Of a stretch of DNA of 64,000 nt, positions 1 to 64,000 are shown piece by piece; the first letter of the stretch is position 1; every line of letters begins with the position of its first letter. The stretch covers positions 5,641 to 69,640 of the forward strand of contig QHWJ01000237.1 in NCBI GenBank assembly GCA_003222535.1, given 5' to 3'. Origin of the DNA: Acidobacteriota bacterium (lineage in GTDB: Bacteria; Acidobacteriota; Vicinamibacteria; Vicinamibacterales; CAVVIG01). The notes beneath the pieces were generated by a model that was not told the origin of the DNA, did not search any database, and was given only the letters and a program-made list of their open reading frames with translations. Position numbers and translations under genes: made by a program.

Positions 1-90
1 GTCGTACAGTTCGTACCGGCGGCCGTCTTCGGGCCATCGCTCCAGATCCGCAAAGCTCACCCGCGGAATCGCAGCCTGCACGCCGGTCAT
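1..90 (-). CDS. Uma2/DUF820-family endonuclease, N-terminus (runs off window edge)
   Basis: Manual translation MTGVQAAIPRVSFADLERWPEDGRRYELYD matches the typical Uma2 N-terminal 'dl..lPeDG.RYEl.dG' motif; not in the ORF track. Confidence 0.7.
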   Translation of the reverse strand, partial: MTGVQAAIPRVSFADLERWPEDGRRYELYD

Positions 91-329
91 TGTACATCGT
101 CGAAGTGCGAAAGCTATGCCACGCGAAATTCCTCGAGAACCGCGAAGCCAGCAAAAAAACGTCGCAGATTCTGCAGCGCTCGATGAGGCCGATAGTGGAG
201 AAAAGGAGTGTGGGACCGTGTCGAGCGGTGCGGTGGCGGGCGGATCCGTCGGCGCCGTCGTGAGCGGGGCGGGCACAGTCGTCAGCGGCCTCGACCAGCC
301 GACGGAAGTCGTCGTGACCGATGCCGACG

Positions 330-1646
330 TCAGCGGCGTGCGGGTGATGGTCCGGCGTCCCGCTCGCCGGTAATCAGACGGACGCGTCGCTGGAGCGAGA
401 AGTAGGCCCAGGCCCACTCGGTCATGACGACGAAGCGGTTGCGAAATCCTATCAGCCAGAAGATGTGGAGAAAGATCCAGAAGAGCCACGCGAAGAAGCC
501 GGAGATCTTGAGGCCGAACACGTCGCCGACCGCGGATCCCCGGCCGATGGTCGCCATGATGCCGTAGTCATGGTAGCGAAACGGCTCGAGCCCCTGCCCC
601 TGGATGGCGCGGCGGATGTTGCGCCCCGCGCGGGCGCCCTGCTGCATCGCCACCTGCGCCACGCCGGGCAGCGGCTTGCCATCCTGGACGAACGCGCAGA
701 TGTCACCGACGACGAAGATGCCGGGATGCGCGGCGAGGGCGAGCGTGGGCTCCGGCGTCACGCGGCCGACGCGGTCCAGCGGCACGCCCAGCGTTTTCGC
801 GAGCGGCGAGGCCGCCACGCCGGCCGCCCAGAGTACTGTCTCGGCGGCGATGCGCTCAATGATCTCCGGGGGCCGGGCCCCGGGGTCTGACCCCGGCGCC
901 CGGCTCCGTACTCCGCACGTGACGCCGTCGGCGTCGATGTCGACGACGACCGATTCCGTCTTCACTTCGATCCCGAGGCGTTCGAGCGCCTGCCGCGCCG
1001 CGGCGCGGAGCGGATCGGGAAACGGCCCGAGCACGTGCGGGCTACCCTCGATCAGCACGATGCGGGCGGACTCGGGGCGAATGCTCCGGAAATCCTCGAC
1101 CAGCGATTGCCGCGCGATTTCGGCGAGCGCGCCGGCAAGCTCGACGCCGGTCGGCCCGGCGCCGACGATCACGAACGTCAGCAGCCGCTGCTGCTTCTCC
1201 GGATCCGTCTCGCGCTCCGCCGCTTCGAACGCCAGCAACACACGCCGCCGCATCTCGAGCGCATCGTCCAGCGTCTTGAGCCCGGGCGCGCGCTCGGCCC
1301 ACTCGGGATGACCGAAGTACGCATGCGCCGAACCGGTGGCGACAACAAGATAGTCGTACGACAACGAATCGTGGTCGAGGATGACGCGCCGTCCGATCGG
1401 ATCGATCTCGCGCGCCGCGGCCAGCAGGACCTGGACGTTCTTCTGATGCCGCAGAATCCATCGGATCGGCGATGCAACATCGCCGGGCGACAGCGACGCT
1501 GTGGCGACCTGATAGAGGAGCGGCTGAAAGAGATGGTAGTTGTGGCGATCGAGGAGCGTGACCCGAGCGGCGGCGCCGTCGAGCGCGCGCGCCGCATGAA
1601 GCCCCGCAAAGCCGCCGCCGAGGATGACGACGTGGGGAGGGTTCAA
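330..1646 (-). CDS. ndh: Type II NADH dehydrogenase (NAD(P)/FAD-dependent oxidoreductase)
   Basis: VVILGGGFAG and IVGAGPTGVELAG Rossmann motifs, FQPLLYQVAT, LWAAGV, AQVAMQQG. Confidence 0.92.
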   Translation of the reverse strand: MNPPHVVILGGGFAGLHAARALDGAAARVTLLDRHNYHLFQPLLYQVATASLSPGDVASPIRWILRHQKNVQVLLAAAREIDPIGRRVILDHDSLSYDYLVVATGSAHAYFGHPEWAERAPGLKTLDDALEMRRRVLLAFEAAERETDPEKQQRLLTFVIVGAGPTGVELAGALAEIARQSLVEDFRSIRPESARIVLIEGSPHVLGPFPDPLRAAARQALERLGIEVKTESVVVDIDADGVTCGVRSRAPGSDPGARPPEIIERIAAETVLWAAGVAASPLAKTLGVPLDRVGRVTPEPTLALAAHPGIFVVGDICAFVQDGKPLPGVAQVAMQQGARAGRNIRRAIQGQGLEPFRYHDYGIMATIGRGSAVGDVFGLKISGFFAWLFWIFLHIFWLIGFRNRFVVMTEWAWAYFSLQRRVRLITGERDAGPSPARR

Positions 1647-1678
1647 GGTTCAGCGTTCACAGTTCAGCGTGTCCTTAA

Positions 1679-1770
1679 CCACGAAAACACGAAGCTCAAC
1701 GAAGAACGCGAAGAAGGCTTTGTACAAAGAATTCTCTTCGTGATCTTCGTTGGCTTTCGTGCCTTCGTGG
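1679..1770. repeat. Tandem inverted repeat of about 9-nt (C/A)ACGAAG-type units around a central palindrome
   Basis: Left arm CCACGAAAACACGAAGCTCAACGAAGAACGCGAAG, right arm CTTCGTGATCTTCGTTGGCTTTCGTGCCTTCGTGG, centre CTTTGTACAAAG (1718-1729). Confidence 0.8.
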
Positions 1771-1831
1771 TGGCTTTGTCGCTCTGCATTGCAGGTTCCG
1801 AGTTCCGGGTACGAAATGCTATCGTATGCGG

Positions 1832-3886
1832 ATGGCGACGCCAGGCAAACTTGATCGTTCTGCACGCGAAGCGCTCGGCGGTCCGGTGTCCGTCGTGGAG
1901 ACGGCGTGCCCGCTCGATTGTCCCGATGCTTGCAGCCTCGCAGTCACGGTGCAGCAGGGCAAGGTGGTCACGATTGACGGCTCGCACAGGAACCCGGTGA
2001 CGGACGGCTACATCTGCGCCAAGGTGCGGAAATTCGGCGAGCGCGTCTACGGGCCGGATCGGTTGCTGTATCCTGCGGTTCGCAGCGGACGCAAAGGCGC
2101 AGGCACGTTCAAGCGCGTGTCGTGGGACGAGGCGCTCGAGATGGTGGCCTCCCGGTTCGAGAAGGCCAAAGCGGAGACCGGCGGCGCCTCGATTCTTCCG
2201 TACTCCTACGGAGGATCCAACGGACTGCTCACCCAGGACAACATCGACGCGCAGCTCTGGCGTCGCTTCGGCACGTCGCGGCTCGCCCGCACGGTGTGCG
2301 CGGCGCCGACTGGCGCGGCGAACACGGCGTTATACGGCAAGATGCCGTCAATCACCTATCAGGACTATCCCGAGGCGCAACTGATCATCCTGTGGGGCGT
2401 GAATCCGTCCGCGTCCGGCATTCACCTCGTGCCGTACGTGCGCGAGGCGCAGAAGCGGGGGGCGACGCTCGTGGTGATCGATCCGCGGACGACGCCGCTG
2501 GCACGGTCGGCGAGTGTGCATCTCGCCGTCAAACCCGGCACCGACGTCGTCGTGGCGTTAGCCATTCACCGATACCTCTTCGCGAACGGGCACGCAGACG
2601 AGGCGTTCCTGCGAGCGCACACGCACGGGGCGGGCACGCTTTGCGAGCGCGCCGAGCCATGGACGTTCGAGCGGGCGGCCGGCGTCGCCGGCGTCGACCC
2701 GGCTCTGCTCGAACGGGTCGCCGAGTTGTACGCCAGGAGCACGCCCGCCCTCGTGCGTTGCGGGTGGGGCCTCGAGCGGAATCGGAACGGCGGCAACGCC
2801 GCGATGGCCGTCCTCGCGCTGCCGGCGGTCGGCGGCAAGTTCGGTGTCCGCGGCGGCGGCTACTCGATGAGCAACTCCGCGTCGTGGAACATCGACCGCA
2901 CGTGGATCGGCACGGCCGAGCCCGACACGCGTGTGGTGAACATGAACCATCTCGGGCGCGCGTTGACGGAGTACGACGACCCGGCCGTCAACGTGCTCTT
3001 CGTCTACAACTGCAATCCCGCGGTCACCGTTCCGGATCAGCGGCGCATCCTGCACGGTCTCGAGCGCGAGGATCTGTTCACGGTCGTCTTCGAGCAGGTG
3101 ATGACGGATACCGCGTTGTACGCCGACGTCCTGCTGCCGGCGACGACGTTCCTCGAAGGCTACGATTTCGCGAAGGGCTACGGCCCGATCAGCCTGGATC
3201 TCGGGAAGGCGGTCATCGATGCGGTGGGCGAGGCACGCTCCAACGCGGATGTCTTCGGCGACCTCTGCTCTCGCCTCGGCCTGTTGACCAGCGATGAGCC
3301 GGCGGGCGAGCTCGACCTGCTCGTCCACGTCCTCGACCGGCTGCCGGAGTCAATCGGCTCCGAGCTGCGCGCGGGCGGACTGCCGTCGCCGCCGTGCGGG
3401 TTTGCGCCGATCCAGTTCGTCGACGTCTTTCCGAACACGCCGGACCAGAAAGCCGATCTTTTCCCCGCCGCGCTGGATCCGGGCACGCCGATGGGCCTCT
3501 ATCGTTTCCAGCCGGACCCGGCGACCGACCGTTATCCGCTTGCGTTGATCTCTCCCGCGAGCGAGCGGACGATCAGCTCGACGCTCGGCGAGCTGCCGCG
3601 GCCGGACGTCAAGCTCCTCATGCACCCAGACGACGCGCGGGCGAGGGGGCTGGCGGAGAACGATCTCGTGCGGATCTTCAACGAGCTCGGCGAGGTGCAC
3701 TGCACGCTCACCGTCGCGCCCGACGTCCGGCCGGGCACCGTCAGCCTGCCGAAAGGCACCTGGCGCCGCAGCACGCGGAACAACACGACGGGGACGGCCC
3801 TCGTGCCGGACACGCTCACGGATCTCGGCGGCGGGGCATGTTTCAATGACGCTCGCGTTCAGGTCGGCTCGCTCGCGAACGCATAG
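1832..3886 (+). CDS. Molybdopterin-dependent oxidoreductase (DMSO reductase superfamily)
   Basis: CPLDCPDAC..CAK Fe-S motif, RLLYP, WDEAL, ADVLLPATTFLE, C-terminal HPDDA binding domain; start set at ATG 1832 after TATCGT. Confidence 0.9.
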   Translation: MATPGKLDRSAREALGGPVSVVETACPLDCPDACSLAVTVQQGKVVTIDGSHRNPVTDGYICAKVRKFGERVYGPDRLLYPAVRSGRKGAGTFKRVSWDEALEMVASRFEKAKAETGGASILPYSYGGSNGLLTQDNIDAQLWRRFGTSRLARTVCAAPTGAANTALYGKMPSITYQDYPEAQLIILWGVNPSASGIHLVPYVREAQKRGATLVVIDPRTTPLARSASVHLAVKPGTDVVVALAIHRYLFANGHADEAFLRAHTHGAGTLCERAEPWTFERAAGVAGVDPALLERVAELYARSTPALVRCGWGLERNRNGGNAAMAVLALPAVGGKFGVRGGGYSMSNSASWNIDRTWIGTAEPDTRVVNMNHLGRALTEYDDPAVNVLFVYNCNPAVTVPDQRRILHGLEREDLFTVVFEQVMTDTALYADVLLPATTFLEGYDFAKGYGPISLDLGKAVIDAVGEARSNADVFGDLCSRLGLLTSDEPAGELDLLVHVLDRLPESIGSELRAGGLPSPPCGFAPIQFVDVFPNTPDQKADLFPAALDPGTPMGLYRFQPDPATDRYPLALISPASERTISSTLGELPRPDVKLLMHPDDARARGLAENDLVRIFNELGEVHCTLTVAPDVRPGTVSLPKGTWRRSTRNNTTGTALVPDTLTDLGGGACFNDARVQVGSLANA

Positions 3887-4007
3887 CCACGAAACAGGCG
3901 AAACACACCAACCGAAAACCGCGACATCGTTCATGTCGAGCGCGAGCCTTTCACCCGAGCGTGCCTGGCGAACGTCGCCCGCCTCCGCGCGCCCGATGAT
4001 TCGGCGA

Positions 4008-4052
4008 GCTGCGGCGAGGCTCGCCAAAGCGCCGAAGGCGCGACGGCGGCAG
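4008..4052. repeat. REP-like palindrome (GCGCCGAAGGCGC core)
   Basis: CGCCAAAGCGCCGAAGGCGCGACGGCG hairpin between convergent genes. Confidence 0.55.
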
Positions 4053-4065
4053 CCATCAGCCATTC

Positions 4066-4365
4066 TTAGAACGCCTGTCCGATGCTGAAGTGAAAGCGGA
4101 TGCGGCGTGTCTGGGCGTTTCCGTTCACGAGCAGTCCGGGCATCGGATTGAGCTGATAGCCCACGTCGATGCGCCTGGCGCCAACCGGCGTCTGATACCG
4201 GAATCCGGGACCGATCGCGTACCGCAGCTCGCCCCGCTCGAAGGCCCACGGATCGGCCCACACGTTGCCGGCGTCGACGAACAGCACGCCGCCGAAGTTG
4301 CCACTCAGCATCGCGCGCAGCTCCGCGCTGAACGCCAGCATGCTGTCGCCGCCGATAGGGAGGCC
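4066..4365 (-). pseudogene. C-terminal fragment of an Omp85 (BamA/TamA) family beta-barrel
   Basis: PIGG..ELR..FVDAGNVW..LRYAIGPGFRYQTPVG..FHFSIGQAF; only about 100 aa with no credible start. Confidence 0.8.
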
Positions 4366-4558
4366 GATCCGCAGGCAACGGCGGAAATTGCGAGGGCGAC
4401 GAGGCCGAGAACGCGGACCTTGGCACACATGGCTGTGACGAGAGGACCATAACCCGTGCCGGTGCCTTTCGCCTTCTGCTTTCCCTTTTAACATCCAACT
4501 TGACTGACTTCTGACGAACTTTTGAGTCTCGCGTGCGATGACGCCTTATCGACCGCGC

Positions 4559-5488
4559 TCAATGGCGCGCCGTTTGCCGCGCCTCCGCAGGAGCGCCTGG
4601 CGGGACGGCCCCTCCAAGCACGCTGAACGCAACAGTGCCCCTGCCTTTGCGTTTGACGTCGTACATCACTGCATCCGCGGCGTCGACCGCTTTTGCCACC
4701 GACACGTCCGGATTCAAGAATGTGACGACTCCAATGCTGAAGCCAACCTCCAACTTACTCGAGGTGAGAGCCTTCTGAAGCCCGCGAGCGAGGTTCGCGA
4801 TAACCTCCTGCGCGCCGCGGTTGTCGGTACCGGGTAGGACCAGGGCGAATTCGTCGCCTCCAATCCGTGCCGCGGTGTCTGCCAGGCGCACTGAGTCTTT
4901 CAACACCCGGCCTGTCGTTCGCAGCACCCGATCTCCTTCGTTGTGACCATAAGTGTCGTTTACGGCCTTGAAGTTATTCAAGTCGACATAAGCAAGCGTG
5001 ACCGCGGTCTGGTGACGCTGTGCAAGTGCAAGGTCGTGCTCCAGTCTGTCCTCGAACGCACGACGGCCGTACAGTTCGGTCAAGCCGTCCGTCTCAGCCA
5101 GATGCCGCTGATGGAGAGAGCTGGCCCGGAGGGCAGTCAACAGCAAACTGGTGACGAGACAGAATGCGAATCGGATGAACGCGTTCCAAATCGGGATTGT
5201 GTGATGAGAATACTGGCTGTCGGAAACGATGTCTGAGATGTACCAGCCAACGCCGAAAATCAATGAGATGGCAACGCCCGCCCAACGTCCGACATACCAG
5301 GCTGCCACCGCGAATGGTCCGAGGTAGAAAAAGGAGACCGAGGCTGAGATTTCTTGTCCCGTGAAATAGTCCACACCTCCGATAACGACGACGCCGAAGG
5401 CTGCCAATCCCAACATCACGGCGCGAGCATGGCGATCCAGGGACCGATTCAAGAACGCTAGCGCACGTATCAGGCTTCGGCGGGTCAC
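4559..5488 (-). CDS. Membrane-bound diguanylate cyclase (GGDEF)
   Basis: N-terminal TM helices, TDGLT, FKAVNDTYGH, RIGGDEF; GTG 5488 overlaps the upstream stop (GTGA). Confidence 0.88.
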   Translation of the reverse strand: MTRRSLIRALAFLNRSLDRHARAVMLGLAAFGVVVIGGVDYFTGQEISASVSFFYLGPFAVAAWYVGRWAGVAISLIFGVGWYISDIVSDSQYSHHTIPIWNAFIRFAFCLVTSLLLTALRASSLHQRHLAETDGLTELYGRRAFEDRLEHDLALAQRHQTAVTLAYVDLNNFKAVNDTYGHNEGDRVLRTTGRVLKDSVRLADTAARIGGDEFALVLPGTDNRGAQEVIANLARGLQKALTSSKLEVGFSIGVVTFLNPDVSVAKAVDAADAVMYDVKRKGRGTVAFSVLGGAVPPGAPAEARQTARH

Positions 5489-7221
5489 CTCAAATTCACC
5501 ACCAGCGCAGCGCGGCGGTTGAGCCGGCGCGTTTCTTCGCGCGAGTTGTCGTACTTCGGCCGCTCCTCGCCGTAACTCACCGTGCGCAGCCGGTCGGCCG
5601 TGACGCCGCGGCTCACCAGGTAGTCCTTGACGGCGTTCGCGCGGCGATCGCCGAGGGCGAGGTTGTATTCGGCCGTGCCGATGCTGCAGGTGTGGCCTTC
5701 GATCTCGACCCGCAACGTCGCGTTCTCCCGCATGGCCGTGACCGCCTCGTCCAGCACCCGGGTCGCTTCCGGCCGCAGCGAGTAGCGGTCGAAGTCGAAA
5801 TACACGTCCTCGAATGTGTAGGTCCGCACCGGCGGCCGCGTCACCTGGATGTTGACGGTGTCGGACGCCGTCTTGTTGTCGGTCGGGCACGTCACGGTGA
5901 CCGTCACCGGCACGCTGCCTTCCTGCTGCGGCGCCGTCCACAGCGTCTGCCGTTCCGCCGGCTGCGCCAGCGTACCGATCGGTGCGGTCCACCGATACGT
6001 GACGGAGCAGCTCGTCGAGTCCTGCACGGTCGCGGTCACCGTGGAGCTCTTGCCCACCTCCACTGAACATGGATTGCAATCCGCTTTCACGGTCAGGTTG
6101 TGCACCGGCGCCGGCAGCGGCGGCGGGGGTGGCGGCGGCGGCGGCGGGGGCGGCGGCGGCACCCAGACTCGCACGCCCGGGTGATACCCGATCCGGAACT
6201 GCCAGTCGTAATAGTCGCCGAGGAGATCACCGGTGTCGGTGAAGCGCGTGTCGCGCGCCTTCGAGGGCACATTCCAGCTCGCACCGGCGCCGAAGAAGAA
6301 ACCTTTCTTCGACTGGACTGTAAGGCCGACGGTCGCCCGCGTGATGTGCTCCGTGTCGGATAGCAGCGGCGAGATGGTTCCATCGGTGCCGACGATGCGC
6401 GAACCTGTAATCGTCGCGCTGTCGCCCGACGGCACGTAGCCGTTCAGCTCGCCGGTGACCCGCACGATATTGCGGGATGGGAAGCCAATGCCGGTTCCCC
6501 AGCGGAACGCACCCTGGGCGGTATCGAAGCCGTCGGGCTTGCCGCGGAACTCGTAACCGCCGAAGCCGGCCCACTCGACCGTCCGCGCGAGCTCCTTGCT
6601 CGCGATCAGGTCCACCGAGACGTCGGCCTTGCCCGTGCCGTTGCCGGCGTCCTTGTCGGCGGTCGGCAGCTTGACCATCCCGCGCAGCGCGATCGCGGCC
6701 GGATTGAGGCGATACTCGGACCACAGGTTGAGCTTGGCGCCGGCGTAAAAGTCGCCGAGGTTATCGCCGGTCCAATGCTGGTTCACGCGCGGATAGCGGT
6801 CGATTACTCCGCCGAGGCTCGAGTCGTTGATGAAGAGCGGGTATGTGTCCCGGTCGATGCGCGTGTCGAAGAGGAAGGCGCCAAAGATCTCCGCGCGATC
6901 GCCGACGCCGACGCCGAACGTGCCGTCGAAGTCGCCGACGTTGGTGTACCCCTGCACCCAGTTCGTGCCGCGCCGATACCCGCTAACCGACCACCTTCCG
7001 CGGGGCAGCACTTCGGCGGTGGGCACAAACCACAACCCAGTGTCGCCGAAGAACGTCGTCGTGGCCGGTCGTGTTTGGTCCGCCGTTGCGGTCGACGAGG
7101 ACTGTGTTTGGCTGGTGGTGGGACTCTGCCCCGTGGATGTCCCTGAAGACCCTGTTTGTCCGCGGGCGCTCGCTGCTGCAACGAGCGCCAGCAGACAGAC
7201 CATGGCTGCGCGTCTTGCCAT
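5485..7221 (-). CDS. OmpA-family protein (beta-barrel, poly-Pro linker, Ig/PKD-like domain, OmpA_C)
   Basis: Signal peptide, long Pro run, VYFDFD..IEGHT..YNLALGDRRANAV..SYGEERP..NRRA. Confidence 0.9.
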   Translation of the reverse strand: MARRAAMVCLLALVAAASARGQTGSSGTSTGQSPTTSQTQSSSTATADQTRPATTTFFGDTGLWFVPTAEVLPRGRWSVSGYRRGTNWVQGYTNVGDFDGTFGVGVGDRAEIFGAFLFDTRIDRDTYPLFINDSSLGGVIDRYPRVNQHWTGDNLGDFYAGAKLNLWSEYRLNPAAIALRGMVKLPTADKDAGNGTGKADVSVDLIASKELARTVEWAGFGGYEFRGKPDGFDTAQGAFRWGTGIGFPSRNIVRVTGELNGYVPSGDSATITGSRIVGTDGTISPLLSDTEHITRATVGLTVQSKKGFFFGAGASWNVPSKARDTRFTDTGDLLGDYYDWQFRIGYHPGVRVWVPPPPPPPPPPPPPPLPAPVHNLTVKADCNPCSVEVGKSSTVTATVQDSTSCSVTYRWTAPIGTLAQPAERQTLWTAPQQEGSVPVTVTVTCPTDNKTASDTVNIQVTRPPVRTYTFEDVYFDFDRYSLRPEATRVLDEAVTAMRENATLRVEIEGHTCSIGTAEYNLALGDRRANAVKDYLVSRGVTADRLRTVSYGEERPKYDNSREETRRLNRRAALVVNLR

Positions 7222-7265
7222 TGTTGGTCGCCTCCAAAGTCGCCGTCAGCGATCGAGCGTGTCGT

Positions 7266-7526
7266 TCATTCACCACGATTCGTAGCCCCGCCGTCATCGG
7301 CGGCTTCGGGACCCGGCGTCGCGTCCGACGGGACGACGAGGCGACCCCTCCCGCCACGGCTGACCTGGCCGCCTTTCCGGCCTGCGTTGCGGGCTTCGTC
7401 TGCGGTCCACTCATGGGCCGTGCCCTTTTCGTGCGCCGCCCGCCCCCCTTTGCTCGCGATCTCCCGCTGCTTTTCGGCGGACATCGACGCGAACCCTCGT
7501 CGCTCTTTGCGTTCTGATGTATTCAC
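7266..7526 (-). CDS. KGG-repeat stress-induced protein (YciG/Con-10-like)
   Basis: RGFASMSAEKQREIASKGG..AHEWTADEARNAGRKGG; GGAGG RBS upstream. Confidence 0.9.
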   Translation of the reverse strand: MNTSERKERRGFASMSAEKQREIASKGGRAAHEKGTAHEWTADEARNAGRKGGQVSRGGRGRLVVPSDATPGPEAADDGGATNRGE

Positions 7527-7605
7527 CGCTAGGCCCTCCGTCTATTTACTGACACGGCATTCGAATCGCGTGCTCCCGTGCAGTACCAACGCTGCCCCAT
7601 AAGTC

Positions 7606-7621
7606 ATCAAAGTCTGTGCCC
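7606..7621 (-). promoter_or_regulatory. Putative sigma-54 promoter
   Basis: GGGCACAGACTTTGAT vs consensus TGGCACN5TTGCW (GA instead of GC at -12), about 80 nt upstream of the KGG gene. Confidence 0.4.
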
Positions 7622-7918
7622 GTCGGGACGTTTGGCCCTTTACCGTAAATGCTTGATTTAGTGACGATTTCGCGCGGGGTCGCGAAACACAGGGGCGCAG
7701 TGTTGCAGCAGTTTGCTACAGAAGGGCTGGTAAAGGTAGCGATTGACTGTCGAGTTTGCCCCTAACAGCCGGTGGTAGGGAATCTCGAGACTCGGAGGGG
7801 ATCTGATTCTGTTCGCCTGGCAGCCGAATGCCCTAAATTGCCCGTCGATCGGCAGACGTTGGCCAGCCGATTCCCCTTGGTTTGCGCGGGCTCTGGCGCG
7901 AGGCCTGGGAGCGGCGGG

Positions 7919-8254
7919 CTATTTGGACTGCTGCGGCACGTAACCAGGCGGCAGCGCGGCGCCGTCGCCGAAGAAGAAATCCTCCATGTGCTTGGCGACG
8001 AGATCCTGTGCTTCCTTCTGCCACGGCATGAGCCGGTACTCGTTGAGGATCATCTTCATGCGCTCCTCCCAGAGCTTCCAGGCATCTTTCGAGACGTGGT
8101 CGAAAATGCGCTGACCGAGCTCGCCGGGCCACGGCACCGAATCGAGGCCGGGCAGCTCCTTCTGGAATTTCACGCACATGACCTTGCGGCCGCTCTCGTT
8201 GCCGGCGGCGCCGGACGGGGCCGAGTGTGAGGTATGTCCGCAGGAATCAGCCAT
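7919..8254 (-). CDS. yggX: Fe(II)-trafficking / oxidative damage protection protein
   Basis: RKVMCVKFQKELPGL..PWPGELGQRIFDHVSKDAW..MILNEYRL..FFFG..GYVP. Confidence 0.9.
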   Translation of the reverse strand: MADSCGHTSHSAPSGAAGNESGRKVMCVKFQKELPGLDSVPWPGELGQRIFDHVSKDAWKLWEERMKMILNEYRLMPWQKEAQDLVAKHMEDFFFGDGAALPPGYVPQQSK

Positions 8255-8387
8255 GGTGCAGATTGTAGTGTATTTGCGTCCGGGACCATGTCCGACGCTC
8301 CCGGTAAGCGGGCTCCGGCGAAAAGCGGGCCGAATTCGCGAGTCGTTCCGCGCGAAGCGCGGCTGCTACGAGCCCGCGAGGCACGCC

Positions 8388-9716
8388 TCAAACGGGCGCC
8401 TCGGTGAGTACCGGGAATTCCGGATCGATGGCGAATGCGAGGCGCGCGTGCGCTGTACGCAAGGCTTGCTCGACGCCGGCTGCGCGATCGGCGCGCGCGA
8501 AAATAAATCCGAGGTAGCTCGCGCCTTCGGGCAGCGGCAGCAGCAGCTGATCCACCTTCGCCGTGATGAGGACGTCCTCCACACCGGGCGCCTGACGAGC
8601 GGCGTCGATGCCTTGCACGCCGCGGAAGATACCGCGCCGTGGAATCGGGATCATCATGACGCCCGACGCATCACTCTCGCGGCGCCACGCGCCGGGATTT
8701 TCGCCGAGCGCGTGACGCAGGAGAAGTTCCTCCAACGAGATGGCGGATTGCGGATTGGAGATCGCGGATTGGAGACGAAGCGCTCGCGCGCAGAGGCCGC
8801 CAATGGGGCGAGCCGCCACCTCCAGTACGAAGACCTCGGCCTGCCCGGATCCTGTCGACGGGTTCACCCGGCATTCCGCGTGAACGGGACCGTGATGGAG
8901 GCCGATGGCGTCGGCGGCGCTGGCCACGGTGGAAACGATCCGGGTCTGTACGTCCGCCGGGGCGGATGACGGGGTGACGTAAATCGTCTCCTCGAAGAAT
9001 GGGCCGTCCAGCGGGTCGGGCTTGTCGAAGATCGCGAGCACGTTCAACGCGCCGCGATGCAGCAGCCCTTCAACCGCGTACTCGCGTCCGGGGATGAAAC
9101 CCTCGACCAGCACCGTGTCGTGCGCTTCGTTGCGCTCGGCGCGAACCTCGCGCGTCCGCATGAGCGCGCGAAGGCGTTCGAGCGCCGCGCGAAACGTCGA
9201 CGGATCATCCGCGCGCATCACCCCTCGGCTCCCCGAGAGGGCCACAGGCTTCACGATGCACGGATAGGTCAATGGTGCCCTGTCAAGGGCTGAGGGCTGG
9301 GGGCTGAGGGCTGAGGACTGAGGGTCGATGGCCACTGGAAAGAACCACGGGACCGGCAAGCCGGCGTCGCGCAAACGTTCGCGCGTGAGCTGTTTGTGCC
9401 GCGCAATCGCCGCGGCTTCCGGCGGATGACCCGGCAGGCCGAACGCCTGCGCCACGCGCGCGCCGATGACCGTGGGCAGATCGCCGACCACCAGCACGCC
9501 GTCGATCGGGCGCGCCTTCGCCACCTGGACGATCGCGGCCACCGACGCGTCTTCGTCGTAGAACCGAATCGGGATTGCGTGGTCCTGCCAGGGATCCTCG
9601 ATCAGGTGACACCGATCCGTCGCGAAGACGAGATCCACCCCGAGCCGTTCGGCGGCTTCGCCGAATGCGCGCGTCTGATAGCCGGTCGTCGTCGCCAATA
9701 GAAGAACACGTGTCAT
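8388..9716 (-). CDS. ATP-grasp domain protein (L-amino-acid ligase-like)
   Basis: PCIVKP..SGSRGV, LVEGFIPGREYAVEG, HGPVHAECRV, LEVAARPIGG. Confidence 0.85.
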   Translation of the reverse strand: MTRVLLLATTTGYQTRAFGEAAERLGVDLVFATDRCHLIEDPWQDHAIPIRFYDEDASVAAIVQVAKARPIDGVLVVGDLPTVIGARVAQAFGLPGHPPEAAAIARHKQLTRERLRDAGLPVPWFFPVAIDPQSSALSPQPSALDRAPLTYPCIVKPVALSGSRGVMRADDPSTFRAALERLRALMRTREVRAERNEAHDTVLVEGFIPGREYAVEGLLHRGALNVLAIFDKPDPLDGPFFEETIYVTPSSAPADVQTRIVSTVASAADAIGLHHGPVHAECRVNPSTGSGQAEVFVLEVAARPIGGLCARALRLQSAISNPQSAISLEELLLRHALGENPGAWRRESDASGVMMIPIPRRGIFRGVQGIDAARQAPGVEDVLITAKVDQLLLPLPEGASYLGFIFARADRAAGVEQALRTAHARLAFAIDPEFPVLTEAPV

Positions 9717-9804
9717 GGCTCAGGGCTGAGGGCTAATGGCTATAGGTTGATGGTTGCTGGTGGTCCATTTCACCATTGCCATCAGCCATGAGCCATCGGC
9801 CATG
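9716..9804. repeat. Heptamer tandem inverted repeat (ATGGCTG/CAGCCAT type)
   Basis: GGCTGAG GGCTAAT GGCTATA GGTTGAT GG ... CCATTG CCATCAG CCATGAG CCATCGG CCAT. Confidence 0.7.
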
Positions 9805-9807
9805 TCG

Positions 9808-11292
9808 CTATAGCAGAGCAACCTGCTCTGCATTCGGCTCGGCTCAACAGTACCAAGGCTCGTTGAGATACGGGACGGTGGCGCGGTGGCGCGCGGGCCT
9901 CCCATCGGCCTGCCCTGAGCGAAGTCGAAGGGCCTGCTCTGAGCGGAGTCGACGAGTGGACGGAGTCGGAACGCCGGCGCGCTCGTGCGCGAGGGCGCTG
10001 ACCTGGTTGAACAGTGTCCGTCGATCCGCGATCAACTGCGTGCCCACCAACGCCATCGCATCGCGCTGCAGCGCGTCGACGCGAGGGTCGGGGTGGGTCC
10101 AGGGGTGCGTCAACGTCGCCGGATCGAACGCGCCGATGTGGGGGCGCATCTCGTCCACTGCCAGCAGCCCCGAGCCTCGGGGAATCAGCAGCCGGATGGC
10201 GAGCTGGATCGGCGACACGTGCTCGATGAGATCAAGGCTCTCGATCGTGTCGAGCAGCTCGCAGTACGACGCCAGCGTGAGCCACGGGTGAAACGCCACG
10301 AAGGTCGGCACCAGCGTCACCCCGGCCTCACGACACAACGCGACCGTCTGGAAGAAATCCGCGCGCGTGTGCCCCTTGCCGAGGAGCGCCAGCACGCGAT
10401 CGTCGACCGATTCGATCGCGCTCGTCACGAACGCGCAGCCGGTGTCCGCCAGCCGGGGCGCCAGATCGCGGTGGCGCAGGAGGTGCTCGACCTTGATCGT
10501 CACGTCGTAGCTGACCGCCGGATACGCCTCGTGCATCGCCGACACGATTCGCATCGCGTGCGTCGGGCCGTTGAAAAAATCGGGATCGCCGAACGTGATG
10601 TGCTCGGCGCCCGCGGCGATCTGCGCCGCCACGTCGGCCAGCACGATGTCCGGCTGCACGACGCGGAACTGCCCCTGGTAGACCGGTACGACGGGACAAT
10701 GCCGGCAGAGATGAAGGCATCCGCGGCTCGCCTCGGTGTAGCCGACCAGCCGTCGCTGGCCATCGGGCATCTGCAGCGTCGCGTAGCGCGAGAGCGGAGG
10801 CAGCCCGGTGCGATCGGGAAGGCGGAAATGAATCCGCGGTAACGGACGACGATCGAACGCGGAGCCCGCAAAGCCCGCAGAGAACGCATCGCTTGGCGCC
10901 CTTTGCGCGCTTCGCGCTCCTCGTTCGCCCGCCATCGACCTCGCGACCTCCGCCAGATCCTCTTCGAACTCCCCGCCGAGCACCTCGTCGGCTCCGAGCG
11001 ATCGCAGCCAGTCCGCGTTGAGCGGCGCATACAACCCGAACACGCAGATCCGCGCCGACGGGTTCAGACGCCTGGCGGTGGCGATGATCGGCGCAGCCAG
11101 ACGCGTCGCCGTATGCATCGGCAGGTGGAAGCCGATGAGGTCGGCGGAGACGAGATTCGCCTCCTGCAGTCGTTCCTTCGCTGCGTCCACCGGCGCCACG
11201 TCCCATCCCGCCGCACGCAGCCACGCCGCAGCGGAGGCGAGGGCGAATGGTTGACGGCCCATTTCGTACGTGCTGATGAGGACCGCGAACAT
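9808..11292 (-). CDS. CUAEP-tail radical SAM selenoprotein (B12-binding-like N-terminus); UGA 9846-9844 read as Sec
   Basis: CLHLCRHC radical SAM motif; frame continues EPWYC-TGA-AEPNAEQVALL-TAG; SECIS-like hairpin follows; start ATG 11292. Confidence 0.85.
9813..9831 (-). promoter_or_regulatory. Putative bacterial SECIS hairpin
   Basis: GCAGAGCA-GGU-UGCUCUGC, a perfect 8-bp stem starting 12 nt 3' of the in-frame UGA. Confidence 0.75.
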
Positions 11293-11315
11293 GCCTAGTA
11301 TTGTAGACTCCGCGC
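11293..11315. promoter_or_regulatory. Bidirectional overlapping -10 boxes for two leaderless genes
   Basis: TACAAT (minus, 11305-11300) 7 nt before ATG 11292; TAGACT (plus, 11304-11309) 6 nt before ATG 11316; no RBS on either side. Confidence 0.6.
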
Positions 11316-12587
11316 ATGGTTTCACGCCGCCATCCGCCGGGACTCTACGTGCTGTTCTTCACCGAGCTGTGGGAGCGCTACAGCTTCTATTCGATGATGG
11401 CCATCCTGTCGCTCTACATGAACGAGGCGCTGCAGTTCGACGTGGCCCACGTCGGGCGCGTGTACGGCGCGTACACCGCCGGAGTGTACTTCCTGCCGCT
11501 CTTCGGCGGCCTGCTCGCCGACCGCGTCCTCGGCTTCAACCGGGCCGTGATTGCCGGCGGCGTGCTGATGATGCTCGGTCACCTCGTCCTTGGCGTCGAA
11601 TCTCTGCCATTTTTCTACGCGGGGCTGGTCCTGCTCGCCTGCGGCAGTGGCTTGCTCAAGCCGAACGTGTCGACGCTCGTCGGGAATCTGTATCGCGACC
11701 GGCCGGAGCTGCGCGATCAGGGATTCAACATCTTCTATATGGGCATCAACCTCGGCGCGTTCATCTCGCCGCTGACCGTCTCGTGGCTGCGGACGCACTA
11801 CGGCTGGGGACCCGCGTTCATGTCGGCGGCGGGCGCGATGGTCATCTCGCTCCTCGTATTCATCGTGTTCAACCGCCACGTGGCCGACGCGGCCGTCAAG
11901 GTGGAGGAAAACTCCGTGGAGGCGCGGGCGTTGAGCCCCGAGGAGGCGCGATCGCGCGTCCTCACGCTCGTGGCGGTCTTCGCGATCTCGATGGTGTTCT
12001 GGCTCGCGTTCTACCAGATCTTCTACACCTTCACGTTCTGGGCGCGGGACAACACGCTGACCACGATCCCGCCGGAGCGGTTCCAGGTCTTCGAGCCGCT
12101 GGGCGTCATCCTGCTCTCACCCGTCCTGGTTGCCGTCTGGAGGTGGCTGCAACGCCGCAACGCCGAGCCGTCCACGCCGGTCAAGATGCTGTTGGGCGTC
12201 GTGCTCGTCGCCATCGCCTTTGGCATGCTGGCGTACGCCGGCATGACCGGCGGCGATGCCGGGCGTGTGTCGGCTCAGTGGCTGATCTGGGCGAACGTGA
12301 TCATCGCGCTGGGCGAGATCTCCCTCAGCCCGATGGGGCTCTCGCTCGTCAACATGCTGGCGCCGCCGCGCAACCGCGGACTCCTGATGGGCGGCTGGTT
12401 CGCCAGCCTCGCCACCGGCGGCTACCTGGCCGGATACATCGGCGGCTACTGGGACCGGATGCCGCACAGCCGGTTCTTCCTGATGGTCACCCTTATTCTG
12501 ATCGCGACGGCCGTGCCGTTGAGCCTGATGACGCTGCAAATCAAACGGACCATCGCGCGAAGCCAGACTGTGCCGGTGGGACAATAG
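11316..12587 (+). CDS. POT/PTR-family proton-dependent oligopeptide transporter (MFS)
   Basis: HPPGLYVLFFTELWERYSFY (ExxER motif), GGLLADR, LKPNVS, FYMGINLG, GEISLSP. Confidence 0.92.
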   Translation: MVSRRHPPGLYVLFFTELWERYSFYSMMAILSLYMNEALQFDVAHVGRVYGAYTAGVYFLPLFGGLLADRVLGFNRAVIAGGVLMMLGHLVLGVESLPFFYAGLVLLACGSGLLKPNVSTLVGNLYRDRPELRDQGFNIFYMGINLGAFISPLTVSWLRTHYGWGPAFMSAAGAMVISLLVFIVFNRHVADAAVKVEENSVEARALSPEEARSRVLTLVAVFAISMVFWLAFYQIFYTFTFWARDNTLTTIPPERFQVFEPLGVILLSPVLVAVWRWLQRRNAEPSTPVKMLLGVVLVAIAFGMLAYAGMTGGDAGRVSAQWLIWANVIIALGEISLSPMGLSLVNMLAPPRNRGLLMGGWFASLATGGYLAGYIGGYWDRMPHSRFFLMVTLILIATAVPLSLMTLQIKRTIARSQTVPVGQ

Positions 12588-12590
12588 ACC

Positions 12591-13430
12591 ATGGCGCTCG
12601 AAGAGTACAAACGCAAACGCGACTTCAGGAAGACGCCCGAGCCGGAAGGCACGGTCGCCGCGAAACAGGCGGAACGTGAACGCTTCTTCTGCGTGCAGAA
12701 GCATCTGGCGACCCACTTGCACTACGATTTCCGGCTCGAGCACAACGGCGTCCTGTTGTCGTGGGCCGTACCGAAGGGCCCGTCGCTCGACCCGACGGTC
12801 AAGCGGCTCGCAATGAAAGTTGAAGATCACCCGATCGAGTACGGCGAGTTCGAAGGCGTGATCCCCGAGGGCTACGGCGCCGGGATCGTGATGCTCTGGG
12901 ATCGCGGCACGTGGACGTCCGAGACAGGGGATGTCGACCGGGCGCTGACGAAGGGCGACCTGAAGCTCACGCTGAACGGCTACAAGCTGAAAGGCTCGTG
13001 GGTCCTGGTGCGGACCGGCGGGCGCTATGCCCGTGCGCGAGGCGGCGGCGATCGATCGTGGTTGCTGATCAAGCACCGCGACGACTGGGCGGGTGATCTC
13101 GACATCACCGAGTTCGCGCCGCGCAGCGTGAAGAGCGACGGCGACTTCGAGGACATCCTCGCGGAGGACAACCCCGCGATCTGGCACACGAACCGACCGG
13201 CCAAGGGCGGCGAGACCGGTACGATGTTCACCGGGATCATCGAGCGCGCGGCCGCATTGAAAGCCGCGCGCTCCACAAAGGACACAAAGGTTACAAAGGA
13301 CACAAAGGTTACAAAGGACACAAAGGTTACCAAGGACACAAAGGTTGCGCGAGAATCAAAGAAAAAGGCCGTCCCCGCCAGCATGACGTCGAAGACCAAG
13401 AGCGGACGGAAACCACCAGGACAGAAGTAG
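12591..13430 (+). CDS. Stand-alone LigD 3'-phosphoesterase (PE) domain protein with repeat-encoded basic tail
   Basis: LEEYKRKRDFRKTPEP, VQKHLATHLHYDFRLE, SWAVPKGPS, EDHPIEY; no ligase or polymerase domain. Confidence 0.9.
   Translation: MALEEYKRKRDFRKTPEPEGTVAAKQAERERFFCVQKHLATHLHYDFRLEHNGVLLSWAVPKGPSLDPTVKRLAMKVEDHPIEYGEFEGVIPEGYGAGIVMLWDRGTWTSETGDVDRALTKGDLKLTLNGYKLKGSWVLVRTGGRYARARGGGDRSWLLIKHRDDWAGDLDITEFAPRSVKSDGDFEDILAEDNPAIWHTNRPAKGGETGTMFTGIIERAAALKAARSTKDTKVTKDTKVTKDTKVTKDTKVARESKKKAVPASMTSKTKSGRKPPGQK
13275..13346 (+). repeat. 4 x 18-bp tandem repeat ACAAAGGACACAAAGGTT (TKDTKV)
   Basis: Three identical units plus one with a single mismatch. Confidence 0.95.
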
Positions 13431-13436
13431 CTCTGC

Positions 13437-16430
13437 GTGCCCAGCGGGCTCTGCGTTGATCGTCGTCTTCTCGGACTCGCCGCGTGTGCAGCTCTGACGC
13501 TCGCCCTCGGCGGCGCTCAGGACTTCTCGTCCACGCGCCAGATCGATCTCACGCTGACCGAAGGCACATCGATGTCGGCGGCCGCGTCGCCCGATCGCCA
13601 GTGGATTGCGATCGATCTCGTCGGCAGCCTGTGGATCCTGCCGATGCGTGGGGGCGAGGCGAAACGAATTTCGCCCGAGCTGCTCGAAGCGCGTCTGCCC
13701 ACGTGGTCGCCGGACAGCCAGTCCATCGCCTTCCAGGGGTACGACGATGGGAGCTGGCACGTCTATGTGATCCGGCGCGACGGCGGCGATGCCAGGCCGC
13801 TCACGCGAGGCGAGTTCGACGACCGCGAGCCCGCGTGGTCGCACGACGGCACGCGCATCGCCTTCTCGTCGGACCGGTTCGGCGGCATCACGACGATCTG
13901 GGAACTGACGGTCGCGACCGGAGAGCTGCGGCGCGTCAGCACCCGGGACGGCGCGATGCCGAGCTGGGCGCCGAACGACCGGGAGATCACGTTCGTGTCG
14001 CGCGACCGGGAGCGCGAGGGCCCGGCCGATCGGCGCGACAGCGCGCCGGGGCTGTGGGCCGTCAACACCGAGGGCCGTGAGCGGCTCGTGATGGACGGCA
14101 GGCGTGACGGCATGCCGGCAGCAGCGGCGTGGAATCCCGACGGCATAGAGGTCGCGTACACGAGCGCCGGCGGTCATCTCGGCGTCAACGGACGCGCGCT
14201 GAGCGGCCGCGACGAGGACGTCTTTCCATTCCGGCCCCATTGGATCTCCCGGACCGAGGTCCTTTACACAGCCGACGGCCACATCAAGCACCGATCGCTC
14301 GTGCCCGGCGCCGCGGCCACCGTCATTCCGTTCTCCGCCAGCGTCTCGCTCCACCGCAGCACCTTTCCGATCGCACACCGCGTGCTCGAACCGGCCGAGC
14401 CGCAGCGGCTCGCCGGCATCGTGAACCCCGTCGTCTCGCCGGACGGCCGCACCATCGCCTTTACGGCGATGGGCGATCTCTGGATGCTGCCGGTCGGGGG
14501 GGATGCAGTGCAGGTCACCAACGATCCAGCCGTCGAGCTCGACCCGGCATGGTCGCCGGACGGGACGCGGCTCGCGTTCTCGAGCGATCGGGGCGGGCAC
14601 ATGGATCTCTGGCTCTACGACTTCCGGACGAACGTGATCACGCAGGTCACGCACGAACGCGCCGCGGTCTCGGGCGCGGCGTGGTCGCCGGACGGTTCGC
14701 ACATCGCGTACCTCGGCGATCGACGCGACGTCCACTCGGTCCGTGTCTCACCCGGTGATTGCCTCGGCGGCGGCGACAGGAGCACGAGTGCCCGAGAGCT
14801 TGGCCGGCCGACGTGGGCGCCGGGCTGCAGATCGGTTGCGGTCGGCTCGTTGTTTCCGTACTCGGATCGATACCGCGAGGGGCTGAATCAACTGCTCCTG
14901 TATTCGTTCGACTCCGGCTCCTGGTCCCAGTCCCTGATCTTTCCCCAACACTCGGCGGGCAATCGTCAAGACAACGGGCCGGTGTGGTCACCGAACGGCA
15001 CCGAGATGGTGTTCGTCACCGAGGGCAGGCTCTGGTCGATCAACGTCGACCAGGGCGGCGGCGCGATCGGGCCGCCCAGACCGATTGCCGACGACCAGCC
15101 CGAGTCGCCCAGCTGGGAAGGCGACTCACGCCACATCGTTTATCAGACGCCGAATGGCCTGCGCCGCATCCTGGCCGACGGCAGCCTTCCCGATCCGATC
15201 GCGCTCGACCTCACCTGGAAAGCGGCCCCGACACCCGGCCGCATCGTGGTCCACGCCGGCCATGTGCTGGACGGAACGATGGATGCGCTCCGCGGCGAAT
15301 CGGACATCGTGATCGAACACGGCGTCATTCGCAGCATCGAGGGTCATCGCGACGAGCTGCACGCGGGCGCCGTCGTGGACGCGCCCGCCGAGACCGTGAT
15401 CCCCGGCCTGATCGACATGCACGCGCATCTCGACGAAGGGTACGGCGGCAACTTCGGCCGCATCTGGCTGGCGTATGGGATTACCAGCCTGCGGATTCCC
15501 GGCGTCAACCCGCATGCCGGCCTCGAAGAGCGCGAGGCATTCGACGCGGGCCGGCGTCCCGGCCCGCGCGTGTTCCTCGCGGGCGATCCGCTCGACGGTG
15601 CTCGCGTCTTTTACCCCGGCGGCGTGTCCGTGACCTCAGACGCGCAGCTCGATCAGGAGCTGGATCGCGCATCGGCGCTCGGCGTCGATTTCTTCAAGAC
15701 CGACGTCCGGCTGCCCGATCGCCTGCAGAAGCGCGTGGTCGAGTATGCGCATGCGCAGGGCAAGCCGGTCACGTCGCACGAGCTGTATCCCGCCGTGGCG
15801 TTCGGTATCGACGGCGTCGAGCACCTGCGCGATTCCAGCCGGCGCGGCTATTCGCCGACGCTGAGCGCGACGAACCACGCGTACAAAGATGTGATCGATC
15901 TCATCGCCAGGTCCGGGGTCACGCTGACGCCGACCCTCGGCATCCAGGGCGGATTCCAGGCCCGTGCCACCGGCGACAAGACGCTGCTGTTCGATCAGCG
16001 TCTCGGTTTGTTTCCGCTGCCCGTTGTCGCGACGCTGACCGATCTCGCCGCGGCGCGCCCGGACCCGTTGCGCGATCTGGCCGTGAAGCCGTACGAAGCG
16101 GCGCTGAAAGCCATCTTCGCGGCCGGCGGGAAGATCATCGCGGGCACCGACTCACCTGTGGTGCCGTACGGCCTCGGACTCCATGTGGAGCTCGAGGCAT
16201 ACGTGCACGCCGGCCTGACGCCGTTTCAGGCGCTCCAGACGGCCACGATCAACGCGGCGCAGGCGCTCGGGCTGGGCGACGCGCTCGGGACGATCGAGCC
16301 GGGCAAGATCGCGGACCTGACGTTCCTCGGCAGCGATCCGCTCCTCGACATTCGCAACACGCGCGACGTGAAACGGGTGATGCGGGGCGGTCGGATCTTC
16401 GCGGTCAGCGAGCTTGTCACGAAGAAATGA
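13437..16430 (+). CDS. Secreted TolB/PD40 beta-propeller plus metal-dependent amidohydrolase
   Basis: Multiple P.WSPDG repeats; PGLIDMHAH, AGTD, QTATINAA, GTIEPGKIADL. Confidence 0.88.
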   Translation: MPSGLCVDRRLLGLAACAALTLALGGAQDFSSTRQIDLTLTEGTSMSAAASPDRQWIAIDLVGSLWILPMRGGEAKRISPELLEARLPTWSPDSQSIAFQGYDDGSWHVYVIRRDGGDARPLTRGEFDDREPAWSHDGTRIAFSSDRFGGITTIWELTVATGELRRVSTRDGAMPSWAPNDREITFVSRDREREGPADRRDSAPGLWAVNTEGRERLVMDGRRDGMPAAAAWNPDGIEVAYTSAGGHLGVNGRALSGRDEDVFPFRPHWISRTEVLYTADGHIKHRSLVPGAAATVIPFSASVSLHRSTFPIAHRVLEPAEPQRLAGIVNPVVSPDGRTIAFTAMGDLWMLPVGGDAVQVTNDPAVELDPAWSPDGTRLAFSSDRGGHMDLWLYDFRTNVITQVTHERAAVSGAAWSPDGSHIAYLGDRRDVHSVRVSPGDCLGGGDRSTSARELGRPTWAPGCRSVAVGSLFPYSDRYREGLNQLLLYSFDSGSWSQSLIFPQHSAGNRQDNGPVWSPNGTEMVFVTEGRLWSINVDQGGGAIGPPRPIADDQPESPSWEGDSRHIVYQTPNGLRRILADGSLPDPIALDLTWKAAPTPGRIVVHAGHVLDGTMDALRGESDIVIEHGVIRSIEGHRDELHAGAVVDAPAETVIPGLIDMHAHLDEGYGGNFGRIWLAYGITSLRIPGVNPHAGLEEREAFDAGRRPGPRVFLAGDPLDGARVFYPGGVSVTSDAQLDQELDRASALGVDFFKTDVRLPDRLQKRVVEYAHAQGKPVTSHELYPAVAFGIDGVEHLRDSSRRGYSPTLSATNHAYKDVIDLIARSGVTLTPTLGIQGGFQARATGDKTLLFDQRLGLFPLPVVATLTDLAAARPDPLRDLAVKPYEAALKAIFAAGGKIIAGTDSPVVPYGLGLHVELEAYVHAGLTPFQALQTATINAAQALGLGDALGTIEPGKIADLTFLGSDPLLDIRNTRDVKRVMRGGRIFAVSELVTKK

Positions 16431-16456
16431 ACGGCTCCGCGGTCGCACGTACAGAT

Positions 16457-16566
16457 CGCTCGTGGTGAGCTTGTCGAACCACGAGCAAACGGCTCATCAT
16501 CCGACAGGCCTGTCCTGAGCGAGCGGCTCATCCTTCGACAAGCTCAGGATGAGCGGTGTATCGAAG
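16457..16566. repeat. REP-like palindrome cluster (CTTCGACAAGCTCA family) between convergent genes
   Basis: GCTCGTGGTGAGCTTGTCGAACCACGAGC and GCTCATCCTTCGACAAGCTCAGGATGAGC hairpins. Confidence 0.8.
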
Positions 16567-16582
16567 CGTCACACCCGCCCCT

Positions 16583-17554
16583 TCAGCTCTCGCCCAGCAA
16601 CCGCCTGGAGAGCACGCTCCAGACGGCGTACGCGAGCCGCTGGCGATCGTGCCTCGCGATGTCGCTGGTCCAGAATTCTCCGCCCACCAGCTCGCAGTAA
16701 TCCGGCAGCCGGCCCGGTGCGAGCGGCTCCTTGTGCTCCATCGCGTACCGGGCGAGCACCTGGAGCGACGGCCATTTCATGTTGGTGATGACGACGTCGA
16801 CCTTGCGCCCCGAGGCCTCCTCGATGCGCGCCACCGCATCGGCCGCCGTGAAGCCGACCATGCCGCGCCCTTCGGTCAGCAGATTGGCGATGAGAATGAT
16901 CGGGCCTTTCATGGTCACCAGCGCCTCGGCGACGCCGCGGACGAGAAAAATCGGCATCAAGCTCGTGTAGAAGCTGCCGGGCCCGATGATGACGGCGTCG
17001 AACTCGCTGATCGCCGCCGCCACGGCCGGATAAATCGAGACCGGCGGCTCGAGCCAGATGCGCCGGACGAACTGCCCTGATGACTGCCCCGCATCGACCT
17101 CCACTTCGCCACGGGTCGCCGATCCGTCGCCGTATTCGGCGCAGACCGACGCCTGCTGCACGCTGACCGGCCACACGCGGCCGCGGCAGCCGAGCAGCGC
17201 GCGCAGCCCGTCGATGGCGTCGAGGAAATCGCCGCTGTAGCGCTGCATCATCGACAGCAGCAGATTCCCGCCGGTATGCCCGCCGAGCCTTGCATGCTCG
17301 AGCGTGGGGAGCCGCGCGAGAAGCACGCGGCGGGCCTCTCGACCGTTGCGCGACAGCGCGAGCGCGCACTTGAGGACGTCGCCAGGCGGCAGCACGCCGA
17401 GCTCATCGCGCAGTTGCCCGGAGCTTCCGCCGCTGTCGAACATCGTGACGACTGCGTTCAGGTGCAGCCAGGGATTGTGCTTCAACCCACCCAGCAGACT
17501 CGGCAGTCCCGTACCGCCGCCGAAGCAGCCGACGTTCACCTGGCGCAGTCGCAT
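16583..17554 (-). CDS. yvcK: YvcK/CofD-related UPF0052 protein (gluconeogenesis factor)
   Basis: FGGGTGL, DSGGSSG.LR, PPGD, GHTGGNL, IIGPGSFYTS; start uncertain (17554-17653). Confidence 0.88.
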   Translation of the reverse strand: MRLRQVNVGCFGGGTGLPSLLGGLKHNPWLHLNAVVTMFDSGGSSGQLRDELGVLPPGDVLKCALALSRNGREARRVLLARLPTLEHARLGGHTGGNLLLSMMQRYSGDFLDAIDGLRALLGCRGRVWPVSVQQASVCAEYGDGSATRGEVEVDAGQSSGQFVRRIWLEPPVSIYPAVAAAISEFDAVIIGPGSFYTSLMPIFLVRGVAEALVTMKGPIILIANLLTEGRGMVGFTAADAVARIEEASGRKVDVVITNMKWPSLQVLARYAMEHKEPLAPGRLPDYCELVGGEFWTSDIARHDRQRLAYAVWSVLSRRLLGES

Positions 17555-17657
17555 CGGGTTCACATTGTAGTCCGTGGTCCAGTGACGAAGCGTCGCCTCA
17601 ACCGCCGGGTCACGCGTCTGCGGGCGCACCGGCGAATCCTCATTACCAGGCATGCGT

Positions 17658-17712
17658 CGTAGGGCGACCCTTTCAGGGTCGCCGAAAGTGTAGGGCGACG
17701 CCTTCGCCCTAC
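17658..17712. repeat. GTAG-type REP doublet
   Basis: GTAGGGCGACCCTTTCAGGGTCGCC followed by GTAGGGCGACGCCTTCGCCCTAC. Confidence 0.8.
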
Positions 17713-17780
17713 ATTTTCATCCGCCCTAGTTCCCCGTGGTCAGGGGCGCACCTTCGATGTGAGACCGTACAATGAGAGAC

Positions 17781-18521
17781 ATGATCATTCCCGACGCGGT
17801 GCACGCACTGGATCGTGAGCTCCGCGGAATCTTCGGTGCTCGCCTGCAATCGCTCAGCATCTACGGCGGGCGTACGGACGCCGGGGCGCAGCCGCACGGC
17901 GCGTCCGCTGCGCACGGACACGACGGACCCCCGACGCAAACGCTCGCCGTCGTCGACTCGCTGACGCAGGACGACCTGCGGGGTTGCGCGAGGCACGTCG
18001 AGGCATGGCACGACGCCGGCCTGGCGACGCCGCTGCTCATCGCCGAGCGTGAGCTCGAGCGCTCGCTCGATGCCTTTCCGCTCGAGCTCGGGGCAATCCT
18101 CGCGGATCACGTCGTCGTCTCGGGCGGCAACCCGTTCGCGTCGCTCGCGGTCGATGCCGCCGACATGCGCCGTGCGTGTGAAGTGCAGGCGCGCAGCCAT
18201 CTGCTGCATCTGCGCGAAGGGTTTCTGGAAACCCGCGGCCGCGCCGACGCGCTGGCCGTCCTGATCGTTCAGTCGGCCGGGGCCTTCGCCGCGCTGGTCT
18301 CGAGCATCGCACGGCTCGAAGGGCACACGAGCTCCGATGCCGCCGCAGCCGCGCGCCACGTGGAACGGATCCTCAATCTCCCCGGGGGCCCGGTCACCGA
18401 GGTGACCAAGCTCGTCGGCGTCCGCGAAATCGCGTCCGCCGACGCGGAGCGACTGTTCCCGTCCTATCTCGACGCGGTGGAACGGCTCGTGACCTACGTG
18501 GATGGATGGAGCTCACGTTGA
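17781..18521 (+). CDS. Nucleotidyltransferase-like conserved protein (LemA/TPM operon partner)
   Basis: IFGARLQSLSIYG, SLDAFPLE, RRACE..HLLHLREG; operon context. Confidence 0.6.
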   Translation: MIIPDAVHALDRELRGIFGARLQSLSIYGGRTDAGAQPHGASAAHGHDGPPTQTLAVVDSLTQDDLRGCARHVEAWHDAGLATPLLIAERELERSLDAFPLELGAILADHVVVSGGNPFASLAVDAADMRRACEVQARSHLLHLREGFLETRGRADALAVLIVQSAGAFAALVSSIARLEGHTSSDAAAAARHVERILNLPGGPVTEVTKLVGVREIASADAERLFPSYLDAVERLVTYVDGWSSR

Positions 18522-19384
18522 GAAAAGCGCTTGTCATGGCTAATGGCTCAGGGCAAATGGCTAGCTCGTCCGGTAGCCATCGGCGATCAGCCATCAGCCA
18601 TGTCTCGGCACTCGTCGTTGTGGCCCTCGTCTTTGCGCTCGCGCCCCTCCGTGCCGCGGACCCGCTCCCCGAGCTCACTCAGCCAGTGAACGACTTCGCG
18701 AGGGTCATCGATCCTGAAAGCGCCCGGGAGATGGACCGCATGATTCGCGCGCTGCAGGCCGCGACCGGCGACGTCGTTGTCGTGGCGACAGTCCCGACGA
18801 TCGAGCCGTTCGGTGACATCGTCGAGTACGCGGTCAAGCTGTTCGAGAACCACGGCCGCGGAATCGGGCAGAAAGGCAAGAACAACGGCGTGCTGACCGT
18901 GCTCGCGGTGAAGGAGCGGCGCGTCCGGGTCGAGGTCGGCTACGACCTCGAGCAGTGGATCACCGATGGGTTCGCCGGCGAGACGAGCCGCGAGCACATG
19001 GCACCGGAGTTCAGAAACGGCCGCTACGGCGCGGGCCTGCGCGCCGGAACGGAGCGCATCATCGGACGCATCGCGCAGGGAAGGAACGTCACCCTCGAAG
19101 GCGTGCGCGTGCCGCGCGAGACCACGGGCGATCGCGGCATGCCTGTACCGGTCTCGATCCCGTTCCTGATCTTCATCGCCATCCTGATCATCAGCCGCAT
19201 CGGCGGCGGTGGGGGCCGGGGCCGGCGCTTCTGGGGCGGCGGAGGCTGGAGCGGATGGTCGAGCGGCGTGGGACCTTTCGGCGGCGGCTGGAGTGGCGGC
19301 GCGGGTGGAGGTGGAGGGTTCGGCGGCGGATTCGGCGGTTTTGGCGGCGGCCGGAGCGGCGGGGGCGGCGGCGCGAGTTGGTAG
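18506..19384 (+). CDS. TPM-domain (DUF477) membrane protein with Gly-rich tail
   Basis: VNDFARVI, GIGQKGKNNGVL, RVEVGYDLE, C-terminal GGFGGGRSGGGGASW; true start probably downstream of 18506. Confidence 0.88.
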   Translation: MELTLRKALVMANGSGQMASSSGSHRRSAISHVSALVVVALVFALAPLRAADPLPELTQPVNDFARVIDPESAREMDRMIRALQAATGDVVVVATVPTIEPFGDIVEYAVKLFENHGRGIGQKGKNNGVLTVLAVKERRVRVEVGYDLEQWITDGFAGETSREHMAPEFRNGRYGAGLRAGTERIIGRIAQGRNVTLEGVRVPRETTGDRGMPVPVSIPFLIFIAILIISRIGGGGGRGRRFWGGGGWSGWSSGVGPFGGGWSGGAGGGGGFGGGFGGFGGGRSGGGGGASW

Positions 19385-19393
19385 AATGACTGT

Positions 19394-19972
19394 ATGACGA
19401 TGACGAGAAGAACGTTGCTGCGGATCGCCGTGGTCACGGCCGTCGCGATGCCGCTGACCGGCTGCTCCTACAACAGATTCGTCGGCCAGGAAGAGGCGAT
19501 CAAAGCGCAGTGGGCGCAGGTCGAGAACCAGCTGCAGCGTCGAAACGACCTCATCCCGAACCTCGTGGAAACCGTAAAGGGCTATGCGCTGCACGAGGAA
19601 AGCGTCTACAAGGACATCGCTGACGCCCGCTCGCAGTTGCTGAGCGCGAAGTCGCCCGAGGAGAGCATTGCCGCGGCGAATCGCCAGAGCTCCGCCCTTG
19701 GACGGCTGCTCGCCGTCGTCGAAAACTATCCGCAGCTCAAAGCCAACGAACAGTTCAACCGCTTGATGGACGAGCTGGCCGGCACGGAGAATCGCCTCGC
19801 CGTCGAGCGCATGCGCTACAACGAGCGTGTGCAGGAGTACAACACGTCGCGCCGCCAGTTCCCCGCCAACGTGACGGCGAAGTTGTTCGGCTTCAAGGAA
19901 TACCCCTTCTTCCAGGCACCGGCCGAGGCGAAGCAGGTGCCCAAGGTCAACTTCGGCAGGCAGCCTTCGTAA
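19394..19972 (+). CDS. lemA: LemA-family protein
   Basis: WAQVENQLQRRNDLIPNLVETVKGYA, ENYPQLKA, ELAGTENR..R.RYNE. Confidence 0.95.
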   Translation: MTMTRRTLLRIAVVTAVAMPLTGCSYNRFVGQEEAIKAQWAQVENQLQRRNDLIPNLVETVKGYALHEESVYKDIADARSQLLSAKSPEESIAAANRQSSALGRLLAVVENYPQLKANEQFNRLMDELAGTENRLAVERMRYNERVQEYNTSRRQFPANVTAKLFGFKEYPFFQAPAEAKQVPKVNFGRQPS

Positions 19973-19982
19973 GACAGATCCC

Positions 19983-20912
19983 GTGAATCCTCAGATACCG
20001 CTGCCATGGGAACGGCTGCTCTGGAGCAGCCGTCCGTGGCGGCTTGCGCCGCGAATCGCCGGCGAGCGATATCTGCTGACCGACTTTCGTCTGTTGCGCG
20101 TCACCCGGCGCGGCGGAGAGGAGATCGCTCTCGACGACATGGGCGAGATCCAACGCATCGAGTCGCCGGTCGATCGCGCGCTCGGCACGTCGACGATCGT
20201 CGTTCATCCCCGCCGGCCGAGAGTGCACCCCGTCGTCCTCACCGGCGTCCGCCGTGGCGCCCAATTCGCGGCCCTGCTCGAGTTGCTCTCGCAGGATCCG
20301 CACGCCCCGCGTGACCGCGACGCCGTACGTTCGGCGCTCGCCTGGGAACCGCGGCACCCGGCCGTTGGTCGGCGTCAGGCGCTGGCCGGTTTCCTTGCCG
20401 TGCTGATCGCGATTCTCGCCGTCGCGATCGGCTTGCACGGAAACACGCCGGCGGTCACATACGCACCCGACGATGCGATTGCGCCGAACGGTGACAAGCG
20501 GAGCCAGGCCGAGATCGTGCGCTTCATGGAGGCCGAGGTGCTGCCGTGGGCGCGGACGACGCTGGGCCGTCTCAAAGGCGGAGCCGATCGCGTGACGTGC
20601 GCCACGTGCCACGCCTCGCACGCCGAGACGCGGGGCTGGCGGATGCCGGGAGTGGCGGCGCTGCCGCAGCCCGACGTGAAGGATCGCGGCTGGGAGACGT
20701 ACTCGAGCGCCATGGACGCGCAGATGCGGAACGCCATTTACGGGTACGTCGCCGAGTCGGAGAAGCAGGCGAAGGCCGCGTACATGCGGGAAGTCGTCAT
20801 GCCGGGCATGGCGCGTATCCTTCATCGTCCGGCCTACGATTTCACGCGATCGTACGAATTCAATCGCTCACAAGGCGCGCTGGGCTGCTATCATTGCCAC
20901 AGCGTCAAGTGA
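19983..20912 (+). CDS. Membrane protein: bacterial PH-like domain, TM helix, diheme c-type cytochrome
   Basis: RYLLTDFRL..IQRIESPVDRALGTSTIVV; one TM; CATCH and CYHCH heme motifs. Confidence 0.7.
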   Translation: MNPQIPLPWERLLWSSRPWRLAPRIAGERYLLTDFRLLRVTRRGGEEIALDDMGEIQRIESPVDRALGTSTIVVHPRRPRVHPVVLTGVRRGAQFAALLELLSQDPHAPRDRDAVRSALAWEPRHPAVGRRQALAGFLAVLIAILAVAIGLHGNTPAVTYAPDDAIAPNGDKRSQAEIVRFMEAEVLPWARTTLGRLKGGADRVTCATCHASHAETRGWRMPGVAALPQPDVKDRGWETYSSAMDAQMRNAIYGYVAESEKQAKAAYMREVVMPGMARILHRPAYDFTRSYEFNRSQGALGCYHCHSVK

Positions 20913-21307
20913 CTCGCGAGCATCAAACGTCAGCCGATGGTCCCGTCGCGGTCCCTGCCTCGGGCCTGCTGTGCGCCTGGAGCTCGCACGACTGGCGTGA
21001 CGGCGTGCAGGTCGACGAGCTGCTCGCGCTCGATCGCCTGATCGTCCGGACCGAGAACAGCACATACGAAATCGTCCTGCTTTCGCCGACCGCCGCACAT
21101 GTACTGGTTCGCGGCGGCGCCTACTTTCCAGTGTTCACTCCCGCCCGCCTGGCCGGCAGCTCGCTCGGCGGCAGCTTTCTGAAGCTGCGCAGCATCCATG
21201 TCGGCTTCCGAATGGAGCTCGGCACCGACAGCGGGTTCATCATCACCAGCTCCGTACGAACGGTCGCCATCGCGCCTGCGGTCACCAATCCCAACGACAT
21301 CATGTAA
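20909..21307 (+). CDS. Conserved hypothetical beta-rich protein
   Basis: GTGA overlap with the upstream stop; VRTENSTYEI..VRGGAYFP..GSSLGGSFLK..VGFRME..ITSSVR. Confidence 0.7.
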   Translation: MTREHQTSADGPVAVPASGLLCAWSSHDWRDGVQVDELLALDRLIVRTENSTYEIVLLSPTAAHVLVRGGAYFPVFTPARLAGSSLGGSFLKLRSIHVGFRMELGTDSGFIITSSVRTVAIAPAVTNPNDIM

Positions 21308-21321
21308 GGGCTCTCTGAGGG

Positions 21322-22551
21322 ATGTCGCGACTCTGGCCCCCGCTGGCGCTCGCGTGCGCGCTCGTCGGCGCGTCCCCTGCGGCGCAACGGCGGCCTGCCC
21401 CCGAGCCGATCCTGATTCTGATCTCGTTCGACGGCTGGCGGTGGGACTACATCGATCGCGTGCCGGCGCCGAACCTGCGAGCGCTCGCCTCGCGCGGCGT
21501 CCGCGCGAAGGAGTTGATCCCGTCGTTCCCGTCGTTCACGTTCCCCAACCACTACACGATCGTCACCGGGCTGTATCCCCAGCATCACGGCATTGTGGCG
21601 AACACCATGGCCGACCCGGGGTTTCCGGAGCGGTTCACGATGTCGTCTGGCACGGCGAAGGATCCCCGGTGGTGGGGAGGCGAGCCGATCTGGGTCACAG
21701 CGTCCCTCCAGGGACGCCGGGCAGCGCCGATGTTCTGGCCGGGGAGCGAGGCCCCCATCCGCGGCGTGCGGCCCACGTATTGGGTTCCGTTCGATGACAA
21801 GGTCACGAACGCCGGGCGCGTGGCGCAGTCGCTCGGCTGGCTGGCGCTGCCTGAATCGCAGCGGCCGGCGTTCCTCACGGTGTATTTCAGCGAGGTCGAT
21901 CATGCCGGTCACGACTACGGACCGGAGTCGGCGGAGCTGCGGACGGCGGCGACGCACCTCGACGAGGCGCTCGGAGGGATCATCGAGGGCGTGAAGCGGC
22001 TCGGCCTCGACGATCGGACAACCGTCGTGGTCGTGTCCGATCACGGCATGACGCCGGTCGCCGACGACCGCCTGATCTTTATCGACGACTACGTCGACTT
22101 GCGCCTCGTCGATGTGGTCGAATCGGGCGCGCTGCTCCAGGCGGCGCCGCGAACCGGGACTGTTGACGCGATTTACCGGCTGCTGCACGGGAAGAACCCT
22201 CATCTCGCGATCTACAAGCGCGAGCAGCTGCCCGCCCGCTTTCACTATCGAAACAACCCCCGGATTCAGCCGATCGTGGGGGTGCCCGATGAAGGGTGGA
22301 CGGTGACGACGCACGAAGCGGAAGCCAACCGGAAACCGGACGCGAAGCCGAGACGCGGTGCGCATGGGTATGACACCAGGCTCCGGTCGATGCACGGTTT
22401 GTTCGTCGCCGCCGGACCGCCGATTCGCCGCGGCATCATCGCGGCGCCGTTCGAGAACGTCCACATCTACGACCTGCTGTGCGCAGTGCTGAAGCTCACG
22501 CCTGCAGCTAATGACGGCGATCCGGCGGTCACGCGTCGATTCTTGCGGTGA
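21322..22551 (+). CDS. Ectonucleotide pyrophosphatase/phosphodiesterase (alkaline phosphatase superfamily)
   Basis: LISFDGWRWDY, PSFTFPNHYTIVTGLYP, DHAGH, SDHGM, GAHGYD. Confidence 0.92.
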   Translation: MSRLWPPLALACALVGASPAAQRRPAPEPILILISFDGWRWDYIDRVPAPNLRALASRGVRAKELIPSFPSFTFPNHYTIVTGLYPQHHGIVANTMADPGFPERFTMSSGTAKDPRWWGGEPIWVTASLQGRRAAPMFWPGSEAPIRGVRPTYWVPFDDKVTNAGRVAQSLGWLALPESQRPAFLTVYFSEVDHAGHDYGPESAELRTAATHLDEALGGIIEGVKRLGLDDRTTVVVVSDHGMTPVADDRLIFIDDYVDLRLVDVVESGALLQAAPRTGTVDAIYRLLHGKNPHLAIYKREQLPARFHYRNNPRIQPIVGVPDEGWTVTTHEAEANRKPDAKPRRGAHGYDTRLRSMHGLFVAAGPPIRRGIIAAPFENVHIYDLLCAVLKLTPAANDGDPAVTRRFLR

Positions 22552-22559
22552 AGCGCGGC

Positions 22560-22750
22560 GGCACCGCTGAAGCGGTGCCCTACGTACGGGGGCGCAGCGT
22601 GGCACCGCTGAAGCGGTGCCCTACGTACGAAGTGCGTATGGCGTCGCGCGAGGCTGCAATGCGTTCGTACGTACGGCGCAGCTTTAGCCGTGCCGCATGT
22701 AGGGCGCGGCTTTAGCCGTGCCGTACGGAGGGCGTAGCTTCAGCCGTGCC
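22560..22750. repeat. Cluster of five GTAG-type REPs (two reverse, three forward)
   Basis: Exact 29-bp duplicate GGCACCGCTGAAGCGGTGCCCTACGTACG (22560, 22601) and three variants of GTAGGGCGCGGCTTTAGCCGTGCC. Confidence 0.85.
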
Positions 22751-22795
22751 GCACGTGGGCCACGCACGAAGGACGGAGGACCAAGGACTCGAGCT

Positions 22796-24451
22796 CTAGC
22801 GCCTCGGAATCAGCGTGAGCGTCACCTCGGCGTTCGCCTGAACGGCGCGGTCGCTGAACACGAGTGCGAAGGAGTCGCCGGCGGCCCAGATCTGTGCGAG
22901 ATCAGAAAAGTGCGCGCTTTCCGGCGACCCTGCCTGCCCCGGTGCGTTGATCGCGACCGAACGATCCCAGTCCGCGGCGTCGAAGGTCGCGCTGAAAGGC
23001 GCCCCGGCGTGGGCGCTCGGCGTCAGGGGCCCGACGTTGAACCGTTGTCGTGCGGCGTCGGTGATGCCGAGCGGATGTGCGAAAACCGCCGCGTCGCTCT
23101 GCTGTGCCGGAAGGGCCGCCGCGGGAGCCGCAGTATTGAAGGCGTGCGGCAGATCGTCCAGTATCCGCCAGCCGGTCCACTCCGACGCTCGGCGGATGGG
23201 CACCAGCGCGGCGACTTGAAACCCCCTATTGTGGTCCACGTCCGAATAGAGGATCTTCCGCGCCGGCATTTTCCATCGTGCGGCGGCTTCGCGGAATTCC
23301 GTCCAGGAGCGCGCGCGATCGATGGCCAGCGCGCCCAATTCCGCCGCCGCGCCGGGCTCCATTCCGCTCCACCGCACGGTGAACGCCAGGTTCCGCGCGC
23401 GGTCCGACGCGACGACAACGCCGTGAGGCGTGTGCTCGATGTCGAAGACGAACGGCTTCGAACGGCCCTTGACGACGATCGGCTCCTTGACGATCTCGCG
23501 AGTCGATTGACCCACCGGCTCGGTGTACACGTCCTCGGTGTCCGCATCGAACGGCGCGGGATTCCATGCGATCCGCTCGTTGTGACCGATTGCAACGCCC
23601 GGCAGCCACGGGGACGTGGCGCCGATGACGTTCCATCGGGGCGCATTGAGGTGCACCAGATACCGGGGCGATGGGTGAGCGAGCGTTCGCGCAGGCTTGG
23701 GCGTCGCGGCGTCGGTCGCGTCCGCCTTCAGGCGAACCTGGACGGGTGCGGCGAGGCCTACAAAAAACGGCGGCGTCCCGACGCGCCGGATCGCGTCGAC
23801 GACGACACCGCTCAAGCGCTTTCGGGATGTCTCATCGATCGCATCGCCGCTCGCCACGAAGGCGTCGGTCCGGTTCAACAGGTCGGCGGGCGCCCAGAGC
23901 TCGGGCTTCCATCCCGCGAGGACGAATTCCTCCGGCGGCCGCTCGCGGGCGAGCGTCACCCATGCGTTGATACCGCCGACGAACGCGGCCGCGATCGTCT
24001 TCGCGTCCGGCCCGTAGCTCGCCCACTCCGCGTTGAGATCACCGCGGTACTGTACACGCCGCGTCATCGCGTCGCGGTCGACGAAGTTCGCGCCGAGCAC
24101 TTCGGACAGCCGTCCCTGCACTGATCGCCGCCACAGATCCATCTGGAACAACCGGTCCTGCGCCTGGACGAAGCCTTGCCCGAAGAAAAGATCGTCCTGG
24201 TTCTGCGCGTAGATATGCGGCACCCCCCACTTGTCGCGGACGATGCGGACGGGGGCGGAGAGTCCGGCGGTCTCGAACGTGCCCGAGACTCGAGCCACCA
24301 GCGGCGGCGACGGGGGTGGCGCGCGACGGCAGGCGTCGAAGACACAGAGTGGACAGAGGACACAGAGAATCAAAAGCCACGGAGACACCGAGACACGGAG
24401 ATATTTCGAACAGAAGATCAAAAGATCAGGAGTTGTGTCGTTCTTCAACAA
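22796..24451 (-). CDS. Penicillin acylase (Ntn hydrolase) family paralog, shortened and lacking the SNNW nucleophile
   Basis: RDKWGVPHIYA, QGFVQAQDRLFQMDL, GHNERIAW, PGQAGSPESAHFSDL; start uncertain (probably near 24388). Confidence 0.75.
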   Translation of the reverse strand: MLKNDTTPDLLIFCSKYLRVSVSPWLLILCVLCPLCVFDACRRAPPPSPPLVARVSGTFETAGLSAPVRIVRDKWGVPHIYAQNQDDLFFGQGFVQAQDRLFQMDLWRRSVQGRLSEVLGANFVDRDAMTRRVQYRGDLNAEWASYGPDAKTIAAAFVGGINAWVTLARERPPEEFVLAGWKPELWAPADLLNRTDAFVASGDAIDETSRKRLSGVVVDAIRRVGTPPFFVGLAAPVQVRLKADATDAATPKPARTLAHPSPRYLVHLNAPRWNVIGATSPWLPGVAIGHNERIAWNPAPFDADTEDVYTEPVGQSTREIVKEPIVVKGRSKPFVFDIEHTPHGVVVASDRARNLAFTVRWSGMEPGAAAELGALAIDRARSWTEFREAAARWKMPARKILYSDVDHNRGFQVAALVPIRRASEWTGWRILDDLPHAFNTAAPAAALPAQQSDAAVFAHPLGITDAARQRFNVGPLTPSAHAGAPFSATFDAADWDRSVAINAPGQAGSPESAHFSDLAQIWAAGDSFALVFSDRAVQANAEVTLTLIPRR

Positions 24452-24525
24452 GAACCTCCTGGCCTCCTGATCTCCTGTTCAAGAAAACCCTCTGCGTCTC
24501 TGTGGCTGTTTCGGTCTCTGTGATC
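24338..24525. repeat. Nested tandem inverted repeats (CACAGAG outer arms, AAGATCAGGAG inner arms)
   Basis: Outer GACACAGAG/CACGGAG ... CTCTGCG/CTCTGTG; inner GAACAGAAGATCAAAAGATCAGGAG ... CTCCTGGCCTCCTGATCTCCTGTTC. Confidence 0.75.
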
Positions 24526-24555
24526 TCACGAGTCTCAGTGTTCTACACTGTCGCC

Positions 24556-25050
24556 ATGGCGATCAAAGACGCTCTGCTGGCCGACTACGATCACGAGATG
24601 GGAACGACAAGAAAGCTGCTCGAGCGTCTCCCCGACGACCGACTGTCCTGGAAGCCGCATGCGAAATCGATGTCCCTCGGCGGGCTGGCGACGCATCTCA
24701 GCACCATCCCGCACTGGGCGGGCACCATCCTGAACGAGCCGTTCTTCGACCTGGCGGGCGCCCCGCCGAACCAGCCGGAAAGGACGTCACGCGCCGAGCT
24801 GCTCGCGGCGTTCGACGAGACGCGGACGCGGACGCGGACGTGGATGGACAAGAGCGACGCCGAGTACCTGTCGAACTGGACACTGAAGCGCGGCGGTCAG
24901 GTGATGTTCTCGGTGCCGCGGGTCTCGGCTTTTCGCAGCTTCGTTCTGCATCACATCATCCACCATCGCGGGCAGCTGAGCGTCTACCTGCGGTTGAACG
25001 ACATCCCGGTGCCCGCGATCTACGGTCCGTCGGCCGACGAGGGCTCGTAG
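24556..25050 (+). CDS. DinB/YfiT-family protein
   Basis: WKPHAKSMSLGGLATHL, HIIHHRGQLSVYLR..VPAIYGPSAD. Confidence 0.92.
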   Translation: MAIKDALLADYDHEMGTTRKLLERLPDDRLSWKPHAKSMSLGGLATHLSTIPHWAGTILNEPFFDLAGAPPNQPERTSRAELLAAFDETRTRTRTWMDKSDAEYLSNWTLKRGGQVMFSVPRVSAFRSFVLHHIIHHRGQLSVYLRLNDIPVPAIYGPSADEGS

Positions 25051-25057
25051 GGCGGGT

Positions 25058-25115
25058 AACCCATGCGACCTACCCGACCCACGCGACCTACTCGACCCAC
25101 CAGACCTACTTGACC
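25058..25115. repeat. 9-nt ACCTACCCG-type tandem repeat
   Basis: GACCTACCC GACCCACGC GACCTACTC GACCCACCA GACCTACTT. Confidence 0.75.
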
Positions 25116-27517
25116 TCGCGGGACCCGCTTGCCGCGCCCGGCAACAGCGTTTGACTCGCCTCCGTGACCGAATCCACTTTCGCGCGGCTGTAGAAGATCG
25201 GGAAGTACTTGTCTCGCGACCAGAGCTCGAAGAGATCGCGGTAATGCGGGCTCGCCGGATCGCCGGACTGTCCCGGATTGTTCAAGGCGACCGAGTTGTC
25301 CCAGTTCTCGGCGTCCGCGATGATTTTCAGCGAGCCGCCGGACGTCTGATTGTCGGCGTTCCCCGTTGCACTGACGGTGTAGCCGTCGCCGCCGCGGGGA
25401 TACGGACCCACGTTCAAGCGGCCGCGCATCTCTGGCGTCGCGATCTCGGCGAGCGGGTGGCGGATGAGCGCGTGGTGATATTTCTCCTGGCCCCAGCGCC
25501 AGGCGCTCAGATCCGGCCCGAGCTTCTTCGTCAGCTCAGCGACCGCTTCCGCCAAGCTGCGTGACAGGATCTCGTCCCTGCCCTTGACCGGGTCGTCGCC
25601 GAACCGTCCGTCCGGCGCGTTCAACCAGTCGATCACCCGCTTCATGCTGGGCTGCCCCACAAATGACTGCGCGGCTTTGGGCACGACGAGGGCGCGGACG
25701 TTCGCGGTCAGGCGCCGCTGCCACATCTCGTAAATCCCCGCAGCGATGGAATCCGCGTCGACGCTGAAGTTCCACTCGAGCAGCATCTGCCGCGCCTTTG
25801 TCACGGTTTGCCAGGTGTCTGACGCCGTGGCGGAAGTCGCGACGCCGCGCAAAAGCGGGACCAGACTGCGCGCCGGAAGCGACACGTTGTCGTTCTGGAG
25901 CCGCATCATGTCGGCAACTGTGTGCAACCGTCCCGACCCCAGCACCTCGCTGATCCGCGAGACACGATACGGATCCGCGCCTGTGTAATGCAGCGCCTCT
26001 TTGTAGGGATAGTCCGGTGGGAACAGATAGTTGTTGGCGGTCGCCACGTAGCCCTTTTCCGGATTCGCGATGTGCGGCAGGGCGTTGATCGGCAGATAGC
26101 CATTCCACTCGTAGCGGCCGTCGCCCGGCACCGGCACAAGGCCCGACCAGTTCGGGCGGAGCGGCGTGATGGCCACCGCCTGATAGCCGATGTTGCCCTG
26201 CCGATCGGCCCAGACCATGTTTTCCGACGGCACGCGGCTGAACGTGCACGCCGCGACGAACTCGTCCCAGGTTCTTGCCTGATCCATCCGCAGGCTCGCC
26301 AGGTAGGGCGCCGACCCCGGCTCCATCCACGCCGCGCGCAGGGCATACGCTTTGTGATGGGTCGCATCTTCGGACAGCACCGGCCCGTGCCGAGTGAACT
26401 TGAGCGTGACGGCCACCGGCGCTTCGCCCTTCACGGGAATCGTGTCCGCGATCACGCGCATGTCCTCCCAGGCGCCACGGTACTTGTACTGATTCGCATT
26501 CGCCGGGTTGGTGTCGTACACGTAGAGATCTTCCGTGTCCGACCCGAAGATGGTCAACCCCCACGCGCCGTACTCATTGTGACCGATCGAAATGCCCGGC
26601 AGCACCGGTTCGCCTCCGCCGATCACGTTCCAGCCTGGCGCGACCAGATGCACCCAGTAGCGCAGCGAAGGGGCGCTCTGGTTGCGATGCGGATCGTTCA
26701 TCATCAGCGGATAGCCGCTCTGGGTCCGTGCGCCGCTCACCACCCAGTTGTTGCTGCCGATGTCCTCGTCCCGCTGGCTCAGCTCGATGGGCGTCGGCTC
26801 CTCGGCCGGCGATGCCGAGCCGAACGCAAGCGGCCGCCGGAACGCGTTGTACAGATCGAGGATCGACGCGTTCAGCAGCGAGAGATCGATCGCCCCATCC
26901 GGCGTGATGTCCGGATCGCCCCCCTGAAAGTACTGCAGCTCCTTCACCTTCTCGGCGCCGAGCACGCGGACGGCCTGCGCGATGTTCAACTCCTGGCCGA
27001 TGTTGGCGAGCAGCGCGTTGTGCCGCGAGATGACGACATCGGGCGTCCACGGCGCCGGCCTGATCCCGAGCATGGCGAATTCGACCGGCAGCCCGGACGG
27101 ATTCGTCAAGGCCCCGGCGATGTACGCGTTCACGCCGCGGACATACGCAGCGATGATCGCTTCGCCGCGCGGGTGATACCAGTTCAACTCCGCCTTGAGA
27201 TCGCCGCGGAACATGTGCAGCCGCGTGCCGATGTCGCGCTTCAGCTCCTTGCGGCCGAGGATCTCCGCGACCGTGCCGGTCGCCTGGCGGCGCCACAGCT
27301 CGAACTGGAACAGCCGATCGCGCGCGGCGGCGTAGCCCTGCGCGAAGAACAGATCGCTCTCGCTCTTCGCGTAGATGTGATTGATGCCCCAGCGGTCGCG
27401 CAGAATCTCGACCGGCTCACGCAGCCCGTCGACACGCAGCGTGGCGCCGGTGGGCGCCGCGCCGGTCGAGCCGGCGGCCGCAGCCAGGACGACAGCGAAG
27501 AAAACCATTTTTCGCAT
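25106..27517 (-). CDS. Penicillin acylase / acyl-homoserine-lactone acylase family (peptidase S45)
   Basis: RDRWGINHIYA, GSNNWVVSG..NDPH catalytic Ser, NPGQSGDPASPHYRD. Confidence 0.93.
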   Translation of the reverse strand: MRKMVFFAVVLAAAAGSTGAAPTGATLRVDGLREPVEILRDRWGINHIYAKSESDLFFAQGYAAARDRLFQFELWRRQATGTVAEILGRKELKRDIGTRLHMFRGDLKAELNWYHPRGEAIIAAYVRGVNAYIAGALTNPSGLPVEFAMLGIRPAPWTPDVVISRHNALLANIGQELNIAQAVRVLGAEKVKELQYFQGGDPDITPDGAIDLSLLNASILDLYNAFRRPLAFGSASPAEEPTPIELSQRDEDIGSNNWVVSGARTQSGYPLMMNDPHRNQSAPSLRYWVHLVAPGWNVIGGGEPVLPGISIGHNEYGAWGLTIFGSDTEDLYVYDTNPANANQYKYRGAWEDMRVIADTIPVKGEAPVAVTLKFTRHGPVLSEDATHHKAYALRAAWMEPGSAPYLASLRMDQARTWDEFVAACTFSRVPSENMVWADRQGNIGYQAVAITPLRPNWSGLVPVPGDGRYEWNGYLPINALPHIANPEKGYVATANNYLFPPDYPYKEALHYTGADPYRVSRISEVLGSGRLHTVADMMRLQNDNVSLPARSLVPLLRGVATSATASDTWQTVTKARQMLLEWNFSVDADSIAAGIYEMWQRRLTANVRALVVPKAAQSFVGQPSMKRVIDWLNAPDGRFGDDPVKGRDEILSRSLAEAVAELTKKLGPDLSAWRWGQEKYHHALIRHPLAEIATPEMRGRLNVGPYPRGGDGYTVSATGNADNQTSGGSLKIIADAENWDNSVALNNPGQSGDPASPHYRDLFELWSRDKYFPIFYSRAKVDSVTEASQTLLPGAASGSREVK

Positions 27518-27552
27518 GGCGCGATGCTAGCACGGGCTACAATGCCTCTACC

Positions 27553-28698
27553 ATGAACGCTCGCCCGGCCTCGCTGCTCGCGGCACTGGCTTTCGTGTGC
27601 ACCGTCGTCCAGACGCCGCAGGCCCAGAAGGCGCCCAGCGCTCAGCCGAAAAAGAATCCGCTGCTGAAGCTGGCCGAGCCGTGGCCGGAGGCCGAGGTCC
27701 TCAAGGCCCGACGCGCCGAAGCAGAGGCGCGTCCGTTGTTCCAGAGCGCGGCCCCCATCGAGTTCACGCTGACGGCACGCTTCAACGACATCAACAAGGA
27801 TCACAACCCCGAGAGCACGAAGCGTTATCCGGGCGTCCTCACGGTGGCCGGATCGGATGGCCTGCCCAAGAGCATCGCCGTCCAATTGAGCGCCCGCGGA
27901 CACTTCCGCCGGATGGCGCGCAACTGCAGCATGGTCCCGCTGCGCGTGGAGTTCCCGAAGACGGGCGAGATGGCCGGCACGCCGTTCGACGGGCAGACGA
28001 CGCTGAAGCTCGGCAGGGGTTGCGAGAGCTCGAAGGAGTTCGAGCAGTACACGCTGCGCGAGTACCTGGCGTACTCCCTGTACAACATGGTGACGCCACT
28101 GTCGTTTCGTGCCCGGCTGGCCCGCGCCACGTACGCCGAGGAGAAGTCCGCGAAGAAGACCAATGCCCGCTACGCCATCTTCATCGAGCACGAGAACGAC
28201 ATGGCCCGCCGGAACGAAGGCCGGACCGTGGAGCTCTCGCGAGTCGTGTTCAACGACCTCGAACCCGAGACGCTCACGCGGACGATGTTGTATGAGTACA
28301 TGATCGGAAATACCGACGTGTCGATCTGGGCGCTGCACAACGTGCGCATCGTGCAGAACCCGGCGCGCACGCTCTTCCTCGTGCCGTACGACTTCGATCT
28401 GTCGGGTCTCGTACACGCGCCGTACGCGATCCCGGACCGGCGGCTCGGCCTCCGGAGCGTGCTCGATCGGATGTATCGCGGACCGTGCCGGGGGATCGAG
28501 GAGCTCGACGCGGCCGCGGCGCCATTCCGCGCCAGGAAAACAGACATGCTGGCGCTGGTGGAGTCGATGCGCGATCTCGAGTCGAGGGGCCGCATCGAGG
28601 TGAAGGACTATCTCGAAAGCTTCTTCCGGACGATCGAACGGCCCGCCTCGATCAAGAAGCAGTTCGTCGACGGCTGCAAGGCGACTCCTACCGTGTGA
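27553..28698 (+). CDS. Secreted CotH-like atypical kinase-fold protein
   Basis: Signal peptide; RG, REYLAY, IGNTD, HN and VPYDFD motifs. Confidence 0.6.
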   Translation: MNARPASLLAALAFVCTVVQTPQAQKAPSAQPKKNPLLKLAEPWPEAEVLKARRAEAEARPLFQSAAPIEFTLTARFNDINKDHNPESTKRYPGVLTVAGSDGLPKSIAVQLSARGHFRRMARNCSMVPLRVEFPKTGEMAGTPFDGQTTLKLGRGCESSKEFEQYTLREYLAYSLYNMVTPLSFRARLARATYAEEKSAKKTNARYAIFIEHENDMARRNEGRTVELSRVVFNDLEPETLTRTMLYEYMIGNTDVSIWALHNVRIVQNPARTLFLVPYDFDLSGLVHAPYAIPDRRLGLRSVLDRMYRGPCRGIEELDAAAAPFRARKTDMLALVESMRDLESRGRIEVKDYLESFFRTIERPASIKKQFVDGCKATPTV

Positions 28699-28701
28699 AT
28701 C

Positions 28702-28822
28702 TCGAGGTGCGAGGCGCGCGACACGTGCGAGGTGCGACGCGTGCGAGGGCCGAGGTGGGAGGCGCGAAGTCTGAAGTCCGAGCGTTTCAGACTTCAGACT
28801 TCAGCCTTCAGACTTCAGACTT
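28702..28822. repeat. Heptamer repeat arrays (GAGGTGC; AAGTCTG/CAGACTT inverted)
   Basis: AAGTCTGAAGTC ... CAGACTTCAGACTTTCAGCCTTCAGACTTCAGACTT between convergent genes. Confidence 0.8.
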
Positions 28823-28833
28823 TAAGTTAAGCG

Positions 28834-30066
28834 TCAGCGCTGCTGTGGTGGTGTGAACGCTGCGGCCGGCGTGTCGACCACGGTCGAGTAGAAACCTATC
28901 ATCATTTCTTCCCAGGTCTGATCGCCCCACCGGACGTCCTTCGACGGATCCGGATTGAACTTGTTGCTGGTCGAGTTGTCGTAGTGCGCGATCACCTCGA
29001 TCTCGGTGCCTTTCGGAAGCAGCTTCGGCTTCGCGAGCTGGTAGGTGATCTGCCAGTTGAAGTCCCACTTCGGCACCGACAGCAGCGTCTCGGAAGTACC
29101 ATCCGCATAGTGCGCGATGTAGATCATGTCCTTTCCGCGGACGTGCATGTGCGGCGTCAACGACGTGACGAGCGTGTCCCTCGCGAGAATCTGGGTGGCC
29201 TTCACTTCGGCGTTTCCGTCGTTCGCCGGAATCACGAATCGCGGGTTGATCACCAGGCCCCCCGCCGCCAGCTTCGTCGGCGGCTGCCTGGCGTAGACCA
29301 CCGCGACGGTCGTGCGATCGGCCGCCTCGGTGCCGTTGGTCGTGTAATGGATCTGCAAAACGATATCCGAGTTGCCGCGGAACAGCCTCGCCACGCCGGG
29401 CTCGAACACGAGACCCGGCTTGTTCGGCGTCACGCCGCCGATATTCGTGGGACCGAGCACCGCTCCGGGATTCACCGGTTTGTCCGAGGGCTGCGTGAAC
29501 GCGATGACGTGATGCACGTGTGCACGCGCGCCCGGCTTGATCTCGATCGCCTGAATCCATTTGTCTTCCGTGAGATGCGTCGGCACGCGGAAATACAGGT
29601 ACGGGATCGTGCCGGTCGCCGGAATCTTGTACTCTTCTTCCATCGTGAAGACGGCGTCCGGCTTGCCGATCGTCCAGCCTTCGGCGAACCGCGGCGCATC
29701 GGGCAGGTCCTTGTCGTCCCCCTTCGGCGCGCCGCCATCCACCCACGCGGTGATGGTGTCGATTTCGCTCTGCGACAGACGCGGATCGTTCTTGAACGTG
29801 CCGTGCGCGGGATCGGCGCCCCACGGCGGCATCGCGCGCGAGACGACGCGCTGCTTGATGGACCGGGCCCACGGCCTCGCGTCCTCGAACGTCACCAGCG
29901 ACATCGGCGCGAACATCGTCGGCCGGTGACACTCCACGCAGCTCTTGTAGAAAATCGGCGCGACGTCTTTCGTGAAGGTAACAGGGGCATCGGCTGCGCG
30001 GACGGCTGCCGGAAGTCCGAATATCACCACGAGCATGGCACCGAGGATCGTTCGTCCAATCACCAC
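28834..30066 (-). CDS. Secreted cytochrome c plus copper type II ascorbate-dependent monooxygenase-like protein
   Basis: CVECH, MPPW, HVHH, PHMH.RG, WDFNWQ..Y, YDNS, EEMM. Confidence 0.78.
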   Translation of the reverse strand: MVIGRTILGAMLVVIFGLPAAVRAADAPVTFTKDVAPIFYKSCVECHRPTMFAPMSLVTFEDARPWARSIKQRVVSRAMPPWGADPAHGTFKNDPRLSQSEIDTITAWVDGGAPKGDDKDLPDAPRFAEGWTIGKPDAVFTMEEEYKIPATGTIPYLYFRVPTHLTEDKWIQAIEIKPGARAHVHHVIAFTQPSDKPVNPGAVLGPTNIGGVTPNKPGLVFEPGVARLFRGNSDIVLQIHYTTNGTEAADRTTVAVVYARQPPTKLAAGGLVINPRFVIPANDGNAEVKATQILARDTLVTSLTPHMHVRGKDMIYIAHYADGTSETLLSVPKWDFNWQITYQLAKPKLLPKGTEIEVIAHYDNSTSNKFNPDPSKDVRWGDQTWEEMMIGFYSTVVDTPAAAFTPPQQR

Positions 30067-30125
30067 AGGATTTTCTCCTCGGTCATAGTCTAATGATGGA
30101 CTGTGAAGCTGACGCGCGGCTCAGA

Positions 30126-30278
30126 GACCCAACCTACTCGACCTATCCGACCTACACAACCTACCCAACCTACCCGACCTACCTGACCTACCCGGCCTAC
30201 CCAACCTACCCGACCTATCCGACCTATCCGACCTATCCGACCTATCCGACCTACTGGACCTACTGGACCTGCCTGACC
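30126..30278. repeat. About 16-17 copies of a 9-nt (G/A)ACCTAYCC tandem repeat
   Basis: Direct reading; overlaps the stop of the M20 gene. Confidence 0.95.
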
Positions 30279-31888
30279 GTGGGATATTTGATCCCGAGCT
30301 GCTCGAGGTACGACTTGTACTTCGTCGGATCGTAGTAGTACTTCTTCATCTCAGGCCGGTATCGCGCCATCGTCTGCTCATTCAGCCAGATCGCCGGTTT
30401 GTCTTCGGGCCGAATCAGCGGAATGTACTTCGTGTTCTTCGTCTGCACATTCCTGAAGTAGTCCCACGCCTGGGTGACGAGCTCGGGCCTCATCAGGAAA
30501 TCGAGCACGGTCAGCGCGACGACCTTGGCGCCGGCCTGGATGCCCTTGTGCGCGATGGGCGTCGCCATCGAGATGGCGTTCGCCCAGTTATGACCGGGCC
30601 CGGCCGCCATGTTGGACGGATACCGCAACGTCACTGTCGGCACGTTCCACGAGATGTCGCCGATATCGTCCGAGCCGCCGCCGCGCTTTTCCTCGTCAGG
30701 AACAGACTCGCGGCCCCGCAGCGGCTGGAGCTTCGTGGCCATGCCGACCTCCGGCACCTTGAGCTCGTGCTGCAGCGCCTTCGCCAGCGTCTGATCGGCC
30801 TCGGACCACTGCGGCAGGCCAACTTTCTCGATATTCGCGTGCATCGTTTCCGCGATCGTCTTGTTGAAATGCCCGGGCCACGCGGAGCCGAGCACCTTCA
30901 TCGATACGTCCGTGTCGGTCATCATCGAGGCGGCTTTCGCCATCCGATCGCCGATCTCCCACATCGCCTTGATGTGCGCGTAGTCGGTTTCGCGGAAGTA
31001 GTACCAGACCGACGCGTTCGGTGGGACGACGTTGGGCTGGTCGCCGCCGTTGGTGATGACGTAGTGCGACCGCTGCTGAATCCGCAGATGTTCGCGGCGG
31101 AAGTTCCAGCCGATGTCCATCAGCTCCGCGGCATCGAGCGCCGACTTGCCGCGCCACGGCGCGCTGGCGGCGTGCGCGCTTTCGCCCTTGAACGTGTACT
31201 CGACCGAGACGAGGCCGTTCTGGTTGCCGTCGCCCCAGCCGACGCCAAGGTTGTCGCCCACGTGCGCGAAGATCGAAATGTCGACGTCCCTGAAGACGCC
31301 CGCGCGCACGTAGTACGCCTTGGCGCCCACCAATTCTTCGGCGATGCCGGGCCACAGCATCAGCGTCCCCTGCAGATGCTGCTGCTCCATGATCTTCTTC
31401 ACGGCGAGCGCCGCGGCGAGCTGCAGCGGCATCCCGGAGTTGTGTCCCTCGCCGTGGCCGGGTGCCCCCTCGATGATCGGATCGTGGTACGCCACGCCGG
31501 GCTTCTGCGACGCCTGTGGAATGCAGTCGACGTCCGAGCCGAGTGCGATCACCGGCTTGCCCGACCCCCAGCGTGCGGTCCACGCGGTGGGAATGCCGGC
31601 GATCCCCTGCTGGACGGCGAAGCCGTTCTGCTTCAGGATGTCGGTGAGATACTTCGTCGTCTCGACTTCCTGGAAGCCGAGCTCGCCGAAGCTGAAAACA
31701 GAGTCATTCCATTTCTGAATGTTCTCCTGCATCGCGTCGACCTCGAGGCCGACGTTCCGCTTGTATTGATCCAGCTGCGGGTTGGGGGGCGCAGCGTTCG
31801 CGGCCGGCGGCTGGGGCGGCTGCGCCGCGTCAAGGGATACGGCGACGCCGACCGCGGCCGCCAGTGCTGACCATCTGATGACGCACAT
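30260..31888 (-). CDS. Secreted M20 amidohydrolase (AbgB-like), paralog 1
   Basis: ELGFQE, GHGEGHN, AEELVGAK, SAHAA.APWRG.SALDA, GSDDIGDISW. Confidence 0.9.
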   Translation of the reverse strand: MCVIRWSALAAAVGVAVSLDAAQPPQPPAANAAPPNPQLDQYKRNVGLEVDAMQENIQKWNDSVFSFGELGFQEVETTKYLTDILKQNGFAVQQGIAGIPTAWTARWGSGKPVIALGSDVDCIPQASQKPGVAYHDPIIEGAPGHGEGHNSGMPLQLAAALAVKKIMEQQHLQGTLMLWPGIAEELVGAKAYYVRAGVFRDVDISIFAHVGDNLGVGWGDGNQNGLVSVEYTFKGESAHAASAPWRGKSALDAAELMDIGWNFRREHLRIQQRSHYVITNGGDQPNVVPPNASVWYYFRETDYAHIKAMWEIGDRMAKAASMMTDTDVSMKVLGSAWPGHFNKTIAETMHANIEKVGLPQWSEADQTLAKALQHELKVPEVGMATKLQPLRGRESVPDEEKRGGGSDDIGDISWNVPTVTLRYPSNMAAGPGHNWANAISMATPIAHKGIQAGAKVVALTVLDFLMRPELVTQAWDYFRNVQTKNTKYIPLIRPEDKPAIWLNEQTMARYRPEMKKYYYDPTKYKSYLEQLGIKYPTVRQVQ

Positions 31889-31912
31889 GAATCAGTCCCT
31901 TCGATGCGTCCG

Positions 31913-33586
31913 CTATTGCTGTGCCGACGGCTTGGTCGCCGGCTTGACCGTCGTCGGATACTTGATCCCGAGCTGCTCGAGGTACGTCTTGTACTTCGTC
32001 GGGTCGTAGTAGTACTTCTTCATCTCGGGGCGGTACTTCTCCATCCGTTCCTTGTTCAGCCAGATGGCCGGCTGGTCCTCGGGACGGATGAGCGGGACGT
32101 ACTTCTTGTTCTTCGTCTGCACGTTGTTGAAGTAGTCCCACGCCTGCGCGACGAGCTCAGGGCGCGTGAGGAGATCGAGGATGGTGAGCGCCATGACTTT
32201 GGCGCCGTACTGGATGCCTTTGTGCGCGATCGGCGTCGCCATCGAGATCGCGTTGGCCCAGTTGTGACCCGGGCCAGCCTGCATGTTCGACGGGTAGTTC
32301 AGCGTGACCGTCGGGACATTCCACGAAATGTCGCCGATATCGTCGGAGCCGCCGCCGCGCTTTTCATCGTCGGGGATCACCTCGCGGCCGCGCAGCGGGT
32401 TGAGCTTCGTCGCGAGGCCGACCTCGGGCACCTTCAGCTCGTGCTGGAGCGCTTTGGCGAGCGCGATGTCCGCCTCGCTCCACTGCGGGAGCCCCACTCT
32501 CTCGATGTTCGCGTACATGGTCTCGGCAACGGTCTTGTTGAAATGGCCCGGCCACGCCGAACCAAGTACGCGCATCGTGTACTCGGTGTCGGTCATCATC
32601 GCGGCCGCCTTCGCCATGGTGTTGCCGATGTCCCAGAGCTTCTTGATTTCGTCGTAGCTGGTCTCGCGGAAGTAGTACCAGACCGACGCGTTCGGCGGGA
32701 CGACGTTCGGCTGGTCGCCGCCGTTGGGGATGACGTAGTGCGAGCGCTGCTGGAGCCGGAGATGCTCGCGCCGGAAGTTCCAGCCGATGTCCATCAGCTC
32801 AACGGCGTCGAGCGCCGAGCGGCCGCGCCACGGCGCACCGGCGGCGTGCGCGCTTTCGCCCTTGAAGGTGTACTCGACCGACACCATCCCGTTGCCGCCG
32901 CTGTCGCCCCAGCTCACCTGCATGTTCGCCCCGACGTGGGCGAAGATGCAGATGTCGACGTCCTTGAACGCCCCCGCGCGCACGTAATACGCCTTCGTGC
33001 CGAGCAGTTCTTCGGCCACGCCGGGCCAGAGCTTCAGCGTGCCCTGCAGGTGCTGCTGCTCCATGATCTTCTTGACCGCGAGCGCGGCCGCGATCTGAAG
33101 CGGCATGCCGGAGTTGTGTCCTTCGCCGTGGCCCGGCGCGCCTTCGATGATCGGCTCGTGCCACGCCACACCGGGCTTCTGCGACGCCTGCGGGATGTCG
33201 TCGATGTCCGATCCGAGCGCGATGACCGGCTTGCCGGTGCCCCACGTGGCCGTCCACGCCGTCGGGATCCCTGCGAGATTCTCCTGAATCAAGAAGCCGT
33301 TCTGTTTGAGGATGCCCGTGAGGTACTTCGATGTCTCGAATTCCTGAAAACCGGGCTCGGCGAAACTGAACACCGTGTCGTTCCACTTCTGAATGTTTTC
33401 CTGCATGGCGTCGACTTCGAGGCCGACATCGCGCTTGTACTGATCGAGCTTCGGATTGACCTGCCCTGAGCTTGTCGAAGGGGGCGCCGCCTGCGCCGTC
33501 GCGGCGGCCGGCGGTTGCGGCGCGGCAGCGAGCGAAACAGTGATCGCAGCGGTGAATGCGATCAACAACAGTCGGGATGCGCGCAT
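31913..33586 (-). CDS. Secreted M20 amidohydrolase (AbgB-like), paralog 2
   Basis: Same motifs; start ATG 33586 with GGAGG RBS (the 908-aa ORF call is over-extended). Confidence 0.9.
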   Translation of the reverse strand: MRASRLLLIAFTAAITVSLAAAPQPPAAATAQAAPPSTSSGQVNPKLDQYKRDVGLEVDAMQENIQKWNDTVFSFAEPGFQEFETSKYLTGILKQNGFLIQENLAGIPTAWTATWGTGKPVIALGSDIDDIPQASQKPGVAWHEPIIEGAPGHGEGHNSGMPLQIAAALAVKKIMEQQHLQGTLKLWPGVAEELLGTKAYYVRAGAFKDVDICIFAHVGANMQVSWGDSGGNGMVSVEYTFKGESAHAAGAPWRGRSALDAVELMDIGWNFRREHLRLQQRSHYVIPNGGDQPNVVPPNASVWYYFRETSYDEIKKLWDIGNTMAKAAAMMTDTEYTMRVLGSAWPGHFNKTVAETMYANIERVGLPQWSEADIALAKALQHELKVPEVGLATKLNPLRGREVIPDDEKRGGGSDDIGDISWNVPTVTLNYPSNMQAGPGHNWANAISMATPIAHKGIQYGAKVMALTILDLLTRPELVAQAWDYFNNVQTKNKKYVPLIRPEDQPAIWLNKERMEKYRPEMKKYYYDPTKYKTYLEQLGIKYPTTVKPATKPSAQQ

Positions 33587-33631
33587 GAGTGCCTCCGGAT
33601 GGCGCGATTGTAGCGCATGTATGATCGCCCG

Positions 33632-34720
33632 ATGGACGTTTTCGAGCCGCGCGCGTCGCTGCGCAACGCCCACCGGATGACGCTCTACAGCTGGGGAAAC
33701 CCCCGGCACTTCCCGCGCCTGCCGGCTCCGACGCGGCGCTACTTCGACGTCGCGCCGGCGACACGGGTTGTCGCCGATTGTCATTGGCATGAGCGGCCGT
33801 GGGAGCATGTGACGCTCGTCGCGCTGCACGGCCTGAACGGGTCGAGCGAGGCGCACTACATGCGCGGGCTTGCCGCGAAGGGCTTCGCGCGCGGGATGAA
33901 CGTCGTGCGGCTGAACCAGCGCAACTGCGGCGACACCGAACATCTCGCCGAAGGGCTCTTTCACTCGGGATTGACGGCCGACGCCGCGCACGTGGTCCAC
34001 GAACTGACGCACATCGACGGGTTGCCGGCGATCGGTGTGGCTGGCTACTCGCTCGGCGGCAACCTCGCGCTGAAGCTCGCCGGCGAGTACGGCGCGTTCG
34101 CGCCGAAGACCGTGCTCGGCGTCGCCGCCGTGTCGCCCATCATCGAGATCAGCGAGTGCACACGCGCACTCGAGCGGCCGGGGAACGCGTTGTATCAATG
34201 GAATTTCGTCAGGGATTTGAAGCGCCGGATGCGCCGCAAGGAGCGCTTTCATTCCGGGCGCTTCGATCTGACGAAGCTGAACGCGGTCAGGACCGTCCGC
34301 GAGTTCGACGAGACCTACACCGCGCCGTACTTCGGCTTCAGGAACGCCGAGGACTATTACCATCGCGCGAGCTCGATGCGCGTGATCGATCGCATCCGCG
34401 TCCCGGCGCTCATCATCACCGCCGAGGACGATCCGTTCGTGCCTTCGCGCCCCTTCCACGATCCGAAGGTCACCGGGAACCCGCACATCGATCTGAGGGT
34501 CAGCCCGCACGGGGGCCACTGCGGCTTCGTCGGCGCGCGCTCGGGCGAGGACGATGGGTACTGGGCGGAGAACCGGATTGTCGAGTTCATCTGGGGACTG
34601 GGGACTGGGGACGGGTTGCCAGGGACCGGCACTCGGCACCTGCTGCGCGTCGATACCGACTCACCACGGTTTCAAAACGTGGAGGGGGACCCTTTTAGGG
34701 TCGTCGTGCGGCGAGGCTGA
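33632..34720 (+). CDS. YheT-like alpha/beta hydrolase
   Basis: LHGLNGSS..Y, GYSLGG nucleophile elbow, AEDDPFV, GGHCGF; C-terminal tail partly repeat-derived. Confidence 0.88.
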   Translation: MDVFEPRASLRNAHRMTLYSWGNPRHFPRLPAPTRRYFDVAPATRVVADCHWHERPWEHVTLVALHGLNGSSEAHYMRGLAAKGFARGMNVVRLNQRNCGDTEHLAEGLFHSGLTADAAHVVHELTHIDGLPAIGVAGYSLGGNLALKLAGEYGAFAPKTVLGVAAVSPIIEISECTRALERPGNALYQWNFVRDLKRRMRRKERFHSGRFDLTKLNAVRTVREFDETYTAPYFGFRNAEDYYHRASSMRVIDRIRVPALIITAEDDPFVPSRPFHDPKVTGNPHIDLRVSPHGGHCGFVGARSGEDDGYWAENRIVEFIWGLGTGDGLPGTGTRHLLRVDTDSPRFQNVEGDPFRVVVRRG

Positions 34721-34734
34721 AAGCCTCGCCCTAC
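34684..34734. repeat. GTAG-type REP pair
   Basis: GACCCTTTTAGGGTC and GGCGAGGCTGAAAGCCTCGCCCTAC. Confidence 0.7.
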
Positions 34735-34758
34735 GGTTTTGAAAACCGGCAAAAGCGG

Positions 34759-36354
34759 CTAGCGACTTCGACGAGTTCCCCCGAGAATCGAACCGAGGGC
34801 GCCACGGAGAATCGCGCGGCCGAGGCCTGAGCCGACCGACCGCGCGGCGCTCTTCGCGGCGGATTGCACGAGGCCGTCGTGCTTGCCGCCGCGCGGGCCC
34901 GTCGTCCCGAACAGGATGTCCGACAGCAACCCACCAGTCCTACCCGCCTCACCCGCACCTGCCGCACCGGCTGCACCTTCCGCACTCGACCCACTTGCCC
35001 GCTCGGCTAACGCCTTCGCGCTCCGTTCCCCAGGCGACCCGCCCGGCCCACTGGACGCACCCGCCCTCGTCCTCAGCTTCTCGTAGGCTGATTCCCGGTC
35101 GACGGCTTGCTCGTACTGGCCGTACAACGCGGTCGCCTTTTTGCGGATCGCGGCGCGTTCCGGCTCGGCGATCGGTCCCATTCGCGAGGCGGGGGGGACG
35201 ATCCATGCGCGCTCGGTGACCGTGGGGCTTCCGTGCTCGTCGAGCAGCGACACCAGCGCTTCGCCGACGGCGAGCTCGCTGATGGCGCGGGCGGTGTCGA
35301 TCTTCGGGTTGGGGCGCAGCGTGTCCGCGGCGGTTTTCACCGCCTTTTGATCGTGCGGCGTGAAGGCGCGCAGCGCGTGCTGCACGCGGTTGCCGAGCTG
35401 GCCCAGCACCGTCTCCGGCACATCACCAGGGCTCTGGGTGACGAAGTACACGCCCACGCCCTTTGATCGAATCAGCCGCACCACCTGCTCGATCTTCTCG
35501 ATGAGCGGCGCCGGCGCCTCGTCGAACAGCAGGTGCGCCTCGTCGAAGAAGAAGACGAGCGCCGGCCTGTCCGGGTCCCCGACCTCGGGCAGCCGTTCGA
35601 ACAGCTCGGAGAGCAGCCAGAGGAGAAACGTCGCATACGGCTTCGGCGAGCGAATGAGCTCCTCCGCCGAGAGGACGTTCACTATTCCCAGGCCGCGCGC
35701 GTCGATCTGCAGCAGATCGTCAACGTTCAGCATCGGCTCGCCGAAGAAGGCGGCGCCGCCCTGCTGATCGATCTCGACGAGCGCGCGCTGAATGGCGCCG
35801 ATCGAAGCGACCGAGACATTGCCGTACTCGGTCGTGAACTGCCGCGCGCTGTCGCCGACCCATTGCAGCATCGCGCGAAGATCCTTCAGGTCGAGCAGCA
35901 GCAGCCCGTTGTCGTCGGCGATCTTGAAGACGAGAGCGAGCACGCCCTGTTGCGTGGCGTTCAACCCGAACAGCCGCCCGAGGATGAGCGGTCCGAGGTC
36001 GGAAATCGTCGCACGGACCGGAAACCCGCGGCGGCCGAACACGTCCCAGAACACCACTGGACTTGCCGCCCACGCCGGTTCGGCCATGCCGGTCCCCTTC
36101 AACCACTCCCGCAGCTTCGGCGACGGCGAACCGGCTGCCGCGAGGCCGGAGAGATCCCCTTTGACGTCGGCGAGAAAGACCGGCACGCCGAGCCGCGAGA
36201 AATGCTCCGCCAGCACCTGGAGCGTGACCGTCTTGCCGGTTCCAGTGGCGCCGGTGACGAGGCCGTGCCGATTCGCGAGCGCAGGATGAAACAGCACGTC
36301 CTTCCCAACCGATGTTTTCGCGATAACGAACGGTTCGGCCACTTTTTGCTCCAC
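34759..36354 (-). CDS. DUF853/YjgR HerA-like ATPase
   Basis: [49 protein letters not shown]. Confidence 0.93.
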
Positions 36355-36443
36355 GGTCCCGTTGCCGGGCGACTCTGTCGGGGTCGCCGATGGCGGGCCC
36401 TGAAATGCCCGCCTTGCAAATGCCGTCCGGCCGAAGCCGGACC

Positions 36444-37151
36444 CTACGTTGTCAGTCCCAGATGCCCCATCAGCAGCCTGGCAAGCTCGGGGCCCTTGCC
36501 TTCCTCTTCATGCTTGAAATACACGAACACTTCTTTCGCCGACGCCGTCTCGCGAGTGATGGTGTCGCCCCAGCGCTTGATGTCGTCCGGCGAGTAGCCC
36601 TCGTCGCGCAGCCGGAAGTAGGCGTAATCGGCCGTCATCCTCACAGGCGTTGACATCTTCTCGCTGTCCGCGACACAGAGGGCAAGATTTCGCGCGGCCA
36701 ATCGCGCGAAGATCTCGTCGTCGAGCCACGACGCGTGGCGGAACTCGAACGCACCGCAGACCTTCGGCGGCAGCTCCGCGAGGAACGCATCGAACGTCGT
36801 CAGATCCTTCTTCAGATTGGGCGGCAGCTGGAACAGCAGCGCGCCGAGCCGGTCGCCGAGCGTGCCGGCGACCTGGCAGAACCCGCTCACGAGCGACCCG
36901 CAGTTCTTCAGCCGGTTGTCGTGTGTGATGCGGCGTGGCGCCTTCAACGTCAGCTTGTAGGGCGACGGCGTTTGCGCGGCCCATCCGCTGACGAGTTTTT
37001 CGTTCGGCATCCGGTAGAAGGTGTAGTTGATCTCGACGGTCGGAAACCGCGCCGCGTAGTACGGCAGCATCTTCGCCGCGGGCAGATCCTGCGGATAGAA
37101 ACTGCCCTTCCACTCGGGATAGTTGTAGCCCGACGTCCCAATCCAGATCAT
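36444..37151 (-). CDS. DUF72-family protein
   Basis: [41 protein letters not shown]. Confidence 0.93.
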
Positions 37152-37194
37152 GTTGTCGTTCCCCGGTCGCTCGCCAGGCTAAAGCGCTCCGATC

Positions 37195-37238
37195 CCCACC
37201 CGACCCACGCGACCCACCTGACCCACCTGACCCACCTG
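37195..37238. repeat. 9-nt ACCCACCTG-type tandem repeat
   Basis: CCCACCCGACCCACGCGACCCACCTGACCCACCTGACCCACCTG. Confidence 0.8.
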
Positions 37239-37269
37239 AGGGTCGTTGGTCGACTGTAAACTAGGTGAC

Positions 37270-38169
37270 ATGCGCCCTCATATCGTTTTCTCCCTTTGCC
37301 TTGCACTCGCGGCCCTGGCGTGCGGGAAAGCGCCCGATCGGCGGAGCTTCACGCTCCAGGGCCAGGTCGAATCGGTCGACCCGGCGAAGAAAACCGTCGT
37401 GGTGAAGCACGAGGAGATCAGAGGCTTCATGCCGGCAATGACGATGCCTTACCAGGTGCAGGACGGGAAAGCGCTGGACGGTCTTGCCCCCGGCGACCTG
37501 ATCAACGCCACGCTCGTCGTCGTCTCGAACGGCGCCTACCTCACGAACTTCAAGAAGGTCGGGACGGCGCCGCTCGAGAAGCCGCCGGCCGAGGCGTCCA
37601 ATCCGCCGGCGGCGGCGTCGGGCTTCGAGCTACTGAAGCCCGGCGAAGCGGTGCCCGAGGGATCGTTCGTCGATCAGGACGGCGGGAAACGACGCTTCAG
37701 CGCGTTCAAAGGCTCGCCCCTTGTCATGACATTCATCTACACGAGGTGTCCGCTGCCAACCTTCTGTCCGCTGATGGATCGGCACTTCGTCACTCTTCAG
37801 AAAACGCTGAAAGAGGATCCGTCTCTGCAGGGCGTACGTCTGGTCACGGTGAGCTTCGACCCGGTCACCGATACCCCGGCGGTGCTCAAACAGCACGCGA
37901 AGAGACTGAGCGCGGACCATACCCGCTGGACGTTCCTGACGGGCGACCGCGACGACGTGGATCAGTTTGCCGCGCGGTTCGGGGTCTCGGTGGCGCGCGC
38001 GCTCAACGATCAGCGCGACATCACGCACAACCTGCGGACCGCGATCATCGGCGCCGACGGCACGCTGGTGAAGGTGTATACGGGCAACGACTGGTCACCG
38101 GAACAGGTCCTCGCGGATCTTCGGGGACTGCGGACTGTGCGGGAACTGGGGACTGGGGACCGGGGCTGA
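37270..38169 (+). CDS. Lipoprotein with CusF-like domain fused to a SCO1/SenC domain
   Basis: Lipobox LAC; HEEIRGFMPAMTM; FIYTRCPLPTFCP; SFDP..DTP; HNLRT. Confidence 0.88.
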   Translation: MRPHIVFSLCLALAALACGKAPDRRSFTLQGQVESVDPAKKTVVVKHEEIRGFMPAMTMPYQVQDGKALDGLAPGDLINATLVVVSNGAYLTNFKKVGTAPLEKPPAEASNPPAAASGFELLKPGEAVPEGSFVDQDGGKRRFSAFKGSPLVMTFIYTRCPLPTFCPLMDRHFVTLQKTLKEDPSLQGVRLVTVSFDPVTDTPAVLKQHAKRLSADHTRWTFLTGDRDDVDQFAARFGVSVARALNDQRDITHNLRTAIIGADGTLVKVYTGNDWSPEQVLADLRGLRTVRELGTGDRG

Positions 38170-38173
38170 CGAC

Positions 38174-38842
38174 TTGAGGGCTCAGGGCTTCACTCCGAGA
38201 GAGCGGAGGCTCGTCGCGCGATTGCGCACACCGCTCGCCGTCCAGAAGTATCTCAACCAGCTGCCGTACAACCAGGAACCCGGCGGACGAGCCACGCTGC
38301 GCAGTTTCCGCGGCGTTGTCCGCAACGGTTGCGCACATTGCCTCGAAGCGGCGCTGTTCGCCGCGGTCGTCCTCGAAACACACGGCTATCCCCCGCTCGT
38401 CCTCAGCTTCGAGTCCATCGACGAGCTCGATCACGTGATGTTCGTCTACGAGCGCGGCGGGCGCTGGGGCTCGGTGGCGCGCTCCCGCGACCCCGGGCTG
38501 CACGGAAGAAAGGCGGCCTACGCGACGCCTCGCGCCCTTGCGCTCAGCTACTTCGACCCATACATCGATTTCACGGGGCGGATCACCGGTTACGCGCTGG
38601 TGAACCTCGCCGCCTTGATGGGCGATTACGACTGGCGGCTGGCCGAGACCAATGTCTGGAAGGTGGAGCGGATGCTGCTCGATCATCCGCACAGCCGCAT
38701 CCGGTCGTCGGATCGTCGGGTGGAGGCCCTGCGGGCTCGATATCGTGCGTTCAGGGCGCGGTTTCCAAGCCGAAAGCCGCTGTTCTATCGACAGCGCGAC
38801 CGCTGGACGCCATTGCCCGAAGAATTCCGCTATGAGGGTTGA
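38174..38842 (+). CDS. Conserved hypothetical protein, possible transglutaminase-like Cys/His fold
   Basis: AHCLEAALFAA, DHV, WGSVARSR; typical codon usage. Confidence 0.65.
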   Translation: MRAQGFTPRERRLVARLRTPLAVQKYLNQLPYNQEPGGRATLRSFRGVVRNGCAHCLEAALFAAVVLETHGYPPLVLSFESIDELDHVMFVYERGGRWGSVARSRDPGLHGRKAAYATPRALALSYFDPYIDFTGRITGYALVNLAALMGDYDWRLAETNVWKVERMLLDHPHSRIRSSDRRVEALRARYRAFRARFPSRKPLFYRQRDRWTPLPEEFRYEG

Positions 38843-38878
38843 TCGGAGCGCCGGGGTCCATTATTCTTTTTCGTCCTC

Positions 38879-38998
38879 GTGCTGTCCGTCCTGATCATCG
38901 TCGTCCTGATCGTGGCGATCTTTGCCTTCGACATCGGCAGCCGGTGGTGGCGCGAAAACGAATGGAAGCGCCGCTGGCGCCAGAAAGATGAGGACTGA
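38879..38998 (+). CDS. Small single-pass membrane protein (start uncertain)
   Basis: VLSVLIIVVLIVAIFAFDIGSRWWRENEWKRRWRQKDED*; below the ORF-track cut-off. Confidence 0.5.
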   Translation: MLSVLIIVVLIVAIFAFDIGSRWWRENEWKRRWRQKDED

Positions 38999-39024
38999 GC
39001 CGGGCGTCGGCGCAGGTGGCGCGC

Positions 39025-39327
39025 TCAATCGAGATCGAAGTCTCGCGTCGGCCGGGTCACCGGTTCTTCGCGCGCCTGATTGAGCGCTTCCTCGAACCGT
39101 TTCGACAAGGCATCCCCGCGCCCCTTCTCCGCGTCCACCGACTGCTGGAAAATCGCCTCGCGGCGCTCGGCTTCCCGCGCGAGAATCCGCTGCGCGTCGC
39201 TGAGCTCCGGCTTGTTCCCGCGATCAGGCTCCTTGTGGGACACGACGCGGCCGAGGTTCGTGTCGATCACCAGAATGGCCTGACAGCAGGGGCAGGGCAC
39301 CTCGATTTCCGATTTCAGCTTCGCCAT
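39025..39327 (-). CDS. Hypothetical protein with CPCC motif and coiled-coil
   Basis: EVPCPCCQAILVID..RPTRDFDLD; abuts the upstream gene. Confidence 0.75.
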   Translation of the reverse strand: MAKLKSEIEVPCPCCQAILVIDTNLGRVVSHKEPDRGNKPELSDAQRILAREAERREAIFQQSVDAEKGRGDALSKRFEEALNQAREEPVTRPTRDFDLD

Positions 39328-39717
39328 CTACGGTTTTCTCCCCAGGACCCCGGCGAGCCCACCGACCTCGAACGCCTTCTTCAGCTCGAACGGCGTGCCG
39401 TCGGGCAGCTTCGCCGTCAGCCGGAGATCCGTTACCTGCATGCGATGAAAGTCGAAACGCTGGCCGAAGCCGGCGACGAAGGTGTCGAGCGGCGCCTGGA
39501 GCCGCCCGCCAGCCGGCACCGACGACGTTGTGACGCGGTAATAGGTGTTCAGCCAGATCTCGACGCTCCTCCAGTCGCGCGACGATTGATTGGTGACCGT
39601 CAGCATGTTGCGCTCGAGCGACAGCGGCTCGACCGGCAGCTTGCGGCAGCCCGCTGTCGTGACGGCCGCCAGCACTGCGCATCCGAGAAGACGACCGGCC
39701 AGTAAGCGCGTCACCAC
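39328..39717 (-). CDS. Hypothetical lipoprotein
   Basis: Signal with TAGC lipobox; beta-rich mature part. Confidence 0.7.
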   Translation of the reverse strand: MVTRLLAGRLLGCAVLAAVTTAGCRKLPVEPLSLERNMLTVTNQSSRDWRSVEIWLNTYYRVTTSSVPAGGRLQAPLDTFVAGFGQRFDFHRMQVTDLRLTAKLPDGTPFELKKAFEVGGLAGVLGRKP

Positions 39718-39733
39718 GGACTATCATAGCGTA

Positions 39734-40468
39734 GTGACTCAGGGGCCGCGCCCGACGTTGCGCGTCGCGACCTACAACATCCATCGCTGCCGCGGCATCG
39801 ACGGCCGCACGCGTCCGGAGCGGATCGCCTCGGTGCTCCGCGCGGTAGACGCGGACGTGGTCGCGCTGCAGGAGGTCGTCGGCGCCGGGCCTCGCGGCGG
39901 CGGGCACGCGGAAGCGATCGGCGCTTCGCTCGGCATGGGGTGGGTGATGGCGCCGGCGCGGCAGTTTCGCGGTCACCAGTTCGGCAATGCGGTGCTCAGC
40001 CGGCTGCCGATCACGCAGCATCTCGCGCACGACCTGTCATGGAAGACGTGCGAGCCGCGCCACATGCAGCGCGTGGACATCTCGGCCCACGGCACCACGC
40101 TGCACCTGTACAACGTGCATCTCGGCACGGCGATCCTCGAACGGCGCAGCCAGGCGCGGCGGCTGGCGATCATCGTGTGCGACCGCCACGTCACCGGTCC
40201 GAAGCTGGTGCTCGGTGATTTCAACGAATGGATGCGCGGACTGGCGACCTCGCTGCTGAACGAGAAGCTCAGCAGCGTGGACCTGCGGGATTTTCTCCGG
40301 CGCAAGCGGACACAGAGGACCTATCCCGGCCTCTTCCCCATCCTGCACCTCGATCGTATCTACTACGCCGGACGCGTCGAAGTCGTCGCCGTCGAGCTGC
40401 CCCGCACGCGCCTGTCGCTCGTCGCCTCGGATCATCTGCCGCTGGTGGCCGATGTCAGGCTGGGCTAG
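39734..40468 (+). CDS. Endonuclease/exonuclease/phosphatase (EEP) family protein
   Basis: VATYNIH, VALQEV, GNAVLSR, LGDFNE, LDRIY, ASDHLP. Confidence 0.9.
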   Translation: MTQGPRPTLRVATYNIHRCRGIDGRTRPERIASVLRAVDADVVALQEVVGAGPRGGGHAEAIGASLGMGWVMAPARQFRGHQFGNAVLSRLPITQHLAHDLSWKTCEPRHMQRVDISAHGTTLHLYNVHLGTAILERRSQARRLAIIVCDRHVTGPKLVLGDFNEWMRGLATSLLNEKLSSVDLRDFLRRKRTQRTYPGLFPILHLDRIYYAGRVEVVAVELPRTRLSLVASDHLPLVADVRLG

Positions 40469-40469
40469 C

Positions 40470-40703
40470 AGGGCGGATAGGCCAGGGAGGTCACATAGGT
40501 CGGGTAGGCTAGGTGGGTCTGGTAGGTCGGGTGGGTCGGGTAGGTCGCGTAGCGCAGTCGGTCGGGTAGGGCAGGTAGGTCAGGTGGGTCAGGTGGGTCG
40601 CGTAGCGCAGTCGGTCGGGTAGGGCAGGTAGGTCAGGTGGGTCGCGTAGGGCACGTCGGTCGGGTAGGACAGGTAGGTCGGGTCGGTCGCGTAGGACGGG
40701 TGG
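40470..40703. repeat. About 230-nt array of 9-nt GGTAGGTCG-type units with an exact 48-nt duplication
   Basis: 40543-40590 is identical to 40596-40643. Confidence 0.9.
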
Positions 40704-40761
40704 GATGCCCCACCGGACTTACGCGGCCGGGGATTCGTTTAGAGTCGACGGGCGCCGGCCT

Positions 40762-41658
40762 TCACTCGGCTTCCTCGGCGAGCTCGAGCATCGGCATTGC
40801 ATCGACGACGCTCGGCATCCTCCGCGTGGCGCGCTGTGCCGTCGCGGCGCGCGCTTCCTCATACACACGCTTCGGGACGGCCTGAACGTCCCACGCGAGG
40901 CCGACCGCGGCCATCGCCCTGATCGTGTACCACGTCAGATCGAGCTCCCACCAGTAGAACCCGTTCCGCGCGGCCCGCTGGTAGCGGTGATGGTTGTTGT
41001 GCCACCCCTCGCCGGCCGCGAAGAACGCGGTGAGCGGGTTGTTGCGCGACTCGTCGAGCGTTTCGAAACGCCGCGATCCGAACATGTGGTTGACCGTGTT
41101 GATCGCGAACGTGGCGTGCGCCAGCGTCATCGTCGGCAGGCAGAAGCCCCAGACGAGCCAGGGCCATCCCCCCGTGAGAAAGAGCGTCAGCGCGAGCGCA
41201 AGCGGCGGGAAAAAGAAATAGCGCTCGAGCCAGGCGATTTCAGGCACCTTCGAGAAATCGCGGATGACCGGGTTGGTCGCCTCCACGCGATCGTACTTCG
41301 TGTCGTTCAGGAACCAGCCGATGTGCGCGTAGTAGAAGCCGCTGATCATCGGGCTGTGCGGATCGCCGTCACGGTCGGCGAACTTGTGATGGTTCACGTG
41401 GTGCCCGGCCCACCAGAGAGGCCCCTTCTGCATCGCGGCGGTCGCGATGAGGGTCCAGACGAACCGCGCGGAGCGGTTCATCTTGAACGCCCGATGCGCG
41501 AAGTATCTGTGGAACGCCAGCGTGAGGCCGACGGCTCGGAGGAAGTGTGACACGGCCCAGAGCGCGACGAACGCCCACCTGAACGGGACCGCGAACACGA
41601 GAAGCGCCGACACCTGAACGAGCCAGAAAATCGAGACTTGAAGAATGTTTGGAAGCAC
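40762..41658 (-). CDS. Delta-9-type acyl-CoA/lipid desaturase
   Basis: His boxes HRYFAH, HVNHH, HNNHH; DPHSP; GEGWHNNHH. Confidence 0.92.
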   Translation of the reverse strand: MLPNILQVSIFWLVQVSALLVFAVPFRWAFVALWAVSHFLRAVGLTLAFHRYFAHRAFKMNRSARFVWTLIATAAMQKGPLWWAGHHVNHHKFADRDGDPHSPMISGFYYAHIGWFLNDTKYDRVEATNPVIRDFSKVPEIAWLERYFFFPPLALALTLFLTGGWPWLVWGFCLPTMTLAHATFAINTVNHMFGSRRFETLDESRNNPLTAFFAAGEGWHNNHHRYQRAARNGFYWWELDLTWYTIRAMAAVGLAWDVQAVPKRVYEEARAATAQRATRRMPSVVDAMPMLELAEEAE

Positions 41659-41661
41659 GGA

Positions 41662-42828
41662 TTAAATCTCTCGCAGCGCACGGGCGACGGGGATGCGGGC
41701 CGCGCGAATCGCAGGGAGCAGGCCGCCGACTGCCCCCATCACGACGGAGAAGATGAGACCGCCGGCGAGCAGGGCCGGTGTGATTCTGAACTTGAATGCC
41801 ACTTCGCTGAAGCTGGAAAAATTCGTGGTGCCGGTCGACATCCCGTGCACCGGCAGCGCCAGGAGGCAGCCGAGCACGCCGCCGACGAGCGCCAGCGCCA
41901 TGGACTCGGCGAGGAACGCGGCGACGATGCGGGAACCGGAGAAGCCGAGAGCCCGCAGCGTGCCGATCTCCCGCGTGCGGTAGGCGACCGCCGCGTACAT
42001 GGTGTTCATGGCGCCGAACACGGCGCCGATCGCGAGGATGAGCGTCACGAATGTGCCGAACACGCGAATCACCGTGGTCAGGGCGCGCGACTGTTCCGCG
42101 TAGTAGTCCTGCTCGCGCTGCGCCTCGAGATACAGGCGCGGATCGCCGGTGACCGTCGCGTTGAACGATTCGAACATCGAAGGATCGGCCAGCTTGACGG
42201 TCATCGACTGGTAGCCGTCGCGCTGGAACGCCGGCATCATCAAATCGACGTCGCCCCACACTTCCGACTCGAACGCGGCATCGTCGGCCGTGAAGATGCC
42301 GACGACGTTCCACGTCGCGCTGCCGAACTTGACGGTGCTGCCGAGCGTCAGCCCCTTGAAGCGGCCGACGGCGGCCTTGCCGACGTTGATCTCGCGCGTG
42401 CCGGGCGCGAAGCGCCGCCCGTCGACGACCTTCAGGTTGTCGCGGACTTCGAAGGCCTTCGGGCCGACGCCGCGCGCCGGCACGTTTGCCGGCTGGTTGT
42501 CGGACTGGCGTGGCAGCGCGATGATCACGACGAGCTCGGACGAGGACAACGGGCGTCCGTCCGGACCGCGCGCCACCTGCGGCAGCGCTTCGACGATCGG
42601 CACGTCGGACCGCAGGACCGCGCTGACGGTCTCGGCGGTCGCGCTCTTGCGGAGCACGATCGCGTTCTGCGGCGATCCGCTGACGACGAGCGTCTGCCGG
42701 AACCCCTGCGCGATCGCGAGCGTCATCACGAACACCGCGACGACCATCGCGATGCCGCCGGCCGTCATCGCCGCCGTGCCCTTCCGCACGATCATCGATC
42801 GCAGGTTATAACTTGCTATAAGACCCAT
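41662..42828 (-). CDS. ABC transporter permease (MacB/FtsX-like)
   Basis: RTREIGTLRALGF, FLAES, GLLPAIRAAR. Confidence 0.9.
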   Translation of the reverse strand: MGLIASYNLRSMIVRKGTAAMTAGGIAMVVAVFVMTLAIAQGFRQTLVVSGSPQNAIVLRKSATAETVSAVLRSDVPIVEALPQVARGPDGRPLSSSELVVIIALPRQSDNQPANVPARGVGPKAFEVRDNLKVVDGRRFAPGTREINVGKAAVGRFKGLTLGSTVKFGSATWNVVGIFTADDAAFESEVWGDVDLMMPAFQRDGYQSMTVKLADPSMFESFNATVTGDPRLYLEAQREQDYYAEQSRALTTVIRVFGTFVTLILAIGAVFGAMNTMYAAVAYRTREIGTLRALGFSGSRIVAAFLAESMALALVGGVLGCLLALPVHGMSTGTTNFSSFSEVAFKFRITPALLAGGLIFSVVMGAVGGLLPAIRAARIPVARALREI

Positions 42829-42847
42829 GCTGTACTGTTTTGCACTT

Positions 42848-43009
42848 AGTATCCCGTCCCCGTGGTTCGCGACATAACTCCCGGGCGGGGCATCCCGGCT
42901 GGCGGCGTTGCTCCTCCCTCACATATTCCCGATATGCTCGGTCGTCGCGCCTTGCCATCCGGGCGCCGCGCTCCGGGATTTATGCCACGATCCACGGAGA
43001 CGGGACACT
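42848..43009. mobile_element. 162-bp MITE-like palindromic element with 37-bp imperfect terminal inverted repeats
   Basis: 42848-42884 vs reverse complement of 42973-43009: 31/37 match; internal stem GGCGGCGTTGCTCCTCC..GGTCGTCGCGCCTTGCC. Confidence 0.7.
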
Positions 43010-43093
43010 CGTCACCGCTGAGCATGGTGCGACGCGCTCACCATGAGCGCTCGAGCCCGACCCGGTCGAACGGTGCGAGCGCGGCGTGCCCGT

Positions 43094-44245
43094 TCACGCG
43101 GCCCGCCGCAACGCATCGACGATCTTCAGCCGCGAGGCCATCGTCGCCGGAATGAGGCCGGCGAGGAGGCCGATGAGCACGCTGAGCCCGAGCCCCGTGA
43201 TCATGTTCGCGCCGTTGACGCCGACAGCCGGGATGAACGTGCCCGCGTTGAGGAACTCGGGGTTGACGATCGCCCGGGCGAGGCCGGCGCCGACGACGCC
43301 GCCGAGGATGGCCATCATCAGACCCTCGCCGGCGATCAGCAGAAAAATCGTCGACGACGGGAAGCCGAGGGTGCGCATCACGGCGATCTCGGTGGTGCGC
43401 TCGCGGACCGACATCGCCATCGTGTTGCCGGCCACGAACAGCGTCGTGATCACGACGGCGATGCCGATGCTGCCGAGCAGCAGGTTGAGGTTGCCGAACA
43501 TCGATACGAACGAGCTCTGGAACGCGCGCTCGGTCTCGGTCTTCGTCTCGTAAGGCGAGTTGGCGAACTTCTGATCGATTGCGGCCGAGACTTGCGCCGC
43601 ATGATCGGGGTTGGCGATCTGCATCACGTACCAGCCGGCCTGGCCTTTCACGACCGACCGCTCGTCGGCGTACTTCCAGTGGAACCACATCGACTGGTTG
43701 TCCACCGACCCGCCGCCGCTGCGATAGATCCCGCGGACGTTGAAGTCGAAGTCCTGCCGGCCGTACGTCGGGATGCCGACCTTCAGCGTGATCTTGTCGC
43801 CGATCTTGAAGCCGTAGACTTTCGCGAGGCCGTCGCCGACGATGCAGCCGGTTCGATCGTCGAGAAAGGCTTTCCGCTCGTCCGGCGTCAGCAGGATCTC
43901 CGGGTATATCCGCAGGTAGCTCTCGGGCTCGATGGCGAACTGCGCGAAGAAGTTCCGGGGATCCTTGTAGATCCCGCCGAACCAGCTGGCCCACGTCAGA
44001 TCCTGCACGCCGGGCGTGTTCCGGATCTGCTCGGCGTGGCTGGTCGGCATCGAGAAGATGAGGGACGTCGAACGCTGCGTGACGATCCTCGTGGACGAGC
44101 TCCCTTCCGCGCCGGCGTTGAATCCGTCGAGGACGGCGCGCAGCGCGGCAAACAGGAATACCGCGATCGCCACGCTGATGACCGTCAGCAGCGTGCGCCG
44201 TTTGCTCCGCCGCGCGCTCTTGAGAATGAGACCGATGAACTTCAT
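43094..44245 (-). CDS. ABC transporter permease (MacB/FtsX-like)
   Basis: [25 protein letters not shown]. Confidence 0.9.
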
Positions 44246-44931
44246 GCGCCCACCTTGACCTGCTCGACGAGCGTGCCCTTTTCGAGGTGCAGCAAACGGG
44301 CGGCGCGCTCGGCCGCGTGCGGGTCGTGCGTCACCATGACGATCGTCTTCTTGAATTCCTGGTTCAGCCGCTGCAGCAGCGTCAGCACCTCGCCGGCCGA
44401 CTTCGCGTCCAGATCGCCCGTTGGCTCGTCGGCCAGCAGCAGCGTGGGGTCCGTGACGATCGCGCGCGCGATCGCGACCCGTTGCTCCTGCCCGCCCGAG
44501 AGCTGCCGGGGATAGTGCTTCTCGCGGTCGCCGAGGCCGACGATGCCGAGCGCGGTCATGACGTGATCGCGGCGCTGCTTCTTCGACAGGCTGGTGAGCA
44601 GCAGCGGCAGCTCGACGTTCTCGAACGCCGTCAGCACCGGAATCAGGTTATACAGCTGGAAGATGAAGCCGATGTGCCGCGCGCGCCACCCCGCGAGCGC
44701 GCGCTCCGAGAGGCGGCTGATCTCGACCTCGCCGATGCGGATCGACCCGCGCGTCGGCCGGTCGATGCCGGCGAGCAGGTTCAACAGCGTCGACTTGCCG
44801 GACCCCGACGGTCCCATCAGCCCGAGGAAGTCGCCGCCGTCCACGGTGATCGTCACGCCGTCGAGGACCGGAATCTCGATCTGGTCGCGCCGGTACGACT
44901 TCGTCACGTCCCGCAGGTCGATGAGCGCCAT
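44242..44931 (-). CDS. ABC transporter ATP-binding protein (LolD/MacB-like)
   Basis: [32 protein letters not shown]. Confidence 0.95.
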
Positions 44932-44936
44932 GCAGC

Positions 44937-46223
44937 CTATGTTCCTTTCACGCGGACGAGCGCGCGGTCGGCGAGTCCCGCCGGTGGATTCAGGATGACG
45001 GCGTCTCCCCTCATCACGCCGCTGCGGACTTCGATTTGGTCGAGGCGGTCGGCTCCAAGCGTCACAGGGCGCCGGACCGCGCTTCCGCCCGTCACGACCC
45101 AGACATGCGATTGCCCGTTCTGCTCCGTCACCGCGCGTTTGGGCACGAGGACGACGGGCACCGGCGGCACCTGGGCCACGGCGCTCGCGGCTCCGCGTCC
45201 CGCGTCCGCCCTGTGCGGCTCCTGGAACGTAACGCTCGCGGTCATCTCCGGCTTCACGTGCGCATCCGCATTCAGGATGGTCACGCGGACTTCGACGATC
45301 GCCTTCGCGCGATCGGCGGACGGAAAGATCTGCCGCAACCGTCCCCTGTACACCTGATCCTGATAGGCCTGCAGCTTCACCTCGGCGGGCATGGCCGGCG
45401 TGAGCTTCGCGACGCTGTTCTCGCTGACCTCCGTCTGGACCTCGAGCTCGGCGAGATCCGCGATCGTCGCGATCGCGCCGCCTTCACGCGACGCCTGCCC
45501 CGCCACGCCGAAGGGCGACACGGTCTCCCCGACTTCCGCGCGCTTCTTGATGACGACGCCGTCGAAGGGCGCGCGGACGCTGGTGTTCTCGACCGCCTCC
45601 TCGGTCACCCGCACGCGCGCGCGCGCCGACGCGATGGCGGCTTCCGCGGTTTTCACCCGCGCAGTGGACACCGCCGCTGCCGACCCAGCCCCGCTCAGCG
45701 CCGCGTCCGTCGTGATGCCGTCCTTCGCCAGCGCACGCTGCCGTTCCAGGTTGCGGACGTCCTCTTCGCGTGCCGCGACGGCCTGTGCGAGCTGCGCCTC
45801 GGCCTCCGCCACGGCGCGGCGCGAGGCCTCGAGCTGCGCATCGATGTCGGCGTGCTCGATCTCGGCGATCACCTCGCCCTTCCGCACGCGCGTGCCCTCT
45901 TCGAACTTGAGCCGCGCCAGGCGTCCGCCCGTCTTCACGCCCACGTCGCTGCTGTGGCGGGCGACGACGTATCCCGTAGCGACCAGCACCGGCAGATCGG
46001 TCGAGCCGCCCGCCGTCACGACCACATGCGTCGCGTGCGCGATTTCCACCTCCGGCGCCCGGCGCTCCGCCAGATACGCCCGCGCGGTCGGATACACCGC
46101 GGCTCCGGCGACGGCGAGCGCTACCAGCATGGCCCACGGGAGCCAGCGCCGGCGCGGGGCGGCGTCGCGATCGATGCGCAGGCGCGATAAGTCGCCAGCC
46201 GGCGAGTCAGAGCGAATTGTCAC
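44937..46223 (-). CDS. Efflux periplasmic adaptor subunit (MacA/HlyD-like)
   Basis: TM anchor, ATGYVVAR, coiled coil, [14 protein letters not shown]. Confidence 0.9.
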
Positions 46224-46234
46224 GGAAAAAAACA

Positions 46235-46324
46235 GGATCGGCGATCGAAAGATCGGGTGATCGGCGATCTTGACGGTGATCTTAGCCTACTTCGCCGATC
46301 ATCCGATTGCCCGATCGCCGATGC
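46235..46324. repeat. GATCGGC/GCCGATC tandem inverted repeat
   Basis: GATCGGCGATCGAAAGATCGGGTGATCGGCGA ... TCGCCGATCATCCGATTGCCCGATCGCCGAT. Confidence 0.7.
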
Positions 46325-46326
46325 GG

Positions 46327-46551
46327 CTAGCCTTCCTCTTCGAACTCTTCTTCTTCCGGCGGGCCGAGACGCGTCGACGGACGCAGCGCTTCCCGGTAGT
46401 CGAACAGCGGCAGATCGCGCACGTGCAGCGAAAGCGTGCAGGCTGGCGACTTCTGGTCAACGACGACGGTGACGGGACTGCCTTCGACGCCCTCTCGGAA
46501 CGCGAGGCGGCAGCCGCAGGCAAGCCGGGCGTGAGTGAACCCCTTCAACAT
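46327..46551 (-). CDS. Small hypothetical protein, possible Zn-binding (CGC..C....H) with acidic tail
   Basis: MLKGFTHARLACGCRLAF..ACTLSLH..EEEEFEEEG; TATGAT 8 nt upstream. Confidence 0.65.
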   Translation of the reverse strand: MLKGFTHARLACGCRLAFREGVEGSPVTVVVDQKSPACTLSLHVRDLPLFDYREALRPSTRLGPPEEEEFEEEG

Positions 46552-46560
46552 CGCCCCCGA

Positions 46561-47160
46561 TCATACTACAGGCGGGCCCGAAGACCCGCGCTCCAAAAGA
46601 GACTTAATCTCGTGTTCGAACGCGTCTTTCGACGAGAGCCCCGTGTGCTTGGTGCACATCCGCCCGTCGCGCGAAATCAGGACCGTGACCGGAATGCCGA
46701 AAATCGGACCGAAGGCGTCCTGCAGGTCGTCATGATCGAGCCCCTGCAGGACCAGATAGTTCATTTTCATCTGCGCGACGTACGGTTTGAGCTTGTCGAT
46801 CGTGTCGTCCACCGACACGCCGACGACCTGCAAGCCGTCCTTGCCGTACTTCTGCTGGAACTCGATGAACCAGGGAATCTCGATCTTGCACGGGCCGCAC
46901 CAGGTGGCCCAGAAGTCGAGCAGCACCACCTTGCCCTTCAGCGACGCCAGCGGCACCTCCGTGTTGTTGATGTCCTTGAGGGTGAAGTTCAGGTTCGCCG
47001 GTTTCGCCGCCGCGGGGCAGGCGTAGGTTGCCGGCGCCCCGGTCGGGGCCGCCGAAGCCTCGTCCCGATGGAAGCCCCACTCCGGCGTCGCGTTCAGCGT
47101 CAGCAGCGCCAGCGCGAGGGCGCCAACCGCTGCGATCGCCCATCGAATGCTCATGTGCAT
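46561..47160 (-). CDS. TlpA/ResA-family thiol-disulfide reductase
   Basis: LLDFWATWCGPCKIEIP; N-terminal anchor. Confidence 0.92.
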   Translation of the reverse strand: MHMSIRWAIAAVGALALALLTLNATPEWGFHRDEASAAPTGAPATYACPAAAKPANLNFTLKDINNTEVPLASLKGKVVLLDFWATWCGPCKIEIPWFIEFQQKYGKDGLQVVGVSVDDTIDKLKPYVAQMKMNYLVLQGLDHDDLQDAFGPIFGIPVTVLISRDGRMCTKHTGLSSKDAFEHEIKSLLERGSSGPPVV

Positions 47161-47166
47161 CTCCGT

Positions 47167-47243
47167 TGGGACCGGGGACTAGGGGACTGGGGGACTCAGC
47201 TACTAGCGCGCAGTCTATAGTCCCCAGGTCCCCAGTCCCCAAT
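47167..47243. repeat. GGGGACT/AGTCCCC heptamer tandem inverted repeat (STRR1-like)
   Basis: GGGACCGGGGACTAGGGGACTGGGGGACT ... AGTCCCCAGGTCCCCAGTCCCCA. Confidence 0.85.
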
Positions 47244-47249
47244 CCTATC

Positions 47250-48056
47250 TCACCGAAGCGACGCCCGAACGAACGACGCGATGCGCTCGACCTCCGGGCG
47301 TGGTTCCCGTGCGACGACGACGAACGTCCGGTTGCCGACGCACCAGATCGCGGCCTCGTGACCGAGCACTTCGACGAGTTGCTGCGCGCGGGCGGTCTTC
47401 GGCAGCATGAACAGCGACAATGGATGTCCCTGGTGACGGTACATGATGTGCGCGATCTTGCCTTCGCCGTAGAGACACGGCCGGGCACCGACCAGCTCGA
47501 GCCCGGCGCGCGACGGATTGTCGGGCAGATGCATGCGCCAGTCGAACCCCGACGCCATCGAGCTCTCGACGGCCGCAGCCATCTGGTGGGTCCCGAGCGC
47601 GCTGTTCATGGCGAAGCACTTCAGATGATCGGCTGTGAGCTCGACCGCCAGCACACGCGCCGATTGAGCGGTCGCCTGGTACAGGAAGGCGCCGCCGACG
47701 ACGAGCACGAGTGACGCCGCGAGCGCGAACGGCGCCACACGGGCCGTCCGCGACCGGTGGGCGACGCGGCGATCGAAAACGAGGCTCCGAGGATGCGCGG
47801 CCGGATGGCGGACAGCGTCTCCCAAGCTCAGCCGCGCCATCTCAACGCACTTCTCTCGCAGCGGCCCCGGCGCGGAGGCGTCGAGCGCGTGACATCGTGC
47901 GCGGATGAGATCATGCACCGCCTGCTCGGCGATGACGCGCGAGTGGCACGGCGCACACACGCGCAGATGTTCTTCCACCGCCCGGCGGTCGTCGCGGGGC
48001 AGCTGGCCGTCGATGAACGCCGTCACGAGCGGGTCGATACGTTGACAATCAGCCAT
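47250..48056 (-). CDS. Zinc-finger (ZAS, zf-HC2) transmembrane anti-sigma factor
   Basis: EEHLRVCAPC (HxxxCxxC), TM helix, periplasmic LVGARPC..HIMY domain. Confidence 0.88.
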   Translation of the reverse strand: MADCQRIDPLVTAFIDGQLPRDDRRAVEEHLRVCAPCHSRVIAEQAVHDLIRARCHALDASAPGPLREKCVEMARLSLGDAVRHPAAHPRSLVFDRRVAHRSRTARVAPFALAASLVLVVGGAFLYQATAQSARVLAVELTADHLKCFAMNSALGTHQMAAAVESSMASGFDWRMHLPDNPSRAGLELVGARPCLYGEGKIAHIMYRHQGHPLSLFMLPKTARAQQLVEVLGHEAAIWCVGNRTFVVVAREPRPEVERIASFVRASLR

Positions 48057-48154
48057 GTGCGTCTTCAATTGCCGTCAGAGCCATCAGCCAGTTTACCTGT
48101 CAGAACAACCGGTTGCGATCGGAACAATCTGTCGTCAGCGATCCGGTGCCGTCC

Positions 48155-48663
48155 TCACGCGTCGGTCACTCCAACAGGCGATGGGCGCCTTCCGGCCCGC
48201 GCCTGCAGGCGCTCATAGAGCGCCTGCCTGCCGCGCGAGATGCGCGACATGACGGTGCCGACCGGGATCGAGAGCATCTCGGCGATTTCGGCGTAGGAAA
48301 ACTCTTCCACGTCACGTAACCACACGGCCTGACGAAACGCGTCCGGCAGCGCGTCGATCGCCGCCTGCAGGTCGGGTGCGAGCGTGTCGCGAAGCAGCAA
48401 GGTCTCGGGCGTCTCCGCTGCGCCCGCCGAGGCCCCGCCGGCCGGCGGGCCGTCGGCCGCGCGATCAACGAATTCGCTGTCGACGGACACGGTGTCGCGC
48501 GCGCGATCGCGGGCCAGGTTCCGGGCCGTGTTATGGAGAATCGTGAACAGCCACGCCCTCAGATTCGTGCCCGGCTCGAACCGGCCGGCGGCACGAAACG
48601 CCTTGAGATACGTCTCCTGGACCAGATCCTCGGCGTCGGCCGGCACAACGCAGGCGGTACCAC
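48155..48663 (-). pseudogene. SigR/SigH-like ECF sigma factor lacking region 2.1 (deletion/frameshift near the 5' end)
   Basis: [26 protein letters not shown]; [24 protein letters not shown]; frame upstream of 48646 is unrelated; GTG 48663 is out of frame. Confidence 0.7.
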
Positions 48664-48668
48664 TTCTA

Positions 48669-48694
48669 AACCCTGGGCCCTCATCATTTATTCC
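48669..48694 (-). promoter_or_regulatory. SigR/SigH-type ECF promoter GGAAT-N18-GTT
   Basis: GGAAT (48694-48690), 18 nt, GTT (48671-48669) directly upstream of the ECF gene. Confidence 0.65.
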
Positions 48695-48793
48695 AGCCTT
48701 CGCGCGCCGGCCCTCGACCGCCCTTCAGCTGGCAAGCCAGCGAAGGCAGTCCGCCGCCGCGCGTCCGGGAACACAAAAGCGCGGAGGCGGACC
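48693..48793. repeat. Degenerate REP-like multi-hairpin element (CTGGCAAGCCAGCGAAGG type)
   Basis: GCTGGCAAGCCAGC hairpin and GTCCGCCGCCGCGC..GCGCGGAGGCGGAC hairpin. Confidence 0.55.
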
Positions 48794-48957
48794 AGTATAG
48801 CCTTGTCGCCCAAAGGAGTCGGGCGTCGCCGTCCCGAGGGGACAACCCGCGCGGACCTGCGGCGAGACAATCGAGCACGGCGTTTGCAGGGTCCTCCGCG
48901 TCAACAGTAAGATCGCAGCCTGTCCGCACCCACTGTTGCTTTTGCGAGGTACTAGCC

Positions 48958-51900
48958 ATGCGCACACGCGTGCCGCTGTCCTCCCGCCTGGTCGCCGCAC
49001 TCGTCGTTGCGATGTGCGGTCACGCGAGCCGCGCCACGGCTCAGACCTCGATGGTGCCGTATTTCGGCAAGAACAATGTCCACTACGACAAGTTCGTATG
49101 GAGCATCTACACGACGGATCACTTCGAGATCTACTACTACCCGCAGCTCGAGCAGCATCTCGAGCGGATCGCCGGCTACGCCGAAAGCGCCTACCAGCAG
49201 GTCAGCGCGGATTTGAAGCACGATCTGTCGTTCAAGGTGCAGCTCATTCTGTTCAAGACGCACAGCGAGTTCGAACAGGAGAACATCGATCCGGGCGCCG
49301 GGCAGGAAGGGGTCGGCGCGTTCGCCGAGCCCGTCCGCCAGCGGATTGTCGCGCCCATCGATGATCCGCCGGACCGCCTGTACGGCCTCATCGTGCACGA
49401 GCTCACGCACCAGTTCGAGTTCGACATCATCCCGCAGGGGCTGATCCGCCGCAGCGTGCCGCTGTGGGTGAACGAAGGGCTGTCGGATTACGAGCGCGGG
49501 CAATGGGAGCCGATCGATCTGATGCAGGTGCGCGACGCGGCGGTCGCCGACATCATCCCGAAAATGACCGAGCTCGAAGGCTACGGCGGTGGCGGCGGAC
49601 CGTCCCGGCTGATCTACAACCTCGGCCACGCGGTGTTCGAGTACATCGAGGCCAAGTTCGGGAAGGAAGGCATTCGACAGTTCCTCTTCTCGCTGCGCAA
49701 GAGCGTGATCGGGGGCGGCGAGGACGCGTACGAAGAAGCGCTGCGGATGAAGAAGGACGAGTTCGACCAGAACTTCGAGCGCTATCTGAAGGACCGCTTC
49801 AAGCCGTTCCGCGACAAGGAACGGCCGGCCGACTACGGGCGCGACCTGTCGCCGAACAAGGAGAAGACGCATTATGCCGAGGCGCTCTCCATCGCGCCGT
49901 CGCCCTCCGGCGATCTGATCGCCGTGGTCACGGCAAACCGCAAGGATCAGGAGCTCGACATCGTGCTCATCTCGTCGAAGGACGGATCGATCGTCCGCAA
50001 CCTGACGAGCGGGTTCGACAAGGACATGGGGTTCGACCACCTCGTGCAGCTCGGGGTCGACCAGATGGCCAACCCCTGGATGGCATGGTCTCCCAAAGGC
50101 GATCGTCTCGCCTATTTCGTGCGCACCGAAAAAGAGCGGACGCTCATCATCCAGAACGTGCTCACGAAGAAGATCGAAGATCGGATCGCGATGAAGTCGG
50201 TGGACGAGCCCGAGTCCCCGAATTTCGCGCCAGACGGCCGAACGATCGCGTTCGACGCGCTGCGCGGCGCCGTCGGCGACATCTTCACCGTCAACGTCGA
50301 GACCAAGGCGGTCGTCAACCTCACCGACGATGCCTTCGCCGACCGGGCCCCCACGTACTCGCCCGACGGCAAGTTCATCGTCTATACGGCGCGGGTCAGC
50401 GGCAACGAGAAGCTGTTCCGGCTCGATCTCGACACGAAGAAGAAGACGCAGATCACGTTCGGCACGCAGGACGAGACGGCGGCGCAGTTCATCGACGACC
50501 ATACGCTCGTCTTCGCGTCGACCGCCACCGACCCGGCGGTGCCGCTCGAGCCCGAGGTCGCCAAGAACGGCAACATCTACAACATCTGGACGCTCGACCT
50601 GAAGTCGGGCGAGCTGCGGCAGTACACCGACGCGGTCGGCGGCAACTGGTCGCCGATCGTGCTGAACGAGGGGAAGACGAGCCGCATCGCGTTCGTCAGC
50701 TACTTCAAGAACGAGTACAGCATCCGCACGCTCGAGCGGAAGGAGCCGCTGCACACGGCGGCGTCGGCCGATTTCGGCGCGCCCGGGCCGATCATCGATT
50801 TCGTGCCGCCGCTGCAGCACACGCTCGTGAAGGAGAACCAGCGCAAGAAGGGCACGTTCGAGAAGATGTTTCTCGAGGGACGCCCGCCGGTGAACGTCGG
50901 CGTGACGAACAACGGCGACGTGTTCGGCGGCACGCAGGTCAGCTTCGGCGACGTCCTCGGCGACAAGCAGGTGAACCTGTTCGCCGCGTCGATTTCACAG
51001 TACCGGACGATGTCGCTCTCCTACGTCGACCTGTCGCGCCGCTTCCAGTTCGCGCTGCAGGGCTACTCGCAGACCCAGTTCTTCTACGGGCAGCTCGGGG
51101 GGCTCTTCTACGATCCCGCGTTCGCGCCGTTCCTCAGCCGCAGCGACGCCATCGCCACCCGAACGGTCCGCGGTGGCAGCGCGTTCGGCATCTATCCATT
51201 CAGCCGCTACCGCCGGGTCGAGCTGTCCGGCGGCCTCGTCCAGCTCAACGAGGAATACAACGACCCGGGGCTGCAGGCGTACTCGGAGGCCTACCAGACC
51301 GCGCTGTACGGACGGTCGGTGCTCTCCAACGGCACCCTGATGCCGCTGGGCGCGGCGTTCATTCAGGAGACGACGATCTTCCGCGAATTCGGGCCGCTGG
51401 CCGGCAACACGATGCGCCTGGCGTACGACATCGCGCCGAAAGTCGCCGGGATGCTCTCGCGGCAGACGCTGGACGGCGATGTCCGGCACTACCTGCGTCT
51501 GGGCGGCACCGGCCTGCTCGCCACGCGCATCCGCGGCTTCAAGAGCCTGGGCGACTTCCCCGACTTCCAGTACTTCGGCGGCAACTCGGAGCTGCGCGGC
51601 TACGACTTCCTCCAGTTCGCCGGGCAGAACGTCGTCTTTGCCAACGCGGAGCTGCGCTTCCCGCTGATTGAGGCGGCGCTCACGCCGATTGGCGTCATCG
51701 GCGGCATCCGCGGCGTGTTCTTCGCGGGCATCGGCGGCGCGTGGTTCCAGAATCAGCCGTCAGCCGATCCCTGCAACACCGGCGGCTACAAGTTCATGAC
51801 GAGCAAAGCCGAAATCTGCCAGCCGGTCGTCGACTACCAGCGTGATCCGCGCGGCTTCGCGGTCCAGGATCCGGTCACGGGGAACCCGATTCTCATCTAC

Positions 51901-52113
51901 GGGCCGCCACAGACGATCAGCGGCTTCCGGCTGAAGGACGGCCGGCTGGGCTTCCCGATTCACTTCGACTGGTCGTGGCGCACGCTGTTCAACCAGGGAT
52001 GGGAAGACGTGGTGTTCGGCTGCACCAGCGTGGCGTCGAACCTCCAGTGCGTGAACACCGCGGCCGATTGGCGCAAGCCGCGCTTCGCGGTCTGGATCGG
52101 GTACGACTTCTAA
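48958..52113 (+). CDS. Peptidase-MA-like domain, TolB/PD40 propeller and Omp85-like beta-barrel outer membrane protein
   Basis: FGKNNVHY, HELTH..PLWVNEGL, WSPKG/SPDG repeats, GGNSELRGY, NAELRFP, terminal IGYDF. Confidence 0.85.
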   Translation: MRTRVPLSSRLVAALVVAMCGHASRATAQTSMVPYFGKNNVHYDKFVWSIYTTDHFEIYYYPQLEQHLERIAGYAESAYQQVSADLKHDLSFKVQLILFKTHSEFEQENIDPGAGQEGVGAFAEPVRQRIVAPIDDPPDRLYGLIVHELTHQFEFDIIPQGLIRRSVPLWVNEGLSDYERGQWEPIDLMQVRDAAVADIIPKMTELEGYGGGGGPSRLIYNLGHAVFEYIEAKFGKEGIRQFLFSLRKSVIGGGEDAYEEALRMKKDEFDQNFERYLKDRFKPFRDKERPADYGRDLSPNKEKTHYAEALSIAPSPSGDLIAVVTANRKDQELDIVLISSKDGSIVRNLTSGFDKDMGFDHLVQLGVDQMANPWMAWSPKGDRLAYFVRTEKERTLIIQNVLTKKIEDRIAMKSVDEPESPNFAPDGRTIAFDALRGAVGDIFTVNVETKAVVNLTDDAFADRAPTYSPDGKFIVYTARVSGNEKLFRLDLDTKKKTQITFGTQDETAAQFIDDHTLVFASTATDPAVPLEPEVAKNGNIYNIWTLDLKSGELRQYTDAVGGNWSPIVLNEGKTSRIAFVSYFKNEYSIRTLERKEPLHTAASADFGAPGPIIDFVPPLQHTLVKENQRKKGTFEKMFLEGRPPVNVGVTNNGDVFGGTQVSFGDVLGDKQVNLFAASISQYRTMSLSYVDLSRRFQFALQGYSQTQFFYGQLGGLFYDPAFAPFLSRSDAIATRTVRGGSAFGIYPFSRYRRVELSGGLVQLNEEYNDPGLQAYSEAYQTALYGRSVLSNGTLMPLGAAFIQETTIFREFGPLAGNTMRLAYDIAPKVAGMLSRQTLDGDVRHYLRLGGTGLLATRIRGFKSLGDFPDFQYFGGNSELRGYDFLQFAGQNVVFANAELRFPLIEAALTPIGVIGGIRGVFFAGIGGAWFQNQPSADPCNTGGYKFMTSKAEICQPVVDYQRDPRGFAVQDPVTGNPILIYGPPQTISGFRLKDGRLGFPIHFDWSWRTLFNQGWEDVVFGCTSVASNLQCVNTAADWRKPRFAVWIGYDF

Positions 52114-52125
52114 GAGCGGGGACTT

Positions 52126-53640
52126 TTACGAAACGTTCTTCAGCCGAAGAACCGAACGTTCCAGATCGATGCCCACGCGGTACTTGCTGAGGAACTTGTG
52201 CCCGACGATTCCGCCGAGCTGGAACCCGAGGAGCGCGCTCGGCGCGTTCAGGTTCAATACGACGACGGGAAAGTTCTTGTAACTGATGGTGTCGAACAGG
52301 AGATCGACGCCGGGCATCAGGAACGCATCCGGATCCCAGCCGGAGGTGCCGTACACCTTCAGCGCGATCCGCCGGCCCGTTTCCGGCTTGTTCAGCGACG
52401 TCGCGGTGGCCTGGCTGATCGAAATGACCTCTCCTCCGGTGTCGACGACGAAGTTCGCCTGATGATTGCCGTCGACGGTCCCGCGCACGGTCGCCAGCCG
52501 GTGCAGCCGCATCGGCAGCTCGAAGTCCTTCGGCTCTTCGGGCAGGTGCTTGCCGAAGGTCAGCTTGTGGGTCTTGTAGTCGATGACCATCGAGTAGCCG
52601 AGAGCGATCGGCGACAGCCCCTCGGTCTCCTTCACCGGGATGTCGCGGAGCGGCGGGTTCTTGATGAGACACGGCACGTTCCGCAGCTTCAGCGATCCCA
52701 GCTCCAGTGAATCGATCCGGGCGAGCTGCAGCCCGCGCAGACCCGCGCGGCCGACGCCCGCGCTGAGCGTGTAGGTGATCGGCGTGATGCCGAGCCGCTG
52801 AGCCGTCGGGCGCGTGATCACCGTGTTCTCCGATCCGGTGTCGACGACGAAGTCCTGCGCGGCCGCGTCGTTCACCTTCGCGCGCACGACGACTTTCTCG
52901 TTCACGAGCCGGAAGTCGACGGTGTAGATCCTGTCCTCGGTGCCCGCGTCGCTCTCGAACGGCACGCGCTGGCCGAACGAGCGCAGGAAGCGGATCTCCG
53001 CGCGCGACCAGTCGGCCTTCTCGCTGTGGTCCTTGTTCGGGAGCAGGTTGACGTAGTTCGAGTAGGCGGCGGCCGCTTCCTCGTACCGGTGCTGCCGCTC
53101 GAAGATCGTGCCGACCGTGTGATGGATCTCGAGGTCGCGCGGCGAGAGCCGCAGCGCCATCTGCCCCTCGTTCAGCGCCTCGTCGAGGCGGCTGCGCGCG
53201 GCGAGCGCCTTCGCCATGCCGTGGTGGCCGCGCGCCAGAGCCGGCGCCACCCCCAGCGCGTCGTGATACTTCGTCTCGGCCTCCTGGAACAGACCAGACG
53301 ACCAGAGCGCATCGCCGTAAAGAGTCATCGCATCCGGCGCTTTGGGATCCGCCTGGTAGAGCTTCTCGGCTTCGTCGCGCGCGAGGACGAATTCGGCCAC
53401 GCGCAGCGCCGAGGCGATGACGCCCATGCGCGGCCGCCGGAGGCCGTCCGAGGGCGCGACATTCAGGGCATTGCGGTACGCCGCGAGCGAATCGAGGTAC
53501 TTCCCCTCGGAGAACAGCAGATCGCCAAGCTGGAGCTGTATTTCGGCCGCCTGCGAGGGAGGCGTGACATCGGCGCGAATAGCGAAAGAGGCTGCCGCGA
53601 CAACGACCGACGCGGCGGCGACTCGAAAGGCGCTGTGCAT
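52126..53640 (-). CDS. Secreted TPR protein with two retropepsin-like aspartyl protease domains
   Basis: TPR helices; FVVDTGS and FVVDTGG; GIVGHKFL; GGAGG RBS before ATG 53640. Confidence 0.88.
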   Translation of the reverse strand: MHSAFRVAAASVVVAAASFAIRADVTPPSQAAEIQLQLGDLLFSEGKYLDSLAAYRNALNVAPSDGLRRPRMGVIASALRVAEFVLARDEAEKLYQADPKAPDAMTLYGDALWSSGLFQEAETKYHDALGVAPALARGHHGMAKALAARSRLDEALNEGQMALRLSPRDLEIHHTVGTIFERQHRYEEAAAAYSNYVNLLPNKDHSEKADWSRAEIRFLRSFGQRVPFESDAGTEDRIYTVDFRLVNEKVVVRAKVNDAAAQDFVVDTGSENTVITRPTAQRLGITPITYTLSAGVGRAGLRGLQLARIDSLELGSLKLRNVPCLIKNPPLRDIPVKETEGLSPIALGYSMVIDYKTHKLTFGKHLPEEPKDFELPMRLHRLATVRGTVDGNHQANFVVDTGGEVISISQATATSLNKPETGRRIALKVYGTSGWDPDAFLMPGVDLLFDTISYKNFPVVVLNLNAPSALLGFQLGGIVGHKFLSKYRVGIDLERSVLRLKNVS

Positions 53641-53775
53641 GACCCCTCCAGGAACGTGGTCCATCGTGCTTGGTTCAATCCCAGGTCCGGACAACCTCTA
53701 CAAGAATCGGGCCGGCAGAAGTAGGCGCGCACGATGATGTACCGGGCGGGGGCCTTTCGAGAAGCGAAAAGTGTT

Positions 53776-54246
53776 TCAGTGGGTGTATTGCTCGATCTCA
53801 ACCCCGTCGTACATCTCGTCGACGCGCAGAATCTGCTTGTCGCGGCTATAGCTACCCAATTCGTAATCCTCGCTCATGATCAGCGCCTTGATCGGCTTGG
53901 TCGGGCAAACCTCCGCGCACAGCCCGCAGAAACTGCACCGGGACAGGTTGAAATCGAAATAGTCCAGGACCTTGATCTTCAGACCCGGTTCGCGGTGCCC
54001 GCCGAGCGCGATCAAGTCGTCGGGACACGCCTTGGCGCACTGGTCGCACACGATACAGGTCTGCGCGCCGGTGCCGGGCTCGACCTGCAGGCGGAGGACG
54101 CCGCGGAACCGGGGCGCTGTCGGCCGCCGTTCCGCCGGATACTGAAAGGTGAACGCCGGCTGGGGTGTGTACTTCAGCGTGAGCCACATGCCCTTGACCA
54201 GATCGATGAGAAAGATGGTTTTCAGAAAACGGATGATGGTCTGCAT
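53776..54246 (-). CDS. nuoI: NADH-quinone oxidoreductase subunit I
   Basis: TFQYP, PRFRG, CIVCDQCAKACP, CSFCGLCAEVCP. Confidence 0.9.
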   Translation of the reverse strand: MQTIIRFLKTIFLIDLVKGMWLTLKYTPQPAFTFQYPAERRPTAPRFRGVLRLQVEPGTGAQTCIVCDQCAKACPDDLIALGGHREPGLKIKVLDYFDFNLSRCSFCGLCAEVCPTKPIKALIMSEDYELGSYSRDKQILRVDEMYDGVEIEQYTH

Positions 54247-54296
54247 GTGTGGTCGCTCGGCTGAAGCCTTCAGCGCTACGTCCTAAAGCCTTCCCG

Positions 54297-54833
54297 CTAC
54301 ACGCGGTCGCTGTTGAGCGTCGGTTCGGAGTGGCCCGACATGATCGTCCTCTCCTTGCGGAGCACGGTGCCTTCCTTCCGAATCTTGTCCTGGAGCCGCA
54401 TCAGGCCATACAGCAGCGCCTCGGGTCGCGGCGGGCAGCCCGACACATAGACGTCCACCGGCACGACCTTGTCGACCCCCTGCAGCACGCTGTAAGTCGG
54501 GAAGGGACCGCCCGCGTTCGAGCAGCTCCCCATCGAGATCACCCACTTCGGCTCCGGCATCTGGTCGTACAGCCGGCGCAGCACCGGCGCCATCTTCTTC
54601 GTCACTGTGCCGGCAACGATCATCAGATCCGACTGGCGCGGCGACGCGCGGAACACCTCGGCGCCGAACCGGGCGATGTCGTAGCGCGACGCCGATGCCG
54701 CCATCATCTCGATCGCGCAGCACGCCAGGCCGAATCCCATCGGCCAGATGGACGACTCGCGCGCCCAGTTGAGCACGCGATCGATGCTCGTGGTGATGAA
54801 GTTGTCCTCGAACTGGTGGTCTATGAGACCCAT
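54297..54833 (-). CDS. nuoB: NADH-quinone oxidoreductase subunit B
   Basis: [50 protein letters not shown]. Confidence 0.95.
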
Positions 54834-54847
54834 TCTGTGTTCCTTGT

Positions 54848-54918
54848 CGGGGACTGGGGACTGGGGACTGGGGACTGAAGAATCGCTCGTCCTTAGTCCC
54901 CTAGTCCCCTAGTCCCCC
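54848..54918. repeat. GGGGACT/AGTCCCC heptamer tandem inverted repeat (STRR1-like)
   Basis: (GGGGACT)x4, spacer, (AGTCCCCT)x2 AGTCCCCC. Confidence 0.88.
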
Positions 54919-55184
54919 GAGAGTCCCTGCTCGTAGTATTCGCGGTTCTTCCCGATGTAACGGCTCCACTGCTGGGGCGTCTCGTCGAGCGCGAAGATGG
55001 CGTCGACCGGGCACGCCGGCACACAGGCGCCGCAGTCGATGCATTCGTCCGGATGAATGTAAAGCATATCAGCTGTCGCGAACGCCGGCTCGTCCTTCCT
55101 GGGGTGAATACAGTCGACCGGACAGACGTCCACGCAGGCGGTATCCTTGGTGCCGATGCACGGCTCACAAATGATATATGCCAC
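54909..55184 (-). CDS. Dicluster ferredoxin (FdxA-like)
   Basis: AYIICEPCIGTKDTACVDVCPVDCIH, CIDCGACVPACPV; GTG 55184 lies 7 nt after TATCAT. Confidence 0.9.
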   Translation of the reverse strand: MAYIICEPCIGTKDTACVDVCPVDCIHPRKDEPAFATADMLYIHPDECIDCGACVPACPVDAIFALDETPQQWSRYIGKNREYYEQGLSGD

Positions 55185-55614
55185 GACCGTCATGATACTC
55201 GCGACGCTGGCGGGCCTGGAAGCGCGCCAGCCGCCCCCCTACGCCTGCGATCCGGCGCTGACCGCGCTCTTCACGCCGCGGCACCCGCAGCTGGGCCGCT
55301 ACGAGGTCTGCACGACGAGCGAGCCCCTCGAGGTAGTGAACGCGAACAGCGGACCGGGTGACAGGCCAGCCGCGATCGATTCGCTCGAGGCGCTCGACGC
55401 CTTCGGCGCGGCCGGCTCCTACGATCGGTGGGCGCTCGTCCGCCTGTACGGCGGCACGCGGGTCCGCGTCGCGCACGCCTGGACGGCTTCGGCGGACCGG
55501 TTCGAATCGATCACGCGGCTCTCACCGTACCCGAATGCGTCGCTCACCCGACTGAACCCTGGAACGATGATCATCCGCTGGACCGCCGCAAACATCGAGC
55601 GCAAAGACCGCTAG
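55171..55614 (+). CDS. Hypothetical secreted protein
   Basis: Signal-like MIYATTVMILATLAGLEA; typical codon usage; overlaps the ferredoxin head-to-head. Confidence 0.6.
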   Translation: MIYATTVMILATLAGLEARQPPPYACDPALTALFTPRHPQLGRYEVCTTSEPLEVVNANSGPGDRPAAIDSLEALDAFGAAGSYDRWALVRLYGGTRVRVAHAWTASADRFESITRLSPYPNASLTRLNPGTMIIRWTAANIERKDR

Positions 55615-55616
55615 CG

Positions 55617-55637
55617 ATCTTCTAAACATCTTCTAAA
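55617..55637. promoter_or_regulatory. Tandem direct repeat ATCTTCTAAA with 11-bp period (possible regulator site)
   Basis: 55617-55626 and 55628-55637, AT-rich, upstream of the porin operon. Confidence 0.35.
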
Positions 55638-55775
55638 GCCGTGTTCTGGCGAAATGACGCAAGTTTTTTCAAGTGAGGCTTCAGAAGCTCTCCTGGCAGC
55701 CGCACGGCGGTCGCCTGAACGATGGAGTTGCACCACGGACTGCAGAGGCTGGCGGACTATAATTTGACCACAGGC

Positions 55776-57002
55776 ATGACATTCTGGAGCACGGCCGCAC
55801 GGCTCGCGTGGCTGCTGGTCGTCGGCGGGCGCGCCGCGGGCGCCCAGACGCTGCCGTCGGAGCCGATCGCGCTTGCCGGCGATCGTGTGACGATCAGCGG
55901 CGACGTATCGGCGTCGTTCGGCTCTGACGATCCCGGCTTCTTCAACTACACCGATTACCAGCACTCGGCGCTGCGGCTGCTGCGGCTCGATCTGTCGGCC
56001 GCCGTCAGGATGAGCCCGCATTTCGCGCTGCTGGGCGAGGTGCGGACGGAGAATCTCGGCCGCGTGCGGCCTTATGCGTTCTATCTGCGCATCAGGCCCT
56101 GGACGGCCCGCGATTTCGACATCCAGGTCGGCCGGGTGCCGCCGACCTTCGGCGCGTTCGCGCGGCGGACTTACGCGAGCGACAACCCGCTGATCGGCTA
56201 CCCGCTGGCGTACCAGTACCTCACGACCGTGCGGCCCGACGCGCTCGCCGCCAACGCCGACGAGTTGCTCCGCAAACGGAGCCTGGGCTGGCTGGTGCGT
56301 TATTCGATCGGCGACTCGAACGCCGATCCCGGGGTGCCGCTCGTGAGCGCGTTCCGGTGGGACACGGGCGTGCAGATCCACGGCACGAAGGGGATTGCCA
56401 GCGCGACGGCGTCGGTGACTGCCGGCACGGTGTCGAACCCGCTTTTCGCGGACGACAACAGCGGCCGCCAGATCGCCGGGCGTCTCGAGCTGCGCCCGGC
56501 GAGCGGCCTGAGCGGTCTTGTGGTGGGCACGTCGCTGGCACGCGGCCCGTTCCTCAGCCAGGCCGCCGCGCGAGCCGCCGTCGGCGACGGCGACAGGGAA
56601 GCGTTCACGCAGACGGTGTGGGGCGGTGATCTGGAATATTCCCGCGGCCACTACCTGCTGCGATTGGAGACAATCGTCAGCGCGTGGCATCTGCCGATCG
56701 TGCAGGCGCCGGCGCTGGCGCAGCCGCTGCGCGCCGTGTCCACCTCGGTCGAGGGCCGCTACCGGCTCATGCCGGGTCTCTACGCGGCGGCGCGCTACGA
56801 TCAGCTCGGGTTCAACGACGTGGTCGGCACGCGGCTCACGGCACCGTGGGACGCGCCGGTCAGCCGCGTCGAGGCCGGCGCCGGCTACTCCCTCCAGCGC
56901 AACCTGCTGCTGAAAGTTTCGTACCAGCACGACAGCCGCGACGGCGGGGTGTTGCTGGAAGCGGCGCACATGATCGCCGCTCAACTGGTGTACTGGTTTT
57001 AG
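55776..57002 (+). CDS. Outer-membrane beta-barrel (porin-like) protein
   Basis: Signal peptide, amphipathic strands, terminal QLVYWF. Confidence 0.75.
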   Translation: MTFWSTAARLAWLLVVGGRAAGAQTLPSEPIALAGDRVTISGDVSASFGSDDPGFFNYTDYQHSALRLLRLDLSAAVRMSPHFALLGEVRTENLGRVRPYAFYLRIRPWTARDFDIQVGRVPPTFGAFARRTYASDNPLIGYPLAYQYLTTVRPDALAANADELLRKRSLGWLVRYSIGDSNADPGVPLVSAFRWDTGVQIHGTKGIASATASVTAGTVSNPLFADDNSGRQIAGRLELRPASGLSGLVVGTSLARGPFLSQAAARAAVGDGDREAFTQTVWGGDLEYSRGHYLLRLETIVSAWHLPIVQAPALAQPLRAVSTSVEGRYRLMPGLYAAARYDQLGFNDVVGTRLTAPWDAPVSRVEAGAGYSLQRNLLLKVSYQHDSRDGGVLLEAAHMIAAQLVYWF

Positions 57003-57030
57003 TGACGATGCCAAGGACGTTTTAAAGACG

Positions 57031-57801
57031 ATGCCAAGGACACAGAGGGAACAAAGGACGCAGAGGACAGAACAGCGCGCGCCGCGAGATGTCTGGGCAG
57101 GGCATCTGTTCAACCTGGCGATCGCCCTCTCCGTTGTCCCCTTTGTGTCCTCTGTCCCCTTTGTGTCCTTTGTGACGCCGGGGCGCGCTGGCGGGGCCAC
57201 GGCGGCCCGTCCCGGCGCGATCCGCGGACGCGTCGAGCTCCGCCGCATGGCCACACCGATGGCGCGCCGTCCCGGCGTGGCGGATCTGGGCACTCCCGCG
57301 GGGCGCGATATTCCGGATCTGTTGCGGTCGGTCGTCTATCTGGAGTCGGCGCCGCGCGGCGCGTTCGAGACGAGCGAAGGCGGCCACGCGGTGATGGACC
57401 AGCGGAACGAGACGTTCGTCCCGCACATGCTGGCGATCACCAGGGGCACGACGGTGGACTTCCCGAACTCCGACAAGTTCTACCACAACGTCTTTTCGCT
57501 TTCGAAGCCGAGGCCGTTCGATCTCGGACGGTACGCCACCGGCCATTCGCGGCCGGTCCGCTTCGACCGTCCGGGCATCGTCCGCGTGTTCTGCGACATC
57601 CACTCGCACATGAGCGCGTTCATCCTGGTCTTCAGCCATCCCTTCTTCGCGATGACCGACGGCGAGGGGCGCTATCGCATCGAGAACGTGCCGCCCGGCA
57701 CCTACGGCGTCATCGCGTGGAACGAGGGCACCTCGTCGGAGCCGAAGCCGGCGACGGTGCCGGACGGCGGCGTCGCCGAGCTGGACTTCACGCTGCGATG
57801 A
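57031..57801 (+). CDS. Periplasmic cupredoxin plus carboxypeptidase-regulatory-like Ig domain protein
   Basis: MDQRNETFVP, FPNSD..HNVFS, CDIHSHM (type-1 Cu ligand pattern), NVPPGTY; start uncertain. Confidence 0.82.
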   Translation: MPRTQREQRTQRTEQRAPRDVWAGHLFNLAIALSVVPFVSSVPFVSFVTPGRAGGATAARPGAIRGRVELRRMATPMARRPGVADLGTPAGRDIPDLLRSVVYLESAPRGAFETSEGGHAVMDQRNETFVPHMLAITRGTTVDFPNSDKFYHNVFSLSKPRPFDLGRYATGHSRPVRFDRPGIVRVFCDIHSHMSAFILVFSHPFFAMTDGEGRYRIENVPPGTYGVIAWNEGTSSEPKPATVPDGGVAELDFTLR

Positions 57802-59605
57802 AGCTGCTCTCGTCGCTGCGGAGCCGGATCTTTCTCGCGAGCGCGCTGCTCGCGGTCCTCTGGATCGGCGGGGCGATTTATCTCGTCAACGTCCGCGTCA
57901 CCGAGGAGGCCGAGCGGACGCTGCAGCGCGAGATCGTCGCCGCCGCCGCGCTCGTCGACAATCTGCGGACGACGCGGACGGAGACGTTCATGCAGATGGC
58001 GCGCTTCATCGCGGACGCGCCGCCGCTCAAAGCGGCTGTGGACACCAACGACCCGGAGACGGTGCAGGGCATCGCCAACACGTACCAGAATCAGGTCAAG
58101 TCGAACCTGCTGCTCGTCACGAACAGGAAGGGCGACATTCTCGCGACCGTCGGCGCGACCGGACGCACGGCCGCGATCATCGCGAACCAGCCCGCGGTTC
58201 ACGACGGCCTCGCCGGACGCGAGAGCCTCAGCCTCCTGCCGCAGTCCGACGGCATGATTCAGCTCGTCACCGTGCCGGTGTACGTCGGCATCGTGCGGCC
58301 CGATATCCTCGGCACCCTGAGCGTCGGCTTCATGCTGGACAACGCGCTCGCGGCGCAGCTGAAGCAGATCACTCTCAGCGAGATCGCGTTCGGCATGGAC
58401 GGCCAGATTCTCGCGGCGACGCTGCCGCGTGCCGACTACCCCATGCTGGCTGCGCGGCTTCGTACGGCGGGCATCTCGCGCGTGCAGCTGTCCACCGAGG
58501 AGTTCGAGGCGCTGCCGCGACCGCTCGCGCCGGCGGCGGACGCGTCGAACACGTCGGGACCTGTCGCGCTGATCCTGCGGTCGCGCACGGCCCAGCTGCA
58601 CTCGCTCCAGTCCATTCACACCGGACTCATCGCGACCGCCGTGGTCGCCGTGCTGCTCGCCACCGTCCTGAGCTTCGCCGTGGCGCGCACGATCGCGCAG
58701 CCGCTCGCGGCGATCACCGGCGTGATGCGCGAGGTGGCGGCGACCGGCGATCTCACGCGGAAGATTGCGCTGCGTCACGGCAACCGCTGGGACGACGAGG
58801 ATGCGCGGCTGCTGGCGACGACGTTCAACACGCTGACCGATTCGATCGCGCGCTTCCAGCGCGAGATCTCACAGAAGGAGCGGCTCACGTCGCTCGGACG
58901 CCTGTCCACCGTCATCGCGCACGAGGTGCGGAACCCGCTGATGATCATCAAGGCGGCGCTGCACGCCCTGCGCCAGCCGCAGGTCGGTCCGGAGGCGGTC
59001 GGCGAGGCGGCCGACGACATCGATGAGGAAGTCTCGCGGCTGAACCGGATCGTCAACGAGGTGCTCGACTTCGCGCGGCCGATCCGGTTCGAGCCGTCGC
59101 CGGTCAACCTCAACGTGCTCTGTCGCGAGTCGGCGGCGGCGGCGCTCGCCTCCGGGCCGGGCGTGGGGATTGCGCTGGATCTGGACCCCGCGCTGTCGAC
59201 GGTCACGACCGACCCCGAGCGGCTCCGGATCGCGCTGGTCAACCTGCTCGTCAACGCGCGTCACGCCGTGAACGGCGCAGCGGAGGCGGCCCAGGCGCCG
59301 CTGGTCACGCTGCGGAGCCGCGCCATCACCGGTCGCGTGCGCATCCTGGTCGCGGACCGCGGGGTCGGCATCGCGGGGACGGACCTCGCTCAAGTGTTCG
59401 ATCCGTACTTCACGAGCAAACGCGGCGGCACCGGCCTCGGCCTGCCGATCGCCAAGAACATCGTGGAGGGTCTGGGCGGCACGATCACCATCTCGAGCGC
59501 CCCGGGCGCGGGCACCGAAATCGTCATCGACCTTCCTTTCGACGCCGCTCAGGGCAGGCCCTGGGCCTCGTCGCCAGCGCGGCCCGATCGGGCCGGCCCT
59601 CAGGC

Positions 59606-59609
<4 letters not shown>
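57798..59609 (+). CDS. HAMP sensor histidine kinase
   Basis: Two TM helices, Cache-like periplasmic part, AHEVRNPL, NLLVNA, DRGVGI, FTSK.GGTGLGL. Confidence 0.93.
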
Positions 59610-60973
<1,364 letters not shown>

Positions 60974-61001
60974 AGGCCTGCCTGGGGAGAGAGAGAACAG
61001 C

Positions 61002-61409
61002 ATGTGTAACGTCAGAAGTGTGGCGGGAGGCCTGATTGCTGCTGCGGCGATGGCTGCGGCCATGTCCTGCAGCGGCTCGTCGTCGAGCAGCACCGGACCG
61101 AGCGGATCGTGCACGCCGAGCTCGAGCCCGACGACGTTCGTCATCATGAACAATACGGTCTGCCCGCAGAGCCTCACCGTCAACCGCGGCACGCAGGTCA
61201 CCTTCTCGAACCAGGACTCGATCGTTCACGAGATGGCCTCCGACCCGCATCCGGAACACACCGACTGCGTCGAGATCAATGATGTGGGCGTCCTCAATCC
61301 CGGCCAGAGCCGCCAGACCGGCAATCTCAACATCGCGAGACGGTGCGGCTTTCACGATCACCGACTCCCCGGCGAAGCGGCGCTCAGGGGGACGATCACG
61401 ATTCAGTAG
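61002..61409 (+). CDS. Small cupredoxin-like lipoprotein
   Basis: AMSC lipobox, Ser-rich linker, LTVNRGTQVTFSN.D...H, HPEHTDC, CGFHDH, GTITIQ. Confidence 0.75.
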   Translation: MCNVRSVAGGLIAAAAMAAAMSCSGSSSSSTGPSGSCTPSSSPTTFVIMNNTVCPQSLTVNRGTQVTFSNQDSIVHEMASDPHPEHTDCVEINDVGVLNPGQSRQTGNLNIARRCGFHDHRLPGEAALRGTITIQ

Positions 61410-61516
61410 CAGGACAGGTGGATCGGGGCGGGGCTGGTAGGGCAGGTGGGCTTTACCCCCCACCTCCCCCAGCTCCCCGACCTCCGCGACCTACGAGACC
61501 TACGCCGACCTGCCCA
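61410..61516. repeat. 9-nt GGTAGG/ACCTAC tandem inverted repeat between convergent genes
   Basis: GGCGGGGCTGGTAGGGCAGGTGGG ... GACCTCCGCGACCTACGAGACCTACGCCGACCTGCCC. Confidence 0.6.
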
Positions 61517-63679
61517 TTAGAACTTCACGCTATACACGAGTCGGAAATTCCGGCCCATTTCCGGCGCGAGATCCTTCAAGTAATTCAGATGGTTGCGGTA
61601 CAGCGCGTCGGTGGCGTTATCAAGGCGCGCCGTGATCGTGTTGGCTACGTTTCCGGAGCCGAACGTATACGACGCGAACAGCTTCAGCAAGTTGTACCCG
61701 CCGGTCGGGGTCTCGCCGACCGGACCGAGAGCTGTATCAATCGTGTAGACCCGATCCTGCCTGGCCGTAAAGAGGCCGTCTACACCAGCCTGGAATGCGT
61801 TCTTCACAAAGCGCAATCCGGCGCGTCCGCGCAGCGGCGGCATGCGCGTCAGCGGTTTGTCGAGCGCGGGCAGATCTCCGCGGACGTAGTCGAGCCCGCC
61901 TTCGAGCCACACGACCGGGGCCACTCTGACATCGACATGAGATTCAACGCCCTGCACCCGTGCATCTCCCTGCACGAAGAATGTCTCCAGCAGATCTTCG
62001 ATGACGTTGCCGCTCAATTGCCGGAAGACGAAGTTATCGATGCGGTTCACGAAATACGTGACTTCGCCGGATGCGGCGGCGCCCCGCCACCGTATCGAGG
62101 CATCGAAGCCAAGCGCGTGTTCGGAGCTCAGCGCCGTATCACCATTTTCGAACGCGTTGTTGCCACCGTGCGGCCCGTGGAAGTACAGCTCCTCGAGCGC
62201 GGGGTTGCGCGAAGCCCGGGCCAGGCTGAAGGCAACCGTGGTCGTGTCGTTCGGGAGCAGCAGCAGGCCGACTGAACCGGAATAGTTCGTGAAATTGCGC
62301 GCTTCGTCCGCTGTCGGGCTGAATTTCGTGTAATCGACACGACCCCCGAACTGGAACTGGACATGCGGCGCCGCCGCCACTTCTTCATAGAGAAAGGCGG
62401 CGAATCCTTTCTGGTCTACCGGCTCCGTCAGCACCTCTTCGCCGGTCGCCGAGAATGAACGGGTGAGAACCGTTGCACCAATCGACCCCTTCATCCTTCC
62501 TACCGGCTTGTGATGTCCGAGGAGCTCCAGCTCGGTCGTGTTGTTGACGAAAGACGTGGAGACTTCGTCGCCGGCCAACTCGTCATGCTGATACCGGCGC
62601 ACTCCGAATGATCCGCGAAAGGAGTCGAAGATGCCGCCCATGTTCCGGCCCTCACCGCGAAGCGTGAAGATCTGGCGGCGTGGATCGAGATTCGTGTTGC
62701 CGTCTTCGACGAGCGGAATGCCGTAGTGGGTGCGGTCGTACGCGTAGCTGCCGCCGAAGTATCCGTTCTCGGACGTGTAACCCAAGCCGACTTCGGCGAA
62801 TGCGGCGCGATTGAAGGAGTTGGGAACGTCGCCTTCAGGCGAACGATAGTCGCCCGTACGACGGCCGCTGCCGCTCAGATGCAGCGCGACGCTTCCGTTT
62901 CCGACCGTGACGTCACCAGCCGCTCCGCCTTCCTTTGCAGCTGAGCCGGCGTCGAGCGTGAACGACCCCGTCGGACTCTTCACCGGGGCATTGGGAATCT
63001 CGTTGGTGATCACGTTGACGAGACCGCCGATCGCATTCGCGCCGTAGAGCAGCGTGGCCGGCCCACGAACAACCTCGATGCGTGAGGCCGACGCGGGGTT
63101 GACGTTCACCCCGTGGTCACCCGATTGGCTGGACAGATCGCCCATCCGGAGTCCGTCTTCGACGACCAGCACACGGTCCCCGTCCATGCCCCGCACGACC
63201 GGGCGCGCCGGACCCGGACCAAAACTGCGAAGCGCAACGCCCGGTTGGTTTTCGAGCGTCGCACCGAGCGTGCCCTGGATTTCCTTCGTGAGGTCCTGGC
63301 CGCCGAGCACGTCGGTGGCCTGAAACGACTCGAACTGGCTTTTCGCTTCCGGACTGACCGACGTCACTTCACTGAAATGGAGCTCGGGGTTGACCCGAAC
63401 GTCCGAGGTCTGCAGACCCGCTTTGACCGTGATCTCCGTCCTCGACTGCAAGTATCCATTCGCGCGAATCGTCAAATGATATGGGCCCGGCGGGACGTCC
63501 GGGATCGAGAACTTCCCGTCGGGACCGCTCCTCACCTGCTTCGTGAAGGAGGGTGATTCGAGAACGACGATTGCGTTGGCAACCGCATCGCCGGAGAGAC
63601 TATTGGTGAGCGTGCCGGACACTGCACCGGTTTGCTGCGCGGTGGCCGCATCGGCCAGGCCAATGAACGCGATCAGCAA
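61517..63679 (-). CDS. TonB-dependent receptor (ZnuD-like), native start lost by fusion
   Basis: Ig-like N-domain, TLGATLENQPGV, RPVVRG, SGDHGV, IEVVRGPATLLYG, terminal GRNFRLVYSVKF. Confidence 0.88.
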   Translation of the reverse strand: MLIAFIGLADAATAQQTGAVSGTLTNSLSGDAVANAIVVLESPSFTKQVRSGPDGKFSIPDVPPGPYHLTIRANGYLQSRTEITVKAGLQTSDVRVNPELHFSEVTSVSPEAKSQFESFQATDVLGGQDLTKEIQGTLGATLENQPGVALRSFGPGPARPVVRGMDGDRVLVVEDGLRMGDLSSQSGDHGVNVNPASASRIEVVRGPATLLYGANAIGGLVNVITNEIPNAPVKSPTGSFTLDAGSAAKEGGAAGDVTVGNGSVALHLSGSGRRTGDYRSPEGDVPNSFNRAAFAEVGLGYTSENGYFGGSYAYDRTHYGIPLVEDGNTNLDPRRQIFTLRGEGRNMGGIFDSFRGSFGVRRYQHDELAGDEVSTSFVNNTTELELLGHHKPVGRMKGSIGATVLTRSFSATGEEVLTEPVDQKGFAAFLYEEVAAAPHVQFQFGGRVDYTKFSPTADEARNFTNYSGSVGLLLLPNDTTTVAFSLARASRNPALEELYFHGPHGGNNAFENGDTALSSEHALGFDASIRWRGAAASGEVTYFVNRIDNFVFRQLSGNVIEDLLETFFVQGDARVQGVESHVDVRVAPVVWLEGGLDYVRGDLPALDKPLTRMPPLRGRAGLRFVKNAFQAGVDGLFTARQDRVYTIDTALGPVGETPTGGYNLLKLFASYTFGSGNVANTITARLDNATDALYRNHLNYLKDLAPEMGRNFRLVYSVKF

Positions 63680-63907
63680 GACATCGAGGATCACGGCCCA
63701 CGCCTGTCGGGCAAGAGCCGGCGCCGTCCGCGCAACGGCCTCACCAGCGATCCGATAGACCTGCCGTGCGAGCGCGGCGTACTCTTCCGCGTCTCGCATG
63801 TACTTGATCGCGAGCTCTCGGGGCGCAGCCGGCTGTTGCGCCTGCAACGCGGTTCCGACCGCCAGCAGGAAACCGAGCGCTGAAATCGTCGGTCGAGGTG
63901 CGATCAT
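63680..63907 (-). pseudogene. N-terminal 76 aa of a class C acid phosphatase / e(P4) 5'-nucleotidase fused in frame to the TonB-dependent receptor
   Basis: GGAGG RBS, signal peptide, KYMRDAEEYAALARQVY..WAVILDV, cut inside the DxDET motif. Confidence 0.7.
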
Positions 63908-64000
63908 CGAGCCATCCTCCGTCGGATCTGACTGGAGTTGCAGAATGCAGAATGAAATCAATTGAAGTCAGCAATCTGAAGTATCTGAAAACCAGCTGCA

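Follow-up and report, generated by a model that had tools for sequence, protein, structure and literature searches.

What does a radical SAM enzyme that ends in adjacent cysteine and selenocysteine residues make, and which of the genes around it take part? The question is raised by a four-gene locus (positions 7919-12587) in a 64,000-nt stretch of contig QHWJ01000237.1 from an Acidobacteriota bacterium, a stretch referred to here as the window. All four genes were located in the arrangement described in the initial annotation, with the radical SAM, ATP-grasp and yggX genes co-directional and the POT gene divergent from them (Table 1). The 23-nt gap given there between the radical SAM and POT genes holds for translation from Met12 (ATG 11292-11290), the likely start and the point at which homologue alignments begin; the longest open reading frame (GTG at 11325) would instead give a 10-nt overlap. 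The ligase gene begins 91 nt 3' of the radical SAM stop codon on the same strand, and the likely start of yggX is the Met at 8179. The POT translation contains ELWERYSFY, which we take to be the ExxER[FY]xYY motif of POT/PTR2 symporters. Scans of positions 7200-12800 returned no promoter-like sites and a single terminator-like site (7401-7422), and Rfam gave zero matches at gathering thresholds over the whole window. RNA-library contigs without differences cover yggX only (7911-8252 and 7970-8227); the missing coverage of the ligase and radical SAM genes carries no weight.

Table 1 Features of the four-gene locus, in window positions
Feature	Position	Strand	Basis
yggX (Fe(II)-trafficking / oxidative-damage protection)	7919-8254	-	PF04362 112 bits; NF003817 114.5 bits, cutoff 74
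LAL-type ATP-grasp ligase, 442 aa	8388-9716	-	PF13535 + PF18603 (LAL_C2) + PF18130
Radical SAM selenoprotein, 505 aa including U494 by read-through	9808-11325	-	NF040546 615.4 bits, cutoff 500
In-frame TGA read as Sec (U494)	9844-9846	-	Conserved codon + downstream motif
Bacterial SECIS-like hairpin	9813-9831	-	Pairing + covariation across homologues
POT-family proton/oligopeptide symporter, 423 aa	11316-12587	+	TIGR00924 273.6 bits, cutoff 130.2; PF00854 202 bits

The TGA of the radical SAM gene encodes a genuine selenocysteine, as predicted from covariation in the SECIS element, the exchange of TGA for cysteine codons in homologues, and the selenocysteine machinery of the genome; the Sec-tailed enzyme of the initial annotation is thus upheld. 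The protein ends in PYLNEPWYC-U-AEPNAEQVALL, with eleven in-frame codons between the TGA and a TAG stop, and the tail motif C-[U/C]-A-E-P is common to 78 homologous loci with a readable tail, in which the variable codon is TGA in 69 and a cysteine codon (TGC or TGT) in nine. Within the last codons of the gene, beginning 12 nt past the UGA, lies a 7-bp hairpin (GCAGAGC-AGGUU-GCUCUGC). Across 70 sequences its columns are 82.9% paired, compared with 43-51% when the partner columns are slid, and 57 cells are altered on both sides, a count reached by none of 500 shuffles. In most of the nine cysteine-codon homologues no hairpin folds at the SECIS position (L089 retains one, and that of L058 is weakened). 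Genes for SelA (531 bits) and SelD (352 bits, with a TGA of its own) are present in the genome, along with two predicted tRNA-Sec species and SelB, the last split into two neighbouring pieces of a single contig that each score under the family cutoff. SelD is present in all ten carriers of the cysteine form examined, but also in nine of ten genomes without the radical SAM-ligase pair.

By sequence, the enzyme belongs to NF040546, the CUAEP/CCAEP-tail family, which the initial annotation had given as named but without a known function; the match of 615 bits spans residues 15-503 and bears this out. The literature searched on the CUAEP/CCAEP radical SAM enzyme and its ligase gives no assigned function in print, and the possibility, raised earlier, that the pair already had one found no support there. 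Family matches extend to more than 8000 proteins at E below 1e-20. The window protein consists of an N-terminal B12-binding-like domain, the radical SAM motif CxxxCxxC (C203, C207 and C210, 97-99% conserved), a family-specific cysteine (C297), a variable linker and the conserved tail. The Pfam Radical_SAM domain scores 49 bits, whereas the B12-binding-like domain (PF02310, 29.2 bits) falls under its cutoff of 32.1, and profiles of class B radical SAM methyltransferases reach 25-35 bits, their cutoffs being 360-650. An AlphaFold2 model built from a 21-row alignment is poor (mean pLDDT 56.8, with the cluster motif and tail below 50), too much so to place the tail relative to the cluster.

The second-best profile match, and by sequence the only close characterised relative, is ArsL (NF040542; 275.7 bits over residues 15-423), whereas the third family scores 35 bits. 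To our knowledge, ArsL is the sole canonical radical SAM enzyme that yields an ACP species instead of the 5'-deoxyadenosyl radical. As described in two reports, ArsL takes the aminocarboxypropyl group from SAM and attaches it to arsenite bound at its C-terminal cysteine motif, which is required for product formation; the products are MTA and an ACP species, and the reaction initiates arsinothricin synthesis (10.1101/2024.02.01.577332; 10.64898/2026.04.29.721666). Identity between the window enzyme and proteins annotated as ArsL or RCCLKC-tail is 31-33% across more than 80% of the length, and the CC of ArsL's flexible RCCLKC tail aligns exactly with C493-U494. It also remains under the curated ArsL cutoff (275.7 against 450 bits), and its surroundings differ. 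Three ArsL-type loci that were inspected all lie within ars islands, whereas a search with 21 arsenic-island proteins of roughly 10 kb around each of 100 loci gave no convincing match, the only ones being one ArsR-like and one weak methyltransferase-like. Since arsenic genes are absent around the pair in these 100 loci, arsenic is an unlikely substrate.

The neighbouring ATP-grasp protein is, by its domains, of the L-amino-acid-ligase (LAL) type. ATP-grasp_4 (106.6 bits), ATPgrasp_N (47.4) and LAL_C2 (53.9) all exceed their cutoffs, an ESM Atlas search recovered LAL-architecture clusters only, and no NCBIfam equivalog reaches its cutoff. Its best solved relative is BL00235 (PDB 3VOT; E=5.4e-38, residues 20-407), and BacD matches at about 1e-6. 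BL00235 forms Met-Gly and Met-Met (Table 2 of PMC6920838). Family membership would thus predict dipeptide formation by the window ligase. A ligase homologue on a Pantoea plasmid was set aside because of its unrelated gene context.

The link between the two enzymes is strong. In 51 of 80 loci the radical SAM gene is followed immediately by a co-directional ligase gene. Among the other 29, the sequence stops less than 1.4 kb downstream in seven, leaving 51 of 73 informative loci with the ligase adjacent. The suggested neighbourhood comparison therefore shows the ligase to be conserved beside radical SAM homologues. Among 401 genomes of the window's phylum, 71 encode the radical SAM enzyme and 81 the ligase; 68 have both (40 adjacent and 28 not), three the radical SAM enzyme only and 13 the ligase only. 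In a sample of 301 genomes from a second phylum, Chloroflexota, the corresponding numbers are 73, 92, 70, three and 22, and the genes are adjacent in 47 of the 70 pairs (ligase first in 18, radical SAM first in 14, convergent in 14, divergent in one) and unlinked in 23. All five genomes with a ligase-free radical SAM locus that were examined (two Chloroflexota, one Thermomicrobiales, one Calditrichia and one Latescibacterota) have a full-length ligase orthologue elsewhere, at 43-47% identity. Because the genes are often adjacent and, in two phyla, are inherited together even when they lie apart, the two behave as one module, as the two-enzyme system of the initial annotation implied (both genes in 68 of 71 and 70 of 73 positive genomes). 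Of the 330 and 228 genomes that lack the radical SAM enzyme, 13 and 22 nevertheless carry the ligase, and six of those 13 have a completeness of 97% or more; the ligase therefore has, or can find, a substrate independent of the radical SAM enzyme. The neighbours of unlinked ligases are mixed and include HAD hydrolases, S9, M28 and M16 peptidases and dehydrogenases.

This pair, co-inherited in many soil bacteria, points to an undescribed two-step pathway to an unusual amino acid or dipeptide. The initial annotation had proposed an amide or organometallic product made through a Cys-Sec swinging arm; the kinship with ArsL and the alignment of the tails turn this idea into a concrete one, although its chemistry is still inferred. 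In the first step, the radical SAM enzyme would perform an ArsL-like alkylation of an atom X held by the flexible C-terminal Cys493-Sec494, with the family-specific Cys297 probably acting as third ligand, to give ACP-X, a methionine-like non-proteinogenic amino acid. Candidates for X are the chalcogens Se, S and Te and other metalloids, Sb among them. In the second step, the ligase would use ATP to join ACP-X to a second amino acid, yielding a dipeptide, while YggX, or Nfu in other lineages, would probably supply iron or Fe-S clusters, a role suggested by gene neighbourhood. Alkylation followed by ligation is the best reading of the data, and one that we hold tentatively, somewhat short of an even chance. 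It is supported by the gap between ArsL (276 bits) and the next family, by the alignment of C493-U494 with a CC in a tail that binds arsenite, by the linkage, two-phylum co-inheritance and unlinked orthologues of the ligase, by Bacillaceae islands in which an ArsL-type radical SAM enzyme is paired with a LAL-type ligase, and by the use by BL00235 of methionine, itself an ACP-X amino acid. It is weakened by the missed ArsL cutoff and the missing third tail cysteine, by the lack of ars genes in 100 loci when all three ArsL-type loci have them, and by the ligases without a radical SAM enzyme together with the three positive genomes per sample that lack a ligase.

If the enzyme instead followed canonical radical SAM chemistry, a 5'-deoxyadenosyl radical would modify an amino acid or dipeptide (by epimerisation, C-methylation or cross-linking, for example), with the Cys-Sec pair as H-atom donor or redox couple, much as the C-terminal Cys-Sec pair of thioredoxin reductase serves as a redox arm. 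The intact CxxxCxxC motif, the B12-binding-like N terminus and the weak class B methylase matches agree with such a role, as do the sub-cutoff ArsL score and the absence of metalloid genes nearby. The B12-binding match is, however, under the Pfam threshold, the score gap is very large (276 bits for ArsL against at most 35 for every other characterised family), and the Cys-Sec pair coincides exactly with the substrate-binding CC of ArsL. We therefore consider canonical chemistry unlikely, although it retains appreciable weight.

The other neighbours bear on a second alternative. The yggX gene is present in 46 of 80 radical SAM loci, and 56 of 71 ligase loci have YggX or an Nfu-type Fe-S carrier encoded no more than 3 kb away, compared with four of 29 loci with the radical SAM gene alone. 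The two substitute for each other at one position across lineages in both phyla, usually convergent with the ligase and with gaps under 150 nt, and ligase-Nfu pairs remain in genomes without the radical SAM enzyme (L112-L115). These features would suit a role in iron or Fe-S homeostasis, in which ligase, YggX/Nfu and radical SAM enzyme make or handle an iron-binding small molecule (for example, an ACP-containing metallophore or a low-molecular-weight thiol or selenol) or service a metallocluster, the tail carrying Fe or S. By contrast, YggX is found in 161 of the 401 genomes, far beyond the 71 with the radical SAM enzyme: 44 of the 71 positive genomes have it, as do 117 of the 330 negative ones, among them all genomes of the window's order that lack the radical SAM enzyme. 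Most of the gene pairs are convergent and therefore cannot be co-transcribed, and transport or regulatory genes for siderophores or metallophores do not recur in the neighbourhoods examined. YggX/Nfu is thus a conserved neighbour of the ligase that is inherited independently of the pair: the earlier link to yggX survives as a well-conserved ligase neighbourhood (with Nfu elsewhere), but not as co-inheritance. Iron or Fe-S homeostasis as the function of the locus is improbable. The same neighbourhood also counts against alkylation and ligation, in that Fe-S upkeep for the radical SAM enzyme does not predict an iron-protein gene that follows the ligase. An auxiliary Fe-S cluster, considered as an explanation for the Nfu neighbour, was ruled out; outside the cluster motif and tail only C297 (97%), C94 (82%) and C331 (57%) are conserved.

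RimK-type ATP-grasp enzymes add residues to protein C termini, and the radical SAM tail closes with a conserved short segment (AEPxxEQ[VLF]AL[VIL]), so that the ligase might act on this tail, or the two proteins might associate tightly, with the tail ferrying an intermediate. We judge this very unlikely: the ligase has the architecture of free-amino-acid ligases (LAL_C2, BL00235 match), the C-terminal residue is not invariant (the Thermomicrobium roseum protein ends differently), the genes lie apart in 28 of the 68 and 23 of the 70 genomes with both, and much of the tail conservation is explained by the overlapping SECIS, since the cysteine forms vary there.

POT, LigD-PE and molybdopterin oxidoreductase genes likewise recur nearby, in the window's order, yet inherited gene order as the sole tie between radical SAM enzyme and ligase is scarcely credible, contradicted by the co-occurrence counts and by pairs that are unlinked in two phyla and adjacent in four arrangements. 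For the POT gene itself, synteny within one order does account for its position: its 22 occurrences among 80 radical SAM loci all coincide with order-level LigD-PE synteny, it is missing from each of 40 further loci, and the initial annotation's inclusion of the transporter does not generalise beyond this local neighbourhood, which lies outside the conserved module. A lipoate connection was likewise rejected as local synteny, lipB, lipA and PDH-E1 genes lying beside the pair in 6-7 of 20 Chloroflexota and in none of 100 other loci.

Through its co-inheritance with the ligase, what was an orphan selenoprotein becomes part of a two-enzyme pathway that can be tested. The CUAEP/CCAEP family is the large sister group of ArsL, and 71 of the 401 genomes sampled in one phylum and 73 of the 301 in the other encode a member. 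If alkylation followed by ligation is correct, the products would be new carbon-heteroatom natural products, perhaps an antimetabolite dipeptide comparable to arsinothricin or bacilysin, perhaps a selenium metabolite not described before, and the rare Cys-Sec motif would gain a rationale. A bolder extension, which we regard as doubtful, is that this is a widespread, near-core pathway of soil Acidobacteriota and Chloroflexota, carried by roughly a fifth to a quarter of the genomes sampled, in which a second ACP-transferring canonical radical SAM family would form a non-arsenic carbon-heteroatom bond (to Se, Te or Sb, for example) on the Cys-Sec arm before dipeptide formation, with a dedicated Fe or Fe-S supply; its product would be a new class of organo-selenium or organo-metalloid metabolite. 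Experiments are feasible, as Thermomicrobium roseum DSM 5159 is a cultured and non-pathogenic carrier and natural cysteine forms exist.

Among known systems, ArsL shares with the CUAEP enzyme a two-domain layout and the presence close by of a tailoring enzyme, often also of a transporter. The differences lie in the tail, where the third cysteine of RCCLKC aligns with P497 (cysteine in 0% of the CUAEP family) and most CUAEP members use Sec; in C297, 97% conserved in the CUAEP family, which is L or V in three ArsL/RCCLKC sequences; in the partner, a ligase rather than the methyltransferase ArsM of the arsQML cluster; and in distribution, the CUAEP family being widespread in Acidobacteriota and Chloroflexota, whereas ArsL is confined to arsenic islands. 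Adjacent Cys-Sec residues on a C-terminal segment are likewise found in the GCUG tail of thioredoxin reductase, in HgcA and in MerB-like CU selenoproteins, although these have unrelated folds and the CUAEP pair sits in a radical SAM enzyme. A preprint by Haft places NF040546 among the few selenoproteins with a CU motif and ties this motif to heavy-metal handling.

On the ligase side, the three-domain LAL architecture is common to BL00235, BacD (bacilysin), RizA, TabS and the window ligase, and BacD and TabS couple an ordinary amino acid to a non-proteinogenic, toxic one. Unlike LALs in sporadic antibiotic clusters, the window ligase is inherited like a core gene across whole orders. A parallel to the pair as a whole is offered by Bacillaceae plasmid islands. 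LAL-type ATP-grasp proteins were found on 28 plasmids (20 Bacillus, seven Priestia and one Alicyclobacillus), counts equal to those of the Firmicute RCCLKC-tail radical SAM matches, and in two islands that were inspected the ligase lies about 2-3 kb from the radical SAM gene, amid arsenic genes. The ligase there is just 25% identical to that of the window and belongs to a CMD-ligase-ArsR unit within arsenic-resistance islands carrying ArsN1 and Acr3. Nevertheless, these islands likewise combine an ArsL-type radical SAM enzyme with an ATP-grasp_4 + LAL_C2 ligase and no ArsM, which suggests a possible general rule of an ArsL-like enzyme plus a LAL ligase that would extend to these uncharacterised arsenic islands.

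The four genes of the locus, spanning 7919–12587, lie where the initial annotation had placed them, and domain or family models match each one (see table). The longest radical SAM ORF overlaps the gene of the POT-family symporter by 10 nt; because alignments of homologs open at about residue 12–15, the radical SAM start is likely Met12 (ATG at 11292), which leaves the divergent gap of 23 nt originally described. Two metatranscriptome libraries of a single study yielded contigs that match yggX without differences (7911–8252 and 7970–8227).

Genes and sequence elements at and around the radical SAM–ligase locus of the window
Feature	Position	Strand	Evidence or description
OmpA/Pal-like protein, 578 aa	5485–7221	-	14-proline run precedes OmpA domain
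KGG-repeat stress protein gene	7266–7526	-	
yggX	7919–8254	-	PF04362, 112 bits; NF003817, 114.5 bits
ATP-grasp ligase, 442 aa	8388–9716	-	LAL three-domain architecture: PF13535, PF18130, PF18603
Radical SAM	9808–11325	-	NF040546, 615 bits (cutoff 500)
Hairpin, 7 bp	9831–9813		begins 12 nt past the UGA
In-frame TGA of radical SAM gene	9846–9844		end of the table-11 ORF
POT-family symporter	11316–12587	+	TIGR00924, 274 bits
Stand-alone LigD 3′-phosphoesterase domain protein	12591–13430	+	TIGR02777, 213 bits; C-terminal tandem repeat KDTKVT ×4

The selenocysteine tail of the radical SAM protein is real. Its table-11 ORF ends at a TGA directly after …PYLNEPWYC; read as U, this codon is followed by AEPNAEQVALL and then a TAG. 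In an alignment of the window with 69 TGA-bearing homologs, the downstream hairpin is paired in 82.9% of cells, as against 43–51% when the 3′ partners are slid, and 57 cells have changed on both sides, a number reached in none of 500 shuffles. Among 78 homologous loci with a readable tail (L021 and L046, cut or unresolved, are omitted from the set of 80), the tail codon is TGA in 69 and a Cys codon in nine. The hairpin is built from the EQ-x-AL codons, and these are lost in the Cys forms; part of the apparent conservation of the tail protein is therefore RNA structure. The window's genome, 95.5% complete at 8.06 Mb in 450 contigs, encodes SelA (531 bits), SelD (352 bits) and two predicted tRNA-Sec. 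SelB is seen as two neighboring pieces of a single contig, neither of which reaches the 242-bit cutoff (168 and 134 bits). The Sec tail initially read from the sequence is thus borne out by a covarying hairpin, by the prevalence of TGA among homologs and by Sec machinery in the genome.

The selD gene of this genome (G000:C19:2733–3656) carries an in-frame TGA of its own, and SelD is therefore probably itself a selenoprotein; the same feature occurs in 18 of the 19 SelD genes above cutoff in 20 Chloroflexota genomes checked. On the megaplasmid of Thermomicrobium roseum DSM 5159 (NC_011961.1, L118:8932–10440), an annotated CUAEP/CCAEP-tail gene stops at a TGA whose read-through gives …ESWFC-U-AEPLEDP…, and the database record thus truncates a selenoprotein; its neighbors are a divergent PLP aminotransferase and a convergent MFS transporter.

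This Sec-containing ArsL paralog and the LAL ligase are conserved as a pair and inherited together. A scan of species genomes yielded at least 598 radical SAM relatives, from which 80 loci were kept, representing Acidobacteriota (Vicinamibacterales, Bryobacterales, Terriglobia and Acidiferrales), Chloroflexota, Thermomicrobiales, Methylomirabilota, Calditrichia, Latescibacterota and Entotheonella. The ligase was found by tblastn in 51 of the 80, always downstream and on the same strand; as seven of the 29 ligase-less loci have less than 1.4 kb of downstream DNA, the rate is 51 of 73 informative loci, and the ATP-grasp gene proposed as a partner does adjoin radical SAM homologs. In five of five genomes with a ligase-less radical SAM locus, a full-length ligase ortholog (43–47% identity) lies elsewhere.

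Among 401 sampled genomes of the window's phylum, with the ligase called at E of at most 1e-40, 71 carry the radical SAM gene, 81 the ligase and 68 both; three (G034, G265 and G331) have the radical SAM gene alone and 13 the ligase alone. The 68 pairs lie within 5 kb of each other in 40 cases, farther apart on the same contig in seven and on different contigs in 21. A second sample, of 301 genomes from the phylum of G402 (a genome whose locus is labeled Chloroflexota), gave 73, 92 and 70, respectively, with three genomes having the radical SAM gene alone and 22 the ligase alone, four of these at only ~1e-43. Here the genes are adjacent in 47 of the 70 pairs, ligase-first in 18, radical-SAM-first in 14, convergent in 14 and divergent in one. 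No statistics are given on co-inheritance, because related genomes are not independent; nevertheless, the recurrence of co-inheritance in two phyla, although gene order is shuffled, would be difficult to account for if the genes were functionally unrelated. Six of the 13 ligase-only genomes are at least 97% complete, and the ligase is thus not strictly dependent on this radical SAM enzyme. Four genomes in the tallies are flagged as unpublished (G024 and G578, ligase only; G152, YggX-positive; G443, both genes), and no claim depends on any single one.

Of the 80 radical SAM loci, 46 include YggX; its gene is co-directional in the clade of the window and convergent in most other loci, and it lies upstream in L040, L041 and L055. 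In 20 loci from unlinked or ligase-only genomes, the ligase adjoins YggX in seven and an Nfu-type Fe-S carrier (Pfam NifU with Fe-S_biosyn or Nfu_N) in another seven, the two iron-handling proteins taking each other's place at one position. Together with the 80 this makes 100 loci, of which 71 contain the ligase; YggX or Nfu is no more than 3 kb away in 56 of these, compared with four of the 29 loci with the radical SAM gene alone. A further 20 Chloroflexota loci include YggX in 11 and Nfu in two. By contrast, YggX is inherited independently of the pair: it occurs in 161 of the 401 genomes (44 of 71 radical-SAM-positive and 117 of 330 negative), and no radical-SAM-negative genome of the window's order lacks it. 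The suggested tie to YggX therefore holds as a robust neighborhood of the ligase with iron proteins, not as an obligatory partnership.

The proposed link to the peptide transporter does not hold generally. The POT gene occurs in 22/80, 0/20 and 0/20 loci of the three sets and accompanies the LigD 3′-phosphoesterase gene (27 of 80 loci), which marks synteny at the level of the order; about 14 loci have a sodium:solute symporter ahead of the radical SAM gene instead. Several other neighbors recur. DUF169 (PF02596) lies beside the radical SAM gene or the ligase in ten of 120 loci, in both phyla (L054, L066, L079, L088, L134–L138 and L142), and between the two genes in L066 and L079. A formyltransferase-like gene (PF00551 N-domain, ~300–355 aa) stands beside YggX or the radical SAM gene in 11 of 20 Chloroflexota loci (loci listed: L123–L131, L140, L141 and L098) and in none of the 80 loci of the species-genome scan. 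In one Chloroflexota clade (L132–L137; genomes G503, G440, G566, G650, G521 and G476), the pair adjoins lipB, lipA and pyruvate dehydrogenase E1, on the same strand in most; LipA is serviced by Nfu-type carriers. The lipB–lipA–dehydrogenase setting is absent from 100 other loci and probably reflects local synteny.

By sequence, the radical SAM protein matched no solved structure at E up to 0.01. Its best model, NF040546, is the ‘CUAEP/CCAEP-tail radical SAM (seleno)protein’, followed by NF040542 (ArsL, the arsinothricin enzyme; 276 bits, residues 15–423) and a third at only 35 bits. As the initial annotation stated, the family is named without a function: the Haft 2022 preprint (10.1101/2022.07.06.499078) terms it uncharacterized and places it among the few CU-motif selenoproteins. 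Neither the family nor its ATP-grasp partner was found described in the papers searched on ArsL, ACP (3-amino-3-carboxypropyl) radicals and RCCLKC; the pair amounts to an ArsL-like enzyme accompanied by a tailoring enzyme. According to two accounts of ArsL, it splits SAM into MTA and an ACP species, generates an Fe–C(ACP) organometallic intermediate, and bonds ACP to arsenite held on three Cys of a C-terminal RCCLKC tail (Yao et al., 10.1101/2024.02.01.577332; Serrano et al., 10.64898/2026.04.29.721666).

We tentatively favor a scheme in which the CUAEP enzyme would move the ACP group from SAM onto an atom bound by the Cys-Sec pair, perhaps with C297, and the ligase would convert the resulting methionine-like amino acid to a dipeptide. 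The closest solved relative of the ligase is BL00235 (E = 5.4e-38), which produces Met-Gly and Met-Met (Table 2 of PMC6920838); methionine is itself an amino acid with ACP bonded to an atom X, which is at most a hint. Arsenic genes do not recur near the pair in the 100 loci, which disfavors arsenite, and X could possibly be a chalcogen or another metalloid. Canonical 5′-deoxyadenosyl chemistry, with Cys-Sec as hydrogen donor, seems less likely than ACP transfer by an enzyme whose nearest described relative is ArsL. An iron- or Fe-S-centered role, to which the YggX and Nfu neighbors point, is more doubtful still, YggX being inherited independently of the pair. Of the two-enzyme pathway with a Cys-Sec arm first envisaged, the pair stands, and its chemistry narrows to a proposed ArsL-like ACP transfer. 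The pair is directly testable, as enzymes with Cys in place of Sec exist in nature, commonly in Chloroflexota, and a carrier, T. roseum DSM 5159, is in culture.

When 77 family members are aligned locally with three ArsL-type proteins (the annotated ArsL of a Pseudomonas amygdali plasmid and RCCLKC-tail proteins of Bacillus cereus and Priestia megaterium plasmids), the CC of RCCLKC coincides exactly with C493-U494. The third tail Cys of ArsL, an enzyme that retains arsenic through its purification, falls opposite P497, a position with Cys in 0% of the CUAEP family. Conversely, C297 is 97% conserved in the family and is L, V and V in the ArsL-type proteins, so that Cys-Sec plus C297 would restore three soft ligands. 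The linker before the tail motif varies in length and sequence, as a mobile arm would be expected to. A four-Cys auxiliary cluster is unsupported, the remaining cysteines C94 and C331 being only 82% and 57% conserved.

Searched by tblastn with the window's radical SAM protein, plasmids gave 37 matching records, including the annotated T. roseum gene, the P. amygdali cluster arsQ-arsL-…-arsM-aquaporin-arsN1, and RCCLKC-tail genes from 20 Bacillus, seven Priestia and one Alicyclobacillus plasmids. In the B. cereus (L120:1130–9528) and P. megaterium (L121:4354–11534) islands, the RCCLKC-tail gene is surrounded by ArsR, Acr3, ArsC, ArsN1 or GNAT, aquaporin and CobW GTPase genes, ArsM being absent from both, and a CMD–ATP-grasp–ArsR unit lies ~2–3 kb away. 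This ATP-grasp protein shares ATP-grasp_4 and LAL_C2 with the window's ligase, albeit at 25% identity (E = 1e-17). It occurs on exactly 28 plasmids of the three genera, with the same taxon counts as the RCCLKC-tail enzyme; the 20 Bacillus copies are identical, those of Priestia show 52–54% identity and that of Alicyclobacillus 42%. The product of the two islands may be a dipeptide derived from hydroxyarsinothricin that has not yet been described. Thus, both ArsL-like sister families, one with an RCCLKC tail and the other with a CUAEP tail, are accompanied by LAL-type ligases.

Follow-up and report, generated by a model that had tools for sequence, protein, structure and literature searches.

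The window analysed, a stretch of 64,000 nucleotides from a genome of a soil Acidobacteriota bacterium, contains a minus-strand gene encoding a radical SAM protein, with an in-frame TGA close to its end, and neighbouring genes for an ATP-grasp enzyme, an iron-trafficking protein and a peptide transporter. The distribution of the genes and features in this region, by window coordinates, is:

7919-8254, minus strand: YggX-type Fe(2+)-trafficking protein (NF003817, 114.5 bits; PF04362), downstream of the ATP-grasp gene
8388-9716, minus strand: ATP-grasp enzyme of the L-amino-acid-ligase type, directly downstream of the radical SAM gene
9808-11292, minus strand: full coding sequence of the predicted CUAEP-tail radical SAM selenoprotein, 494 amino acids when TGA is translated as U, from the ATG at 11292-11290 to the stop codon TAG at 9810-9808
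9811-9843, minus strand: predicted translated tail AEPNAEQVALL past the Sec codon (GCC GAG CCG AAT GCA GAG CAG GTT GCT CTG CTA), in which AEP is invariant
9813-9831, minus strand: putative SECIS hairpin, whose stem pairs 9824-9831 with 9813-9820 around the loop GGU at 9821-9823
9844-9846, minus strand: in-frame TGA, predicted to be read as Sec, residue 483 of 494, after Cys482 (TGT, 9847-9849)
10696-10719, minus strand: radical SAM cluster motif C192-x3-C196-x2-C199 (CLHLCRHC), whose columns are invariant in an alignment of 30 sequences
11316-12587, plus strand: POT-family di/tripeptide:H+ symporter (TIGR00924, 273.6 bits; PF00854), divergent from the radical SAM gene

With TGA translated as U, the C-terminus of the radical SAM product reads ...EPWYC-U-AEPNAEQVALL. 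The minus-strand codons and the C-U-A-E-P tail described in an earlier note on this DNA agree letter by letter with the sequence, from the TGT at 9849-9847 to the TAG at 9810-9808; only the range that it gave starts one base short, since the first codon that it quotes, GAG, is located at 9861-9859. Besides the ATG at 11292, the gene shows an alternative in-frame GTG start upstream, at 11325, but the ATG is favoured by both the profile match and the database entry, which has 482 amino acids and begins at that Met. The ORF obtained with translation table 11 spans 9844-11325 and ends at the TGA. Since this ORF stops there and the database copy has 482 amino acids, 12 residues (U plus 11) are lost from the protein, which is the truncation that the earlier note had attributed to the ORF track.

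The protein translated with TGA as U matches the NCBIfam family NF040546 with 615.4 bits (cut-off 500) and an E-value of 5.8e-185, between protein positions 15-503 and positions 2-467 of the 468 in the profile, and the match extends through the C-terminal tail. NCBIfam curates this family under the title "CUAEP/CCAEP-tail radical SAM (seleno)protein". This copy shares with the family the C-U-A-E-P tail, the radical SAM motif and the alternation of Sec and Cys, and shows no defining difference from it; its variable linker is longer and contains a 24-nt tandem duplication. Judged by these matches, the predicted selenoprotein is a new member of an already known and curated family. In the accessible part of the preprint 10.1101/2022.07.06.499078, the family is listed with the small number of selenoproteins that have a CU motif, and the structure and function of the CUAEP family are described as "not well known". 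In the literature searched, the NF040546/CUAEP family is named only in this preprint, in passing, and both the accession and the family name are absent from the main text of the 2026 review of prokaryotic selenoproteins (PMC13188914). The selenocysteine that the earlier note called hidden is therefore one that ORF callers overlook and the literature does not, the curated family having been named in 2022.

Apart from the cluster motif, the radical SAM protein shows a match to the Pfam domain Radical_SAM (PF04055, 49.1 bits) and an N-terminal domain similar to B12-binding domains, whose score with PF02310 (29.2 bits) is just under the gathering score of 32.1. Besides the cluster cysteines, the only invariant Cys positions in the alignment of 30 sequences are C286, C482 and U/C483. 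The closest solved folds are those of AprD4, OxsB, TsrM and MgmA, and the structure of ArsL is not among the solved-fold matches. The predicted model has a mean pLDDT of 86.5, with values of 39-70 over residues 461-494 and below 50 at residues 460-470. The protein is organised as a conserved core, a linker which is variable and of low confidence in the model, and a short invariant tail.

A match to the radical SAM protein (E <= 1e-50) is present in 71 of the 401 sampled genomes of the phylum, 68 of them above the NF040546 cut-off. Exactly one in-frame TGA is found in 61 of these matches and none in the other ten: three are partial and end before the tail (G294, G021 and G265) and seven are full-length. 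Among the window and 30 fetched loci, 27 show C-TGA-AEP, three show C-TGC-AEP and one is cut by the contig end, and in the loci inspected the TGA occupies the same alignment column. Among 80 named loci, the tail codon is TGA in 50 and TGC or TGT in 24, and no motif was found in six, some of these loci being cut short. Homologues with Cys at the TGA position, which the earlier note had proposed to look for, are therefore present both in the fetched set (3 of 30 loci) and in the named set (24 of 80 loci), and the AEP that it expected to be conserved downstream of the TGA is invariant (A484, E485 and P486 in 30 sequences). The three codons following the TGA (GCN, GAR and CCN) are fixed at their first and second positions and vary at the third, where any of the four bases is found in the Ala and Pro codons. 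Such third-position wobble around an invariant AEP is the signature that selection on a translated peptide would leave.

The putative SECIS hairpin starts 12 nt past the TGA, as the earlier note had reported, and its stem is perfect: GCAGAGCA (9831-9824), the loop GGT (9823-9821) and TGCTCTGC (9820-9813). As RNA, it reads GCAGAGCA/GGU/UGCUCUGC (9831-9813), and RNAfold includes it in its MFE structure as well as in its centroid structure; in its family-wide register, the hairpin has a 7-bp stem and the loop A-G-G-U-U. Perfect 8-bp hairpins with loops of 3-8 nt occur 34 times per strand in the window, so that about 0.011 starts are expected in any 20-nt span, and the hairpin alone is only mildly unlikely by chance. 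Folded as a single sequence, the 68-nt stretch does not stand out significantly from its shuffled versions (z = -1.37; an equally good fold in 18 of 200), and an Rfam scan of 9000-11500 showed no SECIS family, with matches at chance level only (mir-766, P5 and a snoRNA). The real support for the predicted hairpin is comparative. In the helix formed by alignment columns 22-28 with 34-40, 87.8% of the cells are paired and five of the seven pairs have changed on both sides; its covariation score is reached by none of 500 shuffles, and in slid controls, with the partner moved by 1-3 columns, pairing falls to 34-58%.

In the accessible part of PMC13188914, the bSECIS model is described with a loop of 3-9 nt, a stem of 4-16 bp, a distance of 16-37 nt from UGA to loop, and a G at loop position 1 or 2 that precedes a G or a U. 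The hairpin of this family is within these limits, with a loop of 3-5 nt, a stem of 7-8 bp, A-G-G/U in the loop and 19-20 nt from UGA to loop, so that the SECIS-like character proposed in the earlier note is borne out by both the covariation and the model. In comparison with other bSECIS elements, it is unusually near the true stop, ending 3 nt before the TAG. Depending on the lineage, the hairpin is spelled in the protein as E-G-Q-L-D-P, T-G-Q-L-A-P or A-E-Q-V-A-L; because of its nearness to the stop, the last seven codons appear to be shaped by the RNA, which is seen as paired amino-acid changes (E-G..D-P, T-G..A-P and A-E..A-L). In the 33 nt after the Ala-Glu codons, an MFE of -7.5 kcal/mol or lower is reached by 71 of 74 distinct TGA tails versus nine of 27 Cys tails, with median values of -11.2 and -5.7, respectively (Mann-Whitney p = 2e-11, a significance overstated by the relatedness of the sequences). 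The hairpin is mostly lost in Cys forms, a natural control which supports its predicted SECIS role.

With regard to the Sec machinery, the source genome shows selA (531.5 bits), selD (352.4 bits, with its own in-frame TGA) and a tRNA-Sec gene with anticodon tca, each above its cut-off. The selB gene, on contig C90, is split over two frames, and about 37 codons are missing after the G4 motif, including the G5 region. Across the phylum, selA was found in 299 of the 401 genomes, a tally which takes in three genomes marked as unpublished (G024, G049 and G152) on which no conclusion depends, and a hand cross-check shows that all 61 genomes with the TGA form contain selA. The sole genome bearing the radical SAM gene and lacking selA (G375) has the Cys form and shows no selB match at E <= 1e-60; six other genomes with the Cys form keep selA.

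The split selB, with some 37 codons gone from an assembly that is a draft of 450 contigs, speaks for UGA being a working stop in the source organism, in which a decaying Sec system would leave a protein ending at Cys482 and a tail and hairpin that are relics. We consider this very improbable. Among the public Logan contigs, record 18 of X4 (552 nt) contains both selB flanks with 0 mismatches and has 112 extra letters at the break, whose number and phase would restore the selB frame; it is the sole contig spanning both flanks, and two further contigs of 333 nt (X1 and X2) also diverge from the assembly, at the same selB base. The comparison was made with contigs, not with reads, and depth and coverage gaps carry no weight in it; on this basis, the selB lesion is interpreted as either an artefact of assembly or an allele carried by a minority. 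Moreover, selA, selD with its TGA, and tRNA-Sec are intact, and the tail and the perfect 8-bp hairpin are undecayed, whereas Cys forms lose the hairpin. As the hairpin lies at the very end of the gene, only 3 nt from the TAG, it might also be a transcription terminator or another mRNA element, the conservation downstream of the TGA then coming from the RNA and not from translation. This is barely conceivable: no U-run follows the hairpin, the ATP-grasp gene comes next on the same strand, the nine bases ahead of the stem (GCN GAR CCN) vary at codon position 3 only, Cys codons stand in for the TGA in frame, and the majority of the 74 distinct TGA tails have a SECIS-type G at predicted loop position 1 or 2. 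The radical SAM protein is thus very probably a selenoprotein of the NF040546 family, whose UGA at 9846-9844 would be decoded as Sec by way of the SECIS hairpin, SelB and tRNA-Sec. The Sec reading of the earlier note is supported as a whole. From the machinery that it proposed to search, selA, selD and tRNA-Sec were found, and selB, which the assembly shows in two frames, is bridged by one public contig; neither a genome devoid of Sec machinery nor a family devoid of aligned Cys and of a conserved AEP, the findings that it had named against itself, was encountered.

The gene directly downstream encodes a protein with the domains ATP-grasp_4 (PF13535, 106.6 bits), LAL_C2 (PF18603, 53.9 bits) and ATPgrasp_N (PF18130, 47.4 bits), all above their cut-offs and all in common with L-amino acid ligases such as BL00235 and BacD. 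Its best PDB match is 3vot, the L-amino acid ligase BL00235 (5.4e-38, residues 20-407). BL00235 prefers Met at the N-terminal position, a preference that would suit a 2-amino-4-(X)butanoate and is taken here as a lead only. A relative of the ATP-grasp gene was found near the radical SAM gene in each set of loci: 12 of 30 have one no more than 1.5 kb away, 24 of 40 no more than 9 kb away and 55 of the 80 named loci no more than 2.5 kb away, and the pairing occurs in several different arrangements. Genome-wide, an ATP-grasp relative is present in 81 of the 401 genomes of the phylum, the unpublished G024 included and without bearing on any conclusion. By hand cross-tabulation of the 401 genomes, 68 contain both genes, three contain only the radical SAM gene (G034, G265 and G331), 13 contain only the ATP-grasp gene and 317 contain neither. 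Three genera each include one genome (G086, G188 and G268) in which the absence of the radical SAM gene is accompanied by that of the ATP-grasp gene. Because the genomes are related and sampled, these co-occurrence counts overstate independence and are given as indications, not as statistics. The ATP-grasp enzyme is likely a functional partner of the radical SAM enzyme. The 13 genomes with only the ATP-grasp gene, five of which are less than 90% complete, count against this.

Neighbourhood tallies were made by tblastn and with a GC3-weighted ORF caller; plain clustering of the ORFs of 41 neighbourhoods was unreliable, with long shadow ORFs in the high-GC DNA, and its radical SAM cluster held only 30 of the 41. 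The gene encoding YggX is near the radical SAM/ATP-grasp pair in 17 of 40 loci, the window included, most of them within the order to which that genome belongs, with a single locus (L066) from another part of the phylum, and its association with the pair is loose. A gene encoding an Nfu-type Fe-S carrier, with Nfu_N and NifU domains, adjoins the radical SAM gene in six of 40 loci, and adjoins the ATP-grasp gene in 12 of 20 loci in which the pair is unlinked or the radical SAM gene is absent. In the window's own genome, a search for an Nfu-type protein with a single query gave no match, a result uninformative either way. These Fe-S and iron helpers (Nfu-type and YggX) are the commonest genes beside the pair; they fit the needs of an Fe-S enzyme and do not identify its substrate. 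The POT transporter was considered as a third partner and rejected, a relative being found in only eight of 40 loci. Neighbours encoding LigD-PE, molybdopterin oxidoreductase, CofD-like and disulfide-reductase proteins were also discarded, as they show synteny within the order only, except for one LigD-PE match in a locus of the same phylum (L057). The 16 loci without a nearby ATP-grasp gene show no conserved replacement neighbour.

The second-best family for the radical SAM protein is ArsL (NF040542), with 275.7 bits over residues 15-423, a score that does not reach the cut-off of 450 bits; models of class B methylases give 35 bits or less each. From these profile comparisons, ArsL is the nearest characterised relative of the protein. 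ArsL belongs to arsinothricin biosynthesis, and reports of the arsQML cluster come mainly from Proteobacteria. According to the accessible parts of two preprints (10.1101/2024.02.01.577332; 10.64898/2026.04.29.721666), ArsL generates a 3-amino-3-carboxypropyl (ACP) radical by cleavage of SAM and makes a bond between carbon and arsenic. Its C-terminal RCCLKC motif is described there as binding As(III); without this motif no product is formed, although SAM is still cleaved. Both proteins consist of an N-domain, a CxxxCxxC core and a linker, and end in a short tail rich in thiols. They differ in the tail, C-U-A-E-P here and R-C-C-L-K-C in ArsL, and the RCCLKC motif is absent from the radical SAM protein, whose tail is CUAEPNAEQVALL. 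They also differ in that the partner gene here encodes an ATP-grasp ligase and that the CUAEP family is found mainly in Acidobacteriota, among at least 599 loci. No match to the ArsM or ArsQ families was found in ten picked neighbouring ORFs (within 330-17653); this, the missing RCCLKC motif and the score under the cut-off speak against an ArsL-like mechanism.

By analogy with ArsL, cleavage of SAM by the [4Fe-4S] cluster at the CxxxCxxC motif would give an ACP radical. The Cys-Sec pair would bind a soft atom, possibly a chalcogen or a metalloid, for instance As(III) or Sb(III), and the C-terminal tail, being flexible, would bring it to this radical. The product would be a 2-amino-4-(X)butanoate, and the ATP-grasp enzyme (8388-9716) would act in the same pathway, before or after the transfer, either making the substrate or ligating the new amino acid into a dipeptide. 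We propose this chemistry tentatively. There is an even chance that the protein is a selenoprotein without ArsL-type chemistry, that is, either a conventional enzyme using a 5'-deoxyadenosyl radical or a class B methyltransferase dependent on cobalamin, in which the Cys-Sec pair would be a redox couple, an H-atom donor or a ligand of an auxiliary metal. The N-domain that resembles a B12-binding domain and narrowly misses the gathering score, the nearest solved folds (AprD4, OxsB, TsrM and MgmA) and an ArsL score well under its cut-off all point in this direction, as does the general observation, also found in the accessible part of PMC13188914, that Sec is mostly located in redox sites. Against it, ArsL is by far the closest named family, well ahead of the class B methylases, and the design of core, variable linker and thiol-rich tail matches that of ArsL, whose tail is described in the available text as the substrate-binding site and not a cluster site. 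Canonical or cobalamin-dependent chemistry and ArsL-like transfer are rated about as likely.

Among at least 599 loci in named genomes, relatives of the radical SAM protein belong mostly to Acidobacteriota: Vicinamibacterales, Terriglobia, Bryobacterales and "Acidiferrales". Among the matches listed, the closest belong to Vicinamibacterales (68-74% identity), and scattered relatives were found in Chloroflexota, Methylomirabilota, Gemmatimonadota, Calditrichia and Entotheonella; a cultured Nonomuraea has the Cys form. The protein database contains at least 8000 relatives, and the entries listed end at the TGA, cover 93-98% of the query and have generic names such as "YgiQ". Because the entries end there, many soil-metagenome records lack the segment in which contact with the substrate is most probable. 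In the literature searched, no paper linking ArsL relatives with selenocysteine was found, and the parallel with the substrate-binding tail of ArsL, the partnership with an ATP-grasp enzyme and the loss of the hairpin in Cys forms were not found in print.

The CUAEP family is common, as its presence in 71 of the 401 sampled genomes of the phylum and in at least 599 loci indicates, and the finding is useful both for correcting annotations that are truncated and for gaining access to the chemistry of a pair of abundant, uncharacterised enzymes. The link to ArsL, in which the tail binds the atom that receives the radical, and the near-obligate amino-acid ligase make a concrete experiment possible. 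At its broadest, the analogy suggests that the Sec-tailed radical SAM enzyme and the ATP-grasp enzyme may form a widespread two-gene pathway, mostly of soil Acidobacteriota, leading to a 2-amino-4-(X)butanoate or its dipeptide (X = As, Sb, Se or S), in which Sec would hold the radical-accepting atom and not serve in redox; this extended proposal is speculative and rather unlikely to hold in full. If true, it would represent a new use of Sec and a new route of carbon-heteroatom bond formation.

The gene encoding the CUAEP-tail radical SAM (rSAM) selenoprotein and the ATP-grasp gene directly downstream show short tandem repeats, both in their coding regions and in or beside the spacer between them:

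8739-8771, heptamer GATTGCG, 4.7 copies, inside the ATP-grasp coding region
9286-9324, heptamer AGGGCTG, 5.6 copies, inside the ATP-grasp coding region
9713-9742, heptamer TCAGGGC/GGCTAAG, 3-4 copies, in or beside the spacer
9778-9803, heptamer GCCATCA, 3.7 copies, in or beside the spacer
9907-9952, 24-nt unit, 1.9 copies, in the variable linker of the rSAM gene (LRSEQALRLRSGQA)

The arrays in the ATP-grasp coding region, at 9286-9324 and 8739-8771, translate to SALSPQPSAL and QSAISNPQSAIS, respectively, and one of the two spacer-region arrays overlaps the ATP-grasp start codon. The 24-nt repeat of the rSAM linker lies within a stretch (residues 460-470) which is disordered in the structure model.

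Four other genes of the window were annotated:

330-1646, minus strand, pyridine nucleotide-disulfide oxidoreductase with weak similarity to the 'N-terminal to SelD' family
1826-3886, plus strand, molybdopterin oxidoreductase of uncertain type, adjoining the former
12591-13430, plus strand, stand-alone LigD 3'-phosphoesterase domain protein with a tail of KDTKVT repeats
13437-16430, plus strand, 997-aa fusion of TolB-like PD40 beta-propeller repeats and an amidohydrolase domain

In part of the taxonomic order, the disulfide oxidoreductase (six of 40 loci) and the molybdopterin oxidoreductase (12 of 40) are both syntenic with the rSAM region. A gene encoding an Nfu-type Fe-S carrier (Nfu_N and NifU domains) adjoins the rSAM gene in six of 40 loci and the ATP-grasp gene in 12 of 20; examples are L053:8363-8977 and L097:5410-5997, and 16 more loci contain it. 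A single Nfu-type query gave no match in the window's own genome. Two distant lineages show a DUF169 protein near the rSAM gene, immediately adjoining it in L057 (10506-11240) and separated from it by one gene in L053 (7606-8304). The rSAM gene, which is mainly acidobacterial, is also present in two assemblies labelled Bifidobacteriaceae (L123 and L180, 58% and 54% identity, respectively); these assemblies may have been misbinned or mislabelled.

In the window's own genome, selB is split over two reading frames (contig C90:12378-14331; about 1113-3066 of the fetched locus L006), and about 37 codons, corresponding to the G5 region, are absent at a single point. One public contig has 112 additional letters at this break point, so the lesion probably arose as a local deletion when the draft genome was assembled. 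The selD gene (contig C19:2733-3656, fetched locus L012) contains a single in-frame TGA, and the selenophosphate synthetase of this organism is therefore likely to be itself a selenoprotein.

The sampled genome G375, which belongs to the same taxonomic family as that of the window, encodes the rSAM protein in its Cys form, and it gave no selA match at E <= 1e-70 and no selB match at E <= 1e-60. This pattern is compatible with a lineage losing Sec decoding while the enzyme was retained.
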